Shown here: in pieces, positions 1 through 64,000 of the stretch | Position numbering within the stretch: the first letter of the stretch is position 1 | Layout: the number at the start of each line of letters is the position of its first letter | Assembly: GCA_964575305.1 (NCBI GenBank) | Contig: CAZNPG010000005.1 | Coordinates: forward strand, 505 to 64,504 | DNA length: 64,000 nucleotides | Reading direction: 5' to 3' | Origin: an uncultured Gammaproteobacteria bacterium | Lineage (GTDB): Bacteria > Pseudomonadota > Gammaproteobacteria > Magnimaribacterales > TMED112 | Notes under the pieces: model-generated | Databases searched by the model: none | Seen by the model: only the letters and a program-made list of their open reading frames with translations | What the model was told of the DNA's origin: nothing | Translations under genes and position numbers: made by a program

Positions 1-1463
1 GATTCTAGTCCTGTAGCTATCATGTATGCTGCAATTATTGCCAGAGCTGCTAATGCAGCTGCACCGATAGCAAAGCCTTTTCCTATTGCTGCTGTCGTAT
101 TGCCAAGTTCATCTAAAGAGTCTGTAATTTCTCTAACTTCTGGTTTCATGCCGCTCATTTCTGCAATACCTCCAGCGTTATCAGCAACTGGTCCATACGC
201 ATCTATAGCCATAGTTATACCCACTGTGGCAAGCATACCTACTGCAGCTATACCTACGCCATACAGCCCTGTAAAGCTAGTAGAAAGACCAATAATACCT
301 GCTATTACAAATAGTGGCAGAACAACGGATTGCATCCCAACACTTAAGCCAGTAATCATTACTGTAGCTGGTCCAGTTTCACCGGACTTGGCAATTTTAC
401 CTACTGGAGAATCCTCAGTTTCACCACCTGTGTAGTATTCAGTTATAAGACCAATCATGATTCCACCGACTGCTCCTGTTAGAACTGAATAGAAAACTTC
501 AATTTCAATGTTAGGTGAATAGTAAATACTTAAACCTGCAAAGATTAAGAATATAATCGGTGAAAAGAATGTACCAAATCTTAAAGCTACAGCTGGTGAC
601 TTGGATACTTGTGTTCTAACAATAAGAATTCCTAGTAGAGAACAGAACAAGCCTGCTGCTGCTAGCCATAAAGGCAAGAACATTAGATCTGTATTTCCAT
701 AAGATGCGGCAATAGCCATTGATGCAATCATTGCGCCACAGTAAGACTCAAATATATCAGAGCCCATGCCAGCTATATCACCAACATTATCACCAACATT
801 GTCTGCAATAACACCTGGATTTCTTGGATCATCTTCAGGGATACCAGCTTCAATTTTTCCTACTAAATCTGCGCCTACATCAGCACTTTTAGTAAAGATG
901 CCACCACCAACTCTTGAGAACAGAGCTACTGCTGATGCACCGACACCAAAACCCTCTAATGATTTTGCTATTTTGTCTGGGTCATCTATAGCGCCACTAA
1001 AATATACATATAGGCCACCAAGACCGACTAAGCCCATTGAAGCAACACATAGACCCATTATTGATCCGCCAAAAAATGAAATAGATAGAGCTTGTTCTTG
1101 ACCAGAATTTTCTGCAGCCGTAGCTGTCCTTACATTTGCTTGGGTAGCCGAATACATACCAATAAAACCAGCAATTGCTGAAGATAAAGCACCAACTGCG
1201 ATTGCTGTTGCTGTATACCATCCCAATGGAGAAAGACCGCACGCTATCACAAGTGCAATAACTACTGGAGTAAGAATTTTATACTCAGTAATCATGAAGA
1301 CTTTCGCGCCAAGGTGAATCTGATCGCCTATTTTTACAACTGAACCTTTCCCTGCTGGATACTTCATAATCAATCCATACAGAACAAAAGCACAAACTAA
1401 TCCAATGATTCCTGTTGCAACTGGTCCCCAAGGAGTCATCGGTCCAATAATAAAATTTTCCAT
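1..1463 (-). CDS. hppA: Membrane-bound H+/Na+-translocating pyrophosphatase, N-terminal ~487 codons; the 3' end runs off the window
   Basis: Absent from the ORF track because there is no stop codon inside the window. My reverse-strand translation from the ATG at 1461-1463 reads [106 protein letters not shown], which contains classic M-PPase motifs. The + strand ORFs 22..435, 766..1101 and 1405..1716 are Ala/Pro-rich antisense shadows. Confidence 0.9.
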
Positions 1464-1469
1464 ATTTAT

Positions 1470-2720
1470 CTACCCGTTATATATTTGTTCGTCTAATTCA
1501 TTTTCAGATTTAGCTACTATACATGACACAGCTGCATCTCCGCAAACATTTACAGCTGTTCTAATCATGTCCAAAATCCTATCGACAGCCAGTATTAAGC
1601 CTATTGCATCAAGAGGCAAACCTACTGAACCCAAGATCAATGCCAGAGTAACTGTGCCAGCAGATGGAACTGCTGCTGTACCTATAGATGTAATGATGGC
1701 AAGCATGACTATCTGAGCATATTGCACAAGACTTAAATCAACACCAACAGTGCTTGCTATAAACATTGTTGCCAAGCCCTGCATAATAGCTGTGCCATCC
1801 ATGTTAATTGTAGCTCCAACTGGCACAACGAAGGATGAGACATCTTTTTTTACACCCAAGTCATCGCTTACTGTTTTAAGTGTTACAGGTATCGTTGCTG
1901 CCGAAGAAGAAGTCGAAAAAGCAAATAATGCTACATTCCTCATCTTTCTAAAGAATATTAGAGGGTTTAAGTTAGCAAAAAGCTTTAAAAGCAATGAGTA
2001 GGTTACAGTTAAATGAAACAGCAGCACAAAGATTAATAGGACTACATACTGGACTAAATCACCAAAAATATTTAAACCCTTGGCCATAACGTAACTACCC
2101 ATCAAACAGAATACACCCACTGGCGCAAAGCTCATTATTAAAAGGACTATTTTTAAGAAGACGGTATTAAATCGTTCAAAGGCTTTTGACAAACCATCTG
2201 TTAATTCATCGGTAAGGTTTAATGCTATTCCAAATAGAATGCTTATAAAAACAATCCCTAACATATTGTTTTCAACAAATGCTCCAAACATATTGTTTGG
2301 AAAAATTCTGAGTACAGTGTTGTAAAGGCTGGCTTCACCTCCTGCTGGGGTGAAACTTTCTACCTGGCCTTCATAGCCTGAAAGGTTGAATGCCCATCCA
2401 AAGATTAATGCTGTGGAAACTGCTATACCAGTAGTGAACAGGTAAAGGCCTACAGTTTTGCTTGCAATCGAACCCAACTTAACCATGTTAGATAAAGATG
2501 AAATTCCAGAAACTAGTGAAAAGAAAACCAGTGGAACAACTACCAGCATTAATAGGTTTTTAAATATCTGTCCGCCTAAGTTAAAAACATACTTCTCTAC
2601 AAAATCAAATAGCATTGAAGAGTTCAGATGGTAATGAAAAATTGCAGCAATCAGCACACCTAGCGCCATGCCAATAAGTACATTTCTAGTTAAGTTTTTA
2701 GGTGCTGAAAGAATGCTCAT
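1470..2720 (-). CDS. Dicarboxylate/amino acid:cation symporter (DAACS / GltP-DctA family)
   Basis: 416 aa polytopic membrane protein. The C-terminal region has SSSAATIPVT..VGATINMDGTAI..IGTAAVPSAG..DRILDMIRTAVNVCGD, typical of the sodium:dicarboxylate symporter family. Confidence 0.85.
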   Translation of the reverse strand: MSILSAPKNLTRNVLIGMALGVLIAAIFHYHLNSSMLFDFVEKYVFNLGGQIFKNLLMLVVVPLVFFSLVSGISSLSNMVKLGSIASKTVGLYLFTTGIAVSTALIFGWAFNLSGYEGQVESFTPAGGEASLYNTVLRIFPNNMFGAFVENNMLGIVFISILFGIALNLTDELTDGLSKAFERFNTVFLKIVLLIMSFAPVGVFCLMGSYVMAKGLNIFGDLVQYVVLLIFVLLFHLTVTYSLLLKLFANLNPLIFFRKMRNVALFAFSTSSSAATIPVTLKTVSDDLGVKKDVSSFVVPVGATINMDGTAIMQGLATMFIASTVGVDLSLVQYAQIVMLAIITSIGTAAVPSAGTVTLALILGSVGLPLDAIGLILAVDRILDMIRTAVNVCGDAAVSCIVAKSENELDEQIYNG

Positions 2721-2887
2721 ATTTCCATCATATCAAAATCTTCTTTACCCACACCACATTCTGGACAAACCCAATCATCCGGGACATCTTCCCACCTTGT
2801 ACCAGGCTCTATTCCTTCTTCAGGATTTCCTTTTTCTTCGTCGTAGATCCAGCCACAGACGATACATTCCCATTTTTTATATTCCAT
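2717..2887 (-). CDS. Rubredoxin
   Basis: MEYKKWECIVCGWIYDEEKGNPEEGIEPGTRWEDVPDDWVCPECGVGKEDF has two CxxCG knuckles and the WxCPxCG signature. I chose the internal Met (ORF track starts at 2965), giving a normal ~56 aa rubredoxin. Its stop overlaps the downstream symporter start. Confidence 0.9.
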   Translation of the reverse strand: MEYKKWECIVCGWIYDEEKGNPEEGIEPGTRWEDVPDDWVCPECGVGKEDFDMMEI

Positions 2888-2935
2888 TTTTATGTCTTTC
2901 TTAACTGAAGTATTATAATCAATCCTCATTAAGAT

Positions 2936-3412
2936 ATGACACCGAAACAAGAAACAAATTGGCAACTATATAAATCTCAAGAAGATCTGGTAAATCCTCT
3001 TATGGCTAGCTGGGTTGAAGAAAACAACTCATTGATGAAAAGACTCAATGATGAAAAGCAAAAAATTGCTCTTAGAGTAGTCTTTGAAAAAATTTGTTTT
3101 ACCGATGAGCACGAACTGAATCTCACAAATGCAGAAGGCAATCTCCGAAGAATTTTTCTCACCGGGAGCTCTGATATTGTATTTGCCGAATCTTTTTTTA
3201 GTAATGATGTTATTGAGAAATTCAAAAAATTTGGAAGACTTGAAAATGAACCTCTAGGAAAGTTTTTATTCACAGATACCAATATCACGAAACATGAGAC
3301 ATATGTAGCATCCTACCTCATAGGTGACCAGAGCTTCCAAGGACGTAAGTGCATTTATGATTATGCCGGTTCAAAGTTCTCTGTGATAGAAGTATTCTTA
3401 TTTAATGACTAA
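2936..3412 (+). CDS. ubiC: Chorismate pyruvate-lyase
   Basis: Contains SLMKRL, RRIFLTG..VFAES, PLGKFLF and a C-terminal VIEVFL, mirroring E. coli UbiC blocks (SMTKRF, REILL..WLAGRT, PLGRYLF, LTELFL). It lies directly upstream of and overlaps ubiA, as in Gammaproteobacteria. Confidence 0.75.
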   Translation: MTPKQETNWQLYKSQEDLVNPLMASWVEENNSLMKRLNDEKQKIALRVVFEKICFTDEHELNLTNAEGNLRRIFLTGSSDIVFAESFFSNDVIEKFKKFGRLENEPLGKFLFTDTNITKHETYVASYLIGDQSFQGRKCIYDYAGSKFSVIEVFLFND

Positions 3413-4253
3413 ATTAAATGCCTATCTTGAACTCATAAGATTTTATAATCCGATTGGTTTCTGGTTGTTGCTTTGGCCTGGATTATGGGGCTTGTTCTTA
3501 TCGGATAATTTCAATATTTCGAATTTTACAATTGTGATCTTGGGCTCTTTTCTAACCAGATCTTTAGGTTGTGCCATAAATGATCTGAGTGATATGAAAT
3601 TCGATAAAAACGTTGAAAGGACAAAAGATAGACCGCTTGCGAATAATAGCCTATCCGTTATTGAGGCATTACTGTTTATCATTCTTCTAAGTGCTTGTAG
3701 CTTACTTCTTTTATCACTTACCAATATTTTCACTATTAAATTAGTTGGCTTAATAGCAGTGCCAATGATCATTATTTATCCATTAATGAAAAGGTTTATT
3801 GCTGTGCCTCAAATATTCTTAGGAGCTACATTTGGTTTATCTTTGCCTATCTCTTATTCAATTGCTGAAGGCACAATTAGCCTCGAAGTATTGTTTTTAT
3901 ATTTTGGTTGTGTGTTTTGGATCATTGCTTATGACACTTATTATGCTTTGTGTGATTTAGATGATGATAGAAAATTAAAACTTAATTCTGCTGCAATATT
4001 CTTTGGTGATGACGCTCGAAAAGCAGTAATAGTTTTTTCTTCTCTCTTTGTTTTGAGTATTCTCGTCCTCGCCTATAAAAATATCTCAAGCATTATTGCA
4101 GTTGGAGTTTTATTCCTTTTATATCAAATTTATTTTCAGGACCAGCTATCAAAATCAAATAAAAACCTAGAAGCTTTTAAAGCAAACAGCCAAATTGGTT
4201 TAGTGGTCGCAGTTTTATTATTTATTGAGAAGCAAAGTGAGTTTTTTAGTTGA
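3405..4253 (+). CDS. ubiA: 4-hydroxybenzoate polyprenyltransferase
   Basis: 282 aa polytopic protein with the UbiA prenyltransferase motif NDLSDMKFDKNVERTKDRPLA and a second Asp-rich block YALCDLDDD. Confidence 0.9.
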   Translation: MTKLNAYLELIRFYNPIGFWLLLWPGLWGLFLSDNFNISNFTIVILGSFLTRSLGCAINDLSDMKFDKNVERTKDRPLANNSLSVIEALLFIILLSACSLLLLSLTNIFTIKLVGLIAVPMIIIYPLMKRFIAVPQIFLGATFGLSLPISYSIAEGTISLEVLFLYFGCVFWIIAYDTYYALCDLDDDRKLKLNSAAIFFGDDARKAVIVFSSLFVLSILVLAYKNISSIIAVGVLFLLYQIYFQDQLSKSNKNLEAFKANSQIGLVVAVLLFIEKQSEFFS

Positions 4254-5325
4254 AGATAATCTAAATAAATCAAAGAAAACTTTTTCTAAACATCATTCTG
4301 GTGATCCCTTCTCATCTTTTAATTTTTTAAATGCTCTGCAAGAAACAAATTGCCTAGATGCAGATTCTGGCTGGATAGCTAAATGTTTGAATCATAAAAA
4401 TGGTACCGCTATACCTTTTTTTGAAAAGCTGAATAGCCAAGGGGAGTTTGTATTTGATTATGCTTGGGCTAATACCTTTCATCAGTATGGTCAGGCATAT
4501 TATCCAAAGCTTGTGATGAGTGTTCCTTTTACTCCTGTTGATGGTAAAAGAATTATTGGGCCGAATGATGCATCAAGATCAGAAGCTTTATCAAGCCTTA
4601 TAAATCATACAGAACAAAGCGAATATTCATCTCTTCATGCCCTTTTTGTTGAAGAGTCACAAAAAGATATCTTTAGAGATCTGAATTTTATAGAAAGATT
4701 AGACTGTAATTATAAATGGCAGAATAAGTCTTATCGTTCTTTCGATGACTTCCTTGATCAGCTAACTTCAAGACACAGAAAAAATATGAAAAAGGAAAGA
4801 GATTATATAAATAAACTCAATATAGAATTTGAACACATCGAAGATATTAAAGAACAAGATTGGAAGGATTTTTATTTATTTTATTCAATAACTTATGCGG
4901 TGCGAGGACAAAGGCCTTATCTTACATCTGCTTTTTTTCAAAGCATTACCGAACTAAATCCAATTTTGGTTTTTGCTCATAAAAATGGCCAAAGAATTGC
5001 TGCAGCGCTTTTTTTTCAATATGAAAATAAGCTTTATGGTAGATACTGGGGAACTAGAGAACCAATAAATTACCTTCACTTTGAATGCTGCTATTATCAA
5101 GGGATTGAGATGGCAATAAAAATGAATTGCACAGAATTTGATCCAGGAATTCAAGGCCACCATAAACTTAAAAGAGGATTTGAGCCCAATATTAACTCTT
5201 CTTTTCACTGGATAGTCGATGAACGTTTTAGAGAAGCAATTAGAAATTATTGCGCAACAGAATCAAAACAAATTATGCAATATTTCGAGCAATCAAAAGA
5301 ATATTTACCGTTTAAGAATGTCTGA
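4225..5325 (+). CDS. FemAB-like/GNAT-fold protein of the DUF482 family (function unknown)
   Basis: PFSSFNFLNALQETNC..GWIAKCL and a C-terminal HFECCYYQGIE..FDPGIQGHHKLKRGFEP resemble the DUF482 (PF04339) family. The track start is a TTG that overlaps the ubiA end, so the true start is uncertain (a GTG at 4237 is possible). Confidence 0.6.
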   Translation: MRSKVSFLVEDNLNKSKKTFSKHHSGDPFSSFNFLNALQETNCLDADSGWIAKCLNHKNGTAIPFFEKLNSQGEFVFDYAWANTFHQYGQAYYPKLVMSVPFTPVDGKRIIGPNDASRSEALSSLINHTEQSEYSSLHALFVEESQKDIFRDLNFIERLDCNYKWQNKSYRSFDDFLDQLTSRHRKNMKKERDYINKLNIEFEHIEDIKEQDWKDFYLFYSITYAVRGQRPYLTSAFFQSITELNPILVFAHKNGQRIAAALFFQYENKLYGRYWGTREPINYLHFECCYYQGIEMAIKMNCTEFDPGIQGHHKLKRGFEPNINSSFHWIVDERFREAIRNYCATESKQIMQYFEQSKEYLPFKNV

Positions 5326-5728
5326 ATATAAAAAAACTAACCATCACCTTGCTGTTTGCTCTGCTAATTACCTAAGAATAAAAAAACTATTGGCTGCTTT
5401 TTCGAAAAACTCTCTTAAGTTAAGAAATAATGATGAAAAAAAATATTTTAGAGCAGAATTAAACTACTCTGCTGTGTCAAAACATACAGCAGATCTTAGT
5501 CTTCATTTTTCTAACTTAGAATCTAAACTTTTACATACATTTTATTTTGATTGCAATATTTACCATGATGTTGAGCTGATAGAGGTGTCAGCTTTTAATG
5601 GTTATGCACCTAATAAGTTTCCATTTCAATTTGAAAAATATCCGAAATCATCTGATGAAAAATCCCAGCAAAACAGATTTTTTACTGAAGTTCTTGATAT
5701 GATTCTCACAGGCGATTTTTATGAGTAA
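5318..5728 (+). CDS. DUF1249 (YqiB-like) protein
   Basis: I chose the start at the internal Met (MSEYKKTNHH), which overlaps the previous stop by 8 nt. Its position immediately upstream of a yqiA-type esterase reproduces the E. coli yqiB-(cpdA)-yqiA neighbourhood. The call rests mainly on synteny and size. Confidence 0.5.
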   Translation: MSEYKKTNHHLAVCSANYLRIKKLLAAFSKNSLKLRNNDEKKYFRAELNYSAVSKHTADLSLHFSNLESKLLHTFYFDCNIYHDVELIEVSAFNGYAPNKFPFQFEKYPKSSDEKSQQNRFFTEVLDMILTGDFYE

Positions 5729-6296
5729 GAAGAACTTAATAGTTTATGTACATGGGTGGAACTCCCATGCTAATGCAAGAAAAGCACAATTGCTTCAAAA
5801 CGAACTTGATAATCATGAGCTCTTTTCGTGCACGTCATTAACTCTTAAGAATCATCCTAGAGAAGCTATTGAACAATTGAAGGAATTTATAGAATCTAAA
5901 CAATCTGAATTTGTTGTTCACCTTATTGGTAGTTCTCTGGGAGGCTACTATTCAACCTATGTAGCAGAGGAAATGAATCTCAAAGCTGCAATGATTAACC
6001 CTGCGGTCTGGGCATATAAGATTTTTGAGAATGATAGAGGAGAAAACGTTAATCCAAATACGGGCGAAGAATACTTTATAGATCAATTATGGATAGATAG
6101 TCTAGAAGACATATTCATTGAAAACCCAACTCCTGAAAGATATCTAGTATTACTTCAAACAGGCGATGAAACCCTCAACTATAAATATGCTGAAAAATAT
6201 TTTCATGGAGCAAACATAGTTATAGATGAGGGTGGAAATCATAGCTTTGAAAATCTAGAAATTAAAATTCCACAGATTCTTTTACATTTTTCTTAG
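5721..6296 (+). CDS. yqiA: YqiA-family alpha/beta esterase (UPF0227)
   Basis: N-terminal IVYVHGWNS and the nucleophile elbow GSSLGGYY; ~190 aa, as for YqiA. Confidence 0.7.
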   Translation: MSKKNLIVYVHGWNSHANARKAQLLQNELDNHELFSCTSLTLKNHPREAIEQLKEFIESKQSEFVVHLIGSSLGGYYSTYVAEEMNLKAAMINPAVWAYKIFENDRGENVNPNTGEEYFIDQLWIDSLEDIFIENPTPERYLVLLQTGDETLNYKYAEKYFHGANIVIDEGGNHSFENLEIKIPQILLHFS

Positions 6297-6407
6297 TTTT
6301 TTTTGAATCTAATTGCCAATCCTTTTTAAAAATACTACATTAGAACTGCATTGCATTTGCACCATACTCCATGGTTAAAAAGGAGTCCTTTTAGGATATT
6401 AGTTAAA

Positions 6408-6470
6408 ATCGTTCATCTTTATGTACATAAAGACGGAAGTAGACGAAAGTTGAAGGAACGCGACCGTTAA
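6408..6470 (+). promoter_or_regulatory. Glutamine riboswitch aptamer (glnA RNA motif), copy 1
   Basis: AUCGUUCAUCUUUAUGUACAUAAAGACGGAAGUAGACGAAAGUUGAAGGAACGCGACCGUUAA. The closing helix is CGUUC/GAACG and the internal stem is AUCUUUAUG/CAUAAAGA. The blocks ACGGAAGUAG and GAAGGAACGC are conserved, and there is a small GAAA-capped hairpin. Confidence 0.8.
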
Positions 6471-6483
6471 TCGGATAACGTAA

Positions 6484-6540
6484 ATCGTTCATCTTCGTAT
6501 GAAGACGGAAGTAGGTGAAAGCTGAAGGAACGCGACCGTT
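6484..6540 (+). promoter_or_regulatory. Glutamine riboswitch aptamer (glnA RNA motif), copy 2
   Basis: AUCGUUCAUCUUCGUAUGAAGACGGAAGUAGGUGAAAGCUGAAGGAACGCGACCGUU has the same conserved blocks as copy 1. The stems differ in a pairing-preserving way (AUCUUC/GAAGA; GU-GAAA-GC versus AC-GAAA-GU). It ends 81 nt upstream of the glutamine synthetase start. Confidence 0.8.
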
Positions 6541-6620
6541 AAACCCAGTCGAGTTTAACTTCTATAGTGCTGCAATATAAATGCAAATATATTTTTTTAT
6601 TTTTCTATAGGAGAAAAGAT

Positions 6621-7631
6621 ATGAGTGATATGAAAACGTATGAATACGTCTGGTTAGACGGTTTTAAGCCTGAGCCTTCTCTCAGGAGCAAAGTAAAAGC
6701 AACAGACCTAAGAGGTACTGATAAAAGTGAGGCAAACGATAGCATGCCACCAAAATGGTCTTTTGATGGGTCCTCTACACAACAAGCAGAGGGTGGTAGT
6801 TCAGATTGTCTTTTGATACCAGTTCAAGTATATGAAAACCCTACGAACCCAGATCATTTAGTGATGTGTGAAGTCTTGGCTGCTGATAGTTCTGTTCACC
6901 CATCTAACTCTAGAGCTGCTGCAGCTAAAGTAGCTACAGATGAGTGGTGGTTTGGTTTTGAGCAGGAGTACTTTTTTACTAATCCCGATGGCTCTCCGCT
7001 TGGATGGGAAGATGGTGAACCAAGACCTCAAGGTGATTACTACTGTGGTGTTGGTGCAGATAACGTAGCAGGACGTGAAATATCAGAAATGCATCTGCAA
7101 GCATGTCTTGATGCAGGCATAAATCTCACAGGAACAAATGCAGAAGTAGCTTTAGGCCAATGGGAATATCAATGTTTTGGCAAAGGAATAAAGGCTGGTG
7201 ATGATCTCTGGATGAGTAGGTACTTATTGTACAAAATAGCTGAAGAATATGGCGTTGGCGTAAACATCCACCCAAAACCAAAAAAGGGCGATTGGAATGG
7301 CTCAGGAATGCATGCAAATTTCTCTAATGAAGAAATGAGAACTGCTGGTTCTAAAGAACTTTTCCATGCAATGTGCGATAAATTAGGTGAGGTTCATGAA
7401 GAAGGTATCGCATCGTATGGTTCAGACAATGACCAAAGATTAACAGGCTTGCATGAGACTCAAAAGATTACTGAGTTTTCATATGGTGTTAGTGACAGAG
7501 GAGCTAGTATCAGGATACCTGTGTATACAGTTGAGCATGACTGGAATGGTTATTTAGAAGATAGAAGGCCAGCATCTAATGCAGATCCTTATAAAATTAT
7601 TGCCCACATTGTAGGCACATTAACTAAATAG
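6621..7631 (+). CDS. glnII: Glutamine synthetase type II (eukaryote-like GSII)
   Basis: MSDMKTYEYVWLDG..WSFDGSSTQQAEGGSSDCLL..WWFGFEQEYFF..NAEVALGQWEYQ..HPKP..GDWNGSGMHANFS..RLTG.HET..F..GVSDRGASIRIP; ~336 aa. I chose the start at the ATG at 6621, which is preceded by TAGGAGAAAAGAT. The track's GTG at 6567 would add an implausible leader. Confidence 0.9.
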   Translation: MSDMKTYEYVWLDGFKPEPSLRSKVKATDLRGTDKSEANDSMPPKWSFDGSSTQQAEGGSSDCLLIPVQVYENPTNPDHLVMCEVLAADSSVHPSNSRAAAAKVATDEWWFGFEQEYFFTNPDGSPLGWEDGEPRPQGDYYCGVGADNVAGREISEMHLQACLDAGINLTGTNAEVALGQWEYQCFGKGIKAGDDLWMSRYLLYKIAEEYGVGVNIHPKPKKGDWNGSGMHANFSNEEMRTAGSKELFHAMCDKLGEVHEEGIASYGSDNDQRLTGLHETQKITEFSYGVSDRGASIRIPVYTVEHDWNGYLEDRRPASNADPYKIIAHIVGTLTK

Positions 7632-7638
7632 CTTATTT

Positions 7639-7665
7639 AGCCTCTCACTTAACTAGTGGGAGGCT
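7639..7665 (+). terminator. Hairpin downstream of glnII (candidate intrinsic terminator)
   Basis: AGCCUCUCAC-UUAACUA-GUGGGAGGCU (10 bp including one G-U), followed by UUCUUCUU. It overlaps the 3' coding end of the convergent yibN-like gene. Confidence 0.45.
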
Positions 7666-8049
7666 TTCTTCTTGCCAAGATATAAGACCGTCCTTTAACA
7701 GATAAACTTCCTCTATTCCCAGCTTTAAAAGTTCTACTCCAGCACCTCCAGCATCTAAACCATTTTCTGTAATTACTACAACTGCTTTTCCTTTATTTAA
7801 GAGATGTTCCTGTTTTCCAAAAGAGTCTTTTTGAACGTTAATTGAGCCGTGAATATGACCAGATTCAAAAGAGTCTTTTTGCCTTATATCGACAAAAATT
7901 GCATCATTCTTGTTGATCAGGTCTACAGCTTGGGAAGGAGTTATTCTTTTTCCGCCTTTACTTGTCTCATACATGTACCAAAAAACAAAGGTAATTAACA
8001 ACGGTACAGATAAGTACCACCTAGAAATTAAAAAATCGAAGAAATCCAT
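7645..8049 (-). CDS. yibN: YibN-like inner-membrane rhodanese-domain protein (no active-site Cys)
   Basis: N-terminal TM helix plus a rhodanese fold ([51 protein letters not shown]). It is collinear with E. coli YibN, including the C-terminal LPLV. The catalytic loop position carries Thr, not Cys. Confidence 0.7.
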
Positions 8050-8101
8050 ATCAAAAAATTGTTTTAAGCTTATACAATATAAAGATTATTTAAAAGAAAA
8101 A

Positions 8102-8707
8102 ATGAATTCAAATTATTTAGTTTTAGTTAGGCATGGTCAAAGTGAGTGGAATGAAAAAAACTTGTTCACTGGCTGGCGAGATCCTGGTCTAACACAAAGA
8201 GGAATCGAAGAAGCTCATAAGGCTGGAATTTTACTTAGAGATAAGGGTCTGATTTTTGACTTAATGTTCACTTCTGAGCTTCAAAGAGCTCAATTAACCG
8301 GTCAAATAATGTTGGATGAAATGGGTTGCTCAAATTTACAAACAACTATAGATCAGAAGTTAAATGAAAGAGCATATGGTGATCTTACTGGTATGAATAA
8401 AGATGAGGCAAGAGCAAAATTTGGTGCAGAACAAATTCATATATGGCGTAGATCATATGATACTCCTCCTCCTGGAGGTGAAAGTCTTAAAGATACTTAT
8501 GATCGAGCTGTCCCATACTTTAAAGAAGCTATTATTCCTGAACTAGAAGTTTCAAAAAATGTTTTAGTAGCAGCTCACGGCAATTCTTTGAGAGCTATAG
8601 TGAAATACTTAGAGGATATTTCTGAAAAAGATATTGTGAAGCTTGAAATAGCAACAGGGGATCCAATAATTTACTCGTATTCTGATGGAAGCTACACAAG
8701 AATTTAA
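8102..8707 (+). CDS. gpmA: 2,3-bisphosphoglycerate-dependent phosphoglycerate mutase (short form)
   Basis: [22 protein letters not shown] (RHGxxxWN motif), ERAYGDLTG and [10 protein letters not shown] chose the start at the internal ATG at 8102, because the track start at 7910 overlaps yibN. Confidence 0.9.
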
Positions 8708-9644
8708 AATAGGCTCAAAAATCTCAAACTGGTACGCACGTAATGGTAGGCAAAATCTTCCATGGAGAGAGAATGTAACTCCCTATAGAGTTTGGATTTC
8801 TGAAATCATGCTACAGCAAACACAAGTGAATGCAGCTATAAATTACTTCGATAGATTTATGGCTAAATATCCTGATCTAGAAGCAATAAAAGATGCATCT
8901 GAAGACGATATCTATTCTTTATGGAGTGGCCTTGGGTACTATCGAAGAGCAAGTTACATATATAGAACCAAAGAAATTATTCATAAAGAATTTTCAGGGA
9001 AAATGCCGGAACGTTATGAGGACATTATATCTCTTCCAGGTATCGGAAAATCGACAGCTGGCGCTATTTTATCAATTGCTTTTAATAGGCCCTATCCAAT
9101 TTTAGATGCAAATGTAAAAAAAGTTATTAGCAGAATATTCTATAAAAACTCTTTTGATGAAAAGTCTTTCTGGAAACTATCTGAACAGATTCTAGATAAA
9201 AAAAATCTATTTATGTACCAACAAGGGGTAATGGATCTTGGGTCACAGCTTTGTTTGCCTAAAAATCCAAAATGTATTGCTTGCCCTGTTAATAAAAATT
9301 GCTTATCGAACATCAAAGGGAAATATCCTGTGCTTACAAAAAAGAAAATAAAGAGAAAAAAAGAATATCTACAATTTAGTGTGATTAAGAAAAATAAAAA
9401 ATATTTTTTAACGAAGAATAATGCTTTAGGTTATTGGAAAAACTTATGGATGCCTCCAGTTACAAAAAATAATTTTACTGATGTTGATGTTACACATAAT
9501 CTCTCTCATCGAGAGCTGAATATTTCTTTTGTTGAAATACCTGATTACAACCAAAAAATAGAGGGTAAATGGTTTTCTACACATGAAATCAAAAATATTG
9601 CTATACCCAAGCCAATTTTTGATAAATTAATAATTAATGAATAA
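8685..9644 (+). CDS. mutY: A/G-specific adenine DNA glycosylase
   Basis: [33 protein letters not shown], the HhH element [12 protein letters not shown] and the 4Fe-4S cluster [17 protein letters not shown]. Confidence 0.9.
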
Positions 9645-9903
9645 AGTTTTTTGCCAAAAATATAAAAAAGAGCTGGATGCTATGCTTCATCCACCTATGC
9701 CTGGGCCAAAAGGTGACGAAATAAAGCAAAACTTTTCTCAAAAAGCATGGGATGAATGGATCTCACTTCAAACTATGCTTATAAATGAAAAACATCTAGA
9801 CCTATCTGTTAAAGACAATAGAAAATGGCTTAATGAGCAAATGAATCTATTTTTGAGTAATGCAGAGTATGAAAAGCCCTCTGGATTTATCCCTCAATCA
9901 TAA
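9637..9903 (+). CDS. yggX: Fe(2+)-trafficking / oxidative damage protection protein YggX
   Basis: 88 aa with VFCQKYKKELDAM..PPMPGPKGDEI..SQKAWDEWISLQTMLINEKHL. It lies directly after mutY, as in E. coli. Confidence 0.85.
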   Translation: MNKVFCQKYKKELDAMLHPPMPGPKGDEIKQNFSQKAWDEWISLQTMLINEKHLDLSVKDNRKWLNEQMNLFLSNAEYEKPSGFIPQS

Positions 9904-11034
9904 CTATTCTTCTGTATTTTCTAACCTAATACTTGAAGAAGAGATATCCTCTCTGAATATATTCTCACCAAAACCTTTAAATAAGCTTTTAATTGAATCT
10001 GGAATATTCACATCCTTTAATTCAAGAAATTTATTTTGATATTTCCTACCAAATACTAAGAAACCTATACTGTTTTGATTGAATATATCAAACTCCGCCA
10101 GCATATCGCTTCTACTTGCATAGAATCTTTCATCAAAGATTCTTACCAAAGTATCGGCGCCAATTATAAAAGTGCTGTTTGGAAATAATCTTGCTTTGTC
10201 TGAAAATTTTCCAGCTTTGGTTAGCACCCAGTTTTGTGAACTCTTAAATTGTGCAATGGTTTTATCTATTTGGTGATAGCTCAATGGAGGCTTATCAACA
10301 TTTTGAATGCATATCTCAAAGAATGTTTTTTCACCTGTTTCTTGCTCTGCTAATTTACTCATTGCTTCATGGCCATCATGTAATGGATTAAAGGCACCAG
10401 GAAAAATTAATTTTGGCTGATCATCAGATGAAGGCACATATTCAATTTGTTCTGACATTAAGTTTGCCCATGCCTTATCTGCATTAATGTTTATGTACTC
10501 AGGAAGTTCATTAATTACTGGGTACTCAAATTTGAATTCACAGCATTCAGATATCAGAGCAATTACAAATTTAGTGACTAGTTCTTCTTCTTGCTCTCTT
10601 GTTCTTTTGCCCTTTTCCAATACACATGATATCGACTTTGAGAAATCTCTTGTTTGTACTGCAATATGAAATCTATGGTCGCCTTTTTTCTTATAATTCG
10701 TACTTAATGTTGCCGTAATAGCGACTCCAAATAAATTCTTGATATTTGATGTTTGATCAATTTTTTTCGCAGCACTATATGCTCTTGCAGCCATCCTTGT
10801 TGTGGTATCGAGCGAACAATAAGAATCAGGTTTCTTCATCAGATAAAAATCCAATGATTCTTTAGCATATGGGATATATGCTTCTAAAATAGAGTTACTT
10901 GCTCCAGGCACTTTTAATAAAGTTCCAATAGCGTTGCTGCCACCGCCACTTGAAACAATTACAAACTTGAAATCAGACTTATGTATTTCTGATATTGCTT
11001 TTTTTGTGACTTCTGAAAGATCCATGATTCTCAA
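9904..11034 (-). CDS. Two-domain protein: CinA-C/PncC-like domain fused to a NadD/NMNAT-like nucleotidyltransferase domain
   Basis: The N-terminal half (VSSGGGSNAIGTLLKVPGASNSILEAYIPYAKESL) is collinear with PncC ([36 protein letters not shown]). The C-terminal half has GAFNPLHDGHEAM (the (H/T)xGH motif) and a terminal ISSSSIR (the ISSTxIR motif). Confidence 0.6.
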   Translation of the reverse strand: MRIMDLSEVTKKAISEIHKSDFKFVIVSSGGGSNAIGTLLKVPGASNSILEAYIPYAKESLDFYLMKKPDSYCSLDTTTRMAARAYSAAKKIDQTSNIKNLFGVAITATLSTNYKKKGDHRFHIAVQTRDFSKSISCVLEKGKRTREQEEELVTKFVIALISECCEFKFEYPVINELPEYININADKAWANLMSEQIEYVPSSDDQPKLIFPGAFNPLHDGHEAMSKLAEQETGEKTFFEICIQNVDKPPLSYHQIDKTIAQFKSSQNWVLTKAGKFSDKARLFPNSTFIIGADTLVRIFDERFYASRSDMLAEFDIFNQNSIGFLVFGRKYQNKFLELKDVNIPDSIKSLFKGFGENIFREDISSSSIRLENTEE

Positions 11035-11061
11035 ATGACCATAATATATTAAAATCCCTTT

Positions 11062-13131
11062 ATGAAAAAAATTTATTTAATGCTCCCTCTTTTTTTAATG
11101 GGCTGTAATGTCTCAGATTTTGACTATCCAGAATCAGAGAAAAAATCCTTATCGTATATTGCACATGATGAAATTATTCAAGATCCATACTTGTACATGG
11201 AAGAATGTCAAAACACTGAAGTAATAGAGTGGTCTGAAGCACAAAATAACTTCACCAACGAATACATTAGTGGGCCAAAATTTGAAAATTTGCACCAACA
11301 AATTTCAGAAGCATATTCATCGGAATATTATTCCATGGAATACTTTGCTGATGAGAGTAATTACTATTATTACAATTCTGGTAAAAGCCAGCATAATCAA
11401 TATGTTAGAAAGAATGATAATAGGGTAATTTTAGATCCTGATTCGTGGTCAGATGACCAAACTTTAAATCTAGCAAGCGTATCTTTAAGTCCAGATGAAA
11501 AATATTTAGCCTATAGCGTTTCAGATGGGGGTGTTGATTGGCGAACAATCTACCTAATTGATCTTGAGACAATGCAGAAGCTTGATTTTGAGGTTTCAGA
11601 AGTTAAGTTCTCTTCAATCGATTGGGATAAAGATTCTAAAGGATTTTACTACAACAAATATCCAAAACCAGATGAAAAAAATAGACTCTGTGAACCAAGC
11701 TTAAATGCTGCTATTTACTATTTTGATATTGAGTCAGGGGAAAAAACTCTTTTCTATGGCGAGAGCAATCCTGAAGAGAATTATACCCTCAGCTTTGTTG
11801 GTGAGAATAATTTACCACTAATAAGAGTAATTAATGGTTCGGAAGAAGAGAATCACTACATTATTAAGCAGGATAATTCTTGGTCACTGGTCACACCTAA
11901 AAATGTGGCAAGTTTTAGTTATCAAGGAGATGATGATGAAGGCCTGTTCTTTATAACTAACTATGAAGCACCCAATTATCGATTAGTAAAAATGCTTTTT
12001 AGCGGCGAAATGATCGATATTATTCCCGAATCACAATTCGCATTAAAAAACGTAAGTATTCAAGAAGATTTTATTATTGCAGATTCTATCAATGCCAATA
12101 TGAATTCATTAATTAAGTTTTATTCCTTAGAAGGTGGAGATTTGGATCACATCATTCCTAATGAGATACAGGGCACCCTAAGTTCCTTTAGTATGCAGAA
12201 TGAAAAACTTCGGTTTTCTGTATCGGGTTTTACAACACCAACTAGATACGTTGACTTGAACCTAGAAACTCAAGAATTCAATATAGTCTGGGAAGATAAG
12301 GTTTCAAACTTTAACCCTAATGATTATCAGGAAACTTTTGCTTACTACGATAGTAAGGATGGAACAAAGATACCACTGACATATTTTCATAGAAAAGATA
12401 CTAGTATCAATGCCAATACTCCAGTTTTCCTCTATGGATATGGTGGTTATAACATCTCAATAAGACCTTCTTTTAGTCGAAAATATGTTGGTTGGCTTGA
12501 GTTAGGTGGAGTAATAGCTATAGCAAACTTAAGAGGAGGCGGAGAGCTGGGTAAAAATTGGCATGATGCCGGCCGCTTAACAAAAAAACAAAATGTTTTT
12601 GATGATTTTATATACGCTTCAAAATTCTTGGAACAAAATGGAGTTGGCAATAGAAAATCAACAGTAATTAGTGGCAGATCTAATGGCGGCTTACTTGTAG
12701 GAACATCATTAGTACAAAATCCAAATTATTTTGGCGCAACTCTACCAGCAGTTGGTGTATTGGATATGCTCAGATTTACAGAATTTACCGAAGGCTGGGG
12801 TTGGCGTGGTGATTATGGCAGCCCGTTATTAAACAAAGCTGATTTCGATTTTAATATTGAGATTTCACCCTACCATCAGCTTAAAGAAGGAGAATGTTAT
12901 TCACCCACCCTTGTAACAACTGCTAGGAGAGATGATAGAGTTGTGCCATCACACTCTTATAAATTCGTAGCAAGGATACAAGAATTTCAAGGTTGTAATA
13001 ATCCAGTAATGCTATTGGATACTGTTCGAGCTGGTCATGGATCTGGTGGTGGTGCAGCTATGCCTAAATGGAAAAGAATAGAGTTGTTTTCTTCTGAGCA
13101 AGCCTTTGCTTTGAAGCATGTTAGCAGTTAA
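11062..13131 (+). CDS. Prolyl oligopeptidase (S9A), probable lipoprotein
   Basis: Lipobox LFLMGC. The N-terminal portion has the size and pattern of a beta-propeller. The C-terminal domain has GGYNIS..ANLRGGGELGKNWH, the nucleophile GRSNGGLL, and DDRV..H. Confidence 0.85.
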   Translation: MKKIYLMLPLFLMGCNVSDFDYPESEKKSLSYIAHDEIIQDPYLYMEECQNTEVIEWSEAQNNFTNEYISGPKFENLHQQISEAYSSEYYSMEYFADESNYYYYNSGKSQHNQYVRKNDNRVILDPDSWSDDQTLNLASVSLSPDEKYLAYSVSDGGVDWRTIYLIDLETMQKLDFEVSEVKFSSIDWDKDSKGFYYNKYPKPDEKNRLCEPSLNAAIYYFDIESGEKTLFYGESNPEENYTLSFVGENNLPLIRVINGSEEENHYIIKQDNSWSLVTPKNVASFSYQGDDDEGLFFITNYEAPNYRLVKMLFSGEMIDIIPESQFALKNVSIQEDFIIADSINANMNSLIKFYSLEGGDLDHIIPNEIQGTLSSFSMQNEKLRFSVSGFTTPTRYVDLNLETQEFNIVWEDKVSNFNPNDYQETFAYYDSKDGTKIPLTYFHRKDTSINANTPVFLYGYGGYNISIRPSFSRKYVGWLELGGVIAIANLRGGGELGKNWHDAGRLTKKQNVFDDFIYASKFLEQNGVGNRKSTVISGRSNGGLLVGTSLVQNPNYFGATLPAVGVLDMLRFTEFTEGWGWRGDYGSPLLNKADFDFNIEISPYHQLKEGECYSPTLVTTARRDDRVVPSHSYKFVARIQEFQGCNNPVMLLDTVRAGHGSGGGAAMPKWKRIELFSSEQAFALKHVSS

Positions 13132-13146
13132 TATATTTGATCTTGT

Positions 13147-13222
13147 GCCCAGATAGCTCAGTTGGTAGAGCAAAGGACTGAAAATCCTTGTGTCGGTAGT
13201 TCGATTCTACCTCTGGGCACCA
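13147..13222 (+). tRNA. tRNA-Phe (GAA)
   Basis: GCCCAGATAGCTCAGTTGGTAGAGCAAAGGACTGAAAATCCTTGTGTCGGTAGTTCGATTCTACCTCTGGGCACCA folds as a cloverleaf by eye. The anticodon loop is CUGAAAA, CCA is encoded, and it is near-identical in layout to E. coli tRNA-Phe. Confidence 0.97.
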
Positions 13223-13335
13223 ATTTTAATTATGCAAGCAATTAAAGTTTTCTTCGCCACCTACCTTTCAAAGGTAACTGTTTTCTTTCTTAACATTTAT
13301 ATGAAAAGTCAGGCCAAAAAATCAAAGGAATAATT

Positions 13336-14349
13336 ATGAATTATAAAAATACTCGATATTTGCTAAATAAAAGACCAATAGGCATGCCTGAAGATGATTG
13401 TTGGGCTATTGATGAAGAAGTAATTACAACCTTAGAAAATAATGAGATTCTTATAAAAGTAGACTACTTATCAATTGACCCTTATATGCGCGGAAGGATG
13501 AATGATGGAATGTCCTATGCTGCACCTGTAAAGTTGGGTGAAGTCATGGTTGGTGAAAGTGTTGGCAAAGTTGTTGAGTCTAAGTCCAATAAATATAAAG
13601 TCGGTGATCTAGTTACTGTTCATAAGGGCTGGCAAACTCATATTAAGGCTAAAGATTCTGAAGCAACAATCTTAAAAGTGCCTGATAGTGACCTTCCCAG
13701 CAGTGTCTTTCTTGGAACGCTAGGCATGCCTGGCAGGACAGCTTTTTATGGCCTAAATAGGGTTGGCATGCCCAAAGCAGGTGAGACATTAGTAGTCTCT
13801 GCAGCATCAGGAGCGGTTGGAAGTGTTGTAGGCCAGCTTGGTAAGTTAGCAGGTTGCCACGTAGTTGGTGTTGCTGGTGGGCCTGAAAAATCAGAATATG
13901 TTAGGAATTCTCTAAAATTTGACCATTGCATTGATTACAAAAATGATAATGTCTTAGAACTGCTGAAAGAGTATTGTCCAAATGGCATTGATATTTATTT
14001 TGAAAATGTTGGTGGCGAGCTTACAAAAAATGTTGCACAACTTCTTAACAAAGGCGCACGTGTACCAGTATGTGGCTTTATCTCAAAATATAATTCCAAA
14101 GATATAAGGTCTGAAGAAACTCCTTTTCATGTCTTGGGAGCTTTAAAACCAAAACCTAAGCATAGATTTTTTGTCGTGACCGAGTGGATGAATGAATTTG
14201 AAAAAACGACATCAGTTCTTCATGAGCATGTAAGAAATGGAGATATTAAATACAGAGAAACCGTTACCGATGGATTCCAAAATGCTCCACAAGCATTAAG
14301 AGATGTTCTAAGTGGCAAGAACTTTGGCAAACAAATAATAAAAATCTAA
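13336..14349 (+). CDS. NADP-dependent alkenal/enone oxidoreductase (MDR family, YncB/CurA/PTGR1-like)
   Basis: LSIDPYMRGRM, GMPGRTAFYGL and the Rossmann motif VSAASGAVGSVVGQLGK. Confidence 0.8.
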   Translation: MNYKNTRYLLNKRPIGMPEDDCWAIDEEVITTLENNEILIKVDYLSIDPYMRGRMNDGMSYAAPVKLGEVMVGESVGKVVESKSNKYKVGDLVTVHKGWQTHIKAKDSEATILKVPDSDLPSSVFLGTLGMPGRTAFYGLNRVGMPKAGETLVVSAASGAVGSVVGQLGKLAGCHVVGVAGGPEKSEYVRNSLKFDHCIDYKNDNVLELLKEYCPNGIDIYFENVGGELTKNVAQLLNKGARVPVCGFISKYNSKDIRSEETPFHVLGALKPKPKHRFFVVTEWMNEFEKTTSVLHEHVRNGDIKYRETVTDGFQNAPQALRDVLSGKNFGKQIIKI

Positions 14350-14366
14350 TTTATAAGTTCAAAAGA

Positions 14367-14386
14367 CTAAATATCCCTATATTTAG
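14367..14386 (+). terminator. Weak AT-rich hairpin after the oxidoreductase gene
   Basis: CUAAAUAU-CCCU-AUAUUUAG (8 bp, all A/U except the ends), with a T-run about 20 nt further on. Low stability. Confidence 0.25.
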
Positions 14387-14417
14387 CGGGCTATATTGTT
14401 TTAAAACGCTATTTTTT

Positions 14418-14447
14418 TTGACAACTTGTTTACAATGTATATATAAA
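14418..14447 (+). promoter_or_regulatory. Sigma70-like promoter candidate for the small ORF / His-rich receptor unit
   Basis: Perfect TTGACA (14418-14423), an 18-nt spacer, then TATAAA. GTTTACAA occurs twice (near 14428 and 14466), flanking the -10 region. Confidence 0.4.
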
Positions 14448-14463
14448 TACTAATATTTACGAA

Positions 14464-14739
14464 ATGTTTACAAAAAAGAGTTTTTTACTATTTTTACTAG
14501 CTTTTAGCTTTTCTTCTTTATTGAGCTTAGAGCATCTTAATCATATTGATAGCCATGGTTCAATTGAAACTCATGAACTTGATTGTGAGTATAGTGAAAA
14601 TTCAAAAGCTCCTAAGTTAAATGTAAACGTATTCACCGTTTCTTTTTTTCCTATAGAGATTTTTTACCTTATTAATCTGAATATTCATAACCCTCTATTA
14701 GAAAAGAATTTTAAGAGTAGGGCGCCCCCTCAAAGATAA
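14464..14739 (+). CDS. Hypothetical small exported protein with a His-containing segment
   Basis: Signal-peptide-like N-terminus MFTKKSFLLFLLAFSFSSLLS, then EHLNHIDSHGSIETHELDCEYSE. There is no obvious SD, and no family was recognised. Its position directly upstream of the receptor is the main support. Confidence 0.3.
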   Translation: MFTKKSFLLFLLAFSFSSLLSLEHLNHIDSHGSIETHELDCEYSENSKAPKLNVNVFTVSFFPIEIFYLINLNIHNPLLEKNFKSRAPPQR

Positions 14740-14782
14740 ACGTTCTACCCAACCAAAATTTTAATTTTACAAGGAGGTTTAT

Positions 14783-16972
14783 ATGAAAAATTATTATTTA
14801 GCACTTATGGTGAGTGCACTACTAACACTAAATATTTATGCTGATGATGTTGAAGAAGTTGTCGTGACTTCAGCCCTTACATCTCAGAGTGCTAGTGATC
14901 TAAAAGATCCACTACATGTAGTAGATGGAGATGATGTTGCAACAGGAGGAATTCAATCTCTTGGTGAAACTGTTGATGAGCTTTTAGGTGTACATGCAGC
15001 AGATTTTGGAGCAGCAGTTGGTCAACCTGTTGTAAGAGGTATGTCAGGATCTAGAGTTCGAGTTCTAGAAAATGGCGTTGTTGTTAGAGACGTAGCAGCA
15101 CTTGGCCCAGACCATATTAATGACGTTAATTTATTGAATACTCAACAAATTGAAGTTGTAAAAGGTCCGTCATCTTTGCTTTATGCAAATGGTGGTGCAG
15201 GTGGTGTTATTAACGTTGTTGATAATAGCATTGCAACAACAGATTTTACTAAGCGTACTATAAGCGTTGGAGCAGAGACTCAATCAGTTAATAACGGCGA
15301 AGCAAAAAACTTTAGTTATGAAAACAATGTTTCAGGATTTAATGTAACTTTTGCAGCATCAGATTCATTATTTGAAAATTATGAATTGCCTGGTGGCGCT
15401 CTATATCCAGAAGAACATCATGATGAAGATCATTCTGATAGCGAAGGTGATGAAGAGCATGATGAAGCAAGTCTTAAATTCTTAGAAAATTCTGATGTTG
15501 AAAATACTTATACAAAGTTTGGTGTATCTAGGACAGGTGATTGGGGTTATGTAGGTTTCTCATACTCTGATAATGAAGGAGTAATGGGTGTACCTTTTCA
15601 TGTGGAAGCACATGGAGAGCATGATGATGATCACGCTGAAAGCGAGGATGAACATGATGAACACGAAGGTGAAAGAATTTTTTCTCAAATAGACTCAAAT
15701 AAGTTTGATATAAAAGGTTCTTTTAATACTAACGGCTATTCTCTTGTAAATAAGGTTGATTTTTCTTTTAGAGATAGCAGTTACTCTCATCTTGAGGGTC
15801 ATGCTGAAGAAGAAGGCCATGATGAAGATCATTCTGAAAGTGAGGAAGATGGACATGGTCATGAAGAACCTACACTTTTTGAAACTGATGCAACTGAGTT
15901 TGGTTTAATTTTTGATGTTGGATCTGACGATGTAACAAGAAAAGTTGTTGTTAATATTGCGGAGCAAGATTCTTCAATTATTGGTGAAGAAGCATTCATG
16001 CAACCTGTTTCAACTGAAGAAACAACAATGGGTTATTTCGTTGCAAGAGATTTTGGTTCTTATAGGCTTGACTATGGTTTTAGGTACGATGATATTTCTA
16101 GATCTGGTTCTGTTGCTCATCATGATGAGGATCACGCTGAAGATGAAGAAGGTGAGCTAGAGTATTACAATCAAAATTTAAATACTTTGAGCTATGCCCT
16201 TAATTTTGATCAGGACTTTTCTGAAAATCTTAGCGTTAATTTAGGATTATCAAGCTTTGAAAGAGCACCAGATGTGGTTGAGCTATTTATGAATGGCCCA
16301 CACTTAGCAACTGGAAGGTTTGAAATGGGAAATCCTAATTTAGATACTGAAACATCAAATAATGTAGATATTACTTTCAATTATCAGAAAGATAATATGT
16401 ACGCTACCTTTGCTTACTATCAGAATAGTGTGTCTAACTACATTTATTTGAAAGATGAAGAGCATGATGAAGATCATCATGATAGCGAAGGTGAAGAAGA
16501 GCATGGAGGTTTAATGCATGCTGAATTTGTTCAAGAGGATGCATCTCTAGAAGGTTACGAATTTGAAGTTGGTTCAACTCATCAACTTGCAAACGGAACT
16601 TTAGATCTTTCCTTTGGGAGAGATGTGGTTGAAGGCACACTTGATGCTGGAGGATTTATCCCAAGAATGGCACCTTCTAGAAACTTTTACTCAGCTTCAT
16701 ATTCAGAAAGCGACTATACTTTTTCTGCAGTCCTAAAAGATGTTGCAGATCATGACAATGTTGCTGAAGAAAATGAAACGATGACTGAAGGTTACAAAAT
16801 GTTGAACTTAAAACTTGTTAAAGACTATCAAATTGGCAAAGCAAATCTTAGAGTTGCTGCTTTTGCTAATAATGCACTTGATCAAGTAGCAAGAAACTCA
16901 ACATCTTTTGTTAAAGATGCTGTACCACTTCCAGGCAGGAATGTTGGTTTAAGCATTAGATTAACTTACTAA
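14783..16972 (+). CDS. TonB-dependent outer-membrane receptor with five His/Asp/Glu-rich insertions (ZnuD-like metal receptor candidate)
   Basis: Strong SD (AAGGAGG) and a signal peptide. The plug has GQPVVRGMSGSRVRVLENGVVVRD..GPDH..IEVVKGPSSLLYANGGAGGVINVV, and the C-terminal barrel ends ..GLSIRLTY. Five acidic/His cassettes are described under findings. Confidence 0.9.
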   Translation: MKNYYLALMVSALLTLNIYADDVEEVVVTSALTSQSASDLKDPLHVVDGDDVATGGIQSLGETVDELLGVHAADFGAAVGQPVVRGMSGSRVRVLENGVVVRDVAALGPDHINDVNLLNTQQIEVVKGPSSLLYANGGAGGVINVVDNSIATTDFTKRTISVGAETQSVNNGEAKNFSYENNVSGFNVTFAASDSLFENYELPGGALYPEEHHDEDHSDSEGDEEHDEASLKFLENSDVENTYTKFGVSRTGDWGYVGFSYSDNEGVMGVPFHVEAHGEHDDDHAESEDEHDEHEGERIFSQIDSNKFDIKGSFNTNGYSLVNKVDFSFRDSSYSHLEGHAEEEGHDEDHSESEEDGHGHEEPTLFETDATEFGLIFDVGSDDVTRKVVVNIAEQDSSIIGEEAFMQPVSTEETTMGYFVARDFGSYRLDYGFRYDDISRSGSVAHHDEDHAEDEEGELEYYNQNLNTLSYALNFDQDFSENLSVNLGLSSFERAPDVVELFMNGPHLATGRFEMGNPNLDTETSNNVDITFNYQKDNMYATFAYYQNSVSNYIYLKDEEHDEDHHDSEGEEEHGGLMHAEFVQEDASLEGYEFEVGSTHQLANGTLDLSFGRDVVEGTLDAGGFIPRMAPSRNFYSASYSESDYTFSAVLKDVADHDNVAEENETMTEGYKMLNLKLVKDYQIGKANLRVAAFANNALDQVARNSTSFVKDAVPLPGRNVGLSIRLTY

Positions 16973-16983
16973 TCTTTCTTTAT

Positions 16984-17013
16984 GACAGGGAATGGGTAAA
17001 ACCATTTCCTGTC
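16984..17013. terminator. Bidirectional hairpin between convergent genes
   Basis: GACAGGGAAUGG-GUAAAA-CCAUUUCCUGUC, a perfect 12-bp stem with T-rich flanks on both strands. It sits between the receptor stop (16972) and the convergent hydrolase stop (17013). Confidence 0.6.
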
Positions 17014-18041
17014 TACTTTATATTTTCCAACCAATCTTTAATTATCTCATTGGTTTCAGCAGGCTTCTCTCTTGCCATCCAATGACCCGACTGAACTTCT
17101 TTTTCTGTTAGATCTGTACAAACCATTTTATTATGGGTATTAAAATTGCTTGTCAGGACACTATCGTAGGTTGCCTGTATGAATAATACTGGACAATCTA
17201 TTGTTGTAAATTGTTTTAATTCTTTAGCATACTGATCATTTAACTCTCCATTTACATACCAAGAGTTGGGACCAAAAAAACCATTTTTTTTGAGAAAATT
17301 TCCGTAAATCTGTGCCTCTGCTTCTGAGATTAAATCACTATCAACTGGAACATCAGGAATAGAATTTAAACCATTAAAGTTTGCATGCTTAAACCACCCA
17401 TTATTATTTCTTATAGATGCTGTCATTGATTTAGCCCCAATTCCAGCATTGAAACAACCTTTAAATTCTTCAGATGGTTTGGTGAAATTTAATTTGATCA
17501 TCTTATAAGGGTCTTCTTCCATTTGTGAGCAAGCTGAGGCAAAATTTTCATAGTAGTAATACATATAGTCCCACTGCCCATATGGGTATTCTTTTTCTGG
17601 ATAAAGTTCTCTGTCAATATGGCTTAAATAACTATCAGGATGTCCTCCCCACCCAAATGGAACACATAAGCTTCCAAGCCCTTTAACAATATTTTGGTGG
17701 TGAAGACCTAAATTCCATACTACCAAAGAGCCCCAATCATGGCCTATCCAAATTGCTTTATTTTGCTTAAGGCTTTTATGTAATTCGACCATATCTTTAA
17801 CAATTTCTTTTTGACAGTAGTCAGAATGGTTTTTATGAATTGTCGATCTGCCGTACCCTCTCATATCTGGTGCAATAACACGATATCCTTGCTCTGAGAG
17901 GTACTCTATTTGTTTTATCCATCCAAGAGATAGATCAGGCCAACCATGTATTAGGTAAATTAATTCTCCGTCTTCTGGGCCTGCAGCAAGATAAAAAGTC
18001 TGATGTCTTTTTGACTTAAAAACGTGTTCTGAAATTTTCAT
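17013..18041 (-). CDS. Alpha/beta hydrolase, epoxide-hydrolase-like
   Basis: IHGWPDLSLGW (the HGWP oxyanion motif), APDMRGYGRS and the nucleophile block GHDWGSLVVW. Confidence 0.8.
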   Translation of the reverse strand: MKISEHVFKSKRHQTFYLAAGPEDGELIYLIHGWPDLSLGWIKQIEYLSEQGYRVIAPDMRGYGRSTIHKNHSDYCQKEIVKDMVELHKSLKQNKAIWIGHDWGSLVVWNLGLHHQNIVKGLGSLCVPFGWGGHPDSYLSHIDRELYPEKEYPYGQWDYMYYYYENFASACSQMEEDPYKMIKLNFTKPSEEFKGCFNAGIGAKSMTASIRNNNGWFKHANFNGLNSIPDVPVDSDLISEAEAQIYGNFLKKNGFFGPNSWYVNGELNDQYAKELKQFTTIDCPVLFIQATYDSVLTSNFNTHNKMVCTDLTEKEVQSGHWMAREKPAETNEIIKDWLENIK

Positions 18042-18059
18042 CTTTAAGGTTTAGATGTG

Positions 18060-18374
18060 TTAATTTCTTGGTGGAAGCTCATCTAGTCTGGCTATGAAGT
18101 TTGTAACGGAGTATTCTCGCCTAATGTTTGAGGCAGCCTGATAATCTTCATCTGCCCACCAAGCCTCCACGTGCTCTTGGGAAGGAAATTCCATTACTAC
18201 AAGCCTGCCTTTTGGAGGATTATCACCTTCTAGACAATGAACATCATCGCTAAATGTTAAGAGTTTTCCATCGTGCTTAGCAAGAGCTTTAATTAAGCCC
18301 CTTTCATAATCTCTGAACTTGTCTTTATCAGTTATTACTTCAAGATTTGCAACAACATATGCTTTTCTGACCAT
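18060..18374 (-). CDS. DUF1330 domain protein
   Basis: 104 aa with AYVVANLEVITDKDKFRDY..GRLVVMEFPS.EHVEAWW..DYQ, the pattern of the DUF1330 dimeric alpha-beta barrel family. Confidence 0.65.
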   Translation of the reverse strand: MVRKAYVVANLEVITDKDKFRDYERGLIKALAKHDGKLLTFSDDVHCLEGDNPPKGRLVVMEFPSQEHVEAWWADEDYQAASNIRREYSVTNFIARLDELPPRN

Positions 18375-18416
18375 ATTTACTCCCTAATAAATTATCTTAC
18401 ATGATAATATTTTTAT

Positions 18417-19061
18417 ATGAAGATAGATTTTTATTTTTCCTACAGAAGCCCATATTCTTACTTAATATTACCAAGGGTTTTAGATCTTAAGAATAATTAT
18501 AAAATTGATATTGATTTTAAACTTGTATATCCATTAGCTATTAGAGAACCTGAATTTTTTAAAGGCAAAAACTTCTTAACTTACTTCTTTTATAAAATCC
18601 GTGATATGCGCTCAGTAGCAAAAAAACTCGATATGCCTTTTTTCACACCAAAACCTGATCCAATAAAACAGAGCTATCTCACAGGCAAAATTTCAGATGA
18701 TCAGCCATATATTTTTGATTTGTGTCATATTGGCCAACAAGCTGCTCAGGAAGGGTTGGGTATTGAAGTGGCATATGAATTATCAAGTTTAATTTTTGGT
18801 ACTAAGGGCGGTTGGAATGAAGAAAGTACTCTAGATAAAGCTTTTGCAAAAGTCGGTCTTAATTATTCTTATCTAAAAAGTAAAACAAAAATAAATGAGG
18901 TTCAGCTAATTGAGCAGATTAAAAAGAATCAAGAAGATCAAATGATTGCTGGTCATCATGGGGTGCCTTTACTTGTTTACAAAAATCAGACCTTTTTTGG
19001 CCAAGATAATTTTGATGCCTGCAAAGAACTTCTTATTAAAGACGGCTTGTCTAGAGCATGA
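18417..19061 (+). CDS. DsbA-family 2-hydroxychromene-2-carboxylate isomerase-like protein
   Basis: MKIDFYFSYRSPYSYL at the N-terminus and GVPLLVY..QTFFGQD near the C-terminus. Confidence 0.7.
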   Translation: MKIDFYFSYRSPYSYLILPRVLDLKNNYKIDIDFKLVYPLAIREPEFFKGKNFLTYFFYKIRDMRSVAKKLDMPFFTPKPDPIKQSYLTGKISDDQPYIFDLCHIGQQAAQEGLGIEVAYELSSLIFGTKGGWNEESTLDKAFAKVGLNYSYLKSKTKINEVQLIEQIKKNQEDQMIAGHHGVPLLVYKNQTFFGQDNFDACKELLIKDGLSRA

Positions 19062-19663
19062 ACCAAGAAACCTATCAAAATGGTTTAAAGCACCTCTTAC
19101 AAATTGAACCTAATTTTAAAAAATTTAATCCTGCTAAAAAGATTAATTTCTTTTTAAGACCTGAAGGTTTTGAAGGAATAGCATCGCTGGTTATTGAGCA
19201 ACAAATATCAGTACAAGCCGCTGAAAGCATAAAAAGAAGAGTATTTGATCTAATGCAAAACATTAGCTCTAAAGAATTTTTAAAACTTAATGAAATTGAT
19301 CTTAGACAGGCAGGGCTTAGTAGGCCAAAAATTTCATATTTGCATGGTATTGCTTGTCTAGAATCAGATGGACTTCTGAACTTTGAAAAGATTAAGCAGC
19401 TTGATGATATCTCTGCAAGAAAAGAGCTTTGTAAAATTAGAGGTATTGGGGAATGGACTGCAGATTGCTACCTTATGGCATCACTTGGTAGAGCTGATAT
19501 ATGGCCTGTTGGCGATATAGGTCTGCAAGAGAGTGTTAGAAAATTAAAAAACCTGAAAGAGCGCCCTAACGTTGAGGATATGACTTCTTTAGCAAGAGAG
19601 TGGCGTCCTTTCAGGTCAATTGCCGCGAATCTGTTATGGGCAGATTACGACGAATATAACTAG
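19058..19663 (+). CDS. DNA-3-methyladenine glycosylase II-like (HhH-GPD)
   Basis: QQISVQAAESI, the HhH element IRGIGEWTADCYLM, and WPVGDIGLQE with the catalytic Asp context. Confidence 0.75.
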   Translation: MNQETYQNGLKHLLQIEPNFKKFNPAKKINFFLRPEGFEGIASLVIEQQISVQAAESIKRRVFDLMQNISSKEFLKLNEIDLRQAGLSRPKISYLHGIACLESDGLLNFEKIKQLDDISARKELCKIRGIGEWTADCYLMASLGRADIWPVGDIGLQESVRKLKNLKERPNVEDMTSLAREWRPFRSIAANLLWADYDEYN

Positions 19664-20121
19664 TCCTTGTTTCTATTCCTATTTCTTTGTTTTCTCATCT
19701 CCCGTTTTTCTCTTTCAAGCATATCTCTTTCCCTACGCGGGTCTCTAAACTTTCTATCCATCATTTTGACTCTGCTTCTCATTTTAGATTTCATCATTCT
19801 TAACCTTCTGTCATGTCTTTGATTAATTTGCTCCTGAGATGGCAGATTAGTTTCCATAACTCGATTTCTCATACTTGTGAGTCTGTCTAAAGCATTGCCT
19901 TTGTACTTTCCAGAGTTTATTAGCAGATCTAAATCAGCTATTCTGCTTTCTCTCTTTGCTTTAAGCTCAGTAAGAGATGGGGGTCCTTTCAGTTCAGCTA
20001 AATCCATTTTAAGCTTTGCCATCCACATCTGATCTTGCATATCAGTAGGCATTCTTTTGTGATCATCGGCTATCATGAGGCCCGAAATAACAAAAAATAG
20101 TAAAAATAATATTTTCTTCAT
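19660..20121 (-). CDS. Hypothetical secreted, extremely basic Arg/Lys/Met-rich protein
   Basis: Signal peptide MKKILFLLFFVISGLMIA and a C-terminal RHDRRLRMMKSKMRSRVKMMDRKFRDPRRERDMLEREKREMRKQRNRNRNKD. No family was recognised. Confidence 0.4.
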   Translation of the reverse strand: MKKILFLLFFVISGLMIADDHKRMPTDMQDQMWMAKLKMDLAELKGPPSLTELKAKRESRIADLDLLINSGKYKGNALDRLTSMRNRVMETNLPSQEQINQRHDRRLRMMKSKMRSRVKMMDRKFRDPRRERDMLEREKREMRKQRNRNRNKD

Positions 20122-20157
20122 AATTAGCTCCTATTAATTTGATTGGTAAAAAATAAA

Positions 20158-21354
20158 TTAGTTCAAATATTTAACAACATTTGTAAAAATTTTTATACAA
20201 CGCTCGAGTGTCGCTATATCTGGAAATGTTGGGGCAAGCCTAATGTTGTTATTAGTGGGGTCTTTTTGATATGGGAAGCATGCTCCTAATGGCAATAACT
20301 TCAGGCCTAACTTGCTGCATGAATCTATGATTTCATCCGCATTATTTCTTGTTGAATTAAAAGAGAAAAAATATCCTCCTGTTGGCTTAACATAAGTACA
20401 TAGCTCATTATCTTGCAAAGGTTTTAAGCAAGAATCTACTAAATCAAACTTCGGTTTTATAACATTCTTAAGTCCATCCATCTGGTTCTCTAGCGAAATA
20501 GCCTCAAAGTATTTCATATGCAAGCCTTGATTCATTTTGTTAGGCCCTGGGGTAATGGCATTTCTAAAATCTATAAATGTATCCAAATTGCTCTTTGAAC
20601 TAGAAAAAAAAGAAATTCCAGCTCCAGCTAAAGTTATTTTTGATGTTGATCCAACTTGAAAATAGTTATTCTCCATATCGTGATCCTTAGCTATTTGATC
20701 TATAGGAGTTTGTTCTATAGTTTCGTATAAATCATGACAAGCGTATGCATTGTCCCAAAAGAAAGAAAAATTATTTTTATAGGGTTGGGCAAGCTTAAAT
20801 AGAGCTTTAACGTTTTCGTCAGAATATGTATGTCCAGTTGGATTAGAGTGTCTTGGCACACAAACAATACCATGTATATTGTCTTCAGATTTAAGCAGGT
20901 GTTCAATTGCATCAAGGTCGGGGCCATCATCTTGGAAAGGAACTGTTATCATTTGTATGCCAAAGTTTTCTAATAACTTGAAATGTCTATCGTAGCCAGG
21001 CACAGGGCAAATTATTTTACTCTCCTTTGATAACTTTGAGTTTTTAAAGCCCAGAAAGAATGAACAACTAATTATTTGATGCATTAAAGTTAATGATGAA
21101 TTGTCTAATGCGTGAGTTTCATCATAATTTGAATTTAATATCAAAGCCCCAAGCTTTCTTGCAGATGGCAAGCCCTCAGGATTTCCATAATTTCTTAAAT
21201 CAATACCATCTAATTCAAAAGGTTGCTCTATTTTGGCAAGAATATTTTGCACAATGTCTAATTGTTCTGGCGCTGGCTTTCCTCTTGTTAAATCGTATGT
21301 GCTATTAGCATCGAACCAAGGGAGTTCTTGCTTAATATGTTCTAAAATATTCAT
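20158..21354 (-). CDS. PLP-dependent aminotransferase, class I/II fold (AspT/class Ic-like)
   Basis: DLTRGKPAPEQLD, SNPTGH and the Schiff-base lysine block STSKITLAGAGISF. Confidence 0.75.
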   Translation of the reverse strand: MNILEHIKQELPWFDANSTYDLTRGKPAPEQLDIVQNILAKIEQPFELDGIDLRNYGNPEGLPSARKLGALILNSNYDETHALDNSSLTLMHQIISCSFFLGFKNSKLSKESKIICPVPGYDRHFKLLENFGIQMITVPFQDDGPDLDAIEHLLKSEDNIHGIVCVPRHSNPTGHTYSDENVKALFKLAQPYKNNFSFFWDNAYACHDLYETIEQTPIDQIAKDHDMENNYFQVGSTSKITLAGAGISFFSSSKSNLDTFIDFRNAITPGPNKMNQGLHMKYFEAISLENQMDGLKNVIKPKFDLVDSCLKPLQDNELCTYVKPTGGYFFSFNSTRNNADEIIDSCSKLGLKLLPLGACFPYQKDPTNNNIRLAPTFPDIATLERCIKIFTNVVKYLN

Positions 21355-21356
21355 CT

Positions 21357-22469
21357 ATGGAGTTAGTAGTAGTAATTTTAACAATTTTTTTAGTTATTTC
21401 TTTAGCAGGTGTTATTTTTTTGCTTACTAAGAATAAAAAAGAGCTTGATCCCAATTCATTATCTAGTGAACTTGAGCAAAAATTATCAAGCTCGATAGAT
21501 AATATCTTTAAAAAACGAGAGGATGAATTTAAAAAAACATCCAAAGAAAATATTGAGAATATTATTGATCCATTTAAGAAAAGAATTAAAGAATTTGAAG
21601 ATGAAGTCAGGAAAAATACCACACAACAGCATGAATTTCACACCAAGACAAAAGTCACAATAGATAACTTAATTGAGCAAACCAATCAAATAACCTCAGA
21701 TGCCAACAAGCTGACAAAAGCACTTTCAGGTGATAGCAAAACACAAGGAGACTATGGCGAATTAAAATTAAAAATGCTTCTTGAGAATTCAGGTCTTGAG
21801 GAAAATACTCACTATAGATTACAAAAAAGCTTCACTGTCAAAGCAGATGAAGATATCTCGAGAGAAATACCTGATGCTGTAATTTATTTACCTCATAACA
21901 GGAATTTAATTATTGACTCAAAGTTTTCTTTCAATGCCTATAACGATTATTGCAATACTGAATCAAAAGATGAAAAACAAAAATTTGGAAAAGTTCTAAC
22001 CAAGAATATTCGTGAGAGAATTAATGATTTAAGTGAAACGAGATATAGCCAAATAGAAGAGCTTAATACCCCTGATATAATTTTTATGTTCTTGGGTATA
22101 GATGATTCACTGAGTGTTGCGCTAAAACATGATCCTGAGCTTGTCTCATATGCAGATAAAAAAAGAATTGCATTGGTGAGCCCATCAATACTTCATATTT
22201 CAATTAAAATGGTCGAAAATCTTTGGCGATTAGATGGCCAAAGAGAGAGTGTGATCAAAGTGTATGAAGAAGCACAAAAATTAGTTGCTAAGCTGCATGG
22301 ATTCACAGATGTGATGGATAGTCTTGGTAATTCTATAGCTCAAAGTCAGAAAAAATACGATGATGCACGGAATAAGCTGATAGATGGCAAAGGGTCTATG
22401 TCGTCAAGAATAGAAGGTCTAGTGGCACTAGGGTCAAAAGAATCCAATAAGCTTAAAGATGATAGTTGA
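21357..22469 (+). CDS. rmuC: DNA recombination protein RmuC
   Basis: N-terminal TM helix, a coiled coil, then QGDYGELKLKMLLENSGL..PDAVIYLP..IIDSKFSF..FMFL, the RmuC nuclease-like core. Confidence 0.85.
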   Translation: MELVVVILTIFLVISLAGVIFLLTKNKKELDPNSLSSELEQKLSSSIDNIFKKREDEFKKTSKENIENIIDPFKKRIKEFEDEVRKNTTQQHEFHTKTKVTIDNLIEQTNQITSDANKLTKALSGDSKTQGDYGELKLKMLLENSGLEENTHYRLQKSFTVKADEDISREIPDAVIYLPHNRNLIIDSKFSFNAYNDYCNTESKDEKQKFGKVLTKNIRERINDLSETRYSQIEELNTPDIIFMFLGIDDSLSVALKHDPELVSYADKKRIALVSPSILHISIKMVENLWRLDGQRESVIKVYEEAQKLVAKLHGFTDVMDSLGNSIAQSQKKYDDARNKLIDGKGSMSSRIEGLVALGSKESNKLKDDS

Positions 22470-23250
22470 ATTTCTAATATTTGGTCTGGTTGGGATTGTT
22501 ACAGGCACCATGGCCGGTCTTTTTGGTGTTGGTGGTGGTTTAATTATCGTACCTGTAATGCATTTTATTTTGACATCCAATGGTTTAGCAGAATCTCTTG
22601 CTATACCCTTGTCTATTGGAACAGCATTAGCATGTATTATTGTTACATCATCTTCAGCAGCTTATTCTCATTACAAAAAAGATTCACTTTCAATCAAGAG
22701 ATTCTCTCAGCTTACAGTTGGGATTCTTATTGGTGCTGGTTTTGGATCGAGCTTTGTTATAAGTGTTGACTCTGAGATATTAAAAACCATGCTGGCAATA
22801 TTTGTATCAATAATGGCAGCCCGACTTTTTATTAATATAAAAATGCCTAGAGCAACCAAAGAACCAAATTTCCTTTTCTTTAATATTTCTGGTGGGGTGA
22901 TAGGTTATTTGTCTTCAATATTTGGCATAGGAGGCGGCATCTTTAGTGTTCCTTTGCTAAAAATAAGTGGAATGGAGATGAAAAAAGCTGTAGGAACTGG
23001 TGCTGCTTGTGCTTTTCCAATAGCGGTATTATCTTCAACCTCATATTTGTTATTGGGGCTTAATGTGGGTGGCTTGCCTGACTATACAATTGGCTTTATC
23101 TATCTGCCTGGTGTTTTTGGTATAGTTATATTTAGTTTTTTCTTTGCAAAAGTTGGAACTCAGTTAGCACATAAGCTCAATGATAAATTCTTACAGTTCA
23201 TATTTGCAGCTCATCTTGTACCTGTTGCAATTTATTGGTTTTTAAAATGA
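22459..23250 (+). CDS. TauE/SafE (DUF81) family anion exporter-like membrane protein
   Basis: Two repeated halves, each with G..GVGGG.I.VP (GLFGVGGGLIIVP and IFGIGGGIFSVP). Confidence 0.8.
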   Translation: MIVEFLIFGLVGIVTGTMAGLFGVGGGLIIVPVMHFILTSNGLAESLAIPLSIGTALACIIVTSSSAAYSHYKKDSLSIKRFSQLTVGILIGAGFGSSFVISVDSEILKTMLAIFVSIMAARLFINIKMPRATKEPNFLFFNISGGVIGYLSSIFGIGGGIFSVPLLKISGMEMKKAVGTGAACAFPIAVLSSTSYLLLGLNVGGLPDYTIGFIYLPGVFGIVIFSFFFAKVGTQLAHKLNDKFLQFIFAAHLVPVAIYWFLK

Positions 23251-24062
23251 TCACTTACCCTAATATTGACCCAGTAGCCTTATCAATTCCTTTGCCAGGT
23301 TTTTTACACCCTTATCTTGGTGATGCGCTTAATATTCACTGGTACGGGCTAGCGTATGTTCTAGGTGCTTATCTAATTTACTTGAGGATGGTTGCCACAA
23401 GAACAAAATTTAATATTGATGTCTCTAAAGAAGAGGTAAGTGATGTTGTCTTCACTTATGGGTTATTTTTTGGGGCAATTGTTGGCGGAAGGCTTGGTCA
23501 TGTACTTTTTTACGATCTGCATATGCAGTTTGCCGATCCTTTATATTTCCTTAAAATTTGGCAAGGAGGCATGTCGTTCCATGGTGGGTTGATTGGTGTG
23601 ATGATCTCAATGTGGTTCTATGCAAATAAAAAAGGGTTTACGTTTTTTCAAGTAACGGATTGGATTGCACCACAGGTTCCAATAGCTTTATTCCTTGGAA
23701 GAATTGCAAATTTTATTAATGCTGAATTGTATGGGCGACCGACTGATGTTCCTTGGGCGATGGTTTTTCCCACCGACCCATTAGGTTTAACAAGACATCC
23801 TTCACAAATTTATGAAGCCTTATTAGAAGGATTGTTGTTATTTCTTTTCTTAAATTTTGTTATTAACAAAACTAACCAAGTTGGAAGACACTCAGGTTAC
23901 TTTCTAATTGGTTATGGTTTAGCCAGATCTATCTCTGAAATATACAGAACTCCAGATACAGTATGGGGAAATGATTTTTTATTGTTTAGTTTTTTAACAC
24001 AAGGGCAGTTATTGTCAGTTCCTATGATAATATTAGGAGTATTCATACTTTCAAAAAAATAA
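23247..24062 (+). CDS. lgt: Prolipoprotein diacylglyceryl transferase
   Basis: MITYPNIDPVALSI..HWYGLAYVLG, GGMSFHGGLIG, GRIANFINAELYGRPT and HPSQIYEA. I chose the start at the ATG at 23247, which makes an ATGA overlap with the preceding gene. Confidence 0.9.
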   Translation: MITYPNIDPVALSIPLPGFLHPYLGDALNIHWYGLAYVLGAYLIYLRMVATRTKFNIDVSKEEVSDVVFTYGLFFGAIVGGRLGHVLFYDLHMQFADPLYFLKIWQGGMSFHGGLIGVMISMWFYANKKGFTFFQVTDWIAPQVPIALFLGRIANFINAELYGRPTDVPWAMVFPTDPLGLTRHPSQIYEALLEGLLLFLFLNFVINKTNQVGRHSGYFLIGYGLARSISEIYRTPDTVWGNDFLLFSFLTQGQLLSVPMIILGVFILSKK

Positions 24063-24851
24063 ATGCAAGAATACCTAGATTTACTTAAAAAAGTTAAAGA
24101 CTCAGGCAAGCCAAAAGGCGATAGAACTGGTACTGGCACTATTTCAATCTTTGGCCATCAAATGAGATTTGATTTACAAGAATCATTCCCACTATTAACA
24201 ACAAAGAAAATCCACTTTAAATCAGTTGCATATGAGCTGCTCTGGTTTTTAAAAGGCGATACGAATATAAAATATTTAAAAGATAATGGAGTATCTATCT
24301 GGGATGAATGGGCTGATGAAAATGGGGACCTTGGACCAGTATATGGTAAGCAATGGCGTAAATGGCAATCTGCCGAAGGCATGCACGATCAGATTTCTGG
24401 AGTCATAGATCAAATAAAAACTAATCCAAACAGTAGAAGACATATAGTAAGTGCTTGGAATGTTGGCGAGATACCAAGTATGGCGTTAGCCCCATGCCAT
24501 ATTCTTTTTCAATTTTATGTTCAAGATGGCAAATTATCGTGCCAGCTGTATCAAAGAAGTGCCGATGTATTTCTAGGTGTGCCTTTTAATATTGCTTCTT
24601 ATGCATTGTTAACTCATATGATAGCTAGCGTATGTGATTTAGAAGTAGGGGATTTTGTCCACACCTTAGGTGATGCACATTTATATACAAACCATTTGAA
24701 TCAAGCCGAGGAGCAACTTTCTAGATCACCTCTTTCACCGCCAAAAATTAAAATTGCCAAAAAGAATTCAATCGATCTATATGAGTTTGAAGATTTTGAA
24801 CTGATAGATTATCAACATCATCCACATATACCAGCAGTAGTAGCTGTATGA
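24063..24851 (+). CDS. thyA: Thymidylate synthase
   Basis: DRTGTGT.S.FG.QMRFDL and the catalytic [12 protein letters not shown], then [23 protein letters not shown]. Confidence 0.97.
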
Positions 24852-25339
24852 TTATCTCGTCTCTAGTAGCCATGAATGGCAATAAGCTAATTGGTGTTAA
24901 TAATGATCTGCCTTGGAAGTTAAAAGATGACCTTGAGCACTTTAAAAATTACTCAATGCATAAACCAATCATAATGGGAAGAAATACATATGATTCTATT
25001 GGGAGGCCTCTACCAAATAGAACAAATATCATTGTTTCAAATACACTCAATGAAGTTTCAGGTTGCTATATCTGTAATTCTCTTGATCAAGCAGTTTTAT
25101 TAGGCAAAGAGCACACCAATGATGAGATTATATTAATTGGTGGTGCAAAAATCTTTGAAGAAGGTATGAAAATAATTAATAAGCTTGTCATAAGCTGGGT
25201 AGATGCAGATCATCTTAAAGGAGATGTTTACTTTCCTAATTTTGATATGAATGATTGGGTTGAAGTATCAAGTGATGTTTATCAGAAATCGGATAACAAT
25301 GAATTTTCTTTTAAGATCTCTGAATATATTAAGAAATAG
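24848..25339 (+). CDS. folA: Dihydrofolate reductase
   Basis: [39 protein letters not shown] and [10 protein letters not shown]. It has an ATGA overlap with thyA. Confidence 0.9.
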
Positions 25340-26942
25340 ATTCTTTTCTTAAGTTTAGGTTTCTGACTCTTTCTTGTTCATTATCAGTATATTTTAACCA
25401 TGCTCTAGCAGATTTTTTTACTGAATCTTTTTTACTCTTAGACGCCTGAGTAAAGACTTCTCTTGCTTCATTAAATCTCTGAAGCTCAAACAAAGCTTGA
25501 CCAAGAGTTAGTTGAGCAAAACCTGGATTTTTTAGATCTCCAACTTTTAATCCTTTATTTATAGCCTCAATAGCCTGGTCAATTTGATCCTCTTGGTAAT
25601 AAAGATTACCCATAGCAATGTAAGCCTCTCCGTTATCTGTAACTTTTGTTAGTTTTGCGAAAACTTCTATTGCTGCTTTTCTTTCTTGTGCAGCTCTTAG
25701 AGCTCCAGCTAAAATAGTTAAATTTTGTTTATCTTCTTCAAGCATTGGTTTTGCAGTCTGGTCTAGCGCCATTGCTGTTTTTGGTTTAACAAATGCTGGC
25801 CCCAATATATCTGTACAAACCAGCTCTTCTATTGCTATACCTTCTTTATCAGTTTTGAGATTACCTTTCTCATCTAACACTTTACTCATTAAGCATTCCT
25901 GATCAACAACCCTCAAGCCTGGAACAGTGGTCATGCCAGTAAGCATAACTTCTGCTGCCCAATAAGGATTTCCAGCTGCTAATAACATTTGTGATAAAGA
26001 TTGGAATTCACTCTTTTTATTTAATAATTGTTTTGTATAGGCAGTCTTCAGTAAACTGGTGTAATCTCCTGGTCTCTCCAAGTCGCTGTATAGGCCAGCT
26101 AAATTTACAAAATACTTCTTCTTTGGATAAAGTTCTAAAATTTCTTCATATAATGGCACCTGCTCTTCTTTAAGTTCTAACTCACTCATAGATGCAATTA
26201 ATAGTGAGTACCAATTCTCTCTAAATCTAATATTGTTTTCATCAGCAAGGCGTTTAGCTTGTCTCACATTATTGAAAGCTTTCTTTTTGCTGTTTAATGC
26301 TTTTGATTTTGATTTTTCTTGATCAGCTAAAAGATAATATGCTTGGCCAAGCAGCACATAAGCGTCTGGTTTTACATCAGGAGCATTTTTAAACCATTTA
26401 ATTAGGTAATTAACACCAGCATCAAAGTTAGATTCAGATAAATAGAGTTGTGCTAGCACATAGTATGCTTCAACTCTCAGCTTATCATTGGTATCTTCCT
26501 CATCAACAACCTTCAAATAATTTGAAATAGCTTCTGGAATCTTGTTTTGATAGGCAAGGTTAAAGTAAGACTGGTAATAATAGATCATAGATCTGTCATA
26601 ACTTTTGAGAGAGTCCATTCTTGGCTTTAATTCATCTAATTCTTGCTGTCCTTTTGCTACTGCTCTATTAATTTCGGCATCTTTAGCTTTAGCTTCTTTT
26701 TCTTTTTTCTCTTTTTTGAGTAGTCTCTGCTCTTCTTCGAGGATGCTTGCTTCATCAAGTGCTTCTATAACTCTTTGGACTTTTCTGGCCACAGACGGAG
26801 TCATAACTTTCGCTCTTTTCTTCGTATTAAGTTCTCTTATTCTTTCTTCGGATGCTAATTCTGGAAGACCATAACTTGGTTCAGGAACCTCAGTAATTAA
26901 ATTACAGGAAAATGTTAATAGTATTAATAATAAAATTCTCAT
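25329..26942 (-). CDS. TPR-repeat protein, last gene of the TonB2-type cluster (TtpD-like position)
   Basis: Signal/lipobox LLTFSC and multiple TPR-like A..Y..LGQAY repeats. It is translationally coupled (1-nt overlap) to tonB. Confidence 0.65.
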   Translation of the reverse strand: MRILLLILLTFSCNLITEVPEPSYGLPELASEERIRELNTKKRAKVMTPSVARKVQRVIEALDEASILEEEQRLLKKEKKEKEAKAKDAEINRAVAKGQQELDELKPRMDSLKSYDRSMIYYYQSYFNLAYQNKIPEAISNYLKVVDEEDTNDKLRVEAYYVLAQLYLSESNFDAGVNYLIKWFKNAPDVKPDAYVLLGQAYYLLADQEKSKSKALNSKKKAFNNVRQAKRLADENNIRFRENWYSLLIASMSELELKEEQVPLYEEILELYPKKKYFVNLAGLYSDLERPGDYTSLLKTAYTKQLLNKKSEFQSLSQMLLAAGNPYWAAEVMLTGMTTVPGLRVVDQECLMSKVLDEKGNLKTDKEGIAIEELVCTDILGPAFVKPKTAMALDQTAKPMLEEDKQNLTILAGALRAAQERKAAIEVFAKLTKVTDNGEAYIAMGNLYYQEDQIDQAIEAINKGLKVGDLKNPGFAQLTLGQALFELQRFNEAREVFTQASKSKKDSVKKSARAWLKYTDNEQERVRNLNLRKESIS

Positions 26943-27577
26943 TAGCTGTCTTGCTCCAATTCAAATGAAAATTTATGAGGCACATCTGCAACAGCAACTG
27001 CTCTACCATCTCTTACAGTTGGCTTATATTTAAGCTTTGCTGCAGCTCTTAATGTTGCTGAGTTAAACATTGAACATGTATTAAATTCGCCCTCTCTATT
27101 AGCTGCAGATCTACATTTTCCTTCCATAACATATGGTTCTTCTATTGTTCCAGATTCTGTAATAGTGAAGGCAACAATTACATAACCTTCCATATTTCTT
27201 TCTTTTGCTCTTCTAGGATAGATTGGCTGAACTTTAAATAGTGGAATATAGTCTCCATCCCTAAATAGTGCGCCTGTGCCTTGTGAGAAATTTATATCTG
27301 GCTTTGATGCTTGAGCTGCCACTGCAATAGGAGTTACATCTAATTGTGGTGGAGCTATATCAGGTGGTGCAATTTCTGGTTCTTCAGGTGGCTCTACCTC
27401 TTCTGAGGTGATAGTTTCAATTTCTCTATCTGGCATGATGACATCACCAATTTTTCTGCCTTTTACAACATCACCTGAATCACCAGTACTGACTAGTAAT
27501 ACCATAAATATAAACAACAAAAAGGCCACTAATGGTGCCATAGCAACAAATGTGTATCTTTTTGTATCAGCCGTCAT
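26942..27577 (-). CDS. tonB: Energy transducer TonB
   Basis: N-terminal anchor, a Pro/Glu-rich spacer EEVEPPEEPEIAPPDIAPPQ, and a C-terminal domain YPRRAKERNMEGYVIVAFTITESGTI..KYKP. Confidence 0.8.
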   Translation of the reverse strand: MTADTKRYTFVAMAPLVAFLLFIFMVLLVSTGDSGDVVKGRKIGDVIMPDREIETITSEEVEPPEEPEIAPPDIAPPQLDVTPIAVAAQASKPDINFSQGTGALFRDGDYIPLFKVQPIYPRRAKERNMEGYVIVAFTITESGTIEEPYVMEGKCRSAANREGEFNTCSMFNSATLRAAAKLKYKPTVRDGRAVAVADVPHKFSFELEQDS

Positions 27578-27579
27578 AT

Positions 27580-27990
27580 TTAATTTGGTTCTGCTGCAAG
27601 GGAAATATCAAAAACTCCTGCGTCTCTAGCACCATCCATAACTTGAATGATTGCATCTGCACTAGCAGTCTCATCAGCCTGTATAACCACAGTTCCTTGA
27701 GGATTGTCTGCTAGCAGCTTAAGAACATTAGCTTTTACCTGCCTTACATCAATTCTTCTTCCGTCCATATAAATTTCGTCATTTCCACCAACAGCAATTA
27801 GAATGGCTGCGTTTTCTTGGATTTCCGATGTATCAGAATCTGGTCTATTTACTTCCAGTCCAGGTTCTTTAATAAAGTTAGCTGTAACAATAAAGAAAAT
27901 AAGCATGATGAAAACAACATCAAGCATTGGTGTTAAATTTATTTCGCTTTCTTCTTCTCTTGCTGCAGATGATATTGCGTTTCTTCTCAT
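27580..27990 (-). CDS. exbD: Biopolymer transport protein ExbD/TolR
   Basis: INLTPMLDVVFIMLIFFIV and a periplasmic domain ..VVIQADETASADAIIQVMDGARDAG. Confidence 0.9.
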   Translation of the reverse strand: MRRNAISSAAREEESEINLTPMLDVVFIMLIFFIVTANFIKEPGLEVNRPDSDTSEIQENAAILIAVGGNDEIYMDGRRIDVRQVKANVLKLLADNPQGTVVIQADETASADAIIQVMDGARDAGVFDISLAAEPN

Positions 27991-28532
27991 TTCTTCACTC
28001 CTTTTTTACTATGTCCTGAAACATATTCTCCCATTAATAGTTCATTAGTTTCAACTTGGTTTTTAACCCAAATCATTGCTAAGACTCCAGATAGCGCAGA
28101 GACCATGCCTGCCATAGTCGGCAACGTAGCTTTTGACACTCCACCAGCCATTGATCGTGCATCTCCTCCACCATTGAAAGCCATGACTTGAAAGACCTCA
28201 ATCATTCCAGTTACAGTTCCCATTAGTCCAAATAGAGGGCATAAAGCTATACATACCTGTATAAGCTGAATGTTTCTATTAATTGCTATTCTGCCTTCAG
28301 AGATCAATCTACCTTTTGTCATATTTTTATGCCATGGTGTAGGAAAGTTCATGCCCAAGTATCTTTTGTTGATTCCTTTTGCAACTTCCTCATGGACAAA
28401 TAGAAAATAATATATCCTTTCAAAAATAAGGGCCCACATAAAGGTGACCAGTAAGGCTATGTACCATAAAACTGGGCCACCTGACTCCATAAAGTCACGG
28501 AGGGCTATGTAGAGCTCAGTAAGCCAGATCAT
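27987..28532 (-). CDS. exbB: MotA/TolQ/ExbB proton-channel protein
   Basis: 181 aa with three TM segments, containing LCPLFGLMGTVTGMI.VF and ATLPTMAGMVSAL. Confidence 0.85.
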   Translation of the reverse strand: MIWLTELYIALRDFMESGGPVLWYIALLVTFMWALIFERIYYFLFVHEEVAKGINKRYLGMNFPTPWHKNMTKGRLISEGRIAINRNIQLIQVCIALCPLFGLMGTVTGMIEVFQVMAFNGGGDARSMAGGVSKATLPTMAGMVSALSGVLAMIWVKNQVETNELLMGEYVSGHSKKGVKK

Positions 28533-28534
28533 AT

Positions 28535-29911
28535 TTATTTAGCTTTTTCAGCAACAATACCTGTAGCTTGTTCTTCAAGAACATCAACCACTGATCTTGC
28601 AGATGATTGCAAGAATGAATGTGCTAATGTTGTTGGTATAGCAACAACCAAACCTAATACTGTTGTAACAAGTGCTTGTGAAATACCGCCAGCCATAATT
28701 TTTGGATCACCAGTACCAAACAAAGTAATTTGTTGGAAGGTAACAATCATACCTGTTACTGTACCTAATAGTCCTGCTAGCGGAGCTACCACTGATACAA
28801 TTTTCACGAAACTTATACCTCTTTCAATTGAAGGTCTTTCAGCCATAATTGCTTCAGCAAGCTTAAGCTCAAGCCTATCAATTGTTTCTTTCATATGTGA
28901 GGCACCAACTTTTAAAACTCTGCCCAATGGGTTATTTGAATTTGGAGTAGAAGAAGCAAGTTGAGCTTGAACTTCTCTGCCCATTAGCCAAAGCATTACA
29001 TATTTATAAATTGCATATATTAGAGTTATTGCACCAATTGCCAGGATGATATAACCGATTATTCCACCTTGGTTGATTCTCTCAAGTAGAGAAGGGTTTT
29101 GCACAAGGTTTGCTAATAAAGCTCCACCTGATGGTCCGCTTGGGTCTACAGAAAAGCTTACGTAACCACTTGAAACATCTGCATTTGAAACTCTTCCAGC
29201 TGAACTTGTATAACGTCCCGCAGGCTGTCTAGCTAAGAATTGATACTGTCCTTTTGTCGGAACATACTCAAGGTAACTATTACCACAAACTGCATTATAA
29301 ACACCGACCCTTACTACATCACACTCAGTTTGCGTACCATCAACATTAATAACAGTTGCGGAGAAACGGCTTACCTCACCAGTAGCCTTCATTTCACGCA
29401 TAATTTCATACCAAACTCTTTCAATCTCTTCTATAGTTGGAAGCTCAGTTGACTCTCCCATCTTTTTAGTAAGGTCTCCTAGGAATGTTTCTCTTTCCTT
29501 GCCAAATTCTGCTGCAGTTAGAGAAGATTCAAATGTAACCCTTGAATCAGTACTAATACTTTGCATGTGTCCAAAAAGCTCATTTAGCGAACCAAGTTGC
29601 TTGAGGTATGCTTCCTCAGCAATTCTAAGCTTCTCTTGATTCTTAACAAATTCAGCTTCTAATTGGTCTGCAATTCTTTCTTGTCTAGCTAGCTCTCTTT
29701 GTTCTGCCTTGAGGATTTGGTCTTGCTTATCTCTGGCAGCTTTAAATTCAGCTTCTCTTTTCTTATTCTCACCCTGCTCTTGTGATTTACCTTCTTTGAC
29801 AAGCTCTAAAAGCTTATCAAGATTGCTTGGAGCTTGAACTTCAGATTCTTGTGCAAAAGCGTAGCCTGAACTTATCAAAAACGTCAAAAAGATAATTTTT
29901 AAATATTTCAT
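28535..29911 (-). CDS. Large MotA/TolQ/ExbB-family protein with a long periplasmic N-domain (TtpC-like)
   Basis: 458 aa with a signal peptide, a coiled-coil N-domain, and a C-terminal channel block APLAGLLGTVTGMI.TF..ISQALVTTVLGLVVAIP. Confidence 0.8.
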   Translation of the reverse strand: MKYLKIIFLTFLISSGYAFAQESEVQAPSNLDKLLELVKEGKSQEQGENKKREAEFKAARDKQDQILKAEQRELARQERIADQLEAEFVKNQEKLRIAEEAYLKQLGSLNELFGHMQSISTDSRVTFESSLTAAEFGKERETFLGDLTKKMGESTELPTIEEIERVWYEIMREMKATGEVSRFSATVINVDGTQTECDVVRVGVYNAVCGNSYLEYVPTKGQYQFLARQPAGRYTSSAGRVSNADVSSGYVSFSVDPSGPSGGALLANLVQNPSLLERINQGGIIGYIILAIGAITLIYAIYKYVMLWLMGREVQAQLASSTPNSNNPLGRVLKVGASHMKETIDRLELKLAEAIMAERPSIERGISFVKIVSVVAPLAGLLGTVTGMIVTFQQITLFGTGDPKIMAGGISQALVTTVLGLVVAIPTTLAHSFLQSSARSVVDVLEEQATGIVAEKAK

Positions 29912-30660
29912 TATTCGCCCTCCACAAATTTAACAGGAACAGCAAGTAAATCTAATGGTGCTGTTTTGTTAGCCATTCTGATACCATCTCTTACAGGTAA
30001 TCTATAACCACTAACTTCTACCCATTCGCCAGCTTCTGCATCCCAGACTCCTGCTTCGCTTTGATCTTTTAATTGATACATTAAAGCTAGTCTTCCTATT
30101 CTTAAGATGTTCACAACTTTTTCTTCTCCACCCAAGACAATAGCGTCCTCATAGGTTTCGATTGTTCTGCCATATTCTCTTTCAATGTTATAAGCTTCAA
30201 GAACCTGTCTCACTTGCTCTGATGCTGTTACTTTAGGGTCTGAAAGTGTATTTCTAACTTGATTGATTCTCTTATATCTCTCATCAAGAGAAAATGGAGC
30301 ATCAAGCGAAACAAACTGTTCTAGGCTATTAGCCATTCTTTCCATCAAAGGCGGTATCTGTCTTTGAATAACTACAACTTGTCTTGTTTGTTCAGCTAAA
30401 GTTACAAGTCTATCTTCTTGTGCTTGTATCTGCTTTCTTTTTTGTGCATTGTAGATTTTTAGACCTTCTACTTGCTTTACGACTACCTTCCACTCGGCTA
30501 AGAGGGAATCTTTTTCAGTTGACAATCCATCAACTTTTTCTTGAGACTTTTCAGATAGAGAGATGCTTTCTTCGTTTTCCTCTAAGATCTGATCTATATC
30601 AGCATTATCCGCAAATGCGAACACTGCTAATAGGGATAAAATATATACGTATTTTTTCAT
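29911..30660 (-). CDS. DUF3450 periplasmic coiled-coil protein (TtpB-like), first gene of the TonB2-type cluster
   Basis: Signal peptide, a coiled coil, and a C-terminal ..ILRIGRLALMYQ..D....G.WD. It has a 1-nt overlap with the next gene. Confidence 0.7.
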   Translation of the reverse strand: MKKYVYILSLLAVFAFADNADIDQILEENEESISLSEKSQEKVDGLSTEKDSLLAEWKVVVKQVEGLKIYNAQKRKQIQAQEDRLVTLAEQTRQVVVIQRQIPPLMERMANSLEQFVSLDAPFSLDERYKRINQVRNTLSDPKVTASEQVRQVLEAYNIEREYGRTIETYEDAIVLGGEEKVVNILRIGRLALMYQLKDQSEAGVWDAEAGEWVEVSGYRLPVRDGIRMANKTAPLDLLAVPVKFVEGE

Positions 30661-30747
30661 GATCTTGTTACCCTTTTTAAAAACTTGACTGTTAAAACTA
30701 TCAAATTATTCTTATTTTACAACTATTTTTGAACTAAAAATCGCGTT

Positions 30748-31641
30748 TTAAAAGAGTTTTGGGAAGAATACAGGTGTATTTCTTTTATATTCTTGGTATT
30801 CAGGCTTTTCACCCCATTTTTTGTCTGATCTATCTTCTAGCAATCTTACCCCACTTACATAGTAAATGAGCAAAAATCCAAACACAGGAGAGATTAAAGA
30901 TACATATTGAAGTCCTGTCATAACAGGCACTGCTATAACAGAAATCCCAATCCAAAGAGATACTTCTCCAAAATAATTTGGATGTCTTGAGAGGTCCCAT
31001 AACCCTCCGGTAATAAATTTTCCTTCATTCGATGGGTTGCTCTTAAATTTTGTTTTCTGGTGATCAGCTATAACTTGAAAACTAAAACCAAAAATCCATA
31101 GCCCAAGCCCAATCCAACCAACAATACCCATTTCAACTTGAGTTAATGCAGAAAGAGCAACTAGAGCTGAAAGAGCTTGAATGAATACCCAAGCAGCTGA
31201 TAGAGTCCATGTCATGAAAAGTTGGCTAAAGCTCGGCAATATCGTTCTAAATCTTTTATCATGGCCATCTTTAAGCACACGCCAAAATAGAAAGCCACCT
31301 AGCCTTACCGTCCAAATCATAATACAGGAATAAAGCAACAATGATCTTAAATCTAAAATCTCGTGTACAGCTGTCTGCTTAATAAAGACAACAAATGATA
31401 GAACGGTTATGTAGGTTATTGTTCCTGTAAGATCGTAAAATTTTTCTGTCTGAAAAATATATGAGGGGATAAAAAGAATCCAGTGAATTGCGAAAGAAAT
31501 ATACATTGCCATCATAATTAGCGATAGGCCTTCACTCTCGATAGTTCCAACAGATACGACAACAGCAAGAAAATAGCAGACAAAAAATGTAACTGCTGAG
31601 ATAGCAAGATAAATTAAAGGTTGTAAAATAGTTTTAGCCAT
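30748..31641 (-). CDS. DUF1295 / steroid 5-alpha-reductase-like membrane protein
   Basis: Polytopic, with the C-terminal signature GLWDLSRHPNYFGE. I chose the start at the internal Met (MAKTILQ) because the track start at 31722 would overlap the divergent efp. Confidence 0.7.
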   Translation of the reverse strand: MAKTILQPLIYLAISAVTFFVCYFLAVVVSVGTIESEGLSLIMMAMYISFAIHWILFIPSYIFQTEKFYDLTGTITYITVLSFVVFIKQTAVHEILDLRSLLLYSCIMIWTVRLGGFLFWRVLKDGHDKRFRTILPSFSQLFMTWTLSAAWVFIQALSALVALSALTQVEMGIVGWIGLGLWIFGFSFQVIADHQKTKFKSNPSNEGKFITGGLWDLSRHPNYFGEVSLWIGISVIAVPVMTGLQYVSLISPVFGFLLIYYVSGVRLLEDRSDKKWGEKPEYQEYKRNTPVFFPKLF

Positions 31642-31709
31642 TATTTGTTTTGATATATGTATCATACATAAAAAACTACCGAACAAAAAAGAGCTTAAGA
31701 ATTTAAAAG

Positions 31710-32276
31710 ATGAAATATACAACCAATCAATTTAAACCTGGTTTGAAAGTATTAATTGAAAAAGAGCCATGCTCTATTCTTTCATATGAATTTCATAAGC
31801 CTGGAAAAGGTCAAGCCGTCATGAGAACAAAGCTATATAACTTAAGAACTCAAAAAGTTTGGGAAAGAACTTTCAAGTCGGGCGAATCTGTAGAGGCTGC
31901 TGACGTAGTAGAGAGAGACTTTCAATTCTTATATATAGAGGGACAAAATTATGTATTTATGGATCAAGATTCCTATGAACAGATAGAAATATCTTCAGAA
32001 AAGCTAGAAGATATAAAAGGATGGCTAGACGGTGAGGAGGAGTGCAAGATACTTTTCTGGAACGGTGAGGTCTTGAACGTAGAACCACCAACTTTTGTTA
32101 TAAAAACTATTGCGCAAACAGAACCTGGGCTTAAAGGAGATACAGTTTCAAATACTTTAAAACCTGCAACACTATCATCTGGAATAGAAATCCAAGTTCC
32201 AATATTCATTAATGAGGGTGAACAAATAAAAGTTGATACCAGAGATGGGTCGTATGTAGGTAGAAGCAAGCAATGA
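31710..32276 (+). CDS. efp: Elongation factor P
   Basis: FKPGLKVLIEKEPCSILSYEFHKPGKGQAVMRTKLYNL, with the modified Lys in the KPGKGQA loop; 188 aa. Confidence 0.97.
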   Translation: MKYTTNQFKPGLKVLIEKEPCSILSYEFHKPGKGQAVMRTKLYNLRTQKVWERTFKSGESVEAADVVERDFQFLYIEGQNYVFMDQDSYEQIEISSEKLEDIKGWLDGEEECKILFWNGEVLNVEPPTFVIKTIAQTEPGLKGDTVSNTLKPATLSSGIEIQVPIFINEGEQIKVDTRDGSYVGRSKQ

Positions 32277-33982
32277 TTCTTAATGATTTAAATCAAATAC
32301 TACAAACTGGTGTTGAAAAGGTTGCTCAAGAAATGGCAGTGCAAATAAGTTCTGATTTGATGGAACAAGTTAATTTTGAAATTAGTTCAGATAGTAAAAG
32401 AGGAGACTATGCATCAAGCTGTTCACTAAAGTTATCAAAGCTATTTGGCATTAACCCAAGAGAATTAGCAGAAGCAATAAAACCATCAATAAATGACGAC
32501 AGAATTACAGAAATAAAAATTGAAGGCCCTGGCTTTATAAATATTTTTATATCTGCTGAAGAAAAATATAAAGCTTTAAAAGAGATTCTTGTAGCTAATG
32601 ATAATTGGGGAAGGTCTGAAGATTTTTCTGGCAAGATTTTATTGGAATTCGTCTCGTCAAATCCAACTGGTCCATTACATGTTGGGCATGGAAGGGGGGC
32701 TGTTTTAGGAATGGCAATTTCAAACCTTTTGGAACAGATAGGGTTTGAAGTAACAAAAGAGTATTACGTTAATGATGCTGGTAGACAGATATCCATATTA
32801 ACTAGCAGTGTAATTTTGAATGCATATGTAGAAAATTTTGAAAGCGAGGGAACCTATGAAGGTGATTATATCAAGGGTCTGGCAGATGATTTTCGAAAAA
32901 AGCATGGAGAGCTTGATAAAAAAATTACATTCAGCAAATTAGACAGTGACAAAGATATTAGGCTAGATTCAATTGCATCTTATCTGCAAGAATCTTTTAA
33001 AGACACCTGGGAGAGAGCCAGAGATTTTTCAGTTGAGAGAATTTTAGAAATAATAAAAAATGATTTGCATAGTTTTGGGATAGTTCATGATAGTTGGTTT
33101 AAAGAAAGCTCACTTGGTAAAGCCAATGATTCTGATTCAGATTTATCCAAGTCTTTGGAAATAATTAATGAAAAAAAGCATACGTTTGAGAAAGATGGAG
33201 CTAAGTGGTTTAGGACAACTGAGTTTGGAGATGATAAGGACAGAGTTCTACTTAGAGAAAATGGTGAACCTACTTATTATTTGACTGATGTTGGTTATCA
33301 CAAGAATAAAATTGATAGAGATTACGATCAATACATAAATATTTTTGGTGCTGATCACCATGGTTATATTCCAAGACTTACTTCAGCTTTTGATGTGATG
33401 AAAAAAGATGGCCAAAATATTGAGTTTGTCTTATACCAACTAGTGAATCTTTATGAAGATGGCATAAAGAAGATGATGTCTACCAGAAGAGGAGAATTCT
33501 ATTCATTGAGTGATTTAAGAGAAGAGTTAGGCCCTGATGTTATTAAGTTCTTCTTTTTGGAAAAAAAATCAGATCACACAATGGATTTTGATATGGATCT
33601 TGCAAAAGACGAGAGCAAAAATAATCCATATTTTTATGCACAATATGCCTATGTACGGTGCTGTTCAATACTTAACAAGGCTAACTTTGACCCAGATAAA
33701 GAAATAGCCTTGAATGAAATAAGTAATTGTTTTGAGATCGTCACTAAAGCAATGAACTTCCCACACTATGTAAAAGATTATGCGCTTGAAAGGTCGCCGC
33801 ACTCACTTGTTCACTTTATTAAAGAATTTTCAGCTGCCTTCCATTCATTTTATGAAAGCAGCCCAGTTCTTTCTGAGGATGAGGCAATTTCAAATTCAAG
33901 ACTTCTAATAACTATGATTACTAAACAAATTCTTAAGAATAGTTTTAAGATTTTAAATGTAGAGCCACTAGAAAAAATGTGA
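32273..33982 (+). CDS. argS: Arginine--tRNA ligase
   Basis: The HIGH motif SSNPTGPLHVGHGRG, ADHHGYIPR, MSTRRGEF (KMSK-like) and the C-terminal DALR anticodon-binding pattern. Confidence 0.95.
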   Translation: MILNDLNQILQTGVEKVAQEMAVQISSDLMEQVNFEISSDSKRGDYASSCSLKLSKLFGINPRELAEAIKPSINDDRITEIKIEGPGFINIFISAEEKYKALKEILVANDNWGRSEDFSGKILLEFVSSNPTGPLHVGHGRGAVLGMAISNLLEQIGFEVTKEYYVNDAGRQISILTSSVILNAYVENFESEGTYEGDYIKGLADDFRKKHGELDKKITFSKLDSDKDIRLDSIASYLQESFKDTWERARDFSVERILEIIKNDLHSFGIVHDSWFKESSLGKANDSDSDLSKSLEIINEKKHTFEKDGAKWFRTTEFGDDKDRVLLRENGEPTYYLTDVGYHKNKIDRDYDQYINIFGADHHGYIPRLTSAFDVMKKDGQNIEFVLYQLVNLYEDGIKKMMSTRRGEFYSLSDLREELGPDVIKFFFLEKKSDHTMDFDMDLAKDESKNNPYFYAQYAYVRCCSILNKANFDPDKEIALNEISNCFEIVTKAMNFPHYVKDYALERSPHSLVHFIKEFSAAFHSFYESSPVLSEDEAISNSRLLITMITKQILKNSFKILNVEPLEKM

Positions 33983-33983
33983 G

Positions 33984-34463
33984 ATGTCTAACTTTTCTTT
34001 TAAAAACAAAAAATTTCCAATTAAAGCTATTCCAACTTTAACTCTAGCTATTTTAGTATCTTTTTTTGCAACTATTTTTTCGATAATATTTTTAAAAGAT
34101 TCTAAAGATTTTTTAGATCTAGACAGGTTTAATGTTGAAGATATTGATTATGAATTCCAAACTATCCTGGAAGAAAGCTCATTCGATAAGTTAGATGAGG
34201 TCGTCAGTAATCCAAGTGAAATATGTGAGTATTTTGCACAATCCGGTAGCTTTAGAAGCTATAGAGCTGCAGAAAGCCAATATAAGGAGCTTGAAAAAAT
34301 TGGCTACATTCCAGTAATAGAAAATGTTAATAGCGAGAACGGCTATAACTATATTGTTGTTGTTGGACCATTTGAAAATAGATCACAAACTAATAATGCA
34401 AGAGAAAATCTTAGACGATTAAATATGGACTCTTTAGAAAAAAGAAGTTGTAAAAAAATTTAA
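33984..34463 (+). CDS. SPOR-domain membrane protein (septal peptidoglycan binding)
   Basis: One N-terminal TM helix and a C-terminal SPOR-like YFAQSGSFRSYRAAESQYKELEKIGY..YIVVVGPFENRSQTNNARENL. Confidence 0.7.
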   Translation: MSNFSFKNKKFPIKAIPTLTLAILVSFFATIFSIIFLKDSKDFLDLDRFNVEDIDYEFQTILEESSFDKLDEVVSNPSEICEYFAQSGSFRSYRAAESQYKELEKIGYIPVIENVNSENGYNYIVVVGPFENRSQTNNARENLRRLNMDSLEKRSCKKI

Positions 34464-34464
34464 G

Positions 34465-35106
34465 ATGGATCTTGATAATTTTCATAGATTTAAAAATACC
34501 TTGGAAGCAGGATGCAAATTAATAGCTGTTTCTAAAGGACAATCTATAGAAAAAATCCAAGCACTTTACGATGAAGGGCAAAGAGATTTTGGTGAGAACT
34601 TTTTACAAGAGCTTCAGGGCAAAAAGACACAGTTACCAGAAGATATTATTTGGCACTTCTTAGGCAATATTCAAAGCAATAAACTTTTTGAGGTCATGAA
34701 CTGTTCAGATTTAACACACTCAATTAGCCGAAAAAAAATTTATGACAAATTACTTACTTTTCAATCAGAAAAAGAAAAAAATATTTTATTGCAATTAAAA
34801 CTAGGCGATGAAGAGTCAAAGTCTGGTTTTACCGAGCATGAAATATATGAAATTATTAATACACATCCAGTAAATTGTCCCATTGTTATTAAAGGCCTAA
34901 TGGTAATAGCTGAAAACAATATCTCAACCAGTGAAATTACTAATCAATTTCACTTTGCAGCGGCAGTTTTTAAGAAAATAAAACTATTAGATAAAAATAT
35001 AGAATTTTTATCTATGGGTATGTCAGGAGACTTTAATATTGCACTTGATGCTGGCAGTAATATGATACGAATTGGGACATCTCTTTTTGGAGATAGAAAA
35101 AAATGA
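34465..35106 (+). CDS. yggS: YggS-family pyridoxal-phosphate homeostasis protein
   Basis: LIAVSKGQS (PLP Lys), FGENFLQEL, HFLGNIQSNK and SMGMSGDF..A...GS..IRIGT..FG. Confidence 0.9.
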   Translation: MDLDNFHRFKNTLEAGCKLIAVSKGQSIEKIQALYDEGQRDFGENFLQELQGKKTQLPEDIIWHFLGNIQSNKLFEVMNCSDLTHSISRKKIYDKLLTFQSEKEKNILLQLKLGDEESKSGFTEHEIYEIINTHPVNCPIVIKGLMVIAENNISTSEITNQFHFAAAVFKKIKLLDKNIEFLSMGMSGDFNIALDAGSNMIRIGTSLFGDRKK

Positions 35107-35648
35107 ACGATCCGACAACTTTCTTTGAAATGCTTATGGTAGTTAAGACAATCGTTGTCTACCTGATACTTGTTTTATTTCTTATAGACCTCTCAAGAGC
35201 AGATACCTACAATAAAATTGCAAGAGTAATAAAAATCTTATTGTTCCCATTATTGCTGGTCTTTAACGTACATTATAAAAAGATCAATATTGGTTTGCTT
35301 TTTGCAGCATTTTTAATAAATTTTGTTTCTTTTTATATTTTGCTGCCTGGTTATGATCTTGGCACAATTTTTAATTTTTCGTTATTCCAAACAACTAAAT
35401 CGCTTATAGGTTTATTAAAATTTGTTGTTATAGCAGGTGTTGTTCTGAGTTGGTTCTATGCATTTGGCATGAATCTTTACAATTCAGCAACTTCTCTTAT
35501 ACAAGAAGTCTATGAAACAACTGTTTCAATTTTTAGAAATATCATACCTCCCACTGCTGGTTTTGATCTGTCACCGTTAATCGCATTCTTTGCCTTTCAG
35601 CTAGCAGAAAGAATATTAGATATTCTAATGTTCGAATACTTTTCTTAA
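35103..35648 (+). CDS. yggT: YggT-family membrane protein
   Basis: 181 aa, four TM segments, with an ATGA overlap with yggS. The call rests on size, topology and conserved neighbourhood. Confidence 0.65.
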   Translation: MNDPTTFFEMLMVVKTIVVYLILVLFLIDLSRADTYNKIARVIKILLFPLLLVFNVHYKKINIGLLFAAFLINFVSFYILLPGYDLGTIFNFSLFQTTKSLIGLLKFVVIAGVVLSWFYAFGMNLYNSATSLIQEVYETTVSIFRNIIPPTAGFDLSPLIAFFAFQLAERILDILMFEYFS

Positions 35649-36259
35649 TTCTTCAGCAGAATATATCTTCTGATACTGTGCCCTTTTTGTAATCCTTTGC
35701 TATGAAATGTGGAAACTTCGTAGGATATCTCAAAGTTTTCAATAATTTCAAAAAGTTTTTGGGTGTCTAATAGTTCTTTTATATGATCCTGGTACACTTT
35801 AGAGTCAGTAATAATTTCTAATTTGCTCCCTTTTTTAATCTTGCTATGCATAAAACTGAGAAATTCTTTGGAAATAAGTCTACGTTTAATGTGTTTTTTC
35901 TTTGGCCATGGGTCAGGAAAATGAATCCTTATATATGGAATGTCAAAATCTACTGATTCAATGTATTCTCTTGCGTCGCCATTAAAAAGAAACAAATTAT
36001 CGGGCTTATATGTTTCATAAAATTCTATAGCTCTGGCAAACCCTTTTTTATATGGCTCAATACCTATAAAACAGTAGTCTTGATTGGCCAAAACATCTTT
36101 TGAAAAAGATTGGGCGTCACCAAAACCAATATCAATGACTACTGGTTTATTTGTATTAGGTGCATCTCCAAGCTCCAAAATACATTGTGATTTTTTTTCT
36201 AGGAATTTAATGTTTGTGGGCGATAGTCTGCCTGCTCTAGAACTAAAGGTTTTAATCAT
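35645..36259 (-). CDS. trmB: tRNA (guanine46-N7)-methyltransferase
   Basis: VVIDIGFGDA (SAM motif I) and IRIHFPDPWPKKKHIKRRL. Confidence 0.9.
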   Translation of the reverse strand: MIKTFSSRAGRLSPTNIKFLEKKSQCILELGDAPNTNKPVVIDIGFGDAQSFSKDVLANQDYCFIGIEPYKKGFARAIEFYETYKPDNLFLFNGDAREYIESVDFDIPYIRIHFPDPWPKKKHIKRRLISKEFLSFMHSKIKKGSKLEIITDSKVYQDHIKELLDTQKLFEIIENFEISYEVSTFHSKGLQKGHSIRRYILLKN

Positions 36260-36309
36260 TACGCAATAATTGTATGCGAAAAGTATTAGTAGTGAGTGTG
36301 TTTTGTTAA

Positions 36310-37158
36310 CTAGACGTTAACTAAAGAGGTCTTTAACTTTTTGAATGCTGATGCTTCTATTTGTCTTATTCTTTCAGCAGAAACGGAATATTTATCAGCT
36401 AACTCATTTAATGTAAGTTTATGATCATCAAGCCATCTAGCTCTGATAATATCTTGAGCTCTGCGATCCAGTCCTGAGATATTTTTCATTAAAGCTGTAT
36501 GATTAACGCTCTCATAATTATCTTTCTCAGCAAGATCTTCAGGATTAAAAGAATTATCTTCTAAGTATTGGCTTGGTGAGAATGCTTTTTCATCATCTTC
36601 ATCATTGGTTGGCATGTCAAAGGGGCTATCTGCAGAGTTAAGTCTGTTTTCCATATGCATAACTTCTTTGTAAGAGACATCTAAATCAGCTGCTATTTTT
36701 TTAGCTTCTTTATCTGATAACCATCCTGTGCTTTTCTTTTTACTTCTAAGATTAAAAAATAATTTTCTTTGCGCTTTTGTTGTTGCAATCTTTACTATTC
36801 TCCAGTTTTTGAGAATAAATTCATGGATTTCTGCTTTGATCCAATGCACAGCAAATGAAACTAAACGGACTCCTTTATCAGGATCAAACTTTTTTACAGC
36901 CTTTAAAAGGCCTAAGTTTCCTTCTTGGATGATATCTGCTATTGGCAAACCATATCCTGCATAGGATTTAGCAATGTGCACAACAAATCTTAAATGAGAT
37001 ATAACTAGCTTATGAGCGACCTTTACATCTTCAGTTTCGTAAAATTCACGCGTAAGCTCTAGCTCCTCTTCTCTAGTAAGAATTGGAATTGAGTAAACTT
37101 GATTCAGATATTTGTCTATATCTGAGCCAGGATTTGTTAATGCTAATGCGTAACTCAT
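36310..37158 (-). CDS. rpoH: RNA polymerase heat-shock sigma factor sigma-32
   Basis: QEGNLGLLKAVKKFDP.KGVRLVSFAVHWIKAEIHEFILKNWRIVKIATTKAQRKLFFNLR includes the RpoH box, and there is a C-terminal region 4 HTH. Confidence 0.95.
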   Translation of the reverse strand: MSYALALTNPGSDIDKYLNQVYSIPILTREEELELTREFYETEDVKVAHKLVISHLRFVVHIAKSYAGYGLPIADIIQEGNLGLLKAVKKFDPDKGVRLVSFAVHWIKAEIHEFILKNWRIVKIATTKAQRKLFFNLRSKKKSTGWLSDKEAKKIAADLDVSYKEVMHMENRLNSADSPFDMPTNDEDDEKAFSPSQYLEDNSFNPEDLAEKDNYESVNHTALMKNISGLDRRAQDIIRARWLDDHKLTLNELADKYSVSAERIRQIEASAFKKLKTSLVNV

Positions 37159-37214
37159 AATAAATTTTTATAATATACTATAACCATTGTTTATCTTTAT
37201 TGCAATGGAGGAGT

Positions 37215-37244
37215 ATATTACCACTATTTTTTACTGCTTTTCAA
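37215..37244 (-). promoter_or_regulatory. Sigma70-like promoter candidate for rpoH
   Basis: On the minus strand, TTGAAA, an 18-nt spacer, then TAATAT. This gives a ~50-nt leader that contains a CCAUUG..CAAUGG hairpin (37184..37208). Confidence 0.3.
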
Positions 37245-37296
37245 CATTTTTTGACGTTGCTTTGAAGTAAAAGTTCATTAGAATAAACAGCTGATT

Positions 37297-37452
37297 ATGA
37301 ACAATTCTGAAAAACTAAAAAAACTTCGGGAAGGCTTAGTGCTCTTGAGCAGAGACAGAGAGGTAGTTTTCTCATTTCATGAAACTTTTGCGATGGTAGA
37401 TGAGTTATTAGAAATAGTCGACGATCTGATTGAACAAGATTCTAAGAGCTAA
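37297..37452 (+). CDS. Possible 51-aa acidic small protein (unannotated, below the track size cutoff)
   Basis: My translation is MNNSEKLKKLREGLVLLSRDREVVFSFHETFAMVDELLEIVDDLIEQDSKS. There is no clear SD, and the 3' end overlaps the convergent yaaA stop region by 11 nt. Confidence 0.25.
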   Translation: MNNSEKLKKLREGLVLLSRDREVVFSFHETFAMVDELLEIVDDLIEQDSKS

Positions 37453-38185
37453 TAAAGGTAAAGCAATTATTCTTGAATTCTTTAAATTTAAATCCCATGG
37501 CTGTGAATTTTTCAATACCCTGATTGGTTGAAATTTTATTTTTTATTAAATACTTAGCCATCTCTCCTCTTGCGCGTTTTGCTATAACACCCACAACTTT
37601 TTCTTTACCATTGTTTACAGTCAAAAATCTAAAGTTAATAATTTTTTCGGCATTTAAAAATTTACTAACAGAGCTGAAATATTCTTCTGAAGCAAGATTA
37701 AATAAATATGAGTTACCAAGTTCTTCTGAAAGTTCTTTTGCGATTTTATCTCCCCAGAATTCATATAAACTAGCTGAGCCATTGAAGTCGTGTCTTGTTC
37801 CCATCTCTAGCCTGTACGGGTTCATTTCATCTGAAGGTTTTAGCAAACCATATATCCCTGATAGTATTCTAAGATTGTCGTTCATATACTGAATTTGACT
37901 TTCACTTAAATCTTTTGCACCTAAGTGCTTAAAAACATCGCCTTCAAACTGAAAAATTGCTCTTTTTTCCTCAGTATTCCTTTTATTCCAATTTCTATAT
38001 CGAATAGCATTAAGTTCGGCTATATTTTCGCTTACTTTCATCATTGAGCTTAGTTCTTCAGTGCTTAATTTTGCCAACTCTCTTGCCAATAGGTCAGCTT
38101 CTTTTTTAAAAACTGGTACTGTTGCTTCTAATGAGCTATCACTAATATTGTTGGCTAATCTTTTTGCTGGTGAAATTACAATCAT
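37442..38185 (-). CDS. yaaA: Peroxide stress protein YaaA (DUF328/UPF0246)
   Basis: MIVISPAKRL at the N-terminus, plus IFQFEGDVFK, LRILSGIYGLLKP and KRARGEMA. Confidence 0.85.
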   Translation of the reverse strand: MIVISPAKRLANNISDSSLEATVPVFKKEADLLARELAKLSTEELSSMMKVSENIAELNAIRYRNWNKRNTEEKRAIFQFEGDVFKHLGAKDLSESQIQYMNDNLRILSGIYGLLKPSDEMNPYRLEMGTRHDFNGSASLYEFWGDKIAKELSEELGNSYLFNLASEEYFSSVSKFLNAEKIINFRFLTVNNGKEKVVGVIAKRARGEMAKYLIKNKISTNQGIEKFTAMGFKFKEFKNNCFTFISS

Positions 38186-39156
38186 ACTTTTATTCCTGCG
38201 TTGTTGAAGTCTAAAGCTCTTTCTGCTCGATAGCTTGATCTAGCCATAGGGCTAGAAATCACTTCAAGAAAACCATATTTTAGACCTACTTTTCTGTAAA
38301 GATCAAATTCTTCTGGCTTCACCCATCTATCAATAGGATGGTGGTTAAGTGTTGGTCTAAGGTATTGTCCCAATGTAACAATATCAACATTATGATCTCT
38401 CAGATCCTTAAACGTCTGGTAAATTTCTTCTTCTCTTTCGCCAAGACCAAGGATTATGCTCGATTTTGTAATCATGTCTGTGTTTATTTCTTTGGCCTTT
38501 TGCAGAACGTCTAAGGTTTTTTTATAGCCTGCTCTTGGGTCACGTATGGGGTGTGTAAGTCTTTCTACAGTCTCTATATTTTGTGCAAAAACTTTTATTG
38601 GTGAATTCACTACTGTTTCAATAGAGTCATATGATCCATTAAAATCAGATGTTAGTACCTCAACTTCTGTTTTGGGGCTTAGTTTTTTTATAGCATTTAC
38701 CGTATCTGCAAAGTGTTGAGCACCACCATCTGCTATGTCATCTCTATTAACGCATGTCAGGACAATGTATTTCAGATCCATGACAGCAATAGTTTCAGCA
38801 ATCTTGTTGGGTTCGTCCTTATCTAACCAACCTTTAGGATTGCCTGTGTTCACTGAACAAAATTGGCAAGCTCTTGTGCATGTATCGCCCATAAGCATAA
38901 AAGTGGCTGTACCTCTGGACCAGCATTCAGACAAATTTGGACACTTGGCTTCTTCACATACTGTGCTCAAGTTGAGATGCTTTACTTTATTCTTGATTAA
39001 AGTGTAGTTTTGATTGGCCTGATTAGCCGTCATTCTTATCCAACTTGGTTTTTTTTCTCTCTCAATACTTGAATAAGAATTACTCTTCATCCCATCTTTT
39101 ATTGATTTCACTCCAGCATGATTGGTGATTTTAACTGTTGGTATAAGGTCTCTCAT
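38182..39156 (-). CDS. lipA: Lipoyl synthase
   Basis: The auxiliary cluster CEEAKCPNLSECW and the radical-SAM cluster CTRACQFCSV. Confidence 0.97.
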   Translation of the reverse strand: MRDLIPTVKITNHAGVKSIKDGMKSNSYSSIEREKKPSWIRMTANQANQNYTLIKNKVKHLNLSTVCEEAKCPNLSECWSRGTATFMLMGDTCTRACQFCSVNTGNPKGWLDKDEPNKIAETIAVMDLKYIVLTCVNRDDIADGGAQHFADTVNAIKKLSPKTEVEVLTSDFNGSYDSIETVVNSPIKVFAQNIETVERLTHPIRDPRAGYKKTLDVLQKAKEINTDMITKSSIILGLGEREEEIYQTFKDLRDHNVDIVTLGQYLRPTLNHHPIDRWVKPEEFDLYRKVGLKYGFLEVISSPMARSSYRAERALDFNNAGIKV

Positions 39157-39752
39157 TTTGTCAGTATTTTTTTAAATTTAGCTAAGAGCATATCTTTAAA
39201 CTCTAGAATATTAATATCTATATAATCTTTTAGATTACAAGCCTCCACATCTAATCCGCAAGGTTTAATTGTATTAAATGTAAGTAAATCTGTATCAATG
39301 TTGACGCTTAACCCATGGTAGGAATAGTTTTTCTTTATCCTCATGCCAATTGAGGCAACTTTCTTTCCTTCTATAAAAATTCCTGGATCATTTTCTTGAA
39401 TATTGCTCTTTAGACCAAGACTTTCTATGACCTCTAGAGTGTTTTGCAGAATCTTGCTTGTAAGTTTAGTTGGCGGAAAGGGTAAGCTTTTCATATTCAA
39501 TATGAAATAAATAACCAATTGGCCTGGGCCGTGAAAGGTTGTTCTGCCACCTCTATCAGTTTTTAAGAAAGGTGGAGTTTTTGTCTTATCTTCTCTTATA
39601 TTTTTTTCGCTAATGCCAATAGTAAAAACAGGGTTATGTTCAAGAAGCCAAATTGAATGAAAGTTTGGTTTAGTGGCAATCAAGTTCAGCATTGCTTGGT
39701 AGGTTTCTTCAAAATTAACTAGCCCTAGTTCTTTTATTTCAAGTTTTGTCAT
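39153..39752 (-). CDS. lipB: Octanoyltransferase
   Basis: TDRGGRTTFHGPGQLV and the catalytic-Cys region IKPCGL. I chose the start at the Met (MTKLEIKEL) that abuts the uvrD stop. Confidence 0.9.
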   Translation of the reverse strand: MTKLEIKELGLVNFEETYQAMLNLIATKPNFHSIWLLEHNPVFTIGISEKNIREDKTKTPPFLKTDRGGRTTFHGPGQLVIYFILNMKSLPFPPTKLTSKILQNTLEVIESLGLKSNIQENDPGIFIEGKKVASIGMRIKKNYSYHGLSVNIDTDLLTFNTIKPCGLDVEACNLKDYIDINILEFKDMLLAKFKKILTK

Positions 39753-41920
39753 AGTTTTTCTAGGTTTGCGTACGCCATTACAAGCCATTTTGTGCCTGCT
39801 GAATCAAAATGAATTTGAACACGAGCAGAATCGCTTTGGCCTTCGATACTCAAAATTACTCCCTCCCCAAAACTTTTATGCATTACTCGGTCGCCTAGAC
39901 CATATTCACTGCCACCTTGGGTTAAATTCTCAGAGACAACCGAGCCATAATAAGAATTTTTATAGGTTTGTTTTGGTCTTACAAATTCAAGGCATTCTTG
40001 CGGGATTTCGTTGATAAATCTAGAAGGAGGGTTATATGAGTCTTGTCCATATAGTCTCCTAAATTCTGTATAAGTTAAAAATAGCTTATTTCGAGCTCTT
40101 GTTATCCCTACATAACAAAGACGCCTTTCCTCTTCTAGCTCATTAAGGTTTTCCATTGATCTTGAATGCGGAAATAATGATTCTTCCATACCCACCATAA
40201 ACACGTACTTATATTCCAAACCTTTGGCCGAATGCATTGTCATTAGTTGTACAGCATCATCCGTCTTAGAGGCCTGCGTTTCTCCCATATCAAGCGAGAC
40301 CGAGCTTAAAAAAGCTGCAATAAAAGAATCATAATCTGATAAATCTTCATGCTTGTTTATAAGTTCAAAAGATTTTAATGCTGAAATAAGCTCATTTATA
40401 TTTTCTATTCTAATTCTACCTTTCTCACCTTTTTCTTTCATATGATGTTCTATCAAACCACTCTCATTAATTACTTTTTCTACAAACTCATCTGAAGAAA
40501 ACTCATTTATAGTCTCAGCACAGTTTTCTATAAAATTTATAAACGACTGTAAGGAATTTGCTGCTTTGCCTTTGATGATCTGGTCTTTAATTAAACCTTT
40601 GCAAGAATTAAATAATGACAATTCATTTTCTAGCCCATAGGCCCTGATTGTTTCTAATGTTTTTTCTCCTATTCCTCTTGTTGGAGCACCAATAGACCTT
40701 TCAAATGCTGAATTATCGTTTCTGTTAACAATTAGTCGTAAATAGGAAAGAACATTTTTTATTTCTAGCCTTTCATAAAATCTTACGCCGCCATAAATGA
40801 CATATGGCAAGTTTTGTCTTAGTAAATATTCTTCAATTGTTCTAGATTGAGCATTTGAACGATAAAGAACTGCTATATCTTTATAGCAATCTCCTCCTGA
40901 GAATATTCTATGAACATTTTCTGCTATATAGTTTGCTTCTTCTTGCTCATTGTATGCCTCGTAGACTTCTATTGGATCGCCCTCATTGCCTTCGGTCCAC
41001 AATTTCTTTCCCAATCTATTTGAGTTTTTTCCTATCACAGCATTTGCTGCATTTAAAATCTTTTGAGTTGATCTATAGTTTTGCTCTAACCTAACAATCG
41101 AAGTTTCTTTTTCTTTTGAAAACTTATTTATATTTTCAATTTTTGCACCACGCCATCCATAAATCGACTGATCATCATCGCCAACTGCAGTCACTGTTGA
41201 TTCCTTACCCGTTAAGTTTTTGATCCACTTAAATTGAATTTCATTTGTATCTTGGAATTCGTCTATCAAAATATTTCTGAATTTATTTTGATAAAGTTTT
41301 TTTATTTCTTCATTATCTCTTACCAGCTCATAGGATCTTAAAATCAATTCTGCAAAATCTATTAGATTTTCTTTTTGCATATAACTTTCATAGTAAGTGT
41401 AAATTCTTTTAAGAGTTTCGAGATTAAAATCGCCCTTATCATCAACATCCTTCGGCCTTAATGCTTCATCTTTCCAGTTATTTATTTGCCATCTAACTTT
41501 TTCTGGTGGCCATTGGTCTTCATCAATATCTAAGTCTTTCAAATTTCTCTTAATTATTCGTAACTGATCATCGCTGTCTAAAATATTGAAGTCTTTTTCA
41601 AGACCAGCCTCTTTATAATGTCTGCGTAGTAAGCGGTTAGATATTGAATGAAAAGTACCACACCACATTTCTGGAATAGGTTGATCAAGAATACTTTCAA
41701 TTCTGCCGGTCATTTCATTCGCTGCTTTGTTGGTAAAAGTAACTGAAAGAATACTATGGGTGGAGTTTGAAAGTGCTTTTATGAGCCAGGCTATTCTATG
41801 AACAAGAACCTTTGTTTTACCAGAACCCGCTCCCGCTAAAACAAGAAGTTTTTTTGATTCTGATGTAACTGCTTCGCGTTGCGCATCATTTAGATCATCA
41901 AGGATATAAGATACATCCAT
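39749..41920 (-). CDS. uvrD: DNA helicase II (UvrD/SF1A)
   Basis: LNDAQREAV, Walker A AGAGSGKT, TFTNKAA, DEFQDTN, GDDDQSIYGWRGA, NYRS and the motif VI block YVGITRA; 723 aa. Confidence 0.9.
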   Translation of the reverse strand: MDVSYILDDLNDAQREAVTSESKKLLVLAGAGSGKTKVLVHRIAWLIKALSNSTHSILSVTFTNKAANEMTGRIESILDQPIPEMWCGTFHSISNRLLRRHYKEAGLEKDFNILDSDDQLRIIKRNLKDLDIDEDQWPPEKVRWQINNWKDEALRPKDVDDKGDFNLETLKRIYTYYESYMQKENLIDFAELILRSYELVRDNEEIKKLYQNKFRNILIDEFQDTNEIQFKWIKNLTGKESTVTAVGDDDQSIYGWRGAKIENINKFSKEKETSIVRLEQNYRSTQKILNAANAVIGKNSNRLGKKLWTEGNEGDPIEVYEAYNEQEEANYIAENVHRIFSGGDCYKDIAVLYRSNAQSRTIEEYLLRQNLPYVIYGGVRFYERLEIKNVLSYLRLIVNRNDNSAFERSIGAPTRGIGEKTLETIRAYGLENELSLFNSCKGLIKDQIIKGKAANSLQSFINFIENCAETINEFSSDEFVEKVINESGLIEHHMKEKGEKGRIRIENINELISALKSFELINKHEDLSDYDSFIAAFLSSVSLDMGETQASKTDDAVQLMTMHSAKGLEYKYVFMVGMEESLFPHSRSMENLNELEEERRLCYVGITRARNKLFLTYTEFRRLYGQDSYNPPSRFINEIPQECLEFVRPKQTYKNSYYGSVVSENLTQGGSEYGLGDRVMHKSFGEGVILSIEGQSDSARVQIHFDSAGTKWLVMAYANLEKL

Positions 41921-41923
41921 TTA

Positions 41924-42712
41924 TCAAACAAATTTGTTTTCTCTGAACCAAAGGTTGAACGCATATTTTTCGCCACCAGTGACAGGTCTTCCTGCGTGTA
42001 GCGATAATGGGTGTACTTTTGTAGTTCCAGGCAAGACATTTTTCCAAACAAGGATCGAGCCTTTTTTGGGTTTAATTGATATATTCAAATCTCTAAACTC
42101 AGTATCTCCACCTTCTTCAACATCATTCAAATATGCTATGGCCGTATAAATTCTTTGGCCACCTCTTTTTAGATGTTTTTTTCCTTCTTCAGTTGCATCA
42201 TTAAATGCATCATGGTGGTCGTTATATTGGGTACCGCCTGTGTAATAGACTATTTGAAAAGATTCAGCGTTTTTTAATGGAAATCCGATCAAGTCTGCAA
42301 TTCTCTGTCCAACTTCATTTGTTAGATTAGAGTGACTATGAGGCAACCAGCAATTACTTCCTGTTCTGTTTTCGTGATAGATACCATCTTTACCTCCAAT
42401 GGTTTTAGCTCTTTCAAGTTTAGTGTTTGAAGCTTCTACAAAATGATTGCATTCAGCTTCAGAAATAAAGTCTTCAATTACGTAGATTAAAGGGTCTTCG
42501 TTATAAATTATTTTATTGCCCTCTTTGCGCAAAGGTTGTTTAAATTCTTTTTTAATAGTTACTGGGGCTTGGGTCTGTGTTGGTTCAACATCAAACTGTT
42601 TATCAAGACCAGCATTAACACCAATAATGTATAGTGCGCGCATAGCTAGACCTAGAGCTAATAGACCTATTACTAAGGCAAAAATTGAGATTGTAAAAGC
42701 TGCTATTTCCAC
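41924..42712 (-). CDS. Membrane-anchored 2OG-Fe(II) oxygenase, prolyl 4-hydroxylase-like
   Basis: N-terminal TM helix and a P4Hc-like core with HHDAF (HxD), ..GGDTEF.., and HAGRPV..G.KY..NLWF. Confidence 0.7.
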   Translation of the reverse strand: MEIAAFTISIFALVIGLLALGLAMRALYIIGVNAGLDKQFDVEPTQTQAPVTIKKEFKQPLRKEGNKIIYNEDPLIYVIEDFISEAECNHFVEASNTKLERAKTIGGKDGIYHENRTGSNCWLPHSHSNLTNEVGQRIADLIGFPLKNAESFQIVYYTGGTQYNDHHDAFNDATEEGKKHLKRGGQRIYTAIAYLNDVEEGGDTEFRDLNISIKPKKGSILVWKNVLPGTTKVHPLSLHAGRPVTGGEKYAFNLWFRENKFV

Positions 42713-42744
42713 AAAATTATTATACTTGAAGGAAGAATCTTTTT

Positions 42745-43719
42745 TTAGTAATTATTGGATTTAGCACTAAATTCGCTTCTAGCTTGCTGAAATTCAGCTT
42801 TCATCTGATCAATCAGAGTTGATACTTTTGGGGAGTCCTTAATTGCATTGATTCCTTGTCCTGAACCATAAATATCTTTCCAGACCTTTGCTGATGCATT
42901 ACCGCCAGAATTAAAATTCATCTTAGTCTTGTCTGCTTCAGGCAAAGCTAGAGGATCCATGCCTGCTTTTTCTACTGATGGGCTTAAATAATTGCCATGA
43001 ACTCCACTAAAGTAATTTGTATAAACAATATCTTTAGCTGCTGATTCAACTAACATCTTTTTATAGCCATCGTCTGCTTCTGATTCTTCTGTGGCAATGA
43101 ATCGTGTTCCTATGTAAGCAAGATCTGCACCCATAGCGATAGCACTAGCTACAGAATGGCCATCAGAAATTGATCCTGAAAGTAAAATAGTTCCATCGTA
43201 CCATTCACGAGTTTCTCTAAGCAGGGCAAAAGGAGAAAGTGCACCGGCATGTCCTCCTGCTCCAGCACAAACAAGAATTAAACCATCCACTCCTTGTTCA
43301 ACCGCTTTTTGAGCGTGTCTTGTACTAATAACATCATGAAAAACTAAACCTCCGTATGAGTGTATTGCTTTGACTAGGTCTTCTGGGGGCCTTAGAGAAG
43401 TAATTATTATTGGTGCTTCATGCTTAACACAAGTTTCTACATCTTTAAAAAGCCTATCATTTGAAAGGTGGCATATCTGATTTACTGCAAATGGTGCTAC
43501 AGGTTTGTCAGGATTGTCTTCTTTAAATTGCCCTAATTCATCTTTGATTTCTTTTATCCAATCAGATAATAATTCTTGAGGTCTAGCATTTAGAGCAGGA
43601 AAAGATCCAACAACCCCAGCTTTGCATTGAGCAATTACCAACTGCGGTCTAGAAATAATGAATAGTGGTGCGCCAACCACTGGCACAGATAAATTGTTTT
43701 CTAAAATTTTAGGAAGCAT
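42745..43719 (-). CDS. Nitronate monooxygenase / FMN-dependent NMO-family oxidoreductase
   Basis: VVGAPLF.IS.P.LV.A.CKAGVVGSFP and LVCAGAGGHAG. I chose the start at the internal Met (MLPKIL) that abuts the upstream gene's stop. Confidence 0.85.
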   Translation of the reverse strand: MLPKILENNLSVPVVGAPLFIISRPQLVIAQCKAGVVGSFPALNARPQELLSDWIKEIKDELGQFKEDNPDKPVAPFAVNQICHLSNDRLFKDVETCVKHEAPIIITSLRPPEDLVKAIHSYGGLVFHDVISTRHAQKAVEQGVDGLILVCAGAGGHAGALSPFALLRETREWYDGTILLSGSISDGHSVASAIAMGADLAYIGTRFIATEESEADDGYKKMLVESAAKDIVYTNYFSGVHGNYLSPSVEKAGMDPLALPEADKTKMNFNSGGNASAKVWKDIYGSGQGINAIKDSPKVSTLIDQMKAEFQQARSEFSAKSNNY

Positions 43720-43721
43720 TT

Positions 43722-44420
43722 CTATTTCGAGTTTAAAAAATCTACCAGCCAACTTATTGACCGGTTGTGTGATAATGTATTACCTTTATATTCTTCTGGC
43801 AACCTTACAACAGAAACTCCTTCTATATTTTGAATTTGTGTATCTGTTTTTAAGTCCTTGAATGCACCATCAAGATGTTTCTGTGTCATCCACTGATATC
43901 CCTTTACGTTGATCCCAGTTTTAGTTGGAGCTACATAGCCACAAAAAGAATTTAGCCTTGGATCTCCTGAAATGCCGGAAGCAATGACATGCATATCTAT
44001 TTGTTTAGCAAAATCCTCTTGCATTAAGTTAGCCAGTATTATCCCACCGTAACTATGGCCCATGAGAGTGATCTTGTCATAATTCGATGTTTGTTGACTG
44101 ATAATATTAAGGAGGTCTTTAGTGGCTTTGTTAGGGCAGCCTGTTGTTTTCCAACGAAAAAAAGCAATCCTATTTTCTTCTTTGTTAAACTCAAGCAGCG
44201 GGTATACCCATTCAAATCCTTTGGTCTTCCAACCATGAACAGCAATCACTAACTCACTTTGTTCTGTGCTCTTCTCTTCCAAAAAATGAATGCCAGGCTT
44301 GAATTTTGTTAGTTTCTCTCCAGCAACAAAAGGACCATCTGATACATATATTTCCTTTAGCTTGCTCAAAGCATCTGCATTTAGGATGCCTACGCTTAAA
44401 AACAATAAAATTATCCTCAT
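43722..44420 (-). CDS. Secreted alpha/beta hydrolase (lipase/esterase-like)
   Basis: Signal peptide MRIILLFLSVGILNA, IAVHGW, and the nucleophile elbow MGHSYGG. Confidence 0.6.
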   Translation of the reverse strand: MRIILLFLSVGILNADALSKLKEIYVSDGPFVAGEKLTKFKPGIHFLEEKSTEQSELVIAVHGWKTKGFEWVYPLLEFNKEENRIAFFRWKTTGCPNKATKDLLNIISQQTSNYDKITLMGHSYGGIILANLMQEDFAKQIDMHVIASGISGDPRLNSFCGYVAPTKTGINVKGYQWMTQKHLDGAFKDLKTDTQIQNIEGVSVVRLPEEYKGNTLSHNRSISWLVDFLNSK

Positions 44421-44436
44421 TTATTTTTACACTTAT

Positions 44437-44730
44437 CTATTTACACTTATCTAATAACCAAAAGCCTAAATAATAATTAACTATTGTCTTAAGCGTGCTC
44501 ATAATGACAGCAGGAAATTGATAGAGAAAATCAAGAAGAGCGTTCCAAAACCAAGAATAAACCCAATCGTGCAAAAACTTTAGATTATCTACAAGAAATT
44601 CTTTAGTAGACATGCTCAAAAATGTGTAATCGCTTGTGAATATTATTATTAGCTGCCAAATGATGATGCCAATTTGAATTGGTGTTGTATATATACATAA
44701 ATAAGCAAAGCCTAGTCCTATTTGTCTCAT
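44437..44730 (-). CDS. Hypothetical small membrane protein
   Basis: 97 aa with two or three hydrophobic segments. Its start makes a 4-nt overlap with the upstream hydroxylase gene, which argues for real translation. Confidence 0.4.
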   Translation of the reverse strand: MRQIGLGFAYLCIYTTPIQIGIIIWQLIIIFTSDYTFLSMSTKEFLVDNLKFLHDWVYSWFWNALLDFLYQFPAVIMSTLKTIVNYYLGFWLLDKCK

Positions 44731-45575
44731 TGTAAGCCTCCTCTTTGTTTTGTATTTGGCGGTCCAAATAAATATTTCAGTGCTTGGGTTGTGCTGTCTG
44801 AATTTCGCATGTTCTTAATTATATCTTGCCATGCCATGAAAGTAATTTTTACTGGATTATAAGTATTTACATTGTTTACTAGCCCATATTTCACTTTTTC
44901 TTTTTCAGGCTCAAATGTTCCAAAAAATTTATCCCAGATGATTAATAAGTTTCCATAATTTTTATCAATATACTGACTATTAGCACCATGATGAACGCGA
45001 TGATGAGATGGTGTATTTAGTATTAGCTCAAGAGGCCCAAGAGATTTAATTATTTGAGTATGGCCAACGATACCCCACAATGTGCTCAAAGAGCCTGCTA
45101 CAGCAATAATTGTCGGATCAAGCCCCAAAAGTGGCAATACCATAAAGAAAGGCACTTTAGAAATTGGGCCAAACCAAGCCTGTCTAAAGGAAACTGCAAA
45201 ATTCATTTCTTGGCTTGAGTGATGACTCATATGTATAGCCCACAGAAAACTAATACGATGCGACATCCTGTGATAAAAATAAAAAACTAGGTCAATCAGA
45301 ATAAATGAGAGAAGCCACATGGACCAAATGGGAATATAAGCAGCCAAATCAAAAACCCTAAATTGATACAAAAAAATATGGAAAGCTAATGTAGCTCCTT
45401 TGGTTAAAAAAACTGCCGCCATATTTCCTGCCAAAAGGCCAACAGTGCATAAGGTGTCTTCTTTAGTGTATAAATTTTTCTTTTGCCAAGAGGAGATTCC
45501 TGCCTCAAGCAATATTATAAAAAAGGCTATAGGCAAACCTATAGATAATGTTTGTGTAACAGTTAATTCTGTCAT
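44727..45575 (-). CDS. Fatty acid hydroxylase / sterol desaturase family membrane di-iron enzyme
   Basis: Histidine boxes HRMSH, HMSHHS and HHRVHH in the usual order after four TM segments. Confidence 0.8.
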   Translation of the reverse strand: MTELTVTQTLSIGLPIAFFIILLEAGISSWQKKNLYTKEDTLCTVGLLAGNMAAVFLTKGATLAFHIFLYQFRVFDLAAYIPIWSMWLLSFILIDLVFYFYHRMSHRISFLWAIHMSHHSSQEMNFAVSFRQAWFGPISKVPFFMVLPLLGLDPTIIAVAGSLSTLWGIVGHTQIIKSLGPLELILNTPSHHRVHHGANSQYIDKNYGNLLIIWDKFFGTFEPEKEKVKYGLVNNVNTYNPVKITFMAWQDIIKNMRNSDSTTQALKYLFGPPNTKQRGGLQ

Positions 45576-45593
45576 CTATTTATTTTAATAGAA

Positions 45594-46535
45594 TTATTTA
45601 TTTGTAGCAGTTCTAAAGAAAAAGAAGAAAGACAAAGTGGCACAAGCACTTAACAGATGCCAAATGGCATGTGGTTGAAAAATAGAGTCTGGATTACATA
45701 ATGGTTGTTCTGGGTATCCTTGTAACCATATTGCAAATGCAGACATGTAGAACAATATCCCCAACCAGTACCAAGGGAAATATCTCTTATTTGTTTTGTG
45801 CTTTTTGTCTACAAATATAGCTGGGATCCAAAATAAAATTATCCACCAAAACTCATCTAAATTATTAATAATCTCATTTGGAAAAACACCAAAGACAGAC
45901 ATAACCAAGATGCCAACAAAGCCTGATAAGTATCTAACTATTGGGCTGTAAAATGCCTGCAAAACTTCAGTTATTGTCCATAAAGCAATTGAGAGAAACC
46001 AAAAGTTGAAATTTATACCAAGTCCTGTCCCAAGGAACCAACTTAATATCCCATAAATTCCAATAATCATTAAATAAGTCTTCAGAAAAAGCGATTCTTT
46101 CCAATCATTGATACTAAATACATTTACTAACCAAGGTATAGAAATCCACATTATCATGCTAAGCCAATCTGCCCATTGCCCCCAAGCCGTATGAGTGCCA
46201 TGCATAAGCATTGAGCCTGGACCTAAAAATACAGCAGCAGTCGCATAGGTAAGGGCAGTAATAGTTGGCCCGTGAAACCTGCTGCCTTCAACTTTCTTTT
46301 CATTTGCCAATATCCAAAACATGAATAAACCTGTAAGCATAAAACCTATGTTGCTTAAAGCATTGGCTGGCTCTCTAAAATGGCCGCCGCTAATCCTTTC
46401 ACACCATCTGGAAATTTCACCAATTGCATAGCCAGGCTCTACAGACAGAAAGTTTGTGGTCGAAGCTAACAAGAAATAAATAAAAAAGAATAGTCCAGAT
46501 ACGCTTAATGGAATATAAAAAACTTTTAGGTTCAT
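45594..46535 (-). CDS. Ceramidase-family (PF05875-like) integral membrane hydrolase
   Basis: REPANALSNIGFM, MHGTHTAWGQWADWLSM and a C-terminal PHAIWHLLSA match the spacing of alkaline-ceramidase His/Asp motifs. I chose the start at the Met (MNLKVF). Confidence 0.55.
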   Translation of the reverse strand: MNLKVFYIPLSVSGLFFFIYFLLASTTNFLSVEPGYAIGEISRWCERISGGHFREPANALSNIGFMLTGLFMFWILANEKKVEGSRFHGPTITALTYATAAVFLGPGSMLMHGTHTAWGQWADWLSMIMWISIPWLVNVFSINDWKESLFLKTYLMIIGIYGILSWFLGTGLGINFNFWFLSIALWTITEVLQAFYSPIVRYLSGFVGILVMSVFGVFPNEIINNLDEFWWIILFWIPAIFVDKKHKTNKRYFPWYWLGILFYMSAFAIWLQGYPEQPLCNPDSIFQPHAIWHLLSACATLSFFFFFRTATNK

Positions 46536-46536
46536 T

Positions 46537-47100
46537 TTAGGCTTCCCACTTAGTAACAAAATCGCTTGGCTCTAATTCAGGTATCTTTTTTTGTTTACCT
46601 TCTGGCGTTCCGATATAAAGATAGCCTAAAACTTGTTGTTCTGCGTTCAAATCTAAATATTTATTAACTTTTTTATTTAATGCAAAAGTGCCTGTTCGCC
46701 ATATCCCAGCATAACCTAAGGAGGTTAATGCTAATAAAATATTTTGGCCTGCTGTTGCAGTTGACATGATCTGTTCGACTTCAGGGACCTTTGGATGTTC
46801 TTTTGGAGTATTTATAAGAACAATTATCATCGGGGCTCTGTATGGAGCATTTGTATATATATCGAGCTTTTCAGGCTCTAAATCTTTGATGTGATCTGTA
46901 GCAAAATCTTTAAATGCCTTTGATAAGCGATCTAACCCTTCGCCTTGCACTTCGATGAAGCTAGAGGGTCTCAACCACGCATGGTCAGGAGCTCTTAGTG
47001 CAGCTTTAAAGACTAAATCCATTTCTACTTTTGATGGAGCTGGTGCAATAAGCTTACGATGAGAATTGCGCTCAATAATATTTTTTAAGGCATCATTCAT
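46537..47100 (-). CDS. NAD(P)H nitroreductase (YdjA-like)
   Basis: RNSHRKL and AALRAPDH, with a small 187-aa nitroreductase fold pattern ..QNILLALTSLGYAGIW. Confidence 0.8.
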   Translation of the reverse strand: MNDALKNIIERNSHRKLIAPAPSKVEMDLVFKAALRAPDHAWLRPSSFIEVQGEGLDRLSKAFKDFATDHIKDLEPEKLDIYTNAPYRAPMIIVLINTPKEHPKVPEVEQIMSTATAGQNILLALTSLGYAGIWRTGTFALNKKVNKYLDLNAEQQVLGYLYIGTPEGKQKKIPELEPSDFVTKWEA

Positions 47101-47137
47101 AAAATTTATTTAAGTGTCATCTTATAAAATGCAACTA

Positions 47138-48226
47138 TCACGAATTATTTAAAGCAGCACTTACTGAATCATGTTTAACAATTCCACCTGCCATATTTAA
47201 ACCATTGGCGAGATGCTTATCTTCTAAAAGAGCTTGATCTACACCTAAATTTGCTATTTTTTCAATATAAGGCAGTGTTGCTTGATTCAGGGCAAGTGTA
47301 GCAGTTAGTGGGACTGCTCCTGGCATATTTGTAACACAATAATGCACGACATCATTTTCAATAAACACAGGGTCATCATGAGTTGTTGGTTTGCTAGTTT
47401 CAACACATCCACCCTGATCTATTGAAATGTCCACCAATACACTACCTGGCTTCATCACCTTCAGCATTTCCTTCGTTATTACTTTGGGTGCTTCTTTTCC
47501 GACCACATAAACAGAACCAATAACCAAATCAGACCTGCTAATTGCATTGGAAATACTATCAGCATTAGAAAGAATATATGAGATATTTTCAGTTCCGAAA
47601 GATTGTTGCAACTCATCTAATTTATTTTGTGATATATCGAGCACATTAACATGTGCTCCTGATCTTAAGCCTTTTTTGATAGCCTCAGTTCCTGCAACAC
47701 CAGCCCCGACAACTGAAACTTCTCTAGCACTGACATTCTCTATTGCTCCCAATAAAGTGCCAAGACCTTTGTTTGGCTTCAATAAGAAATATTGGCCAAC
47801 AACAAGACTAATCTGTCCTGCAATTTTGCTCATTGGTGACAGAAGCGGCAAAGAACCATCATCAGCTGTAACAGTTTCATAAGCAATGCCAGTAACTCCT
47901 GTTGAGATTAAGTCTTTTGCATTTTCTTTATTACCAGCGAGATGAAGGTAGGTGAAAAGTATATTTTTAGATGATAAAAATTTATTTTCTTCTGGTAGTG
48001 GTTCTTTTACTTTAACAATGAGCTCTGATCCATCATAAATATCAGATGCTGTATCAAGAATTTCAGCTCCGCTTTCAATATATGCTTGGTTTGAGAAACC
48101 TATGGCAATGCCTGCATCTTTTTCTACGAAAACTTTATTGTTTTTAGACAAAACACTAACCGATTTTGGAGTTAAACCAACCCTGCATTCATTGTTTTTA
48201 ATTTCTTTAGGTACGCCTATTATCAT
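47138..48226 (-). CDS. ald: Alanine dehydrogenase
   Basis: MIIGVPKEIKNNECRVGLTP, the Rossmann motif VVGAGVAGTEA, and DISIDQGGC.ETS.PTTH. Confidence 0.95.
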   Translation of the reverse strand: MIIGVPKEIKNNECRVGLTPKSVSVLSKNNKVFVEKDAGIAIGFSNQAYIESGAEILDTASDIYDGSELIVKVKEPLPEENKFLSSKNILFTYLHLAGNKENAKDLISTGVTGIAYETVTADDGSLPLLSPMSKIAGQISLVVGQYFLLKPNKGLGTLLGAIENVSAREVSVVGAGVAGTEAIKKGLRSGAHVNVLDISQNKLDELQQSFGTENISYILSNADSISNAISRSDLVIGSVYVVGKEAPKVITKEMLKVMKPGSVLVDISIDQGGCVETSKPTTHDDPVFIENDVVHYCVTNMPGAVPLTATLALNQATLPYIEKIANLGVDQALLEDKHLANGLNMAGGIVKHDSVSAALNNS

Positions 48227-48259
48227 GCTTGCTAATTATAGGTTGAAAAATGTTTTTGT

Positions 48260-49618
48260 TCATAAAGATTTCTGAACTTCGGTTAATGAGGCTTCAAGAA
48301 TATTAAACATTTCATCTATTTGTTCTTCAGAAATTATTAGAGGAGGGCAAACCGCTATGACATCACCAATTGCTCTTACAATTAAGCCATTTTTTTGACA
48401 TGTCTCGGCTATCTGTTTGCCAACTCTTCCATAAGGGTCAAAATTTTCTTTTGTTTCTTTGTTTTTTACTATCTCAAGGGCAGCTATTAATCCTATGCCT
48501 CTTGCCTCTCCAACCAATTCAAATGAACCAAGCTTTTTTACTCTTTCTTGAAATCTAGGAGTTACTTGCACCACATGACTGAAAAGATCTAATTCTTCAT
48601 ATATCTCTAAAGTTTTAAGAGCTACTGCACAAGCAACTGGATGGCCCGAATAAGTATAACCATGACCAAAAACCCCAACATCATTGCTTGCTTTTTTAAT
48701 TGGCTCAAAAATTTCGTCAGGAACTATTACTGCGCTTATTGGAATGTAGCCAGATGACAGAGCTTTTGCAATTGTTATAGATGAAGGTTTCATTGAGAAC
48801 GTCTCATAACCCCAACAATTTCCTGTTCTACCAAAACCACAGACAACCTCATCATCGATTAGAGGAATATCATATTTATCTAAAACATTCTGAATAGAAG
48901 GAAAATAGTTTTTAGGCGGGATTAAGACACCACCTGCTCCGATCAGAGGTTCAGCAATCATAGCCATGAAGGAATCACTGCCTTCTTTGTTTATAAGTTC
49001 TTCAAGATTATTAGTTATCCTTATTACAAAATCTTCTTCTGTTTCATTTGGCAATTTCTCGCGATAAAAGTGTGGGGTATCAGTATGAAAGAAATTAGGC
49101 AAAGGCAGATCAAACAACTTATGATTTGCAGGAATGCCTGTCATGCTGCCACTGGCAACAGTAATGCCATGATAGCCTTTTTTTCTTGCCAAAAACTTCT
49201 TTTTCTTGGGTTTGCCAAGCGCATTATTTAGATATGTAAAAAGCTTGTATTGCGTGTCATTAGCATCTGAACCTGAGTTTCCAAAAAATACCTTACCATC
49301 TTGGTAGGGGGACATTTCAATAAGCTTTTCAGATAACATAATAGCTGGCTCATGGCTTTTTGATGCAAACAAAGACCCATAACCAAACTTTTGCATTTGA
49401 TTTGCAGCAGTTTCAACTAAACTTTCATTACCAAAGCCCAAAGCATTGCACCATAATCCTGCTAAGCCTTCTATATACTTATTTCCCTGAATATCATAAA
49501 CATATATGCCTTCACCTTTGTTCAGTATTAATGGTTCTGAGTCCTCATGAACTACAAGATTTGTTGCTGGATGAAATAAATTTTCTATATCCTTAATCGC
49601 TAAATTATCAGTCTTCAT
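48260..49618 (-). CDS. Class III (omega-amine:pyruvate type) aminotransferase
   Basis: GLWCNALGFGN, FGNSGSDANDT, DEVVCGFGRTG and TIAKALSSGY (PLP Lys); 452 aa. Confidence 0.9.
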   Translation of the reverse strand: MKTDNLAIKDIENLFHPATNLVVHEDSEPLILNKGEGIYVYDIQGNKYIEGLAGLWCNALGFGNESLVETAANQMQKFGYGSLFASKSHEPAIMLSEKLIEMSPYQDGKVFFGNSGSDANDTQYKLFTYLNNALGKPKKKKFLARKKGYHGITVASGSMTGIPANHKLFDLPLPNFFHTDTPHFYREKLPNETEEDFVIRITNNLEELINKEGSDSFMAMIAEPLIGAGGVLIPPKNYFPSIQNVLDKYDIPLIDDEVVCGFGRTGNCWGYETFSMKPSSITIAKALSSGYIPISAVIVPDEIFEPIKKASNDVGVFGHGYTYSGHPVACAVALKTLEIYEELDLFSHVVQVTPRFQERVKKLGSFELVGEARGIGLIAALEIVKNKETKENFDPYGRVGKQIAETCQKNGLIVRAIGDVIAVCPPLIISEEQIDEMFNILEASLTEVQKSL

Positions 49619-50456
49619 TTTTATTTTTTATCTCAACTAAAGGCCCTAATGAATCAAGAAATTTTTGGTTTTTCTTGTTATACATTTTATTAAAATCTTT
49701 ATGATCTCGAAAGCTTTTTAAGGGTTGGCCCAAACCATAAATGCCGTGTTTTCTAGATTCTCGAACATGGTTAAGGTCAAGCTCTACAATAAACCGATCT
49801 TCACCATCATCAGATTTATGCATAATCTCTCCATCTGGATTGCACACAATAGACTTTCCACAAGCTTGTTCTCCAGCACCATTAATATCAACATAAAAAA
49901 GCTGTTGTTGCGCAGCTGTTGCTTGCACCATAACTTGTTCTATATCACGATCTTTTGTCGGTGTCAGAGTTGGGTTAATGATTATTTCTGCGCCATTTAA
50001 GGCTAAAGCTCTACTAGTTTCTGGAAACCATAAGTCGTAACAAATGTGTACACCAACTTTTGTTGTTTTATCAATACTAAAAACACAAATATCGTCGCTC
50101 GAAGCAACTCCTTTTTCATAAGGAAGCCATGGAAAGTTTTTTCTACATTTTTGAACAATGGCTCCATCAGGATTAAAAACAGGTGCAACATTAAAAACTT
50201 GATCTTTTATCTGCTCATAGAATGTACCAGGCACAAGCCAGGTATCTAGTTCTTTTGCTATGGCAGAGAATTTATCTTGGTAGTTATCTAAATAGTATTT
50301 TTTATTGCTTGCCCCTGGGCCCCCAACACACAATTCACTTAATACAATTATGTCGCAGTTATCCTTTTTAAAACTTTGAATTTTTTCTTTCACTAACTCA
50401 AAGTTGTCAGACTTCATTAGTTGAAGTTGGAGACAACCAATTTTAACCTTTGTCAT
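49608..50456 (-). CDS. Carbon-nitrogen hydrolase (nitrilase-superfamily amidase)
   Basis: E-K-C triad contexts VLSEL, RKNFPW and VHICYDLWFPE. Confidence 0.85.
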   Translation of the reverse strand: MTKVKIGCLQLQLMKSDNFELVKEKIQSFKKDNCDIIVLSELCVGGPGASNKKYYLDNYQDKFSAIAKELDTWLVPGTFYEQIKDQVFNVAPVFNPDGAIVQKCRKNFPWLPYEKGVASSDDICVFSIDKTTKVGVHICYDLWFPETSRALALNGAEIIINPTLTPTKDRDIEQVMVQATAAQQQLFYVDINGAGEQACGKSIVCNPDGEIMHKSDDGEDRFIVELDLNHVRESRKHGIYGLGQPLKSFRDHKDFNKMYNKKNQKFLDSLGPLVEIKNKNED

Positions 50457-51616
50457 TAAGAAGCTTCCTTTTGGCCAGCACTAGAGTAAGTTATTAGTAC
50501 AGTTGCTCCTATCAAAGCAATAGTTGCAATATTCAAGATCATTTCAAAACCATAATTTAAAATAAACATTGAGCCGACTAATGGGCCAGTGGCTAAACCT
50601 ACTTTTGAAACAAAGCCTGCTAAAGCTGCCATTTGTCCATGGCTATCAAACGATGCACAAAGACCTAATATATATGGGATGACAAATGCCCAAGCAATTC
50701 CGGTAACAGTATTTGCGATGAAGTAGACGGTGATGTTCTCTGAATAATGCAATAAAAAAGTGAAAATAGCGGAAATAGTTACACCCACTAATAAAGGTAT
50801 TGTTCTGCCGTATTTGGTACCAATGACATAAACAAGCAAGCCACCAGAAATAGAAATTATATTCGCAACTGTGAGTAGATTGCTGATTTCTGTGTTTACC
50901 AGACCAATATCTTTTCCCAATTCAAAGGCATAATCAGCCACACCCATATTTGATGCTTGAAATAAGAATAATGCACCTAATGCAAGCACTAAGAGAAAGC
51001 TGAAATTTATTTTAAATGGATTGTTTGTGCTTTTAGCTTCTCTAACATTTGGTATAAAAGGCAATATTAATAATGTCATTAAACTAAACAACATGAGCAC
51101 TCCGAATACTGCCATATGTCCAAAACTTTCAACCAATCTTGGTACTGTCCAAATCCCCAAGCTACCAAAACTGTACTGGACTACCAGCAACATACCAAAG
51201 ATCTTATCGGGATTAAGTGTTCTAGCTATTACCGACAAACCGATGCCTACTGAAATGCCACCAATGGTGCCATGAAGAAAACGAATGGCAATTAGATTAT
51301 CAGCAGAAGTTATTTGTGAAGAAATAACGTCGACCAACATCATCAATACAAGAAGAATTCCTGCTGCCTTTCTCCAGGGAATGTTTTTAACTAAGAAGGT
51401 TGCTATAAGCGCGCCGGCTGCAGCACCATATTTATTTGCACTTACAATTAGGCCCGCTTCATCCCTACCAACACCTAGACCATCTACAAATGCCGACAAG
51501 AAAGCGCCACCTAGGTTTACATAAAACAATCCAGCTGTAGCTAAAATTGCATACATAATTGCTGCTAGGGTGCTATCTTGATGAATGCTTGCTCTCATGT
51601 CTAAATTATTTAACAA
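50456..51616 (-). CDS. MFS transporter
   Basis: 386 aa with about 12 TM segments in two halves. It has 1-nt and 7-nt overlaps with its neighbours. Confidence 0.8.
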   Translation of the reverse strand: MLNNLDMRASIHQDSTLAAIMYAILATAGLFYVNLGGAFLSAFVDGLGVGRDEAGLIVSANKYGAAAGALIATFLVKNIPWRKAAGILLVLMMLVDVISSQITSADNLIAIRFLHGTIGGISVGIGLSVIARTLNPDKIFGMLLVVQYSFGSLGIWTVPRLVESFGHMAVFGVLMLFSLMTLLILPFIPNVREAKSTNNPFKINFSFLLVLALGALFLFQASNMGVADYAFELGKDIGLVNTEISNLLTVANIISISGGLLVYVIGTKYGRTIPLLVGVTISAIFTFLLHYSENITVYFIANTVTGIAWAFVIPYILGLCASFDSHGQMAALAGFVSKVGLATGPLVGSMFILNYGFEMILNIATIALIGATVLITYSSAGQKEAS

Positions 51617-53265
51617 AATGATCTAACTTGGTTGGCTGCAAACACCGCAGAGTCCCAAGAAAATGTGTAACCATCACTAAAGTAATAATACGTCATATTA
51701 TTTGGAAGAAAAGCCACAGTAATGCCACCAAAACCAGACATGAATGGTACCCATGTTTCTGTCTTGCAACCAAATGTGCCTTTTTCGTACTTTCTTAACC
51801 AAAAACCATTGTTATAAAAAATATTTGCGCCAGGTATTGCGACTAAAGTATCTTTTTTTTGAAGCAAAGCTTGTTTCAAAAATTGAAAGTTTTCAGTCTT
51901 GTCCTTCATTTGTGCATGTATGAACTTAGATAATTGCATTAAATCGTCTTGTAATAAGTACATACCCCATCCTGTATAAGGTTGTTTAACATCTCCTTCT
52001 GTTTTAAGTGTAAAACTTGGTGCATAGCTCAGTTTTAAATCGTTAAAAAAAGGTATCAAAAGATCTGAGTAGTAATCATCTATCTCTGTGTTTTTTTCTA
52101 AAAAACTATTTAGAGCTTTCCCCAAAATATAAGTATCAGATGTATGGTAAACAAATCTTGTGCCTGGTTTAGATTTTCTTGGATAGGCATTGCATGCTAA
52201 TTCAGTTTTTTTCGCGTCTGTAGGCGCATCGAATATAAAGCTTAATTGCTTTAAACCAGCTTCATCGATGTCAAAAAGCCTGCTGGAAAAATTTCCTGTA
52301 GCCATGTCTGAAAGGTCTTCAACTGTGACATCCCTCCATTTTTTCCCCTTACATTCTTTAACTAAACCTTCAACTGTTATATCTGAGATCTTGTCATACT
52401 CATTCTCAATTAATGCAATGCCAAAAGTGCCTGCTAAAGATTTTGCCAATGAATAGCTAGGCAGAAGCATCTGGTCACAAAGCGGATAAATGCCCTCGCG
52501 CGTTTCACAGGTGCTTGTGTAGTGGATATCATCATCAATAAGGCCAAATAAAGTTACATTTTCTGGTGCAAAACTTTTGCCATCGGCAAAAACTTTAGAT
52601 TTGATTTTGCTTTTTTTATAAAGGGTTTCAATAGGTTCTCTTTCAACTTCATTTAAAAGCGAGTCATCAAAAACCTGTTCAGTTTTATTTGCTTGTTGAA
52701 GTTTTGTTTCATAAAGAGCTATGTAATCAAATTTATAGTAAGCACAAGTTTCACTGGATATCTGAAAGATGGCATTGGATATGTTTTTACCGTCAAAAAC
52801 TGCCAGCATAATACCGTTATGAACGCAGTTTGCATTTTTATGCAGAAATGAAAAGGGCATTGTAATTAAAGAGCTATTAGATTGTTTAATTTTTTTATTT
52901 GTGCCAAAACCTAAATGAAAATTAAAATATGGGTGCTCAGTTGCAAGGTTAATTTTTATTTCTGGAGTAACGACACCATCAACTGACACTACATTAATAA
53001 AACTTATTGGAAATTGAGTGAAGTTGCTCTCCAGGTGAAGGTCGATTTCATCCCTCAAGGGAGTGACTCCGAGACCTTTAGGTGAGTTAGAAATTATTAA
53101 TTGGCCAGAAAAGTCTTTTCCATTTTCTTGAGATGTGTATGTGGGTAATTTGTTAAAATTAATACTCGAAGAGAGTCTTTTTTTACCCTCAAGCACCTCA
53201 ATTAAGCCCTCACTATGTATGTGCATCGAAATGCACACACATAGAAAGAGCAGTAATCTCGTCAA
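51610..53265 (-). CDS. Secreted serine hydrolase with a beta-lactamase/PBP fold C-domain and an unrecognised N-domain
   Basis: Signal peptide. An SxxK candidate SYSLAKS, then YHTSDT, then SGFGG, in the order expected for a PF00144-type fold. The first ~250 aa match nothing I recognise. Confidence 0.5.
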   Translation of the reverse strand: MTRLLLFLCVCISMHIHSEGLIEVLEGKKRLSSSINFNKLPTYTSQENGKDFSGQLIISNSPKGLGVTPLRDEIDLHLESNFTQFPISFINVVSVDGVVTPEIKINLATEHPYFNFHLGFGTNKKIKQSNSSLITMPFSFLHKNANCVHNGIMLAVFDGKNISNAIFQISSETCAYYKFDYIALYETKLQQANKTEQVFDDSLLNEVEREPIETLYKKSKIKSKVFADGKSFAPENVTLFGLIDDDIHYTSTCETREGIYPLCDQMLLPSYSLAKSLAGTFGIALIENEYDKISDITVEGLVKECKGKKWRDVTVEDLSDMATGNFSSRLFDIDEAGLKQLSFIFDAPTDAKKTELACNAYPRKSKPGTRFVYHTSDTYILGKALNSFLEKNTEIDDYYSDLLIPFFNDLKLSYAPSFTLKTEGDVKQPYTGWGMYLLQDDLMQLSKFIHAQMKDKTENFQFLKQALLQKKDTLVAIPGANIFYNNGFWLRKYEKGTFGCKTETWVPFMSGFGGITVAFLPNNMTYYYFSDGYTFSWDSAVFAANQVRSFC

Positions 53266-53270
53266 GCTTC

Positions 53271-55781
53271 TTAGAAGCCTCTGCTTATAGAGAAACCAAT
53301 AGTTCTTGGTAGAGCATAAAACTCTCTGCTGTTACTACCATAAAAGCCCTGACTTGGTTGAGGCCCAAAAGCTTCATTCAAGAATGCTCCTGTTGTGCCT
53401 CGCTCATTAGTCACATTCTTCATAAAAAATGACACATACATATCATCATTAAAGATGGTTGAGGACGCATTAATAATATTAAATCCATCAAACTCTGCAT
53501 CATATAAAGAATTATCTCCAATATAGTTTCTTGATGAAGATTGAGCGTACATATCTACTCTATTAACCACACCCATGCCTGAAAAGAAATCATCAGTCTT
53601 ACCAAAGTAAGATGTATGAGCTAGATTTAGATTGAATGTATTCTGTGGACTTCCTGGTAATTTTGCTCCTGATTTAGCATATAAAACAGGCACGTCAGCA
53701 GGAGTATATAAATCAGATGATAGTCTTGCATTGTTGTACGCATACCCCACACTCCAGTCAATTGCTCCAACTGTTCCAGAAAACTCGACATCAAGACCGT
53801 TAGTTTCTGCACTCTCACCATTGATAACAGCATAGTAACCATTCACAGGTGTTGAGGTGTTAAGTTGTGGGTTATCCCAATCAATTAAGTAATAACTTAC
53901 GTTGTAGTAAGTTCCATCAGCCAAGGCTCCTTTAATACCAAGCTCAAAGTTTTTTACTGTATCTGATCCAAATGCCACCCAACCTGCATCTTCAGCTAAA
54001 GGACCATCTGTTGGCACTGCATTTACTCCACCTCTTCTATATCCTTCTGAGGAAGTAACATAAAAGTGCTGATTTTTACCCGTTGGTCTGTATGAAATAT
54101 TTACTTTATTCAAAGTACCTTTATCGGTATTAAAGTCAGTATCAGAAACAGGGAAGACATCGTAAAGCTTGAAACCACTATTCATGGCTGCTGAAGCTTC
54201 AACGTTATAATTTCTTACTCCAAGTGTGATATCTACTTCATCTGTAAAGTAATAGGTAAGCTCGCCATAGGTTGCTTCATTAGAAATAATTTCATTTACG
54301 TTGTAATCAAAATCCTGTTCATTTGGATCAACAATATAGTCAACGCCCCAGTAATAATAATTCCAAAGGTTTGAGCCTTTTACAAAAGTTTGTTGAGCTC
54401 GGCTTTGGTCTTCATTTTTTTGGAAAATACCAATGACATAATCGAACTTATCAAAATAACCAACATCTGTTATTAGTTTCAACTCAACTGCTTCAGCGCT
54501 ATTTTCATATTGTCTTTCAGTTGGTGCGTATGGTCTTGGAGGTATGCCATAAATACCACCTACCGCAAAAACGTCACTGAAATAGCCATATGCTGGAGAG
54601 GTAAATGTGCCTGTTCCTGCAAAGAAACCAGTGTTATCTGTCACACTTTCACCAGATCTATCATATTGTGATGCGGTTATTTCTAAATCATGAAATGGGA
54701 AATCATATGTTAGCTCAACAGATCCCATTGAGACTTCTCTAGCGGAGGGCTCTAACATCAAAGCGCCATTTTCATATTTTCCGTAGACGGATTCATCGTA
54801 ACAATTTGCTGCTAATAGAGATGTACAATTTGAATTTAAAACATATTTTGTACCTGTTGATGATTGTCTTCTGCCACCTATATCATCTTCTTGATTAATA
54901 GCCATAAACATAACGTCCATCTTGTCATTAACATCAATATAAAATTTATGTCTCATGAACTCGACACCCACGGTATCAGCATCGTTTGCTCTTCCGACAA
55001 CAGGAGGTGCAGTAAAAAACCCAGGAAAACTATAATCTCCTATTACTGGAATACCTAAATTAGCACCGGCACCGCCAATATCTGGTACATCGGTTGTTTC
55101 ATAAATATTTACATAATCAGTAATGCCTGGATAATCTAGATGAGAAAGGACTAATCTATAAGCCATTCTGTCACCTACAGGGAAGTTATAAGTAACATCA
55201 ACTGCATTACCTATACCATCTGAACCGTCAACACTAGAAGCAGTGTAGGTTACTCCACCATCAGATAAACCTAATACCGGATCATTTGTAATGTATCTTA
55301 TTGTTCCACCCAGTGCTCCAGACCCATAAAGAGTTCCTTGTGGTCCTCTTAGCACCTCAACTCTATCTAGGTCTCTTAGTAAAAAATTGGCAAAAACTGG
55401 TGTCTTATCAACATAAGTTGAAACAGATGCAGCTGCACTTACTGGATAATCTTGTAATAACGAAGAGTCTACATTAAGACCCCTAATCCTGACATTGCTT
55501 GTAGTGCCAGCATTTCTATAACCTCTATCTATGGTTGAAATGCCTGCAAAATTTCTTAATAACTCGCCTTCGTCAAGAATAGTTCTGCCATTAATTTCAT
55601 CACCAGATAAGGTTGATATATTGTATGGAACCTCAAGAATAGTGGTTTCTCTAGAAGTAGCGGTAACTATTTCTTCAATATATTCTATATCCGCTTCAGC
55701 ATCTTCAGACTCTTGCGCAGCCAAGCCAAAACTTATGCTCGACGCAAGCAATAGTAGTAAATATTTTGTTAAATTTTTCAT
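53271..55781 (-). CDS. TonB-dependent outer-membrane receptor
   Basis: Signal peptide, the plug (EEIVTATSRETTILEVPYNISTLSG..VEVLRGPQGTLYGSGALGGTIRY), an 836-aa barrel, and a C-terminal ..GFSISRGF. Confidence 0.9.
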   Translation of the reverse strand: MKNLTKYLLLLLASSISFGLAAQESEDAEADIEYIEEIVTATSRETTILEVPYNISTLSGDEINGRTILDEGELLRNFAGISTIDRGYRNAGTTSNVRIRGLNVDSSLLQDYPVSAAASVSTYVDKTPVFANFLLRDLDRVEVLRGPQGTLYGSGALGGTIRYITNDPVLGLSDGGVTYTASSVDGSDGIGNAVDVTYNFPVGDRMAYRLVLSHLDYPGITDYVNIYETTDVPDIGGAGANLGIPVIGDYSFPGFFTAPPVVGRANDADTVGVEFMRHKFYIDVNDKMDVMFMAINQEDDIGGRRQSSTGTKYVLNSNCTSLLAANCYDESVYGKYENGALMLEPSAREVSMGSVELTYDFPFHDLEITASQYDRSGESVTDNTGFFAGTGTFTSPAYGYFSDVFAVGGIYGIPPRPYAPTERQYENSAEAVELKLITDVGYFDKFDYVIGIFQKNEDQSRAQQTFVKGSNLWNYYYWGVDYIVDPNEQDFDYNVNEIISNEATYGELTYYFTDEVDITLGVRNYNVEASAAMNSGFKLYDVFPVSDTDFNTDKGTLNKVNISYRPTGKNQHFYVTSSEGYRRGGVNAVPTDGPLAEDAGWVAFGSDTVKNFELGIKGALADGTYYNVSYYLIDWDNPQLNTSTPVNGYYAVINGESAETNGLDVEFSGTVGAIDWSVGYAYNNARLSSDLYTPADVPVLYAKSGAKLPGSPQNTFNLNLAHTSYFGKTDDFFSGMGVVNRVDMYAQSSSRNYIGDNSLYDAEFDGFNIINASSTIFNDDMYVSFFMKNVTNERGTTGAFLNEAFGPQPSQGFYGSNSREFYALPRTIGFSISRGF

Positions 55782-55918
55782 AACACCCTCTCCCTTATAC
55801 GCCTAAACTAACCTATATTGCAGCAAAAAGAAAATTTTTTGTGTCTTATTTATTTACATATAATTCAACTATAAGTTAGTATTAAATGTGTTCTAATTAG
55901 ACACATTATTTAACCATT

Positions 55919-56206
55919 ATGTTTTGGTACAAATATTTAAAATTTTTGCTGCGTTTTAGAAAAAAATCTGAGGTATCAAGTATTTCAGATGTTCTTGGCA
56001 AAAGCCTTATAAACAATGATGTTGCAAAAAACCTTTCTCAGGTCTACAAGGACTATTCTTATAGAGTAGAAATTAAAGAAATTAATGGTATATCAGTAGT
56101 TTGTGCCAGAGTTCGGTGTGGTGAAGCCCAAAACGAAACATCAGTAAAACACTGGTATGCTTATCAAGAGAGGTCTGGATCAGTAGCTTCTTGGTGCTTA
56201 GATTAA
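55919..56206 (+). CDS. Hypothetical protein
   Basis: 95-aa ORF with no recognised motifs; its 3' end overlaps the convergent gene. Confidence 0.3.
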   Translation: MFWYKYLKFLLRFRKKSEVSSISDVLGKSLINNDVAKNLSQVYKDYSYRVEIKEINGISVVCARVRCGEAQNETSVKHWYAYQERSGSVASWCLD

Positions 56207-56592
56207 TAGAATCTAGGTTTTTCTATATAATCCTCGTCTTTAAAATCTCGATCTTTTGTGCTTTTTAATCTTTTGATGGCTTGGGCGGAGAAGAATTTTC
56301 GCTCAAATCCTTTAAGTTCCATACAGTTTTTAAAGTATCTGCGTCTTTCATTCTGGCCTGCTTCCCAGCCAGCCTCATCTACAACTCTTGAAGGCACATA
56401 CACTGTTAGCATTTCATTTTCACAAGTTAAAGATGCGCTTCTTAGTCTTGATGCAAAGTCTTCTTCAGATAAACTTTTCAACCTATCGGTTATTGGCACA
56501 TATCGGTATTCGCCTTCTTCTTCTGATTGTTGCAGGGTTGAGCAACTAAACAATACAAAGACAATTGATAGTTGTAATAAAATTTTTAACAT
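56203..56592 (-). CDS. Hypothetical lipoprotein
   Basis: Lipobox VLFSC after a signal peptide. It starts 1 nt after the upstream MAPEG gene's stop. Confidence 0.45.
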   Translation of the reverse strand: MLKILLQLSIVFVLFSCSTLQQSEEEGEYRYVPITDRLKSLSEEDFASRLRSASLTCENEMLTVYVPSRVVDEAGWEAGQNERRRYFKNCMELKGFERKFFSAQAIKRLKSTKDRDFKDEDYIEKPRFY

Positions 56593-56593
56593 T

Positions 56594-56959
56594 TTAAACC
56601 AGGGCTAAAGCCATCATTACCATACAAATAATTGAGCCAATAAATGCAATTGTTCTAATGAACGGAATAGCCATTAAGTAGGTAATGCCATGAATTGTGC
56701 GCAATATTAACCACCAGCAAGCATACGTAGAAAGATCAACATCGAGATACATGGCTGCTAAAACCAAGGCTAAGAATGCAGCTAAACTTTCATGCAAATT
56801 AGCAGAAGCTCTATAGGCCCTTTTTAAAAGAACTGATTGGGTTGGTGTGCTATCTCTGGCTGTTAACATCCATGAGAAATTTTTAATATTTATTGTCATA
56901 GGTATTAACCATGACTGAAATAGTGTTAAAAGAAGAGCAAGTACTATGTAAATTTCCAT
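56594..56959 (-). CDS. MAPEG-family membrane protein
   Basis: 121 aa with 3-4 TM segments and RAYRASANLHESLAAF (the R..N..E motif). Confidence 0.6.
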   Translation of the reverse strand: MEIYIVLALLLTLFQSWLIPMTINIKNFSWMLTARDSTPTQSVLLKRAYRASANLHESLAAFLALVLAAMYLDVDLSTYACWWLILRTIHGITYLMAIPFIRTIAFIGSIICMVMMALALV

Positions 56960-57011
56960 AATTTTTTGTGTTTAAACACTAGATTAGCAAGAGCAACTTT
57001 TAAATTCAATT

Positions 57012-57377
57012 TTAGATCCACTCATCGTTGGGTGCGGTTAGTTTATCTAATGCATCGCCAGTATTGCGGATATTTTTAGGTTCAACAATCATAATTTTTG
57101 CTTCTTCTTCTGCAAAAGGCCTATGTTTAAGCCCTTTAGGCACAACTATCATCTCACCTTCCTGCAATGTTGTTGTCTTATCCTCAAACTCAATGCTCAT
57201 AGTACCTTCTATAACAATGAAGGCCTCATCTGTTTCTTCATGATGATGCCAAATAAAGTCGTTTTTAATTTTGACTAGCTTAAATTCATAGTCATTGAGC
57301 AGAGCTATTACTTTAGGCTCCCAATGCTCACTAAATTTAGAAAATTTTTCTTTAAAATTAATTTTTTTATGGCTCAT
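57012..57377 (-). CDS. Cupin-domain protein
   Basis: HHHEETDEAFIVIEG....F......L.EGEMIVVPKG..H.P, a two-motif cupin signature. Confidence 0.75.
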   Translation of the reverse strand: MSHKKINFKEKFSKFSEHWEPKVIALLNDYEFKLVKIKNDFIWHHHEETDEAFIVIEGTMSIEFEDKTTTLQEGEMIVVPKGLKHRPFAEEEAKIMIVEPKNIRNTGDALDKLTAPNDEWI

Positions 57378-57383
57378 ACTTTA

Positions 57384-58337
57384 TCAATAAATAATACCTG
57401 CCATTCTTTCAATAAACCAATAGAAACCAATGCCTCCCAATAAGTAACTGGATGCTGTTGCAAACCTTAGGTTTTGTTTTATTTTAAATGACATCCAAAT
57501 AAGCAAGGAAAACACAGGTATAAGCAAAAGTTGCCCAGCTTCAATACCAATATTAAAGAATAGTAACGACATAACTAACTGGTCATTTGCTATCCCTATA
57601 CCGGTTAATACATTAGCAAAACCAAGACCATGCAATAAGCCAAAACCAAAAGCTATCAACCAAGGAGTGTTTGTATATTTTTTCTTTTCCCCAACTTCAT
57701 AGGCCAGATAAACGATAGTTAGCGCTATAAGAGCCTCAACTGTAGCTTGCGGAATAGACACTATATTAAAAACCGATAAACCCAAAGTAATAGAGTGTGC
57801 AACAGTAAAAGCAGTGATAGTTTTTACTGCAACTATAAGGTTTGAAACCAAAAACAATAAACCAAAAATAAATAAGATATGGTCATTGCCTTCAAGCAAA
57901 TGATCAATCCCAAGACTAAAGTAAGCTGTCGGATAAATTTGTTTTTCCAATGGGATTTGTATAGTTGGGGATTTAGAGTTCATTATCCCCTCAAAAGTTG
58001 TGCCATCAAGCTCGACAAAAGTGATAAGTGCATCGGTGAGCACGCTTAAATTTACCACCTGAACAGATTCACCCTTAAGTGTGCTATTGCAAACAAGCCC
58101 GATACTTTCAACCAAGTATTTGCCTTTTTTTTCAATCTGTTTTGTTTCGCGTTTACAACTATCTGGAAAGTAAACCTCGCCTCTGGCTCCTATGTTTTTG
58201 ACAGGGTACATCCATTCTGCTTCATAAGAATTTGCTTTAATCTCTTTGACAACCAAATGGGCAGGGTTAAATTCATGCGCTTGAAGAAAAAAAGCAGTAG
58301 TAAAAAGTAGTGCAGAAAAGAGGGCTTTCTTGATCAT
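57384..58337 (-). CDS. HupE/UreJ-family metal transporter-like membrane protein with a periplasmic N-domain
   Basis: Signal peptide ending ..FFLQA, followed by HEFNPAH (the mature N-terminus starts with His). The C-terminal half has TM segments with DH.L.G.DH, AHSITL and GLLHGLGFA. Confidence 0.7.
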   Translation of the reverse strand: MIKKALFSALLFTTAFFLQAHEFNPAHLVVKEIKANSYEAEWMYPVKNIGARGEVYFPDSCKRETKQIEKKGKYLVESIGLVCNSTLKGESVQVVNLSVLTDALITFVELDGTTFEGIMNSKSPTIQIPLEKQIYPTAYFSLGIDHLLEGNDHILFIFGLLFLVSNLIVAVKTITAFTVAHSITLGLSVFNIVSIPQATVEALIALTIVYLAYEVGEKKKYTNTPWLIAFGFGLLHGLGFANVLTGIGIANDQLVMSLLFFNIGIEAGQLLLIPVFSLLIWMSFKIKQNLRFATASSYLLGGIGFYWFIERMAGIIY

Positions 58338-59149
58338 TAAAGTTGGTAGTTTGGGTTAATAATTACTTTATATTCCGCCTTAACACTATCTATATAATCT
58401 GCCAGCCGTTGTTCTTCTTCTTGTATAGCAAAATCTTGTCTTACCAAAACCTCAATAGCTTCGAATTTAGGCAGATAGCCTACTTTTTTATTGTTGATGT
58501 AGAGTAAATGTTTCCCATAACTAGATGAGTATGGGCCAGCCCATTTATTTAGTGTTGGATTTTCAAATGCATTTAAAAACCCTTTTCCAAAAGCTTGTTC
58601 AACCTGATCTAAACTATAATCACTAAAGTTTTTACCCAAGAAAAAGGGTTCAGCCTCTATTTTTGCATCCAGGCTGTTTAAGCTTTTTAAAGCAACCAAG
58701 GCTTTGGCTTCAGCATCCGGTGATTGTGCGAAATAGTAGTGCGTAAATGAATAAGTAGTTGGTACAAAATATTTGTTGCTGTTTGCTTCATAGAAAGCAA
58801 TTAATTGGTTAACTTTTGGTTCTTCTCGGTTGGTCTCTTGTTTCAGAAATGAGATTTTTTGGGCCAATCTCCTTTTTATAATTCTATCGTTTTGGTCTAG
58901 GCCGAGCCTAAGTGCTTCACGATATAGAATCTCTTCCTCAATATAATCGTTAACTATATTAAAAATTTCTTGTTCGTTGGGTGGTCTGCCAACTCGTGAG
59001 TCCCACGCAGCAAAAAGCCCGTCTAATTCCTGATCTGATACATAAATATCTTTAGTTTCTTCATCGTAATTCATAGAGATATCTAAAAAATAAATAACGA
59101 AGCCCAACAATAAGAATAAGATTATTCTTGAGTATGGTTTCAGGCTCAT
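58337..59149 (-). CDS. Membrane-anchored parvulin-like (Rotamase_2-type) PPIase/chaperone-like protein
   Basis: N-terminal TM helix, then EEILYREALRLGLDQNDRIIKRRLAQK and a C-terminal ..WAGPYSSSYGKHLLYI. The start makes an ATGA overlap with the DUF3604 stop. Confidence 0.55.
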   Translation of the reverse strand: MSLKPYSRIILFLLLGFVIYFLDISMNYDEETKDIYVSDQELDGLFAAWDSRVGRPPNEQEIFNIVNDYIEEEILYREALRLGLDQNDRIIKRRLAQKISFLKQETNREEPKVNQLIAFYEANSNKYFVPTTYSFTHYYFAQSPDAEAKALVALKSLNSLDAKIEAEPFFLGKNFSDYSLDQVEQAFGKGFLNAFENPTLNKWAGPYSSSYGKHLLYINNKKVGYLPKFEAIEVLVRQDFAIQEEEQRLADYIDSVKAEYKVIINPNYQL

Positions 59150-61230
59150 AGAGCGAATATGTCTATATCTTGCGGCACTGGTACATACCAAATTGGCGAT
59201 GACCAGGCTCGTTCTTGAATTGTTTTATGTAGGTCTGATCTTGGTTCTTCTCCTGCTTTAATAGCATCCCATGTTGACCACCTGCAAGTTGGATTCTCAA
59301 GAACCCTGACATAATAGAAAGCCTTGTTTTCTGGATTAAATTCTGGATCCTTCCATATTTTTTTAAGCTCTGTAGCTCCAACGTTATTAGTAATAGAACA
59401 ATCCTCTATATTTACCCTCGCACCATTATCAGGGCAGCGGTGTGTTGTTGGGTCAACCTCCAAACCATCAGAACAAACAACATCAAATACTTTTTCACTT
59501 GGCCTTGCGTTGCCGCTGTCTATTGAGCCTTTAATAATCTGGACTCTTTGTAGTGATGCTGAGTGTTTGTCTTTTTGTGCCCAAACTATAAACTCTGGAA
59601 CTTTTGCCCCATCGGCAAATAAGTCTGCCCCCATAGGCACACCGTTTTTATAAGCCTCATCGACCAAGGCTTCAGAGTTTATATCTATTGAGCTCAAATT
59701 ATAGCCAGAGAAAAATCGGACTGTGATCCTAGGTCCTGTGGTCGCAAAAGCTTCTTTTCTTCGGAGTGCTGAAAATATAGATTCTCTCGTATTTTCTTCT
59801 GCCCAGACTGCTGCTAAACCTGAAGATCCCCATTGGTCAAATCCAATAGCATAATTCTTGCCATCAACCTCACGAAAAGTCCTAGGCTGATTGTAATATT
59901 CTGAATATTGTATTAACTGTTCAGTCCTTTCTTCCGATAGAGATACGCTGCCTCTGCTTACAGCACTGCCATCTACTACTCCAACTTTTGACCAGAAATT
60001 GCTTTCATCGAATGATCCTGCTCCTAAGTGTGTGTCTGTAGATCCAATCAAACCGAATTTATATGGGTTACCTTGGCCTTTCCACTCCAACATCAATCCT
60101 CTTAAGTATGCATCCCTAACATAGCCCCCATGATGGTAACTATAGGTTGGTGGTCTTGCTCCCACTCTGCCATCCATAATTTCAAAGTCGGCCCATTCAT
60201 CATCAGGCGATAATAACGGGTGGGTATCTGATGTGCCTTTAACCTGAGTCATTTCGACAATAGGCTCATTGCGCATACGTCTTTCAGAATATGCCAAATC
60301 AATTGGTGTGCCATAGTAGGTTTCAACCTCAAACATCTCTCCATTTGACCCGTTACTGTTATGAGGAATTGCTATAGAGTCCAAGCCTTTTGCTCTTAAC
60401 TTGTCCATCCATGCCCATAGGTCCATAGGGTTTAAAGAGTCTTCTCGAGAAAATGGTCTTTCCGGTGCTTTAGAAGATTCAAAGATTACATTTCTATGTA
60501 AGTTGCCACCCTCAACGTCTGTACCAGATGTGTACTCATATCCAATAAAGGTAGTAAATTTGCCTGGATCATTATTTTCCTCAGCAGCTTTAGCAATGTC
60601 TGACCAAGCTGACTTATGCACTTCATAGTCAAATGCTTGAGAACCAACAGATCTATTTTTAGTAAAAATTGCTTGTAATATTTTTGGGTGCCACAGAGGG
60701 TATTGTCTATCTAAATAACCGTCTGCTGCCATCAAGCTAAAAAGATTTAGTCTTTCTGGCATAGAGTCAATCGTACGATTTTCCTCTCTATTAATATTTA
60801 CAAATGGTTTGGCCCATTCAGTGTTGGCTTGTTTAGAATTTGGATCTCCGTATTCTTGAATCATGCCCATAAAAATTGCGTGATCGGTAACAGCATAAAA
60901 ATCTAGAGGTTCTTTCAATTGCATTTCATAGCCTAGAGGGTGTTTGATCATTTGACCTTTAGCGTATCTATAGGCATCGTACGGAGTAGCATTTACTCCG
61001 AAAACATAAGCATCAAAAGAATATCTTGTGTGAACGTGCAGATCACCAAAATACGGATTTTTAAGTGGGTTTGGTGGAACATCGTTTACTTTGTTAGCTG
61101 TTTCTTCAATTGCATGGTCCACAATGTTGAGAGATACATCTTTTTGTAAAAGTTTATATGCTCCTGTGAAGTAAATTATATTGAGTGCCAGAATTACAAT
61201 TAACGCTACTGAAGTTTTAGATGTTTTCAT
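59146..61230 (-). CDS. DUF3604 protein (PHP-like metal-dependent hydrolase fold candidate), exported
   Basis: N-terminal signal/anchor, YFGDLHVHTRYSFDAY, then DHAIFMG and HNSNGSNG; 694 aa. Confidence 0.65.
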   Translation of the reverse strand: MKTSKTSVALIVILALNIIYFTGAYKLLQKDVSLNIVDHAIEETANKVNDVPPNPLKNPYFGDLHVHTRYSFDAYVFGVNATPYDAYRYAKGQMIKHPLGYEMQLKEPLDFYAVTDHAIFMGMIQEYGDPNSKQANTEWAKPFVNINREENRTIDSMPERLNLFSLMAADGYLDRQYPLWHPKILQAIFTKNRSVGSQAFDYEVHKSAWSDIAKAAEENNDPGKFTTFIGYEYTSGTDVEGGNLHRNVIFESSKAPERPFSREDSLNPMDLWAWMDKLRAKGLDSIAIPHNSNGSNGEMFEVETYYGTPIDLAYSERRMRNEPIVEMTQVKGTSDTHPLLSPDDEWADFEIMDGRVGARPPTYSYHHGGYVRDAYLRGLMLEWKGQGNPYKFGLIGSTDTHLGAGSFDESNFWSKVGVVDGSAVSRGSVSLSEERTEQLIQYSEYYNQPRTFREVDGKNYAIGFDQWGSSGLAAVWAEENTRESIFSALRRKEAFATTGPRITVRFFSGYNLSSIDINSEALVDEAYKNGVPMGADLFADGAKVPEFIVWAQKDKHSASLQRVQIIKGSIDSGNARPSEKVFDVVCSDGLEVDPTTHRCPDNGARVNIEDCSITNNVGATELKKIWKDPEFNPENKAFYYVRVLENPTCRWSTWDAIKAGEEPRSDLHKTIQERAWSSPIWYVPVPQDIDIFAL

Positions 61231-61318
61231 TTATTCCCCTTTAAATGTACCGTTAATTTTAACCTATTTTTTAAAACTAGAATCAAATAAAAGGTAAGAC
61301 ATTAAGTGAAATAATAAA

Positions 61319-62419
61319 CTAGAAGCTTTTTTTGTAACCAACTACTATTTGGTATTTGGTGTCCATTTGAAGGTTATATTTTTCTTGGATCACGGGAAAC
61401 AATACTTCTACACCAAGCATATCATTGCCATTAGCAAACAAATCAAGATTGTAATTAGCTCCAAAACCGACATGTAATTCGCTGCCGCCATAGTTTTCAG
61501 GGTTGGCAGTTTGCACTGGTGCTGTGATCATAGCGTTTGCTCCAGAAACCTCGCCTTGGTTGGTAAGTTTTAATCTTGTTGAAATCGATAAATTTGGTAG
61601 ATACTGATATTGTAACCAGGAATTAAGTTCTATTTGATCACCAAATGCCCAGCCTTTTTCATGAATTACTTTTTTGAATCTGGCCTGATTAGACCAAGTT
61701 GTTTTGTCTTTAATTTTTTTTGAATTCGTTAGCCCTAAAGTCAATCTGGTGGCTTTATCACTTGATTGCATGGCATAAGGCAAAATCATATTCATATAAG
61801 TGCCCATTGGTGTGAGAACCTGATCTTTATCATTGTTTTTACCAATAGATTTTTGATATGAAACTTCTCCATGCCACTTTGAATCACCTGTCTCTGATAG
61901 AACAAAGAATGCGCTCAATGTTATATCAGAAAGATCGCTTGAACTTGTATTAAATTGACCAATTAGATCTCTATCCATCATCGCTGAATAGCTATTTAAA
62001 GCCATATCCTTTGAGAGATAAGTGCACATCACCATATAAGTAATGTCTTGGGTTGGGGCATACATTGCTTCAACCATAGTCATCTGCATATCCATGTTCT
62101 TTGGAATAACTGATAAGTTTGCAGGCATGCTGCTAATTTCATTTGGAATTTGTAGTATCTCAGAGTTTGAAATACTGTTTCCATCAAGGGAGTTGCCACT
62201 CATATACATGTGGCCTTGTTTAATACCTAACATCCATCCCATATGATGCATGTTGCCAACCACTCCAATTGGCGCTGATGAATGATTGCCAGAATGAGCC
62301 ATGTGGTCCATGTGATCCATGTGGTCTTCTTTGTGCATATCATGCTTCATGCCATCTTGCTCTTGGCAAGAAAAAACAAAAGCAGATAACATTAAAGTTG
62401 TTAGAAATAAGTTTTTCAT
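61319..62419 (-). CDS. Outer-membrane beta-barrel protein with an N-terminal His/Met-rich segment (lipobox)
   Basis: LSAFVFSC, then DGMKHDMHKEDHMDHMDHMAHSGNHSS..GNMHHMGWM..GHMYMSGN. Alternating beta-strand patterns follow, and the C-terminus ends ..VVGYKKSF (aromatic). Confidence 0.55.
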   Translation of the reverse strand: MKNLFLTTLMLSAFVFSCQEQDGMKHDMHKEDHMDHMDHMAHSGNHSSAPIGVVGNMHHMGWMLGIKQGHMYMSGNSLDGNSISNSEILQIPNEISSMPANLSVIPKNMDMQMTMVEAMYAPTQDITYMVMCTYLSKDMALNSYSAMMDRDLIGQFNTSSSDLSDITLSAFFVLSETGDSKWHGEVSYQKSIGKNNDKDQVLTPMGTYMNMILPYAMQSSDKATRLTLGLTNSKKIKDKTTWSNQARFKKVIHEKGWAFGDQIELNSWLQYQYLPNLSISTRLKLTNQGEVSGANAMITAPVQTANPENYGGSELHVGFGANYNLDLFANGNDMLGVEVLFPVIQEKYNLQMDTKYQIVVGYKKSF

Positions 62420-62949
62420 TTGGGTTTAAAAAATAACACAATTCCTGTTATTGCTGTAAACAATGCAATAAAAGAAAATACTTTTAATAAGATATTGTCG
62501 ATATTGTCTCTTTCAACCCAATCCATAATATGAAACCCCCACATTAGATCCCAAATCCTCCATTGTTGTGATCGAATAGCAACAATTTCTCCTGTATATG
62601 GGTTTTGATAAATATTTAATTCTTCTCCATCTGTGTTTTCAGCCAAAACCTTATAAAGAGGCAGGTCTCTGCCCCGATATTCGGACCCTTTTTTTGGCTC
62701 CTCTACCAACTCAATTGTTATTGGTTTAAGAACCGTTCGTTGTGTGATGATTTCAAAAACACTTTCTTGGGATAGTTTTTCTTGAATAGCTGGCTTAACA
62801 ATTACTGCGGCTTTTTCAGTTTTGTAGTATTGCTCTCCTCTTACATTTTCAATTTTATTAAATGAGAAGTAGATTCCAGAAACAGTCCACAACAGGAGCT
62901 GTAGTGAAACAACAAGACTAATGTATTTGTGTAGTTTTCTTAGGTTCAT
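62416..62949 (-). CDS. PepSY-domain membrane protein
   Basis: MNLRKLHKYISLVVSLQLLLWTVSGIYFSF (a PepSY-associated TM helix), a central PepSY-like domain, and a second C-terminal TM segment. It has an ATGA overlap with the downstream gene. Confidence 0.6.
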   Translation of the reverse strand: MNLRKLHKYISLVVSLQLLLWTVSGIYFSFNKIENVRGEQYYKTEKAAVIVKPAIQEKLSQESVFEIITQRTVLKPITIELVEEPKKGSEYRGRDLPLYKVLAENTDGEELNIYQNPYTGEIVAIRSQQWRIWDLMWGFHIMDWVERDNIDNILLKVFSFIALFTAITGIVLFFKPK

Positions 62950-62956
62950 GTTCTAG

Positions 62957-63358
62957 TTAATCGTGGCAAGAATCACACTCAAGCGCTTTACATGCTTGGT
63001 GGTTTCTATAGTGGGCAAAGATAACAATTAATGAGCCAGCTACAGTAAGGGTTTTTTCTAGTGTCTCGCCTAAAACTGCCTCACCTAGATAATAAGCTGT
63101 GCTTAAAACAGATAAACCACATAAGCCTATGATAAATATGAATAACTCTTTATGGTTTTTAAGTCCTTGTATTAATGCATAAACACTAACAGGGACAGCA
63201 AGCAATAAAATAATAAAATGTAAGAATTCATTATCAATCGAAAACGAGAGGAACCCGGAAGTAAGAATTAAAAAAGAGGGCATAAACAAGCAGTGCAATG
63301 CACATAGCAGTGATAAAGATCCGGCTAATTTGTCTGTAGTTTCTTGTGTTTTAATCAT
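62957..63358 (-). CDS. MerC-domain membrane protein with a Cys/His-rich C-terminus
   Basis: GSLSLLCALHCLFMPSFL (the CxxHC motif in TM1), four TM segments, and a tail HYRNHQACKALECDSCHD. Confidence 0.65.
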   Translation of the reverse strand: MIKTQETTDKLAGSLSLLCALHCLFMPSFLILTSGFLSFSIDNEFLHFIILLLAVPVSVYALIQGLKNHKELFIFIIGLCGLSVLSTAYYLGEAVLGETLEKTLTVAGSLIVIFAHYRNHQACKALECDSCHD

Positions 63359-63424
63359 TTTTTTTAATTAGCAATTTTGCCTAAATAAGATAATAGGTAG
63401 TCTTAGGATTTAAAATTTAAACTA

Positions 63425-63466
63425 TTAGCAGCAAGAGCACTCGCAGCATTTACAACAATCACACAT
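63425..63466 (-). CDS. 13-codon cysteine-rich micro-ORF MCDCCKCCECSCC (candidate thiolate metal-binding micropeptide or Cys-codon leader)
   Basis: My reverse-strand reading is ATG TGT GAT TGT TGT AAA TGC TGC GAG TGC TCT TGC TGC TAA TAG. It lies 31 nt after the HXXEE gene stop and 66 nt before the MerC-like start, on the same strand. No clear SD. It is absent from the supplied ORF track, presumably because of its size. Confidence 0.35.
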   Translation of the reverse strand: MCDCCKCCECSCC

Positions 63467-63497
63467 AAATTAATTGTAGCACAACCTGATAAACCGT

Positions 63498-64000
63498 CTA
63501 TTTAGCTGATTGCTGGCTGGCAGCATGGTAAGTAAAAGCAAGGTAATAAATTACAGATATTAGAAAAGCTCCCAGCATAACTATTGGTCCAATAAATTCA
63601 AATAAGGCGAAGGTGCTAGCCCCAATAATAAACAAACCAAATACTTCTTTCATGTTATTTAAATAACCTTCTCTTATTGCTGCTTTAAAAATTAAATAAT
63701 TCACTGGTAAGTAGAGCAGAACTCCTGTAATTGCACCTGGGCTAAAGTCTTGAAAATAAAAACTAAAGAAAACATGAAAGCATGCATTTACAACCTGAGT
63801 GGTCATTAAAAAGAACAGCAATATATGTGCGCTAGGTTTATTCTGCTTTATCAAATGAACATATACAGCTATTAATAAGACAACTGCCAGCCTGATTAAA
63901 ACTTCTTCAGAAGAAAGCGGATTATTATCAGCAAAATAACTAAGGCGCCAATCTCTGAAATTGAAAATAATGTGTTCTTCAAAATGGTGAATTAAATAGA
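63498..64000 (-). CDS. HXXEE-domain membrane protein; the 5' end runs off the window
   Basis: The track starts it at a TTG at 63854, but the frame stays open to the window edge. My translation upstream reads ..YLIHHFEEHIIFNFRDWRLSYFADNNPLSSEEVLIRLAVVLLIAVYVHLIKQ.., which contains the HxxEE signature. Confidence 0.6.
   Translation of the reverse strand, partial: YLIHHFEEHIIFNFRDWRLSYFADNNPLSSEEVLIRLAVVLLIAVYVHLIKQNKPSAHILLFFLMTTQVVNACFHVFFSFYFQDFSPGAITGVLLYLPVNYLIFKAAIREGYLNNMKEVFGLFIIGASTFALFEFIGPIVMLGAFLISVIYYLAFTYHAASQQSAK

Follow-up and report, generated by a model that had tools for sequence, protein, structure and literature searches.

Two adjacent RNA elements resembling the glutamine-binding glnA RNA precede a glutamine synthetase (GS) gene in what had been read as a gammaproteobacterial chromosome. 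This arrangement raises the question of what the elements are, how they might be coupled to the gene, and whether glutamine would raise or lower its expression.

Two aptamers upstream of a type II glutamine synthetase gene

We searched the window, meaning the whole 64,000-nucleotide stretch of DNA analysed here, with Infernal against all of Rfam 15. The locus comprises the following elements.

6408..6464, + strand: glutamine riboswitch aptamer 1 (type 1, RF01739; 64.4 bits, model positions 1-53 of 53)
6465..6480, + strand: linker hairpin, CGUUA (6465-6469) / UAACG (6476-6480), loop AUCGGA, seen in the sequence and in the minimum free energy (MFE) fold of the inter-aptamer segment
6484..6536, + strand: glutamine riboswitch aptamer 2 (type 1, RF01739; 66.5 bits, model positions 1-53 of 53)
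6486-6490 / 6528-6532, + strand: P1 of aptamer 2
6524-6527, + strand: junction GAAG of aptamer 2
6461 and 6533, + strand: C at the linchpin position of aptamers 1 and 2 (role from PMC11477058)
6621..7631 (stop codon included), + strand: type II GS (GSII) gene, 336 aa, from Pfam, NCBIfam and PDB matches

Both RF01739 scores are nearly twice the gathering score of 35, and the matches (E = 5.8e-12 and 1.5e-12 over the whole window) are far beyond chance. The two copies are full-length type-1 glutamine riboswitch aptamers, an identity that we regard as practically certain, and the first-pass annotation had named this family, in tandem, correctly. The type-2 glutamine riboswitch (RF01704), which it had set beside type 1, scored 14.4 and 16.6 bits on the two copies, below its gathering score of 33.

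Sequence inspection identified AUCGUUCAUC, AGACGGAAGUAG and UGAAGGAACGCG as blocks common to both copies, together with the junction ACGGAAGUA and GAACGC. The copies differ in P2 (UCUUUAUG/CAUAAAGA in copy 1, UCUUC/GAAGA in copy 2) and in the GAAA-capped P3 (GAC/GUU and GGU/GCU, respectively), yet the pairs are kept, and both run into the same 3′ extension, GACCGUUAA (6462-6470 and 6534-6542). A repeat finder returned two pairs with a period of 72-76 nt, one of 44 nt and 91% identity (6427-6470 / 6499-6542), the other of 14 nt and 100% identity (6406-6419 / 6482-6495). The shared blocks, the pairing-preserving differences and the identical extension had all been described before and can be read in the sequence; the spacing of 14 nt given with them holds when counted from the end of GACCGUUAA, but by Rfam coordinates the gap is 19 nt (6465-6483). 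Across 38 homologues, two-sided changes occurred at 3 P2 pairs and 3 P3 pairs with 99.7% of cells paired, and the P1 sequence was invariant. Glutamine is known to stabilize P1, to order the J2/3 junction and to bring the C 3′ of P1 into a linchpin pair (PMC11477058).

The 19-nt linker contains only a 5-bp hairpin, already recognized in the earlier reading and kept in most tandem relatives, and holds neither a gene nor a terminator. Two complete aptamers of the same class thus stand in series on one leader, which is the structure of a tandem riboswitch. The GSII start codon follows them at a distance of 85-213 nt. They share the strand of this nitrogen-metabolism gene and lie downstream of a candidate promoter (6313-6341), which places them in its 5′ UTR. 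The ATG at 6621 is 81 nt beyond position 6540, where the first-pass annotation had ended the element, just as it had stated. No ORF of at least 50 aa overlaps 6297-6566 on either strand.

The GSII assignment of the downstream gene also withstood scrutiny. Its product, at 336 aa within the ~330-370 aa typical of this type, carries the Pfam domains Gln-synt_N and Gln-synt_C, has GlnII as its best NCBIfam family (370.5 bits, 7.5e-111, short of the equivalog cut-off of 500), and aligns along its entire length with Streptomyces GSII (4BAX; E = 1.9e-91, residues 7-333), with plant, yeast and human GS next in rank; by these matches it is a divergent GSII. An identical protein occurs in >200 blocks of marine metagenome assemblies. 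The gammaproteobacterial host can be named more closely: a 6.7-kb stretch is 89% identical at the nucleotide level to SAR86 MED-G166, and synteny with many SAR86 single-cell and metagenome-assembled genomes places the host in the SAR86 clade. The leader is conserved between SAR86 species whose GSII proteins are only ~80% identical, and metagenome contigs of separate samples carry it at 99.6-99.9% identity. We give next to no credence to the idea that the aptamers are relics or chance look-alikes without a regulatory role, against which stand this conservation within and across species, the compensatory changes in P2 and P3, and E-values of ~1e-12 per copy.

A conserved leader and candidate expression platform

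Comparison with relatives, combined with folding by RNAfold and RNAalifold, outlined the rest of the leader.

6313..6341, + strand: candidate sigma-70 promoter from a consensus scan, TTGCCA (6313-6318), 17-nt spacer, TACATT (6336-6341)
6347..6361, + strand: predicted 5′ strands of a closing helix, U1 UGCAUU (6347-6352) and U2 UUGCA (6357-6361)
within 6366..6396, + strand: leader hairpins predicted by RNAalifold, ACUCC (6366-6370) / GGAGU (6382-6386) and UCCU (6386-6389) / AGGA (6393-6396)
6401..6407, + strand: AGUUAAA directly 5′ of aptamer 1, present in 50 of 50 long-platform leaders
6538..6559, + strand: platform helix H1, GUUAAAC (6538-6544) / GUUUAAC (6553-6559), loop CCAGUCGA, from comparison and RNAalifold
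6559..6567, + strand: pyrimidine tract CUUC plus UAUAG, proposed anti-Shine-Dalgarno (anti-SD), from complementarity and conservation
6571..6585, + strand: predicted 3′ strands of the closing helix, D1 UGCAA (6571-6575) and D2 AAUGCA (6580-6585)
6605..6613, + strand: CUAUA plus Shine-Dalgarno (SD) GGAG (6610-6613), complementary to 6559-6567
7639..7665, + strand: GC-rich terminator-like hairpin after the GS gene, from the same kind of scan

Both promoter hexamers are positionally conserved in SAR86 GSII leaders, and in all gene classes a -10-like hexamer precedes the 5′ strand of the closing helix by 6-8 nt; 6347..6361 is probably the 5′ end of the mRNA, with transcription predicted to begin near 6346-6349. 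A long-range helix joining this segment to 6571..6585 closes the whole leader. It was predicted by RNAfold and, independently, by RNAalifold on 10 leaders, and its strands covary by gene class, GCAUUUUU going with AAAAAUGC and UUGUGAUUU with AAAUUACAA. A local hairpin (UGCA/UGCA, 6571-6574 / 6582-6585) was considered as an alternative and rejected: leaders of TonB-receptor genes with UUACA keep the pairing with the upstream element but lose the local hairpin, and the long-range helix is preferred for that reason.

The same TGCA-rich elements might instead be DNA operators, with a nitrogen-responsive factor doing most of the regulation, with or without the riboswitch. They are strongly conserved and partly palindromic (CTGCAG and ATGCAT in relatives), and one of them overlaps the predicted transcription start. 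The element pairs, however, change together between gene classes with base pairs kept, as an RNA helix predicts and a shared operator does not. To our knowledge, and judged by eye, the consensus spacing of NtrC or sigma-54 sites fits neither these elements nor TGCACCAT...ATGGT, and we hold the operator reading to be very unlikely.

The small hairpins at 6366-6396 have compensatory UUCC/GGAA and CCCC/GGGG variants in relatives. A 7-codon ORF at 6371-6394 falls in this hairpin region and is not kept as an ORF, lacking an ATG in leader L099 and a stop in L023. Whole-leader MFE was not lower than that of shuffled sequences (z = -0.58), so stability alone is no evidence of structure.

Downstream of aptamer 2, an expression platform of ~85 nt, newly described here, is conserved in SAR86. 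It includes H1, which in 38 distinct sequences had 100% of cells paired and 0 broken pairs; variation touched 4 of its 7 pairs and was confined to G·U (16 wobble-only changes). The H1 motif occurs once in the window, against 0.03 matches expected. The first-pass annotation had proposed that CGUU of the 3′ extension competes for AACG of the closing aptamer helix. Such a hairpin is possible (4 bp, with UGUU in one class), but the GUUUAAC strand of H1 is the better supported partner of CGUUAAAC. The upstream AGUUAAA may be an alternative partner for UUUAACU (6554-6560); GUUAAA occurs both there and in the loop of the upstream hairpin, giving the platform segment two further potential partners that are indistinguishable from sequence.

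The pyrimidine tract that follows H1 is invariant among relatives as CUUC (or UUUC), and is complementary to the aptamer junction GAAG (6524-6527) as well as to the SD. In the window, 6559-6567 can form 9 bp with 6605-6613, and leader L083 represents a lineage with a distinct 9-bp SD pair, GCUUCUAAA/UUUAGGAGC. The flank of the anti-SD covaries with that of the SD in some lineages, a marginal signal (permutation p = 0.05) that fails where CUUC precedes A's; those lineages carry UCCU or CUCCU. The competing, alternative pairing (Alt), between the CGAGUUUxxCUUC segment and GAAGGAACGC, is paired in 96% of cells and can always form. Because it is invariant, with zero covariation, Alt is allowed rather than demonstrated by the alignment. 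In 15 of 36 sequences one of its inner pairs is open. An inner extension, CGAC/GUCG, was discarded, as its register shifts between lineages and its G-C pair is the one unpaired in those 15 of 36.

A proposed mechanism and its polarity

We lean towards reading this leader as a translational OFF switch that would need both aptamers occupied; OFF polarity, taken by itself, seems reasonably likely, and the particular three-part relay described here is more tentative. Aptamer identity, gene, host, platform conservation, H1 and the closing helix are established by the comparisons above; Alt pairing, SD masking as the read-out, polarity and the coupling of the aptamers are inferred. Without glutamine, the junction and P1 of aptamer 2 would be unlocked, and its 3′ half, GAAG-GAAC-G-CG (6524-6534), would pair with CG-A-GUUU-AA-CUUC (6550-6562). 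This Alt pairing would hold the CUUC tract, leaving the SD free and GS made. With glutamine, P1 would be stabilized and the junction recruited, and the linchpin pair would take up the C 3′ of P1. The platform segment would come free, GUUUAAC would be caught by GUUAAAC to form H1, and CUUCUAUAG would pair with CUAUAGGAG, covering the SD and lowering translation. The closing helix would seal the whole domain by pairing the mRNA 5′ end with the segment just after the platform. Ligand binding is expected to oppose Alt because P1 and the linchpin C occupy exactly the strand that Alt needs free.

A strand swap may couple the two aptamers. The MFE structure of 6452-6496 is a strand-swap helix stacked on the linker hairpin, at -14.2 kcal/mol (20 °C), versus -13.3 kcal/mol for aptamer 2 folded alone. 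When aptamer 1 is empty, its 3′ half could capture the 5′ half of aptamer 2 by base pairing and keep aptamer 2 from folding. Repression would then require both aptamers to be filled, a two-input arrangement that would steepen the response. A steeper, more digital response has been invoked for tandem glnA RNAs (Weinberg et al. 2010, PMC2864571). The tandem form appears to be optional, since close relatives (L012, L083 and others) work with a single aptamer.

Energy modelling gave a mixed picture of this switch. For the window's leader (WIN/L001) at 20 °C, the free ensemble came to -43.1 kcal/mol, the Alt-enforced fold to -43.0 and the P1-locked fold to -34.3, and in GSII leaders folded without constraint the Alt conformer dominates. 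An SD-accessibility model comparing aptamer-locked, P1-forbidden and free states gave mixed values, with spurious pairing of the aptamer 5′ strand to the start codon region. Once the coding sequence had been left out and Alt imposed as an explicit constraint, the expected direction appeared in some lineages and not in the window's leader. The probability of an unpaired SD was 0.00 in the aptamer-locked state versus 0.34-0.46 in Alt for leaders L083, L204 and L148, and was lower when locked in 36 of 52 leaders. In the window's own leader it was 0.19 and 0.19, the same in both conformers, since in each of them the SD is covered by a local U-tract hairpin. In the L083 lineage the 9-bp SD helix beats GAAG:CUUC even without constraint.

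The genes carrying the platform also bear on polarity. In SAR86 the long platform stands upstream of GSII, GSI, TonB-dependent receptor and porin-like (Gcw_chp) genes; of the 120 hits of a metagenome pattern scan, mostly chance matches from soil and gut samples, we retained only hits preceded by a complete aptamer. All four kinds are nitrogen-acquisition genes, expected to be repressed by glutamine, which favours OFF polarity. Small-protein genes of the same clade instead carry a short platform, GCAUCU...GGAGAUG, that matches the ON model proposed for cyanobacterial gifB. Two platform designs in one clade suggest two polarities. It is possible, at somewhat less than even confidence, that SAR86 holds a glutamine-riboswitch regulon in which one aptamer serves two opposite read-outs, a long OFF platform on nitrogen-acquisition genes and a short ON platform on DUF4278/IF17-like proteins, with the pyrimidine tract of the former shuttling between the SD-like GAAGGA of the aptamer and the real SD.

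The opposite polarity, in which glutamine opens the SD and raises GSII translation as in cyanobacteria, has precedent on its side: glutamine riboswitches have been characterized only in cyanobacteria, where all are ON switches for the GS-inactivating factor (PMC6212724). The default state would then be the 9-bp CUUCUAUAG/CUAUAGGAG helix, disrupted by folded aptamers or by the closed leader, and this SD helix is indeed predicted by default in the lineages of the window and of L083. Moreover, one Pelagibacter amt paralog with a riboswitch-like leader, which may or may not hold an RF01739 aptamer, is made only under N-replete conditions while its mRNA stays constant (PMC3870248). We nonetheless judge an ON switch unlikely here. 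It would place glutamine synthesis under positive feedback and have glutamine induce the scavenging genes that share the platform (TonB receptor, porin-like protein, GSI); the clade already uses a separate, short ON design on other genes; and we found no platform element that is complementary to the anti-SD and freed by the ligand.

Regulation could also be read out on the transcript, with H1 and the closing helix controlling premature termination (intrinsic or Rho-dependent) or 5′-end-controlled decay. The closing helix does pair what is likely the 5′-terminal mRNA sequence, and the platform core is conserved across genes whose SD-proximal sequences differ. In a Gcw_chp variant of the platform (L128, L057, L089), an H1-like hairpin is extended by G-C pairs and followed by UUUUU. 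That hairpin, however, is stable only in those three leaders and not in related variants, and folding without constraint lengthens it rather than replacing it; lacking clean antiterminator logic, the variant was dropped as evidence on polarity. In the window, H1 is followed by UUCUAUAG rather than a U run, and a scan of the leader found no terminator-like hairpin, whereas the GS gene's own terminator is GC-rich and shows the form that terminators take in the source genome. We also judge the AU-rich, C-poor leader to be a poor Rho loading site. A transcript-level read-out is accordingly a distinctly improbable account of this leader.

Relation to known glutamine riboswitches

The riboswitch call itself is not new, as publications since 2010 cover the class, its tandem form and its association with GS in marine metagenomes. 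Ames and Breaker (2011) reportedly dealt with glnA RNAs of marine metagenomes as well. The marine RNAs were found upstream of GS genes, some of them in tandem (Weinberg et al. 2010, PMC2864571), and the window's leader, being marine, GS-linked and tandem, very probably belongs to the same population. Those reads came without host assignment or described platform; here a host is assigned and a platform described. The first-pass annotation had found polarity not obvious, and Klähn et al. (2018) say likewise of the marine glnA-associated copies, for which neither the host nor the response to glutamine had by then been established and negative regulation was also considered reasonable (PMC6212724). 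A non-cyanobacterial host, which had been presented as surprising, is an outdated surprise: the type-1 aptamer occurs very commonly among marine Alpha- and Gammaproteobacteria.

The closest characterized relative is the gifB (IF17) riboswitch of Synechocystis sp. PCC 6803 (PMC6212724), which shares P1/P2/P3, the ACGGAAGUA junction, GAAGGAACGC and the linchpin C, and likewise sits in a 5′ UTR within the GS regulatory circuit. The SAR86 copy differs in its host (a heterotrophic gammaproteobacterium rather than a cyanobacterium), in the controlled gene (type II GS enzyme rather than GS-inactivating factor) and in having two aptamers instead of one. Where gifB relies on a short tail pairing to the ribosome binding site, SAR86 has a long conserved platform comprising H1, the CUUC tract and the closing helix, and its polarity is probably opposite to that of the gifB ON switch. 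The type-2 glutamine riboswitch (Downstream-peptide RNA) has a related ligand-binding core and is also marine, but the window's copies are not members. Two aptamers for one ligand ahead of a single expression platform are familiar from the glycine riboswitch, the standard example. The SAR86 GSII leader resembles such tandems in having two like aptamers before one platform; unlike them, it bears no sign of tertiary docking between aptamers, and the coupling proposed is the strand swap between identical P1/P2 strands.

In SAR11-type Alphaproteobacteria, tandem type-1 aptamers lie upstream of Amt ammonium transporter genes. Like the SAR86 GSII leader, these amt leaders come from streamlined marine heterotrophs and set a tandem before a gene for nitrogen acquisition; aptamer 2 is again followed by a conserved pyrimidine tract, here UUUCC. 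Their platform sequence is a different one, with CAUGC...GCAUG enclosing aptamer 2 and without the GUUAAAC/GUUUAAC helix.

Collectively, these comparisons bear on the host question, assigning GS-linked copies to SAR86 and amt-linked copies to SAR11-type Alphaproteobacteria, and on mechanism, where a conserved platform with defined helices offers a concrete model that mutations can test. A cultured SAR86 isolate is now available (PMC11582366), making such experiments feasible. If OFF polarity is true, one aptamer class would be wired both ways within a single streamlined genome, and an RNA would sense glutamine directly to set the levels of GS, transporters and receptors in bacteria that dominate the surface ocean. 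If the regulon reading also holds, the tandem GSII leader of the window would count as the first OFF-type glutamine riboswitch to be defined, and would place GS under direct RNA-level feedback in a marine heterotroph that ranks among the most abundant.

Tandem glutamine aptamers before a SAR86 glutamine synthetase gene

As the first-pass annotation described, 6408-6540 holds two ~55-nt copies of one element with identical core blocks, P2 and P3 stems that differ in sequence with pairing kept, a common 3′ extension (GACCGUUAA) and a linker forming a 5-bp hairpin. A repeat finder returned paired segments of 44 nt at 91% identity and 14 nt at 100%, with a period of 72-76 nt. Scanning the full window against all 4227 Rfam families at the gathering-score threshold gave three matches: one tRNA and two full-length type-1 glutamine riboswitches (RF01739; gathering score 35; E ~1e-12 each).

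6408-6464, + strand: aptamer 1, RF01739, 64.4 bits
6484-6536, + strand: aptamer 2, RF01739, 66.5 bits
6610-6613, + strand: Shine-Dalgarno sequence (SD), GGAG
6621, + strand: ATG of the glutamine synthetase (GS) ORF, 336 aa
7639-7665: GC-rich, terminator-like hairpin 3′ of the GS gene

These two independent matches bear out the claimed glnA RNA tandem; the second suggested model, RF01704, reached only 14-17 bits at both copies (gathering score 33) and drops out. The element genuinely belongs to a known family and occupies one of that family's classic contexts. The tRNA gene (13147-13219, + strand, 73.6 bits) has CUGAAAA as its anticodon loop in the alignment, suggesting tRNA-Phe (GAA).

The downstream protein is a type II GS (GSII): it carries Gln-synt_N and Gln-synt_C domains, has GlnII as its top NCBIfam model (370 bits, under the equivalog cut-off of 500) and can be aligned over its full length to 4BAX, the GSII of Streptomyces (E 1.9e-91), as well as to eukaryotic GS structures. 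The leader has no hairpin comparable to the terminator-like one. The identical protein with the same neighbours recurs on many marine metagenome contigs, TARA samples included. The window is collinear with SAR86 MED-G166 (89% nucleotide identity across 6.7 kb) and with many SAR86 single-cell genomes (68-76%), and two 'Gammaproteobacteria' MAGs show about 80% identity; collinearity therefore refines the proposed gammaproteobacterial host to a SAR86 clade member.

Among the matches listed from a wider scan, at least 16 SAR86 species representatives carry the riboswitch before GSII, two aptamers in seven leaders and one in nine, with 78-89 nt from the proximal aptamer end to the ATG in all 16. 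The closest listed relative, MED-G166 (L012), has a single aptamer (7768-7818) joined directly to a window-type platform, so that close relatives differ by the gain or loss of one 72-76-nt unit, with recombination between the repeats as the presumed route. Such change is in keeping with the deletions containing riboswitches that have been described from SAR86 populations (PMC12379486).

Distribution and gene contexts

The motif owes its name to an association with GS genes; additional targets listed were PII, GOGAT and ammonium transporters, and tandem copies were seen in marine metagenomes as well as in cyanobacteria (Weinberg et al. 2010, PMC2864571). Klaehn et al. (2018) showed ON function, in which glutamine raises expression, upstream of Synechocystis gifB, found aptamers only in cyanobacteria among RefSeq 80 genomes, called even the gifB element's mode of action unclear, and stated that both the glutamine effect and the taxonomic affiliation of marine glnA-upstream copies were unknown (PMC6212724). 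Copies have since appeared in pelagiphage-like genomes (PMC9004378) and, uncommented, within SAR86 MAG deletions in a 2025 long-read study (PMC12379486); riboswitches go unmentioned in the main comparative study of SAR86 (PMC11582366).

Searching one genome per GTDB species for the exact pattern of the aptamer core gave at least 120 loci. By record title, the 120 matches listed include at least 68 in Alphaproteobacteria (mostly SAR11-type single cells; also Pelagibacteraceae, HIMB59, SAR116/Puniceispirillales and Rhodobacterales), at least 31 in the SAR86 cluster, at least 15 in Gammaproteobacteria, at least two each in SAR92 and Pseudomonadota, and at least one each in Crocinitomicaceae and unclassified records. 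Cyanobacteria are missing among these 120, which we attribute to scan order. With most loci in marine Alpha- and Gammaproteobacteria, current data make it unremarkable for a marine heterotroph to carry a glutamine riboswitch.

Genes following the aptamer, among the matches listed
Amt transporters: at least 77, alphaproteobacterial
GS: at least 19, mostly SAR86 (GSII in SAR86; type I, GSI, in at least 3 loci)
Gcw_chp outer-membrane proteins: at least 10, SAR86
TonB-dependent receptors: at least 6, SAR86
DUF4278 proteins: at least 6, mixed hosts
54-aa protein: at least 5, SAR86
Circularly permuted ATP-grasp proteins: at least 3, SAR86
Small phage proteins: at least 3, phage contigs

In SAR11-type Alphaproteobacteria (L013-L127, at least 77 leaders), a tandem riboswitch precedes each Amt gene, the genes often being paired ~2 kb apart. 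Aptamer 2 of these leaders (UCGGAAGUA) is enclosed by a helix CAUGC...GCAUG and followed by a conserved UUUCC tract, and two platform variants occur. Pelagibacter proteomics found opposite nitrogen responses for two amt paralogs (PMC3870248).

Tandem aptamers also precede DUF4278, 54-aa and small phage protein genes (L033, L079 and L093 in SAR86; L063 in SAR92; L129 in Crocinitomicaceae; L037, L042, L052, L072, L095 and L123; phage contigs L007-L009). DUF4278 is the family of IF17, the cyanobacterial GS-inactivating factor. To our knowledge, small-protein inhibition as a means of GS control is held to be unique to cyanobacteria, and these copies in heterotrophs merit attention for that reason.

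Three SAR86 ATP-grasp loci (L026, L041, L073) have a single aptamer and a pyrimidine-rich spacer (AUCUUAUCUUAUUC) with no recognisable SD, a third kind of platform. Three SAR86 Gcw_chp loci (L016, L022, L056) have three aptamers and a GSI-like platform ending GGAGCAUUUUU without a start codon, and the porin-like gene follows after ~100 nt more leader, an arrangement that resembles a GSI leader fused to another gene.

Platform types and conserved helices

The aptamer-to-SD sequence in SAR86 is of two types. The long platform, present in the window, begins GAACG-C-N2-5-(C/U)GUUAAAC-N3-8-CGA-GUUU(A/G)(A/G)(C/U)UUC and continues through a few bases, (C)CUGCA(G/A), 6-8 bases, AUGCA and an AU-rich stretch to the SD; it is common to GSII, GSI, TonB receptor and some Gcw_chp genes. 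The short platform, GAACG-CAUCU-UUUUAAAAA-GGAGAUG-UU-AUG, serves the 54-aa and small phage proteins. There the 3′ tail of the aptamer, linchpin-position C included, is paired to an AGAUG that overlaps the SD, the arrangement proposed for glutamine activation at gifB (PMC6212724).

A metagenome scan filtered for a complete upstream aptamer yielded 47 unique modules, 38 of which were aligned. P1, P2, P3 and the platform helix H1 (GUUAAAC 6538-6544 / GUUUAAC 6553-6559) are jointly paired in 99.7% of cells; P2 and P3 show covariation in both strands, P1 is invariant, and H1 pairs in 38/38, where each of 16 one-sided changes, spread over four positions, gives G.U. Unguided RNAalifold of ten full single-aptamer leaders returned P2, P3 and H1, an upstream hairpin CUCC/GGAG (compensatory variant UUCC/GGAA) and a long-range UGCAUU/AAUGCA plus UUGC/GCAG pairing that encloses the entire riboswitch; P1 was replaced by pairing of aptamer AGGA with platform UCCU.

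In the window this closing helix joins 6347-6361 to 6571-6585 around both aptamers, and it recurs in L014, L109, L153, L213 and other leaders. Its strands co-vary by gene class: UGCAUU with AAUGCA in the window, GCAUUUU with AAAAUGC in the Gcw_chp class, GCAUUUUU with AAAAAUGC in GSI and L213, and UUGUGAUUU with AAAUUACAA or AAAUUGCAA in the TonB-receptor class, which is the genuine two-sided change. Cognate duplexes average −6.9 vs −5.4 kcal/mol for non-cognate ones, and 0/20,000 permutations attained the observed mean in a test inflated by kinship. In all gene classes the 5′ strand is preceded, at a distance of 6-8 nt, by a −10-like hexamer, which suggests that the mRNA probably begins with this strand. 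We found no earlier description of the helix in the literature reviewed.

The upstream hairpin (ACUCC/GGAGU, 6366-6396) is conserved, with an almost invariant loop (AUGGUUAAAAA) and an SD-like AAGGAG inside. An overlapping 7-codon ORF (6371-6394, MVKKESF) was rejected as the ORF is not conserved. GUUAAA occurs four times in the leader and its complement UUUAAC once.

A candidate OFF relay

A review of the structure solved by Ren et al. describes three effects of glutamine: the J2/3 junction becomes ordered, P1 gains stability, and a G of the junction enters a linchpin pair with the C located 3′ of P1 (PMC11477058). Applied to the window aptamer, this makes GAAG-GAACG-C the ligand-locked strand, to which the platform segment CGAGUUUAACUUC is imperfectly complementary. 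Pairing with the SD is open to two tracts only, this segment's CUUC and, in most relatives, UCCU: nine pairs are possible in the window (CUUCUAUAG, 6559-6567, with CUAUAGGAG, 6605-6613), and the L083 lineage pairs GCUUCUAAA with UUUAGGAGC. Because of these two complementarities we propose an OFF relay, in which glutamine would lower expression. Without ligand, the aptamer 3′ half would hold the platform segment (Alt), leaving the SD free; with ligand, the released segment would be caught by GUUAAAC to form H1, and its CUUC flank would cover the SD.

The predicted Alt pairing (GAAG/CUUC, GAAC/GUUU, C/G) can form in 96% of cells of the module alignment, is essentially invariant there and yielded no covariation. 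Modelling gives the relay partial support. Alt is the dominant conformer when GSII leaders fold freely (−43.1 free, −43.0 with Alt enforced, −34.3 with P1 locked). The segment could also pair with AGUUAAA (6401-6407) or with the upstream hairpin's loop, GUUAAAAA, alternatives that sequence alone cannot separate. In 36/52 leaders, modelled SD exposure in Alt exceeds that of the locked state, reaching 0.34-0.46 vs 0.00 in L083, L204 and L148; in the window it is equal (0.19 and 0.19). The anti-SD and SD flanks gave p = 0.05 in a covariation test. Control at the transcript level instead of SD masking is possible. Physiology favours the OFF relay, since the genes behind the long platform serve nitrogen acquisition and those behind the ON-style one encode small proteins; the polarity of the window platform is probably the reverse of that in the characterised examples.

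Topologically, the SD helix and the closing helix cross, and the two may coexist as a pseudoknot or compete. In the minimum-energy fold of 6452-6496, a strand swap between the aptamer 1 3′ half and the aptamer 2 5′ half stacks on the linker hairpin; at −14.2 kcal/mol (20 C) this fold is near the −13.3 of aptamer 2 alone, and it would make aptamer 2 folding hinge on aptamer 1 occupancy. Separately, the aptamer 5′ strand AUCGUUCAU (6408-6416, 6484-6492) is complementary to the start codon and next two codons (AUGAGUGAU, 6621-6629) over 9 bp including G.U pairs, kept as AUGGGUGAU in another lineage; it is perhaps coincidence, since GSI, receptor and porin-like genes with the same platform lack it.

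The value of the finding is that it places 'marine glnA' copies in SAR86 and exposes a conserved, testable expression platform.

What the first reader, a model, noticed from the sequence alone, without database searches (positions are those of the whole stretch)
15410..16504. Five repeated His/Asp/Glu cassettes inserted in a TonB-dependent receptor barrel
Within the barrel region there are five separated segments: EEHHDEDHSDSEGDEEHDE (15410..15466), HVEAHGEHDDDHAESEDEHDEHEGE (15599..15673), HLEGHAEEEGHDEDHSESEEDGHGHEE (15788..15868), HHDEDHAEDEEGE (16118..16156) and DEEHDEDHHDSEGEEEHGG (16454..16504). Three of them share near-identical DNA (CATGATGAAGATCAT[TC][CA]TGA[TA]AG[CT]GA[AG]G), which suggests cassette duplication between loops. 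The spacing of roughly 60-110 aa is compatible with successive extracellular loops. The plug, with RGMSGSRVRVLENG and a GPDH block, resembles ZnuD-type zinc receptors, which carry one His/Asp-rich loop. Five such loops would form an unusually dense metal-capture crown for Zn, Co, Ni or Cu at trace marine concentrations.
Basis: partly seen in the sequence, partly recalled or inferred. Interest (0 to 1): 0.65.

Follow-up and report, generated by a model that had tools for sequence, protein, structure and literature searches.

The report
Metal receptor with five histidine-rich loops
A marine SAR86 bacterium encodes a ZnuD-type outer-membrane metal importer with five outward-facing loops full of histidine, aspartate and glutamate, apparently switched by a ribosome-stalling leader peptide, which makes it a candidate system for scavenging zinc (or copper) at trace ocean levels.

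Summary
ORF 14783..16972 (+) encodes a 729-aa TonB-dependent transporter from a SAR86 bacterium. It has five in-frame His/Asp/Glu cassettes that hold 23 of its 30 histidines.

A confident AlphaFold model puts all five in extracellular loops L2, L3, L4, L6 and L8. The closest characterised relative, by sequence and by fold, is the zinc receptor ZnuD. All four ZnuD zinc ligands are conserved (D110, H111, E338, H507).

The cassettes are not recent insertions. They are orthologous loops shared by SAR86, SAR92, Porticoccaceae and Halieaceae. They sit at the top of a nested family series: L3 only, then L2+L3, up to all five. They change by indels and by occasional exchange between loops.

It is a conserved CruR/DUF2946-like leader peptide with a RAPP ribosome-arrest motif, present in 67 of 67 related marine loci with enough upstream DNA.

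The metal is not settled. ZnuD homology and zinc-gene neighbourhoods in leaderless relatives favour Zn. The copper-type leader and SCO1 neighbours favour Cu.

This is a new variant of a known kind and is moderately interesting.

The parts
14464..14739 (+). Leader ORF of 91 aa. It has an N-terminal export signal, an invariant His27 (14542-14544), an invariant Cys41 (14584-14586; CxxS here, CxxC in most relatives) and a C-terminal Arg-Ala-Pro-Pro motif. It resembles the CruR/DUF2946 arrest peptides.
   Evidence: It is conserved in about 30 genome loci and in 67 of 67 metagenome loci with at least 400 nt upstream. Three of 19 members hit Pfam DUF2946 (E 0.004) and one hits DUF2607 (2e-5). The Cys-to-RAPP spacing is 40-44 residues, against 45 in CruR (PMC9426467). 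Public assemblies call it as a gene with no Pfam domain.
14719..14730 (+). RAPP codons (AGG GCG CCC CCT), the putative ribosome-arrest site, 2 codons before the stop
   Evidence: A, P and P are invariant in alignment A2 and R is at least 90% conserved. RAPP is an experimentally shown arrest motif (PMC9426467, PMC10951233, PMC12992588).
14740..14782 (+). 43-nt spacer between the leader and the transporter gene, with the Shine-Dalgarno AAGGAGG at 14771-14777
   Evidence: Read directly from the sequence. Spacer length clusters at 37-46 nt in 67 non-redundant junctions.
14783..16972 (+). TonB-dependent transporter of 729 aa, ZnuD type. It has a signal peptide (aa 1-20), a TonB box EEVVVTS (about aa 23-29), a plug (about aa 39-150) and a 22-strand barrel (aa 159-728).
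   Evidence: Pfam Plug and barrel domains. The best NCBIfam hit is ZnuD. The best PDB hit is ZnuD by sequence and by fold. AF2 model with pLDDT 87.2 and pTM 0.88.
15110..15115 (+). Asp110-His111 in the plug apical loop (GPDH), equivalent to ZnuD Asp-99/His-100 of the buried zinc site
   Evidence: Alignments. Each is conserved in 142 of 143 family sequences. Ligand identities are from PMC4557270.
15410..15466 (+). Cassette 1, EEHHDEDHSDSEGDEEHDE, in extracellular loop L2 (aa 198-238)
   Evidence: pLDDT is about 52-54, as expected for a flexible loop.
15599..15673 (+). Cassette 2, HVEAHGEHDDDHAESEDEHDEHEGE, in loop L3 (aa 270-298). It aligns with ZnuD L3 cluster 1 (HSHEYDDCHAD).
15788..15868 (+). 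Cassette 3, HLEGHAEEEGHDEDHSESEEDGHGHEE, spanning the end of strand 7 and loop L4 (aa 341-363). It contains Glu338 (15794-15796), equivalent to ZnuD Glu-340.
16118..16156 (+). Cassette 4, HHDEDHAEDEEGE, in loop L6 (aa 447-457)
   Evidence: It aligns with the ZnuD loop-6 region.
16301..16303 (+). His507 in the FERAP...NGPH...NPNL loop (L7), equivalent to ZnuD His-499
   Evidence: Conserved in 142 of 143.
16454..16510 (+). Cassette 5, DEEHDEDHHDSEGEEEHGG, in loop L8 (aa 559-577)
   Evidence: It shares every synonymous codon with cassette 1.
16984..17013 (+). Terminator-like hairpin after the transporter gene. It closes a two-gene unit of leader plus transporter.
   Evidence: The next gene is convergent.

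Best explanation
The locus is a two-gene unit in a SAR86 bacterium. The transporter is a ZnuD-type TonB-dependent outer-membrane importer of a free or weakly bound divalent transition metal, most likely Zn2+.

Proposed mechanism:
- Five flexible, strongly acidic, histidine-rich loops (L2, L3, L4, L6, L8) ring the barrel mouth. They act as low-affinity capture sites that raise the local metal concentration. This extends to five loops the 'fishing-net' role shown for ZnuD loop 3.
- The loops hand the ion to a buried site made of D110 and H111 (plug), E338 and H507.
- TonB then opens the plug and the ion enters the periplasm.
- Expression is probably set by the upstream 91-aa leader. Its nascent chain stalls the ribosome at RAPP, which allows transporter expression. 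Metal bound by its His/Cys motif releases the stall and shuts expression down.

What is shown and what is inferred:
- Shown here: fold, loop positions, ligand conservation, family distribution and leader conservation.
- Inferred: metal identity, the capture function and the direction of regulation.

The confidence below applies to the whole package with Zn as the metal. Confidence in the structural part (ZnuD-type receptor with five extracellular His/Asp/Glu loops) is about 0.9.
For: - Architecture: Pfam Plug and barrel domains. AF2 model with pLDDT 87 and 22 strands. All cassettes sit in the long odd-numbered connections, and the periplasmic turns are 2-8 aa.
- ZnuD is the best match by HMM (204 bits, against 86 for the next family), by sequence (E 4e-33), by family profile (E 1.5e-166, against 1e-45 for the next) and by fold (E 2e-43, TM 0.76-0.90).
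- The four ZnuD zinc ligands (PMC4557270) align to D110, H111, E338 and H507. Each is conserved in 142 of 143 family members.
- Cassette 2 aligns with ZnuD's metal-binding L3 cluster.
- The five-loop layout is conserved at 39-50% identity in SAR86, SAR92, Porticoccaceae and Halieaceae.
- Zinc genes flank leaderless relatives: ZrgA, DUF3299, an ABC/FtsX pair and COG0523 in Halieaceae; COG0523 plus a Fur-family regulator in Opitutaceae; ZIP in Pseudohongiella.
- The leader is present in 67 of 67 loci and has the CruR features (PMC9426467, PMC12992588).
Against:
- The ZnuD NCBIfam score is far below its cut-off (204 against 950).
- No Zur or Fur box is conserved upstream.
- The only characterised leader of this kind, CruR, responds to copper and not zinc (PMC9426467).
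- One SAR86 sublineage has ctaA-ctaB-SCO1 directly upstream. Another relative has CopA-CopB upstream and another an HMA protein.
- His/carboxylate sites bind Cu(II) at least as well as Zn(II) (general coordination chemistry).
- The loop conformations in the model are low confidence (pLDDT 44-66).
- The window's leader has CxxS instead of CxxC.
Confidence: 0.5

Rival explanations
1. Same architecture and same capture mechanism, but the physiological substrate is copper (Cu2+ or a weak Cu chelate). The copper would be imported for haem-copper oxidases, and a copper-sensing CruR-type leader would switch the gene off.
For: - The leader has the CruR/DUF2946 features and occurs in every locus of the marine clade.
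- CruR responds to Cu, with little response to Zn or Fe, and such leaders head Cu operons (PMC9426467).
- ctaA-ctaB-SCO1 lies directly upstream in L014 and in 6 metagenome loci. CopA-CopB lies upstream in L018 and an HMA protein in L016.
- OprC is the second-best structural match.
- A Cys/His-rich MerC-like membrane protein follows the transporter on the same strand in 13 loci.
Against: - The protein has no Cys, so an OprC-type Cys/Met/His site is impossible. The TonB-copper model scores 59 bits against a cut-off of 472.
- It is not a CrtA: the probable CrtA structure 9rvq matches only the plug at E 4e-5, and no PepSY_TM gene follows.
- The cassettes contain no Met.
- Close five-cassette relatives in Halieaceae sit inside zinc clusters.
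- The SCO1 synteny is probably a single lineage event.
- A DUF2946 protein also heads the Zn/Cd/Co efflux operon czrCBA in Caulobacter (PMC4176598).
Confidence: 0.33
2. The acidic histidine-rich loops are mainly fast-evolving surface decoration with little role in transport. They might serve phage or grazer evasion, or be tolerated low-complexity expansion. Only the buried site would matter for transport.
For: - Indels among close relatives concentrate in the cassettes (29 of 41 indel positions).
- There are tandem 15-nt unit expansions and exchange between loops in relatives.
- Cassette number varies from 0 to 5 across the family.
Against: - Composition is tightly constrained: 78% His/Asp/Glu with no Lys or Arg.
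- Substitution variability in the cassettes is not raised (0.074 against 0.096).
- Each loop keeps its own anchor motifs across 39-50% identity.
- In ZnuD, the equivalent L3 clusters bind metal in crystals (PMC4557270).
Confidence: 0.1
3. It is a haem or other chelate receptor rather than an ion receptor.
For: There is a FRAP/NPNL-like box (FERAP...H507...NPNL) and a plug His, as in haem receptors. The haem families are the next-best HMM and PDB hits.
Against: The haem models score 86 bits against a cut-off of 317, and the profile match to PhuR is 1e-45 against 1.5e-166 for ZnuD. ZnuD shares the two-His clamp yet does not bind haem (PMC4557270). The Asp and Glu ligands of the Zn site are invariant.
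Confidence: 0.04

Closest known systems
ZnuD (Neisseria meningitidis zinc receptor; PDB 4RDR, 4RDT, 4RVW)
   Same: - A 22-strand TonB-dependent transporter.
- Best match by sequence, by profile and by fold.
- All four ligands of the buried Zn site are conserved.
- A His/Asp/Glu-rich, flexible L3 at the aligned position.
   Different: - About 20% identity, and the NCBIfam ZnuD cut-off is not met.
- ZnuD has metal-binding clusters only in L3, a 77-aa loop with a Cys pair. Here L3 is 29 aa, there is no Cys, and L2, L4, L6 and L8 are also cassettes.
- ZnuD is Zur-regulated. Here no Zur box was found and a RAPP leader precedes the gene.
- ZnuD comes from host-associated bacteria; this one is from a free-living marine oligotroph.
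CruR-headed copper operons (Bordetella pertussis cruR-crtA(bfrG)-PepSY_TM; the cruR homolog before P. aeruginosa oprC)
   Same: A small exported leader with a Cys motif and a C-terminal RAPP, about 41-45 residues apart, as the first gene directly upstream of a TonB-dependent transporter.
   Different: - The transporter is neither CrtA-type nor OprC-type.
- The leader is a divergent subfamily that Pfam mostly does not detect. It has an extra invariant His, and in this window CxxS.
- The spacer is about 42 nt instead of 162 nt, so the Rho-dependent mechanism shown for CruR may not apply.
- No PepSY_TM partner follows.
Zur-regulated TonB-dependent receptors of free-living bacteria (Caulobacter ZnuK/ZnuL/ZnuM; Pseudomonas PA0781)
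   Same: Environmental bacteria using TonB-dependent receptors for zinc scavenging. PA0781 is a ZnuD homolog.
   Different: Their regulation is through Zur boxes. The papers read here (PMC4176598, PMC4542158) do not describe multi-loop His/Asp/Glu cassettes. I did not compare these sequences directly.
His-rich loops of ZnuA, PA4063 and ZIP transporters
   Same: Disordered His/Asp/Glu-rich loops that capture or buffer zinc next to a higher-affinity site.
   Different: Those are soluble periplasmic or inner-membrane proteins with one or two loops. This is an outer-membrane barrel with five.

Membership tests
TonB-dependent transporter | Plug domain plus 22-strand beta-barrel | tested here: met
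   PF07715 E 8.5e-16 and PF00593 E 1.2e-20. The AF2 model has 22 strands.
TonB-dependent transporter | N-terminal signal peptide, TonB box and C-terminal aromatic residue | tested here: met
   By inspection of the translation: the signal peptide MKNYYLALMVSALLTLNIYA is followed by DD, the TonB box is EEVVVTS, and the protein ends in ...RLTY.
ZnuD (NCBIfam NF038289) | Score above the curated cut-off of the ZnuD model | tested here: not met
   203.9 bits against a cut-off of 950. It is still the top family by a wide margin.
ZnuD (functional family in the broad sense) | Four ligands of the buried zinc site (Asp-99, His-100, Glu-340, His-499) | tested here: met
   They align to D110, H111, E338 and H507. 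Each is conserved in 142 of 143 family sequences.
ZnuD (functional family in the broad sense) | His/Asp-rich metal-binding clusters in extracellular loop 3 | tested here: met
   Cassette 2 aligns with ZnuD cluster 1 and lies in L3 of the model.
ZnuD (functional family in the broad sense) | Cys pair in L3 bringing the two clusters together | tested here: not met
   The protein has no cysteine.
ZnuD (functional family in the broad sense) | Zur-dependent regulation or linkage to znuABC/zur | tested here: inconclusive
   No conserved palindrome lies upstream of the leader and no zinc gene lies within 10 kb. Leaderless relatives do sit in zinc clusters.
ZnuD (functional family in the broad sense) | Zinc binding and TonB-dependent zinc uptake | not testable with these tools
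   Needs biochemistry or genetics.
OprC / NosA copper receptor (TIGR01778) | Model cut-off, and a Cys/Met/His copper site | tested here: not met
   59.4 bits against a cut-off of 472. The protein has no Cys. The fold match is weaker than for ZnuD (3e-31 against 2e-43).
CrtA copper-chelate receptor (B. pertussis BfrG) | Sequence membership of the CrtA cluster, and a following PepSY_TM gene | tested here: not met
   The probable CrtA structure 9rvq (732 aa, two entries) matches only the plug, at E 4.4e-5. The downstream gene is a convergent hydrolase. The family definition is from PMC12914433.
Haem receptors (TIGR01785/01786) | Model cut-off | tested here: not met
   85.8 bits against 316.85 and 80.9 bits against 323.75.
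CruR / DUF2946 arrest-peptide leader (for ORF 14464..14739) | C-terminal RAPP motif a few residues before the stop | tested here: met
   R86-A87-P88-P89 with 2 residues after it. The motif is invariant in A2.
CruR / DUF2946 arrest-peptide leader (for ORF 14464..14739) | CxxC motif about 45 (plus or minus 2) residues upstream of RAPP | tested here: inconclusive
   The first Cys is invariant. Most relatives have CxxC, but the window has CEYS. The spacing is 41 residues here and 40-44 in relatives, against 45 in CruR.
CruR / DUF2946 arrest-peptide leader (for ORF 14464..14739) | Export signal; first gene of an operon, directly before a TonB-dependent transporter | tested here: met
   The N-terminus is hydrophobic (by inspection). 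The position is conserved in 67 of 67 loci.
CruR / DUF2946 arrest-peptide leader (for ORF 14464..14739) | Match to Pfam PF11162 | tested here: not met
   The window's ORF has no hit. Only 3 of 19 relatives hit, weakly (E 0.004). All 52 database relatives carry no Pfam domain.
CruR / DUF2946 arrest-peptide leader (for ORF 14464..14739) | Translation arrest at RAPP and relief by metal | not testable with these tools
   Needs toeprinting or in vitro translation.

The most novel reading that the evidence does not exclude
The leader is the first zinc-responsive member of the RAPP arrest-peptide class. It would form a His+Cys sensor subfamily that Pfam does not recognise. In streamlined oligotrophs such as SAR86 it would take over the job that Zur does elsewhere. 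It would control a receptor whose five metal-binding loops are kept alike by repeated exchange between loops, forming a polyvalent antenna tuned to picomolar free metal.
Probability: 0.2. Interest if true: 0.8.

Novelty: new variant of a known kind. Interest (0 to 1): 0.55.

Why it matters
SAR86 is one of the most abundant heterotrophs of the surface ocean, where free Zn and Cu are picomolar or lower. How such cells take up these metals across the outer membrane is largely unknown.

This gene is common in marine metagenomes: hundreds of near-identical copies turned up. It has a clear, testable design: a conserved ZnuD-type inner site, five capture loops and a leader-peptide switch. It could therefore serve as a molecular marker of Zn or Cu stress in ocean transcriptomes and proteomes.

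It also offers a natural series (0 to 5 cassettes) for testing whether flexible His/carboxylate loops really improve capture at trace concentrations.

Finally, it extends RAPP-type metal-sensing leaders to a third class of TonB-dependent transporter.

Tried and rejected
- **Riboswitch or known RNA upstream of the transporter.** Rfam found none near it.
- **Zur or Fur operator upstream of the leader.** No palindrome is conserved across orthologous upstream regions. A palindrome, ATGATACATTGTATCAT, occurs only in the two Halieaceae loci, and its regulator could not be assigned.
- **Selection for a hairpin hiding the Shine-Dalgarno sequence.** The minimum-energy fold pairs the Shine-Dalgarno with the Ala-Pro-Pro codons in 38 of 67 junctions. 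Synonymous recoding gives 36 ± 2, so codon choice shows no selection for it. The window's own junction does not fold better than shuffles (z = -0.76).
- **Duplication of all cassettes.** A codon-aware test supports only the cassette 1 and 5 pair.
- **Membership of the OprC, CrtA or haem receptor families.** Rejected on scores and on missing site residues.
- **Gene context from 50%-cluster representatives.** The contigs were too short to help.
- **Locus scan with the diverse alignment A1.** The closer alignment A3 worked.
Full report
**1. Observation**

ORF 14783..16972 (+) encodes a 729-aa protein. The only slip is that the quoted final 'GG' of the fifth runs to 16510.

Together the segments are 103 residues with 23 His, 20 Asp, 37 Glu and no Lys or Arg. 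They hold 23 of the protein's 30 histidines (hypergeometric p = 2.6e-15). Only two of the other 88 stop-free stretches of at least 100 aa in the window contain even one comparable run.

None is expected by chance. Cassettes 1 and 5 are 89% identical over 53 nt.

**2. What the gene is**

The protein has a Plug domain and a TonB-dependent receptor barrel. It also has a signal peptide, a TonB box (EEVVVTS) and a C-terminal aromatic residue, by inspection.

ZnuD, the neisserial zinc receptor, is the best match on every measure:
- NCBIfam gives 204 bits for ZnuD. That is far below the strict cut-off of 950 but well above the next family at 86 bits.
- ZnuD is the best solved structure by sequence (E 4e-33).
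- It is the best by a profile of 143 family members (E 1.5e-166, against 1e-45 for the next hit).
- It is the best by fold (Foldseek E 2e-43, TM 0.76-0.90; the copper receptor OprC follows at 3e-31).

The organism is a SAR86 bacterium. The closest genome locus, at 94% identity, is SAR86 MED-G166, and the window has 35% G+C. Near-identical copies are abundant in marine metagenomes.

**3. Where the cassettes sit**

An AlphaFold2 model built on the 143-sequence alignment is confident (mean pLDDT 87.2, pTM 0.88). It shows 22 barrel strands.
- The connections on the periplasmic side are 2-8 residues long.
- The cassettes fall in the long connections on the other side: L2 (198-238), L3 (270-298), L4 (341-363), L6 (447-457) and L8 (559-577).
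- The cassettes themselves have low pLDDT (44-66; L6 reaches 72-85), as expected for flexible loops.

Two assignments are anchored on experiment. Cassette 2 aligns with ZnuD loop-3 cluster 1, HSHEYDDCHAD, which binds cadmium in the crystal. Cassette 4 aligns with the ZnuD loop-6 region.

**4. The buried site**

Each is conserved in 142 of 143 family sequences. E338 lies in the first residues of 'cassette 3', so that cassette is partly a conserved inner-site motif (Y334-x-H-x-E338).

**5. The cassettes in the family**

In 133 full-length representatives of 50%-identity clusters, cassette number runs from 0 to 5, with counts of 30, 32, 37, 23, 6 and 5.

When cassettes are mapped to loops, L3 is occupied in 98 representatives, L2 in 58, L8 in 21, L6 in 18 and L4 in 17. 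The pattern is largely nested: L3 alone, then L2+L3, then additions. All five loops are occupied in 3.

The five-loop state is the norm in a clade of marine oligotrophic Gammaproteobacteria (SAR86, SAR92, Porticoccaceae, Halieaceae) at 39-50% identity to the query, often with much longer cassettes. Of 79 full-length metagenome relatives, 52 have five cassettes, 23 have four and 4 have three.

Each loop keeps its own anchors, for example ...HDEHEGERI in L3, TEQHAEEE...EGPT in L4 and DETEEEHEEH...DHGGL in L8. The cassettes are therefore old, orthologous loops and not recent insertions.

**6. How the cassettes evolve**

- Among 120 close relatives, 29 of 41 indel positions lie in or next to cassettes, while substitution variability there is not raised.
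- A test that allows for the window's codon usage shows that cassettes 1 and 5 use the same codon at all 13 positions where the amino acid is the same (7.4 expected, p = 3.6e-4). This includes the minor codons AGC and GAG.
- The other cassette pairs are no more alike than similar peptides and codon bias predict.
- Relatives show clear exchange between loops or parallel unit expansion. A SAR92 gene has 60 identical nucleotides (four 15-nt units) in L4 and L6. Two SAR86 genes share 37 and 34 identical nucleotides between L2 and L6 and between L2 and L4.
- Across 17 proteins, loops within one protein share more 4-mers (0.167) than different loops of different proteins (0.134). None of 2000 permutations reached that value.

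It is an occasional, recurrent process acting on pre-existing loops.

**7.

The 91-aa ORF 14464..14739 lies 43 nt upstream of the transporter. It looked like noise but is conserved in about 30 genome loci and in all 67 metagenome loci with enough upstream sequence.

It has these features:
- a hydrophobic N-terminus;
- an invariant His;
- an invariant Cys, which is CxxC in most relatives but CxxS in this window;
- an invariant C-terminal Arg-Ala-Pro-Pro, 2-5 residues before the stop;
- a Cys-to-RAPP spacing of 40-44 residues.

A few members weakly hit Pfam DUF2946 or DUF2607. All 52 database relatives are 'hypothetical' with no domain.

These are the hallmarks of CruR of Bordetella pertussis. 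CruR is an exported leader whose RAPP motif arrests the ribosome. Its CxxC motif lies 45 residues upstream and senses copper, which relieves the arrest and causes Rho-dependent termination before the transporter gene (PMC9426467). Arrest at the motif has been shown in vitro (PMC12992588). RAPP leaders upstream of TonB-dependent receptors are now a recognised class (same paper).

Here the spacer is short, 37-46 nt in most of 67 non-redundant junctions. The CruR mechanism may therefore be replaced by control of translation initiation. The Shine-Dalgarno can pair with the Pro codons in 38 of 67 junctions, but synonymous recoding gives the same number, so there is no evidence of selection for that hairpin. 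The direction and mechanism of control are inferred.

**8. Which metal**

This is the weakest point.

For zinc:
- ZnuD homology and the invariant ZnuD site.
- A cassette chemistry of His and carboxylate with no Met or Cys.
- Zinc genes around leaderless relatives. In Halieaceae, whose receptors also carry five cassettes, these are ZrgA, DUF3299, an ABC/FtsX pair and a COG0523 GTPase. In Opitutaceae they are COG0523 and a Fur-family regulator. In Pseudohongiella it is a ZIP transporter.

For copper:
- The only characterised leader of this type is copper-specific, and its family is syntenic with copper genes.
- One SAR86 sublineage has ctaA-ctaB-SCO1 directly upstream (L014 and six metagenome loci). 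Another relative has CopA-CopB and another an HMA protein.
- His/carboxylate sites also bind Cu(II) well.

Against a strict copper reading:
- The protein has no Cys, so an OprC-type site is impossible.
- It is not a CrtA. The probable CrtA structure matches only the plug at E 4e-5 (PMC12914433).
- A DUF2946 protein also heads the Zn/Cd/Co efflux operon in Caulobacter.

All zinc contexts are in leaderless loci. The leader-bearing loci show either copper genes or no informative neighbours. The family may therefore serve both metals under different regulation. My estimate is Zn about 0.5, Cu about 0.33 and other about 0.15.

**9. Proposed mechanism**

Shown:
- a ZnuD-type barrel;
- five flexible, very acidic, histidine-rich extracellular loops;
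- an intact ZnuD-type inner site;
- a conserved RAPP leader.

Inferred:
- The loops act as a polyvalent, low-affinity antenna. This is the 'fishing net' proposed for ZnuD loop 3 in PMC4557270, extended to five loops. It concentrates the cation and passes it to the D110/H111/E338/H507 site.
- TonB then opens the plug. A TonB-ExbB-ExbD cluster lies 8 kb away.
- In 13 related loci a Cys/His-rich MerC-like membrane protein follows on the same strand. It may take the metal across the inner membrane. This window's operon lacks it.

**10. Comparison, novelty and limits**

This is a new variant of a known kind. It is a ZnuD-family receptor with the known L3 feature multiplied over five loops, coupled to a divergent CruR-like leader. 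I found no paper describing either feature for this family or for SAR86.

Nothing here was tested biochemically. The loop conformations are not reliable. The inner site rests on alignment only. The metagenome loci are phylogenetically related, so the counts are not independent events.

Noticed in passing
window 14464..14739 (+): A small ORF that looks like noise is a conserved CruR/DUF2946-like leader peptide. It has an export signal, an invariant His and Cys, and a C-terminal RAPP arrest motif. It precedes the transporter in every related marine locus.
   Followed up: yes
L073 3808-4233, L103 5336-5752, L087, L112 and 9 more loci; also window 62957..63358 (-): A 130-150-aa MerC-like membrane protein with CxxHC and CxxxxCxCH motifs lies directly downstream of the transporter on the same strand in 13 related loci. 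It may be the inner-membrane partner. In this window a copy lies 45 kb away instead.
   Followed up: partly
L014 3067-5556; L076, L077, L101, L105, L115, L121: In one SAR86 sublineage the leader-transporter pair directly follows ctaA, ctaB and SCO1/SenC, which are cytochrome oxidase biogenesis and copper chaperone genes. This hints at copper.
   Followed up: partly
L020 and L022 (Halieaceae), about 370-5700: Five-cassette relatives without the leader sit next to a full zinc cluster: a MerC-like gene, ZrgA, DUF3299, an ABC ATPase, an FtsX/MacB permease and a COG0523 GTPase. The perfect palindrome ATGATACATTGTATCAT (L022 5842; three mismatches in L020, 5810) lies between COG0523 and the transporter.
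   Followed up: partly
L015 (SAR92) transporter gene, loops L4 and L6: Both loops contain the same 60 nt, made of four tandem 15-nt units GATCATGCAGATGAA (DHADE repeats). This shows slippage and exchange between loops.
   Followed up: partly
window 25329..30660 (-): A cluster encoding DUF3450, two MotA/ExbB-family proteins (458 and 181 aa), ExbD, TonB and a TPR protein, by position in the window on the minus strand. It is a TonB2-type energising system 8 kb from the transporter.
   Followed up: partly
window 59146..63358 (-): A gene cluster encoding a MerC-like protein, a PepSY_TM protein, a 366-aa protein with no Pfam hit, an N-terminal Met/His-rich motif (KHDMHKEDHMDHMDHMAH) and an outer-membrane-like C-terminus, and DUF3604. 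It may be a separate copper-type system.
   Followed up: partly
window 6408..6536 (+): Two tandem glutamine riboswitch aptamers (64 and 66 bits) lie upstream of a short glutamine-synthetase-like gene (6567..7631).
   Followed up: no
L007 8316-10886, L009 8282-10855, L019 8169-10793, L073, L103, L109: A second, larger TonB-dependent receptor (about 860 aa) follows the cassette receptor, or its MerC-like gene, in several other SAR86 lineages.
   Followed up: no
window 13147..13219 (+): A tRNA gene lies between the prolyl-oligopeptidase-like gene and the oxidoreductase gene upstream of the locus.
   Followed up: no

Follow-up and report, generated by a model that had tools for sequence, protein, structure and literature searches.

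A candidate gene for a tiny cysteine-packed peptide in SAR86 bacteria and marine T4-like phages

Known cysteine-rich peptides and cysteine-coding leaders

The Cu-metallothionein of the fungus Neurospora crassa is a peptide of 25 aa with 7 Cys, the alpha-domain of vertebrate metallothioneins carries a CCxCC motif, and phytochelatins, of the form (gamma-Glu-Cys)n-Gly, are made enzymatically from glutathione. Among Gammaproteobacteria, short ORFs rich in the codons of a single amino acid include the classical attenuation leader peptides trpL, hisL, and pheL. Bacterial metallothioneins include SmtA/BmtA, PflQ2 MT, and MymT (PMC7387436). Proteins of the BmtA/SmtA type are ~55 aa long and combine a zinc-finger-like fold with a Cys9His2-type cluster (PMC7387436). 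In mycobacteria, polycysteine-encoding leaderless short ORFs (sORFs) form a “Cys ribulon”, in which one genome carries several such loci and each of them precedes genes of cysteine metabolism (Canestrari et al. 2020, bioRxiv 10.1101/834739). These sORFs are proven cysteine-responsive attenuators, in which an RNA duplex sequesters the downstream ribosome-binding site (RBS) unless ribosomes stalling on the Cys codons block it (bioRxiv 10.1101/834739).

The locus described here is a 13-codon micro-ORF in a 64,000-nt stretch of DNA (hereafter the window). As in metallothioneins, its predicted peptide family combines a very high Cys content, C-x-C and C-C motifs, and Lys/Ser/Asp/Glu/Thr spacers with an absence of aromatic or hydrophobic residues, and the micro-ORF is located among metal-handling genes. 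At 13-15 aa, the peptide is to our knowledge about half the size of the smallest metallothionein, and, unlike BmtA/SmtA, it has no His, no zinc-finger-like fold, and no SmtB-type regulator beside it. Phytochelatins are similar in size and thiol density, also alternate acidic residues with Cys, and share a presumed chelation of thiophilic metals, whereas the SAR86 peptide would be made by ribosomes, its residues, including vicinal Cys-Cys pairs, being joined by ordinary peptide bonds.

The resemblance to the mycobacterial Cys ribulon lies in the architecture: a short ORF missed by annotation, with runs of at least two consecutive Cys codons (three CC pairs here), placed as first cistron before operonic genes, with a leaderless start predicted in SAR86 from the sequence alone, and with conserved non-Cys residues, as in some mycobacterial examples. 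Unlike the mycobacterial sORFs, the SAR86 ORF is single-copy, with a fixed Cys framework and hydrophilic spacers; its neighbors are heterogeneous, not cysteine-related, and sometimes convergent; no attenuator structure was detected in the window; and its phage homologs are preceded by Shine-Dalgarno sequences. Computationally, neither the cysteine-related operons, nor the multi-sORF regulon, nor the RBS-sequestering duplex of the Cys ribulon were recovered. Similarly, the micro-ORF resembles trpL, hisL, and pheL as a short ORF upstream of other genes and rich in the codons of one amino acid, but it lacks alternative terminator/antiterminator hairpins and a cognate biosynthetic operon downstream, and is probably leaderless whereas these leaders are Shine-Dalgarno-led.

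A conserved micro-ORF family in SAR86 and phages

The micro-ORF occupies positions 63425..63466 of the minus strand and reads ATG TGT GAT TGT TGT AAA TGC TGC GAG TGC TCT TGC TGC TAA TAG, with the ATG at 63466-63464, the TAA stop at 63427-63425, and a second in-frame stop (TAG) at 63424-63422. Its product, MCDCCKCCECSCC, includes 8 Cys among 13 residues. This is the top Cys cluster over all six frames of the window: the probability of at least 8 Cys in 12 codons is ~3e-10 per position, i.e., ~4e-5 such clusters expected per window. GC content reaches 42% at the micro-ORF, compared to 19% and 32% in the spacer on either side of it, and no longer ORF spans the site on either strand. The initial annotation had described this 8-Cys ORF with its double stop, its local GC excess, and the improbability of its eight TGY codons, and sequence, translation, and chance statistics all agree; the intergenic spacer in which it lies (63359..63497), previously given as 137 nt, measures 139 nt. 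Other Cys-rich stretches on the plus strand, near nt 20-60, 1175, and 1640, share their region with a 416-aa gene on the minus strand and with Ala/Pro-rich shadow ORFs that overlap, and we therefore took them for alternative frames of ordinary genes rather than for micro-ORFs.

Identical or near-identical ORFs were found at several related loci (L001, L009-L012, L046, L132, and L148). The first stop, TAA in the window and in L012, is replaced in sister lineages by a Ser codon (TCA in L009), and the TAG at 63422..63424 then terminates a 14-aa form. Pattern scans extended this set to ~45 metagenome loci and 83 genome loci, and all 80 genome record titles among the matches listed correspond to SAR86 or to unclassified Gammaproteobacteria/Pseudomonadota. 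The family peptide is commonly 15 aa long and follows M-C-[DE]-C-C-x-C-C-x-C-x-C-C-x-K (e.g., MCDCCDCCECSCCSK), so that the window peptide represents a rare 13-aa truncation of MC[DE]CCxCCxCxCCxK. The 83 genome matches, counted with the exact Cys framework alone, fall almost one per genome, with two copies only in MAG RS582, and an HMM scan of 1.7 Mb of collected loci found no extra or decayed copies.

Across the family, the framework C-x-C-C-x-C-C-x-C-x-C-C is invariant, i.e., 8 Cys in 13-17 aa or 53-62% Cys, although this invariance is partly built into the sampling since the search pattern demanded all eight TGY codons. In samples collected independently of the pattern, the micro-ORF was intact at 12 loci from ~5 lineages, and a nucleotide HMM and a relaxed Cys scan found no copy within 6-10 kb around MerC at 24 loci from three further MerC lineages. 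Overall, the family includes 83 distinct nucleotide versions and 51 distinct peptides, its length is fixed at 13-17 codons, and every Cys site uses TGT as well as TGC. At codon 14, small residues are encoded in 16 different ways, and the Lys of codon 15 is written as either AAG or AAA. In many variants of the common form, this terminal Lys is the only Lys or Arg of the peptide. The six variable positions of SAR86 peptides only include D, E, N, Q, K, S, T, A, P, and G (with R added in the phage forms), and never a hydrophobic or aromatic residue in any of the 51 distinct peptides, whereas by our own calculation these would make up ~40% of random codons at this AT-rich composition. The micro-ORF is also intact at loci where MerC is only 46-55% identical to that of the window and where intergenic flanks are unalignable.

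On this comparative evidence, the spacer residues, length, and C-terminal Lys are under peptide-level selection, and the micro-ORF is not a local oddity but part of an undescribed family spread over the SAR86 clade and phages. Third positions vary while frame, start, stop position, and residue classes persist, which disfavors a non-coding element. The synonymous TGT/TGC variation that the initial annotation had proposed to look for in relatives is thus present, and the ORF is intact wherever it occurs, with no decayed copy found. Its remark that no described family matches this sequence also held in our literature search, which returned no paper joining SAR86 with metallothionein, cysteine-rich, or leaderless, and none containing the peptide strings. 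The peptide falls below the length minimum of the protein tools tried (20 aa, 40 aa), which may explain its absence from protein-level resources, and comparative nucleotide pattern searches can recover functional micro-genes of this kind that annotation misses.

Beyond SAR86, 16 viral and 3 metagenome contigs encode MC[KTR]CCKCC[NS]CTCC(E), with a Cys spacing identical to that of the SAR86 peptide (e.g., MCKCCKCCNCTCC). The phage contigs are marine and T4-like, and these versions are tightly packed among phage genes behind a canonical Shine-Dalgarno sequence. At one phage locus (L218), the genes that directly follow the micro-ORF are IscU-like (NifU_N, E 1.3e-37) and IscA-like (Fe-S_biosyn, E 1.3e-13), an association seen in one of at least five phage contexts. 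No micro-ORF was found in the cultured relatives HTVC008M, Melnitz, and Phage C48C1 at the syntenic site beside the cytidyltransferase gene, a blastn comparison of the L218 region to the phage collection returned no match, and a literature search on phage metallothionein genes returned nothing relevant.

Promoter and genomic neighborhood

A promoter scan identified an extended -10 element, TGcTACAAT (63473..63481, minus strand), upstream of the micro-ORF. Its hexamer TACAAT (63478-63473), preceded by TG, ends exactly 6 nt before the ATG, which places the predicted transcription start on the A of the start codon (63466). This element is unchanged between the window and L009 despite diverged flanks, and a TATAAT-like hexamer ending exactly 6 nt before the ATG was found in 104 of the 117 unique family loci, compared to 4 of 63 ordinary genes used as controls and to a per-position background of 0.6%. 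In 107 of these 117 loci, the nucleotide just before the ATG (position -1) is a pyrimidine. Such geometry implies a leaderless mRNA, and the micro-ORF thus seems to own a near-consensus -10 promoter and to be probably leaderless; that it is both transcribed and translated in this form is what we infer from the sequence. GC3 is low in codons 2-6 (0.01-0.29) and high in codons 7-10 and 13 (0.63-0.88), a gradient which fits a translated 5' end kept free of structure. If so, the family would provide a clean example of leaderless expression in a Gammaproteobacterium. In one SAR86 genome (L214), the ORF for the peptide follows both a TTGACA-N17-TATAAT promoter and a Shine-Dalgarno sequence, AGAGG.

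Other candidate elements around the promoter were weaker. A -35-like hexamer, TAGACG (63495..63500, minus strand), overlaps the HXXEE stop codon and is doubtful, since the family as a whole has no conserved -35, with zero information content in this region. The possibility that TTAGTnTATAAT represents a generic SAR86 promoter form was rejected, with 0 other occurrences within the window. Upstream inverted repeats are weakly enriched in the family (29% vs 20%), and a general operator upstream of the promoter was likewise rejected, as a clear palindrome (at -47..-17) is restricted to the ...CDCCS subfamily.

The micro-ORF is flanked by two genes whose domains, named in the initial annotation, were recovered with Pfam. 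Upstream, a gene for an HXXEE-domain membrane protein (63498..64000, minus strand; PF13787, E 1.9e-11) is represented in the window by its 3' part only, its start being beyond the window end, and is complete in L001 (180 aa). Downstream, a 133-aa MerC-like membrane protein (62957..63358, minus strand; PF03203, E 1.9e-23) displays a CALHC motif in its first hydrophobic segment and a Cys-rich C-terminal tail, CKALECDSCHD. The gap to its start is 66 nt as previously noted, and the part beyond the two stops (63359..63421, minus strand) is an AT-rich spacer (19% GC) with no terminator, as also previously noted, no stable fold, and no Shine-Dalgarno sequence. The first ~20 nt of this spacer, TTTAAATTTTAAATCCTAA, are conserved within the lineage while the remainder is not, and the spacer is unconserved across lineages with MerC downstream. 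The MerC-like gene is probably the second cistron on the micro-ORF transcript, in line with the co-transcription initially proposed; the other half of that proposal does not hold, since the micro-ORF's own -10 promoter would make it independent of read-through from the HXXEE gene.

Further genes follow on the minus strand, namely PepSY_TM (62416-62949), a putative 366-aa barrel protein with a His/Met-rich N-terminus and no Pfam match (61319-62419), DUF3604 (59146-61230), Rotamase_2 (58337-59191), and HupE_UreJ_2 (57384-58337), the annotations being from Pfam. These co-oriented genes (57384..62949) recur as a set, in shuffled order, beside the micro-ORF at other SAR86 loci. Among 81 SAR86 genome loci, 47% have MerC no farther than 4 kb to either side of the micro-ORF; HXXEE is nearby in 32% of genome loci, and an HTH_3 (Xre-type) gene in 26%. 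Downstream genes across the family include MerC, GloB, BD-FAE esterase, HXXEE, NosD-like, SMR, DUF3604, PNP_UDP_1, and PepSY_TM, among others, with glyoxalase II/HAGH directly downstream in 16 loci. More broadly, the island is enriched in MerC, NosD-like, PepSY_TM, His/Met-rich barrel, glyoxalase II, GFA, MAPEG, and SMR genes, and glyoxalase-like, GFA, MAPEG, and DoxX genes are also found among the neighbors of the micro-ORF. No metal sensor gene (ArsR/SmtB, MerR, CsoR, or Zur type) adjoins the micro-ORF among the annotated neighbor clusters, which are a part of all clusters, and no annotated downstream cluster corresponds to cysteine or sulfur assimilation.

In 69 of 75 genome loci, the gene that follows has the same orientation, often at a distance of just 12-70 nt, and in the other 6 it is convergent (e.g., a cyclase gene 32-57 nt off in L150, L152, L156, and L196). 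A role as conserved upstream partner of MerC was rejected: at 74-76% MerC identity, the micro-ORF sits downstream of MerC, with nothing upstream. Together, the single copy and the heterogeneous, sometimes convergent, downstream genes suggest that function resides in the ORF and not in a target gene.

Possible functions and alternative explanations

With a probability of roughly 0.55, we propose that the micro-ORF encodes a translated, self-promoted mini-metallothionein-like (or gene-encoded phytochelatin-like) thiolate peptide. As part of this most likely reading, the surrounding genes would form a metal/thiol detoxification island. The micro-ORF would be a single-copy small gene of the SAR86 clade, transcribed from its own -10 element into an mRNA that begins with the A of the ATG and usually runs on into the next co-oriented gene, in the window through the MerC-like, PepSY_TM, and barrel protein genes and from DUF3604 onward. 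Its product, 13 aa in the window and 15 aa in most relatives, with only small or charged spacer residues, would bind thiophilic ions (Zn, Cd, Cu(I), Hg, and possibly Fe) in the cytoplasm and would buffer, store, or accept metal that the neighboring membrane proteins handle. A metal-thiolate role fits the 53-62% Cys content, the CxC and CC motifs, the absence of aromatic residues, the gene content of the island, and the place of the L218 phage copy before the IscU and IscA genes; that the peptide binds metal at all, and which metal, we infer more weakly. Among the hypotheses of the initial annotation, a minimal metallothionein-like peptide is thus the one best supported by comparative data, without the specific partnership with MerC then envisioned, as in relatives the micro-ORF lies downstream of MerC or before other genes.

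A metal-binding peptide of this kind would be the smallest gene-encoded metallothionein-like molecule known, and a synthesizable candidate for the handling of scarce or toxic thiophilic metals in streamlined oligotrophic bacteria. SAR86 are among the most abundant surface-ocean heterotrophs, and the micro-gene is both conserved there and picked up by phages. We only tentatively suggest, as a rather speculative extension, that SAR86 and T4-like marine phages encode the smallest ribosomal metallothionein, buffering or storing Cu, Zn, Cd, or Hg, and that the phage copies represent a new type of auxiliary gene. If true, lysis or export could feed the peptide into the seawater pool of chemically unidentified strong thiol-type metal ligands, and the phage copies would manipulate the metal or Fe-S economy of the host during infection.

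The main rival to the metallothionein-like peptide, which we consider unlikely, is a cysteine-sensing leader, in which ribosomes would slow in the Cys codons at low Cys-tRNA charging and thereby alter downstream translation or transcription. The trigger could be reduced-sulfur limitation or the depletion of thiols by thiophilic metals, and the peptide would be a by-product or serve a dual function. The mycobacterial precedent, i.e., an unannotated leaderless sORF that has Cys codons in a row and opens a polycistronic transcript, matches this architecture, as do the short distances to co-oriented next genes and the lack of a terminator in between: intrinsic terminators, tried as a candidate element, were not enriched after the micro-ORF (22/113 loci vs 34/196 controls). 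In the ...CDCCS subfamily, a conserved 9-bp hairpin, with one compensatory change, extends across the stop codon. The codons used in the 3' half of the ORF also oppose the genome bias: GAG is preferred over GAA at codon 9 (81 vs 9) and AAG over AAA at codon 15, and codon 13 is TGC in 90% of cases. In addition, the micro-ORF shows no nucleotide difference (100% identity) between the window and L009, although their flanks have diverged. Both observations hint at a constraint on the RNA and point to some selection on nucleotides beyond what the peptide model accounts for by itself.

Against this sensing role, an attenuator fold of the window leader was rejected, as its minimum free energy of -18.3 kcal/mol is no better than that of shuffled sequences (z = -0.36), and the spacer to MerC is unconserved between lineages. 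The CCUAA..UUAGG stem pointed out in the initial annotation does exist in the sequence but is absent from the minimum-free-energy fold, and an internal hairpin at ORF positions 20-39 was discarded because TGY codons pair as G-C or G-U under either synonym, making its pairs uninformative. A single leader placed before many operons of a regulon was rejected as well, with one copy per genome and no additional or decayed copy in the 1.7 Mb scanned. Downstream genes are heterogeneous, none of the annotated ones being for cysteine or sulfur assimilation, and the loci with a convergent neighbor offer nothing to regulate. Finally, spacer residues, length, and the C-terminal Lys appear selected at the peptide level, and the phage and L214 versions are Shine-Dalgarno-led and sit in unrelated gene arrays. 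The Cys-codon leader raised in the initial annotation thus gains a mycobacterial precedent but loses ground on copy number, gene context, and RNA structure. Were the micro-ORF nonetheless a cysteine sensor, ribosome-mediated polycysteine attenuation would extend from Actinobacteria to marine Gammaproteobacteria.

A peptide of 13-15 aa that offers 8 free thiols could be suited just as well to redox or sulfur chemistry, and a third, improbable explanation is that it acts as a gene-encoded thiol buffer of low molecular weight, as a carrier of persulfide or sulfur, or as an Fe-S/Fe(Cys)4-binding mini-peptide, working with thiol-dependent detoxification or Fe-S assembly enzymes. The glutathione-linked neighbors, including the glyoxalase II/HAGH genes directly downstream, and the phage copy upstream of IscU-like and IscA-like genes would be consistent with such a role. 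Yet the Fe-S link is confined to that single phage context, neighborhoods vary with no single conserved partner enzyme, and the Cys spacing is unlike the CxxC motifs of ferredoxins and rubredoxins. This explanation also overlaps with the metallothionein-like peptide, and the two are hard to separate by sequence.

The remaining option put forward initially, a GC-rich element of DNA or RNA that is not translated, for instance a small RNA or a site bound by a protein, and is open in one frame by accident, is effectively excluded: the nucleotide identity to L009 and an ORF RNA slightly more stable than synonymous resamples (-8.5 vs -7.3 kcal/mol) would fit it, but frame and residue classes are kept while third positions are free, the fixed -10-to-ATG spacing would have no rationale, an Rfam scan of 62800-64000 (E <= 10) returned only chance-level matches and none over the micro-ORF, and the phage and L214 versions carry a Shine-Dalgarno sequence at the right distance, all of which indicates that the feature is an unannotated gene for a tiny Cys-packed peptide.

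An eight-cysteine peptide family in SAR86

A 13-codon micro-ORF (63425-63466) lies on the reverse strand of the window, where 63466-63422 is ATG TGT GAT TGT TGT AAA TGC TGC GAG TGC TCT TGC TGC TAA TAG; it translates to MCDCCKCCECSCC, and a second stop codon follows it. The initial annotation had described this as a cysteine-rich, double-stopped minus-strand ORF improbable by chance, and the calculation agrees: with Cys codons at 3% across all frames, eight or more Cys in 12 codons have a probability of ~3e-10 per position, or ~4e-5 expected occurrences per window. When all six frames of the window were scanned, other 13-codon stretches had at most six Cys each, and these lie in alternative frames of ordinary coding sequence. 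The micro-ORF is also more GC-rich than its flanks, as first described (42% vs 19% and 32% in the remaining spacer parts); the spacer measures 139 nt, not 137 nt.

A metagenome scan with a degenerate pattern, in which only M and eight TGY codons were fixed, returned ~45 loci encoding M-C-[DE]-C-C-x-C-C-x-C-x-C-C-x-K, plus (TGY)n microsatellites. A slightly tighter pattern was run on one genome each for 185,579 bacterial and archaeal species and gave 83 loci, against an estimated ~0.01 chance matches in 596 Gb. Among the matches listed (80 of the 83), all 80 titles referred to the SAR86 cluster or to Gammaproteobacteria or Pseudomonadota single-cell or metagenome-assembled genomes (MAGs), including SAR86A, SAR86E, and one complete SAR86 chromosome. 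Each genome carried one copy, except for one MAG with two. Given these matches and the chance rate, the window derives from a SAR86 bacterium and the micro-ORF is a clade-wide, essentially single-copy feature. The two-copy MAG (RS582, PBXH01) encodes different peptides, MCDCCKCCECSCCSK and MCDCCNCCKCSCCSK, on separate contigs (L154 and L183), which could mean either that the gene is genuinely duplicated or that the bin is mixed.

The full collection comprised 117 unique loci, whose ORFs, always 13-17 codons long, fall into 83 different nucleotide sequences and 51 different peptides. The synonymous variation sought in relatives was found, with both TGT and TGC used at all eight Cys positions, the invariance of Cys itself being partly an ascertainment effect since the search patterns demand eight TGY codons. 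Codon 14 was represented by 16 different codons, nearly all for Ser, Ala, Thr, Pro or Gly, and codon 15 by both Lys codons (AAG 64, AAA 30). The six variable positions were restricted to D, E, N, Q, K, S, T, A, P, and G, with zero hydrophobic or aromatic residues where ~40% of random codons would be expected to encode them at the same base composition. GC3 rose from 0.01-0.29 in codons 2-6 to 0.63-0.88 in codons 7-10 and 13, as is usual where the 5' end stays unstructured for initiation. No decayed or extra copies were detected by a nucleotide HMM in 1.7 Mb of collected locus sequence. Taken together, the sequences indicate that the micro-ORF is translated and its product constrained as a peptide.

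Pattern-independent samples, though small, were obtained by fetching related contigs via homologues of the window's MerC-like protein, and the micro-ORF was intact in 12 of 12 such MerC-anchored loci (~five lineages). Where MerC was 97-98% identical, the same micro-ORF was present. Two loci with 86% identical MerC (L009 and L010) had DUF6607 upstream instead and intergenic flanks unalignable to the window, yet were identical to it in nucleotide sequence from TGCTACAAT through the micro-ORF save for the first stop, where TCA replaced TAA to give a 14-aa peptide terminating at the window's second stop. At 74-76% MerC identity no micro-ORF precedes MerC; it lies downstream of MerC instead, before a DUF3604 or SMR transporter gene, and its product is 15 aa long with C-terminal Ser-Lys. 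Loci of this arrangement (L002-L008) display another conserved element, TTTATTTATATTTAYTTTCC...GAAAAAYTGTTAGGCTATAAA, ~90 nt before the MerC start, which is probably a promoter or operator belonging to the MerC gene. In 24 further loci (L235-L258), representing three more MerC lineages with SAR86-like gene content and MerC 59-60% identical to the window's, neither micro-ORF nor remnant was found in the fetched 6-10 kb around MerC. The MerC neighbourhood of these loci is different and steadier, with genes such as Glucosamine_iso, adenylosuccinate lyase, and nitroreductase, or Rieske, GST, and DSBA.

Initiation signals and phage homologues

A TATAAT-like hexamer ended exactly 6 nt 5' of the ATG in 104 of the 117 unique loci (family consensus TTAGTnTAtAaT-N5-Y-ATG), while neither a -35 nor a Shine-Dalgarno sequence was recognisable across them. 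Since the hexamer occupies -12 to -7, +1 would fall on the first base of the ATG and the mRNA would be leaderless; the micro-ORF is thus self-promoted and probably leaderless. In the window, the signal is a canonical extended -10 element, TGcTACAAT (63481-63473, minus strand), which was also found independently by a promoter scan. The upstream form TAGTnTAWAMT has no other occurrence in the window and so belongs to the micro-ORF promoter rather than being a general promoter form. By comparison, such a hexamer at the 6-nt spacing precedes the first ATG of only four of 63 ordinary window genes (starts at ~11062 on the plus strand and ~2720, ~51598, and ~45575 on the minus strand, all crudely assigned), against ~0.4 expected from a background of 0.6% per position, and Shine-Dalgarno-like motifs are themselves scarce here (13 of 63 window genes). 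Leaderless or Shine-Dalgarno-independent initiation may be common in SAR86.

Two other initiation arrangements were observed. One SAR86 genome (L214) encodes the same peptide (MCDCCDCCECSCCAK) behind a canonical TTGACA-N17-TATAAT promoter, a ~20-nt leader, and an AGAGG Shine-Dalgarno sequence rather than in the leaderless arrangement. The same search pattern also matched 16 viral contigs (L216-L231), and three metagenome loci (L041, L073, and L096) were of the same type. These phage-type ORFs are tightly packed between genes, carry a canonical Shine-Dalgarno sequence (AAGGA, AGAGG or AGGGG) 5-9 nt upstream, and encode 13-14 aa, M-C-[KTR]-C-C-K-C-C-[NS]-C-T-C-C-(E), with a Cys framework identical to that of SAR86 but with basic rather than acidic spacers; synonymous variation is present here too. 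That three initiation arrangements serve the same peptide is strong evidence that the peptide is conserved, not a particular RNA leader.

The occurrence of the peptide in phages is new. The marine T4-like phage contigs have 32-38% GC and at least five gene contexts, with neighbours including a small terminase subunit and a cytidyltransferase. The deposited phages nearest to them belong to the T4-like Kyanoviridae (Phage C48C1, Methylophilales phage Melnitz, and pelagimyophage HTVC008M), and these do not have the micro-ORF at the syntenic position. On one 103-kb viral contig (L218), the micro-ORF at 3577 lies directly upstream of IscU-like (3630-4061; NifU_N, E 1.3e-37) and IscA-like (4042-4359; Fe-S_biosyn, E 1.3e-13) genes, an order that may point to a connection with Fe-S or metal-thiolate chemistry in the course of infection.

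Genomic setting

Both neighbours named in the initial annotation were borne out by domain searches, namely a MerC-family protein (62957-63358, minus strand; PF03203, E 1.9e-23), which contains a CALHC motif and ends in a Cys-rich tail, and an HXXEE-domain protein (gene ending at 63498, minus strand; PF13787, E 1.9e-11). Farther downstream lie genes for PepSY_TM, a 366-aa protein, DUF3604, a PPIC-type rotamase, and HupE/UreJ_2. The 366-aa protein (61319-62419, minus strand), initially termed a barrel protein, had no Pfam match. Its N-terminal region is His/Met-rich (MHKEDHMDHMDHMAHSGNH...MHHMGWM), recalling periplasmic or outer-membrane copper- or zinc-binding motifs, and it is found together with PepSY_TM in many loci.

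This setting (window 56000-64000 and genome loci L133-L215) is a flexible SAR86 island of small, mostly co-oriented genes, arranged differently from genome to genome. The ±4 kb around the micro-ORF included MerC in 47% of 81 genome loci, HXXEE in 32%, DUF6249 in 31%, glyoxalase-like in 28%, SMR in 26%, Xre-type HTH in 26%, PepSY_TM in 23%, and glyoxalase II in 20%; further neighbours include DoxX, GFA, MAPEG, the barrel protein, and a pair formed by a NosD-like beta-helix protein and a CxxCH protein. Detoxification functions (thiol, electrophile, and metal) abound in the island. Of 75 genome loci, 69 have a co-oriented gene next 3' of the micro-ORF (median distance ~65 nt) and six a convergent one, e.g., a cyclase gene at 32-57 nt in four of the genomes. 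Terminator-like hairpins after the micro-ORF were not enriched (22 of 113 loci vs 34 of 196 controls). This suggests that the micro-ORF is normally a first cistron, yet is retained where the same strand has nothing after it.

A metal-thiolate peptide or a leader

We infer that the product is a metallothionein-like thiolate peptide because of its Cys content (53-62%) with CxC and CC motifs, its exclusively small or charged spacers, and its single copy per genome, at home among metal and thiol detoxification genes. Speculatively, the peptide could be the cytoplasmic acceptor of a thiophilic metal delivered by the window's MerC-like protein. The main rival reading is a cysteine-responsive attenuator as in mycobacteria, whose leaderless polycysteine short ORFs are proven examples (Canestrari et al. 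2020, bioRxiv 10.1101/834739) and which the SAR86 micro-ORF resembles in being Cys-rich, a first cistron, and, by prediction, leaderless. The 100% nucleotide identity of the micro-ORF between diverged loci and the 3'-half codons GAG, AAG, and TGC, chosen against the grain, would suit a leader, but the SAR86 micro-ORF falls short on the features that otherwise define the mycobacterial ones: it is single-copy, its annotated downstream genes are not cysteine-related and vary between genomes, and its spacer to MerC is unconserved. Folding is similarly divided: the window leader RNA is no better folded than shuffles (z = -0.36), and the CCUAA/UUAGG stem reported initially does exist as a small stem but falls outside the predicted fold, while a 9-bp hairpin spans the stop codon in a subfamily ending ...CDCCS or ...CDCCK, mostly with glyoxalase II downstream, and is absent from the window's lineage. 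This hairpin, ATTGTTGC-TCATAA-GCAACAAT, takes in the last three codons and extends to +9 nt past the stop codon, which sits in its loop (L047, L075, L081, L144, L170, L180, L188, L193, L195, L198, L199, L201, L202, L206, L210, and L212); 94.8% of cells are paired, with one compensatory change (L210) and several G-U-preserving changes, a level matched by 41 of 500 shuffles. A dual role, as peptide plus leader, is possible. A purely non-coding, GC-rich element, also raised initially, is essentially excluded.

The same subfamily carries a palindrome, AATTAGCAA-N12-TTGCTAATT, at -47 to -17 from the ATG and overlapping the -35 region (L144, L210, L047, L201, and others), making it a candidate operator. 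Often next to it is a divergent module comprising an Xre-type HTH and DUF6249.

In the literature searched, SAR86 was not connected with metallothionein, cysteine-rich peptides or leaderless mRNAs in any paper, and the peptide strings were absent throughout; that the peptide has gone unnoticed may be explained by its length, below the minimum of the protein-level tools used. It resembles metallothioneins, phytochelatins, and polycysteine leaderless short ORFs, but differs from each by size, genetic architecture or context.
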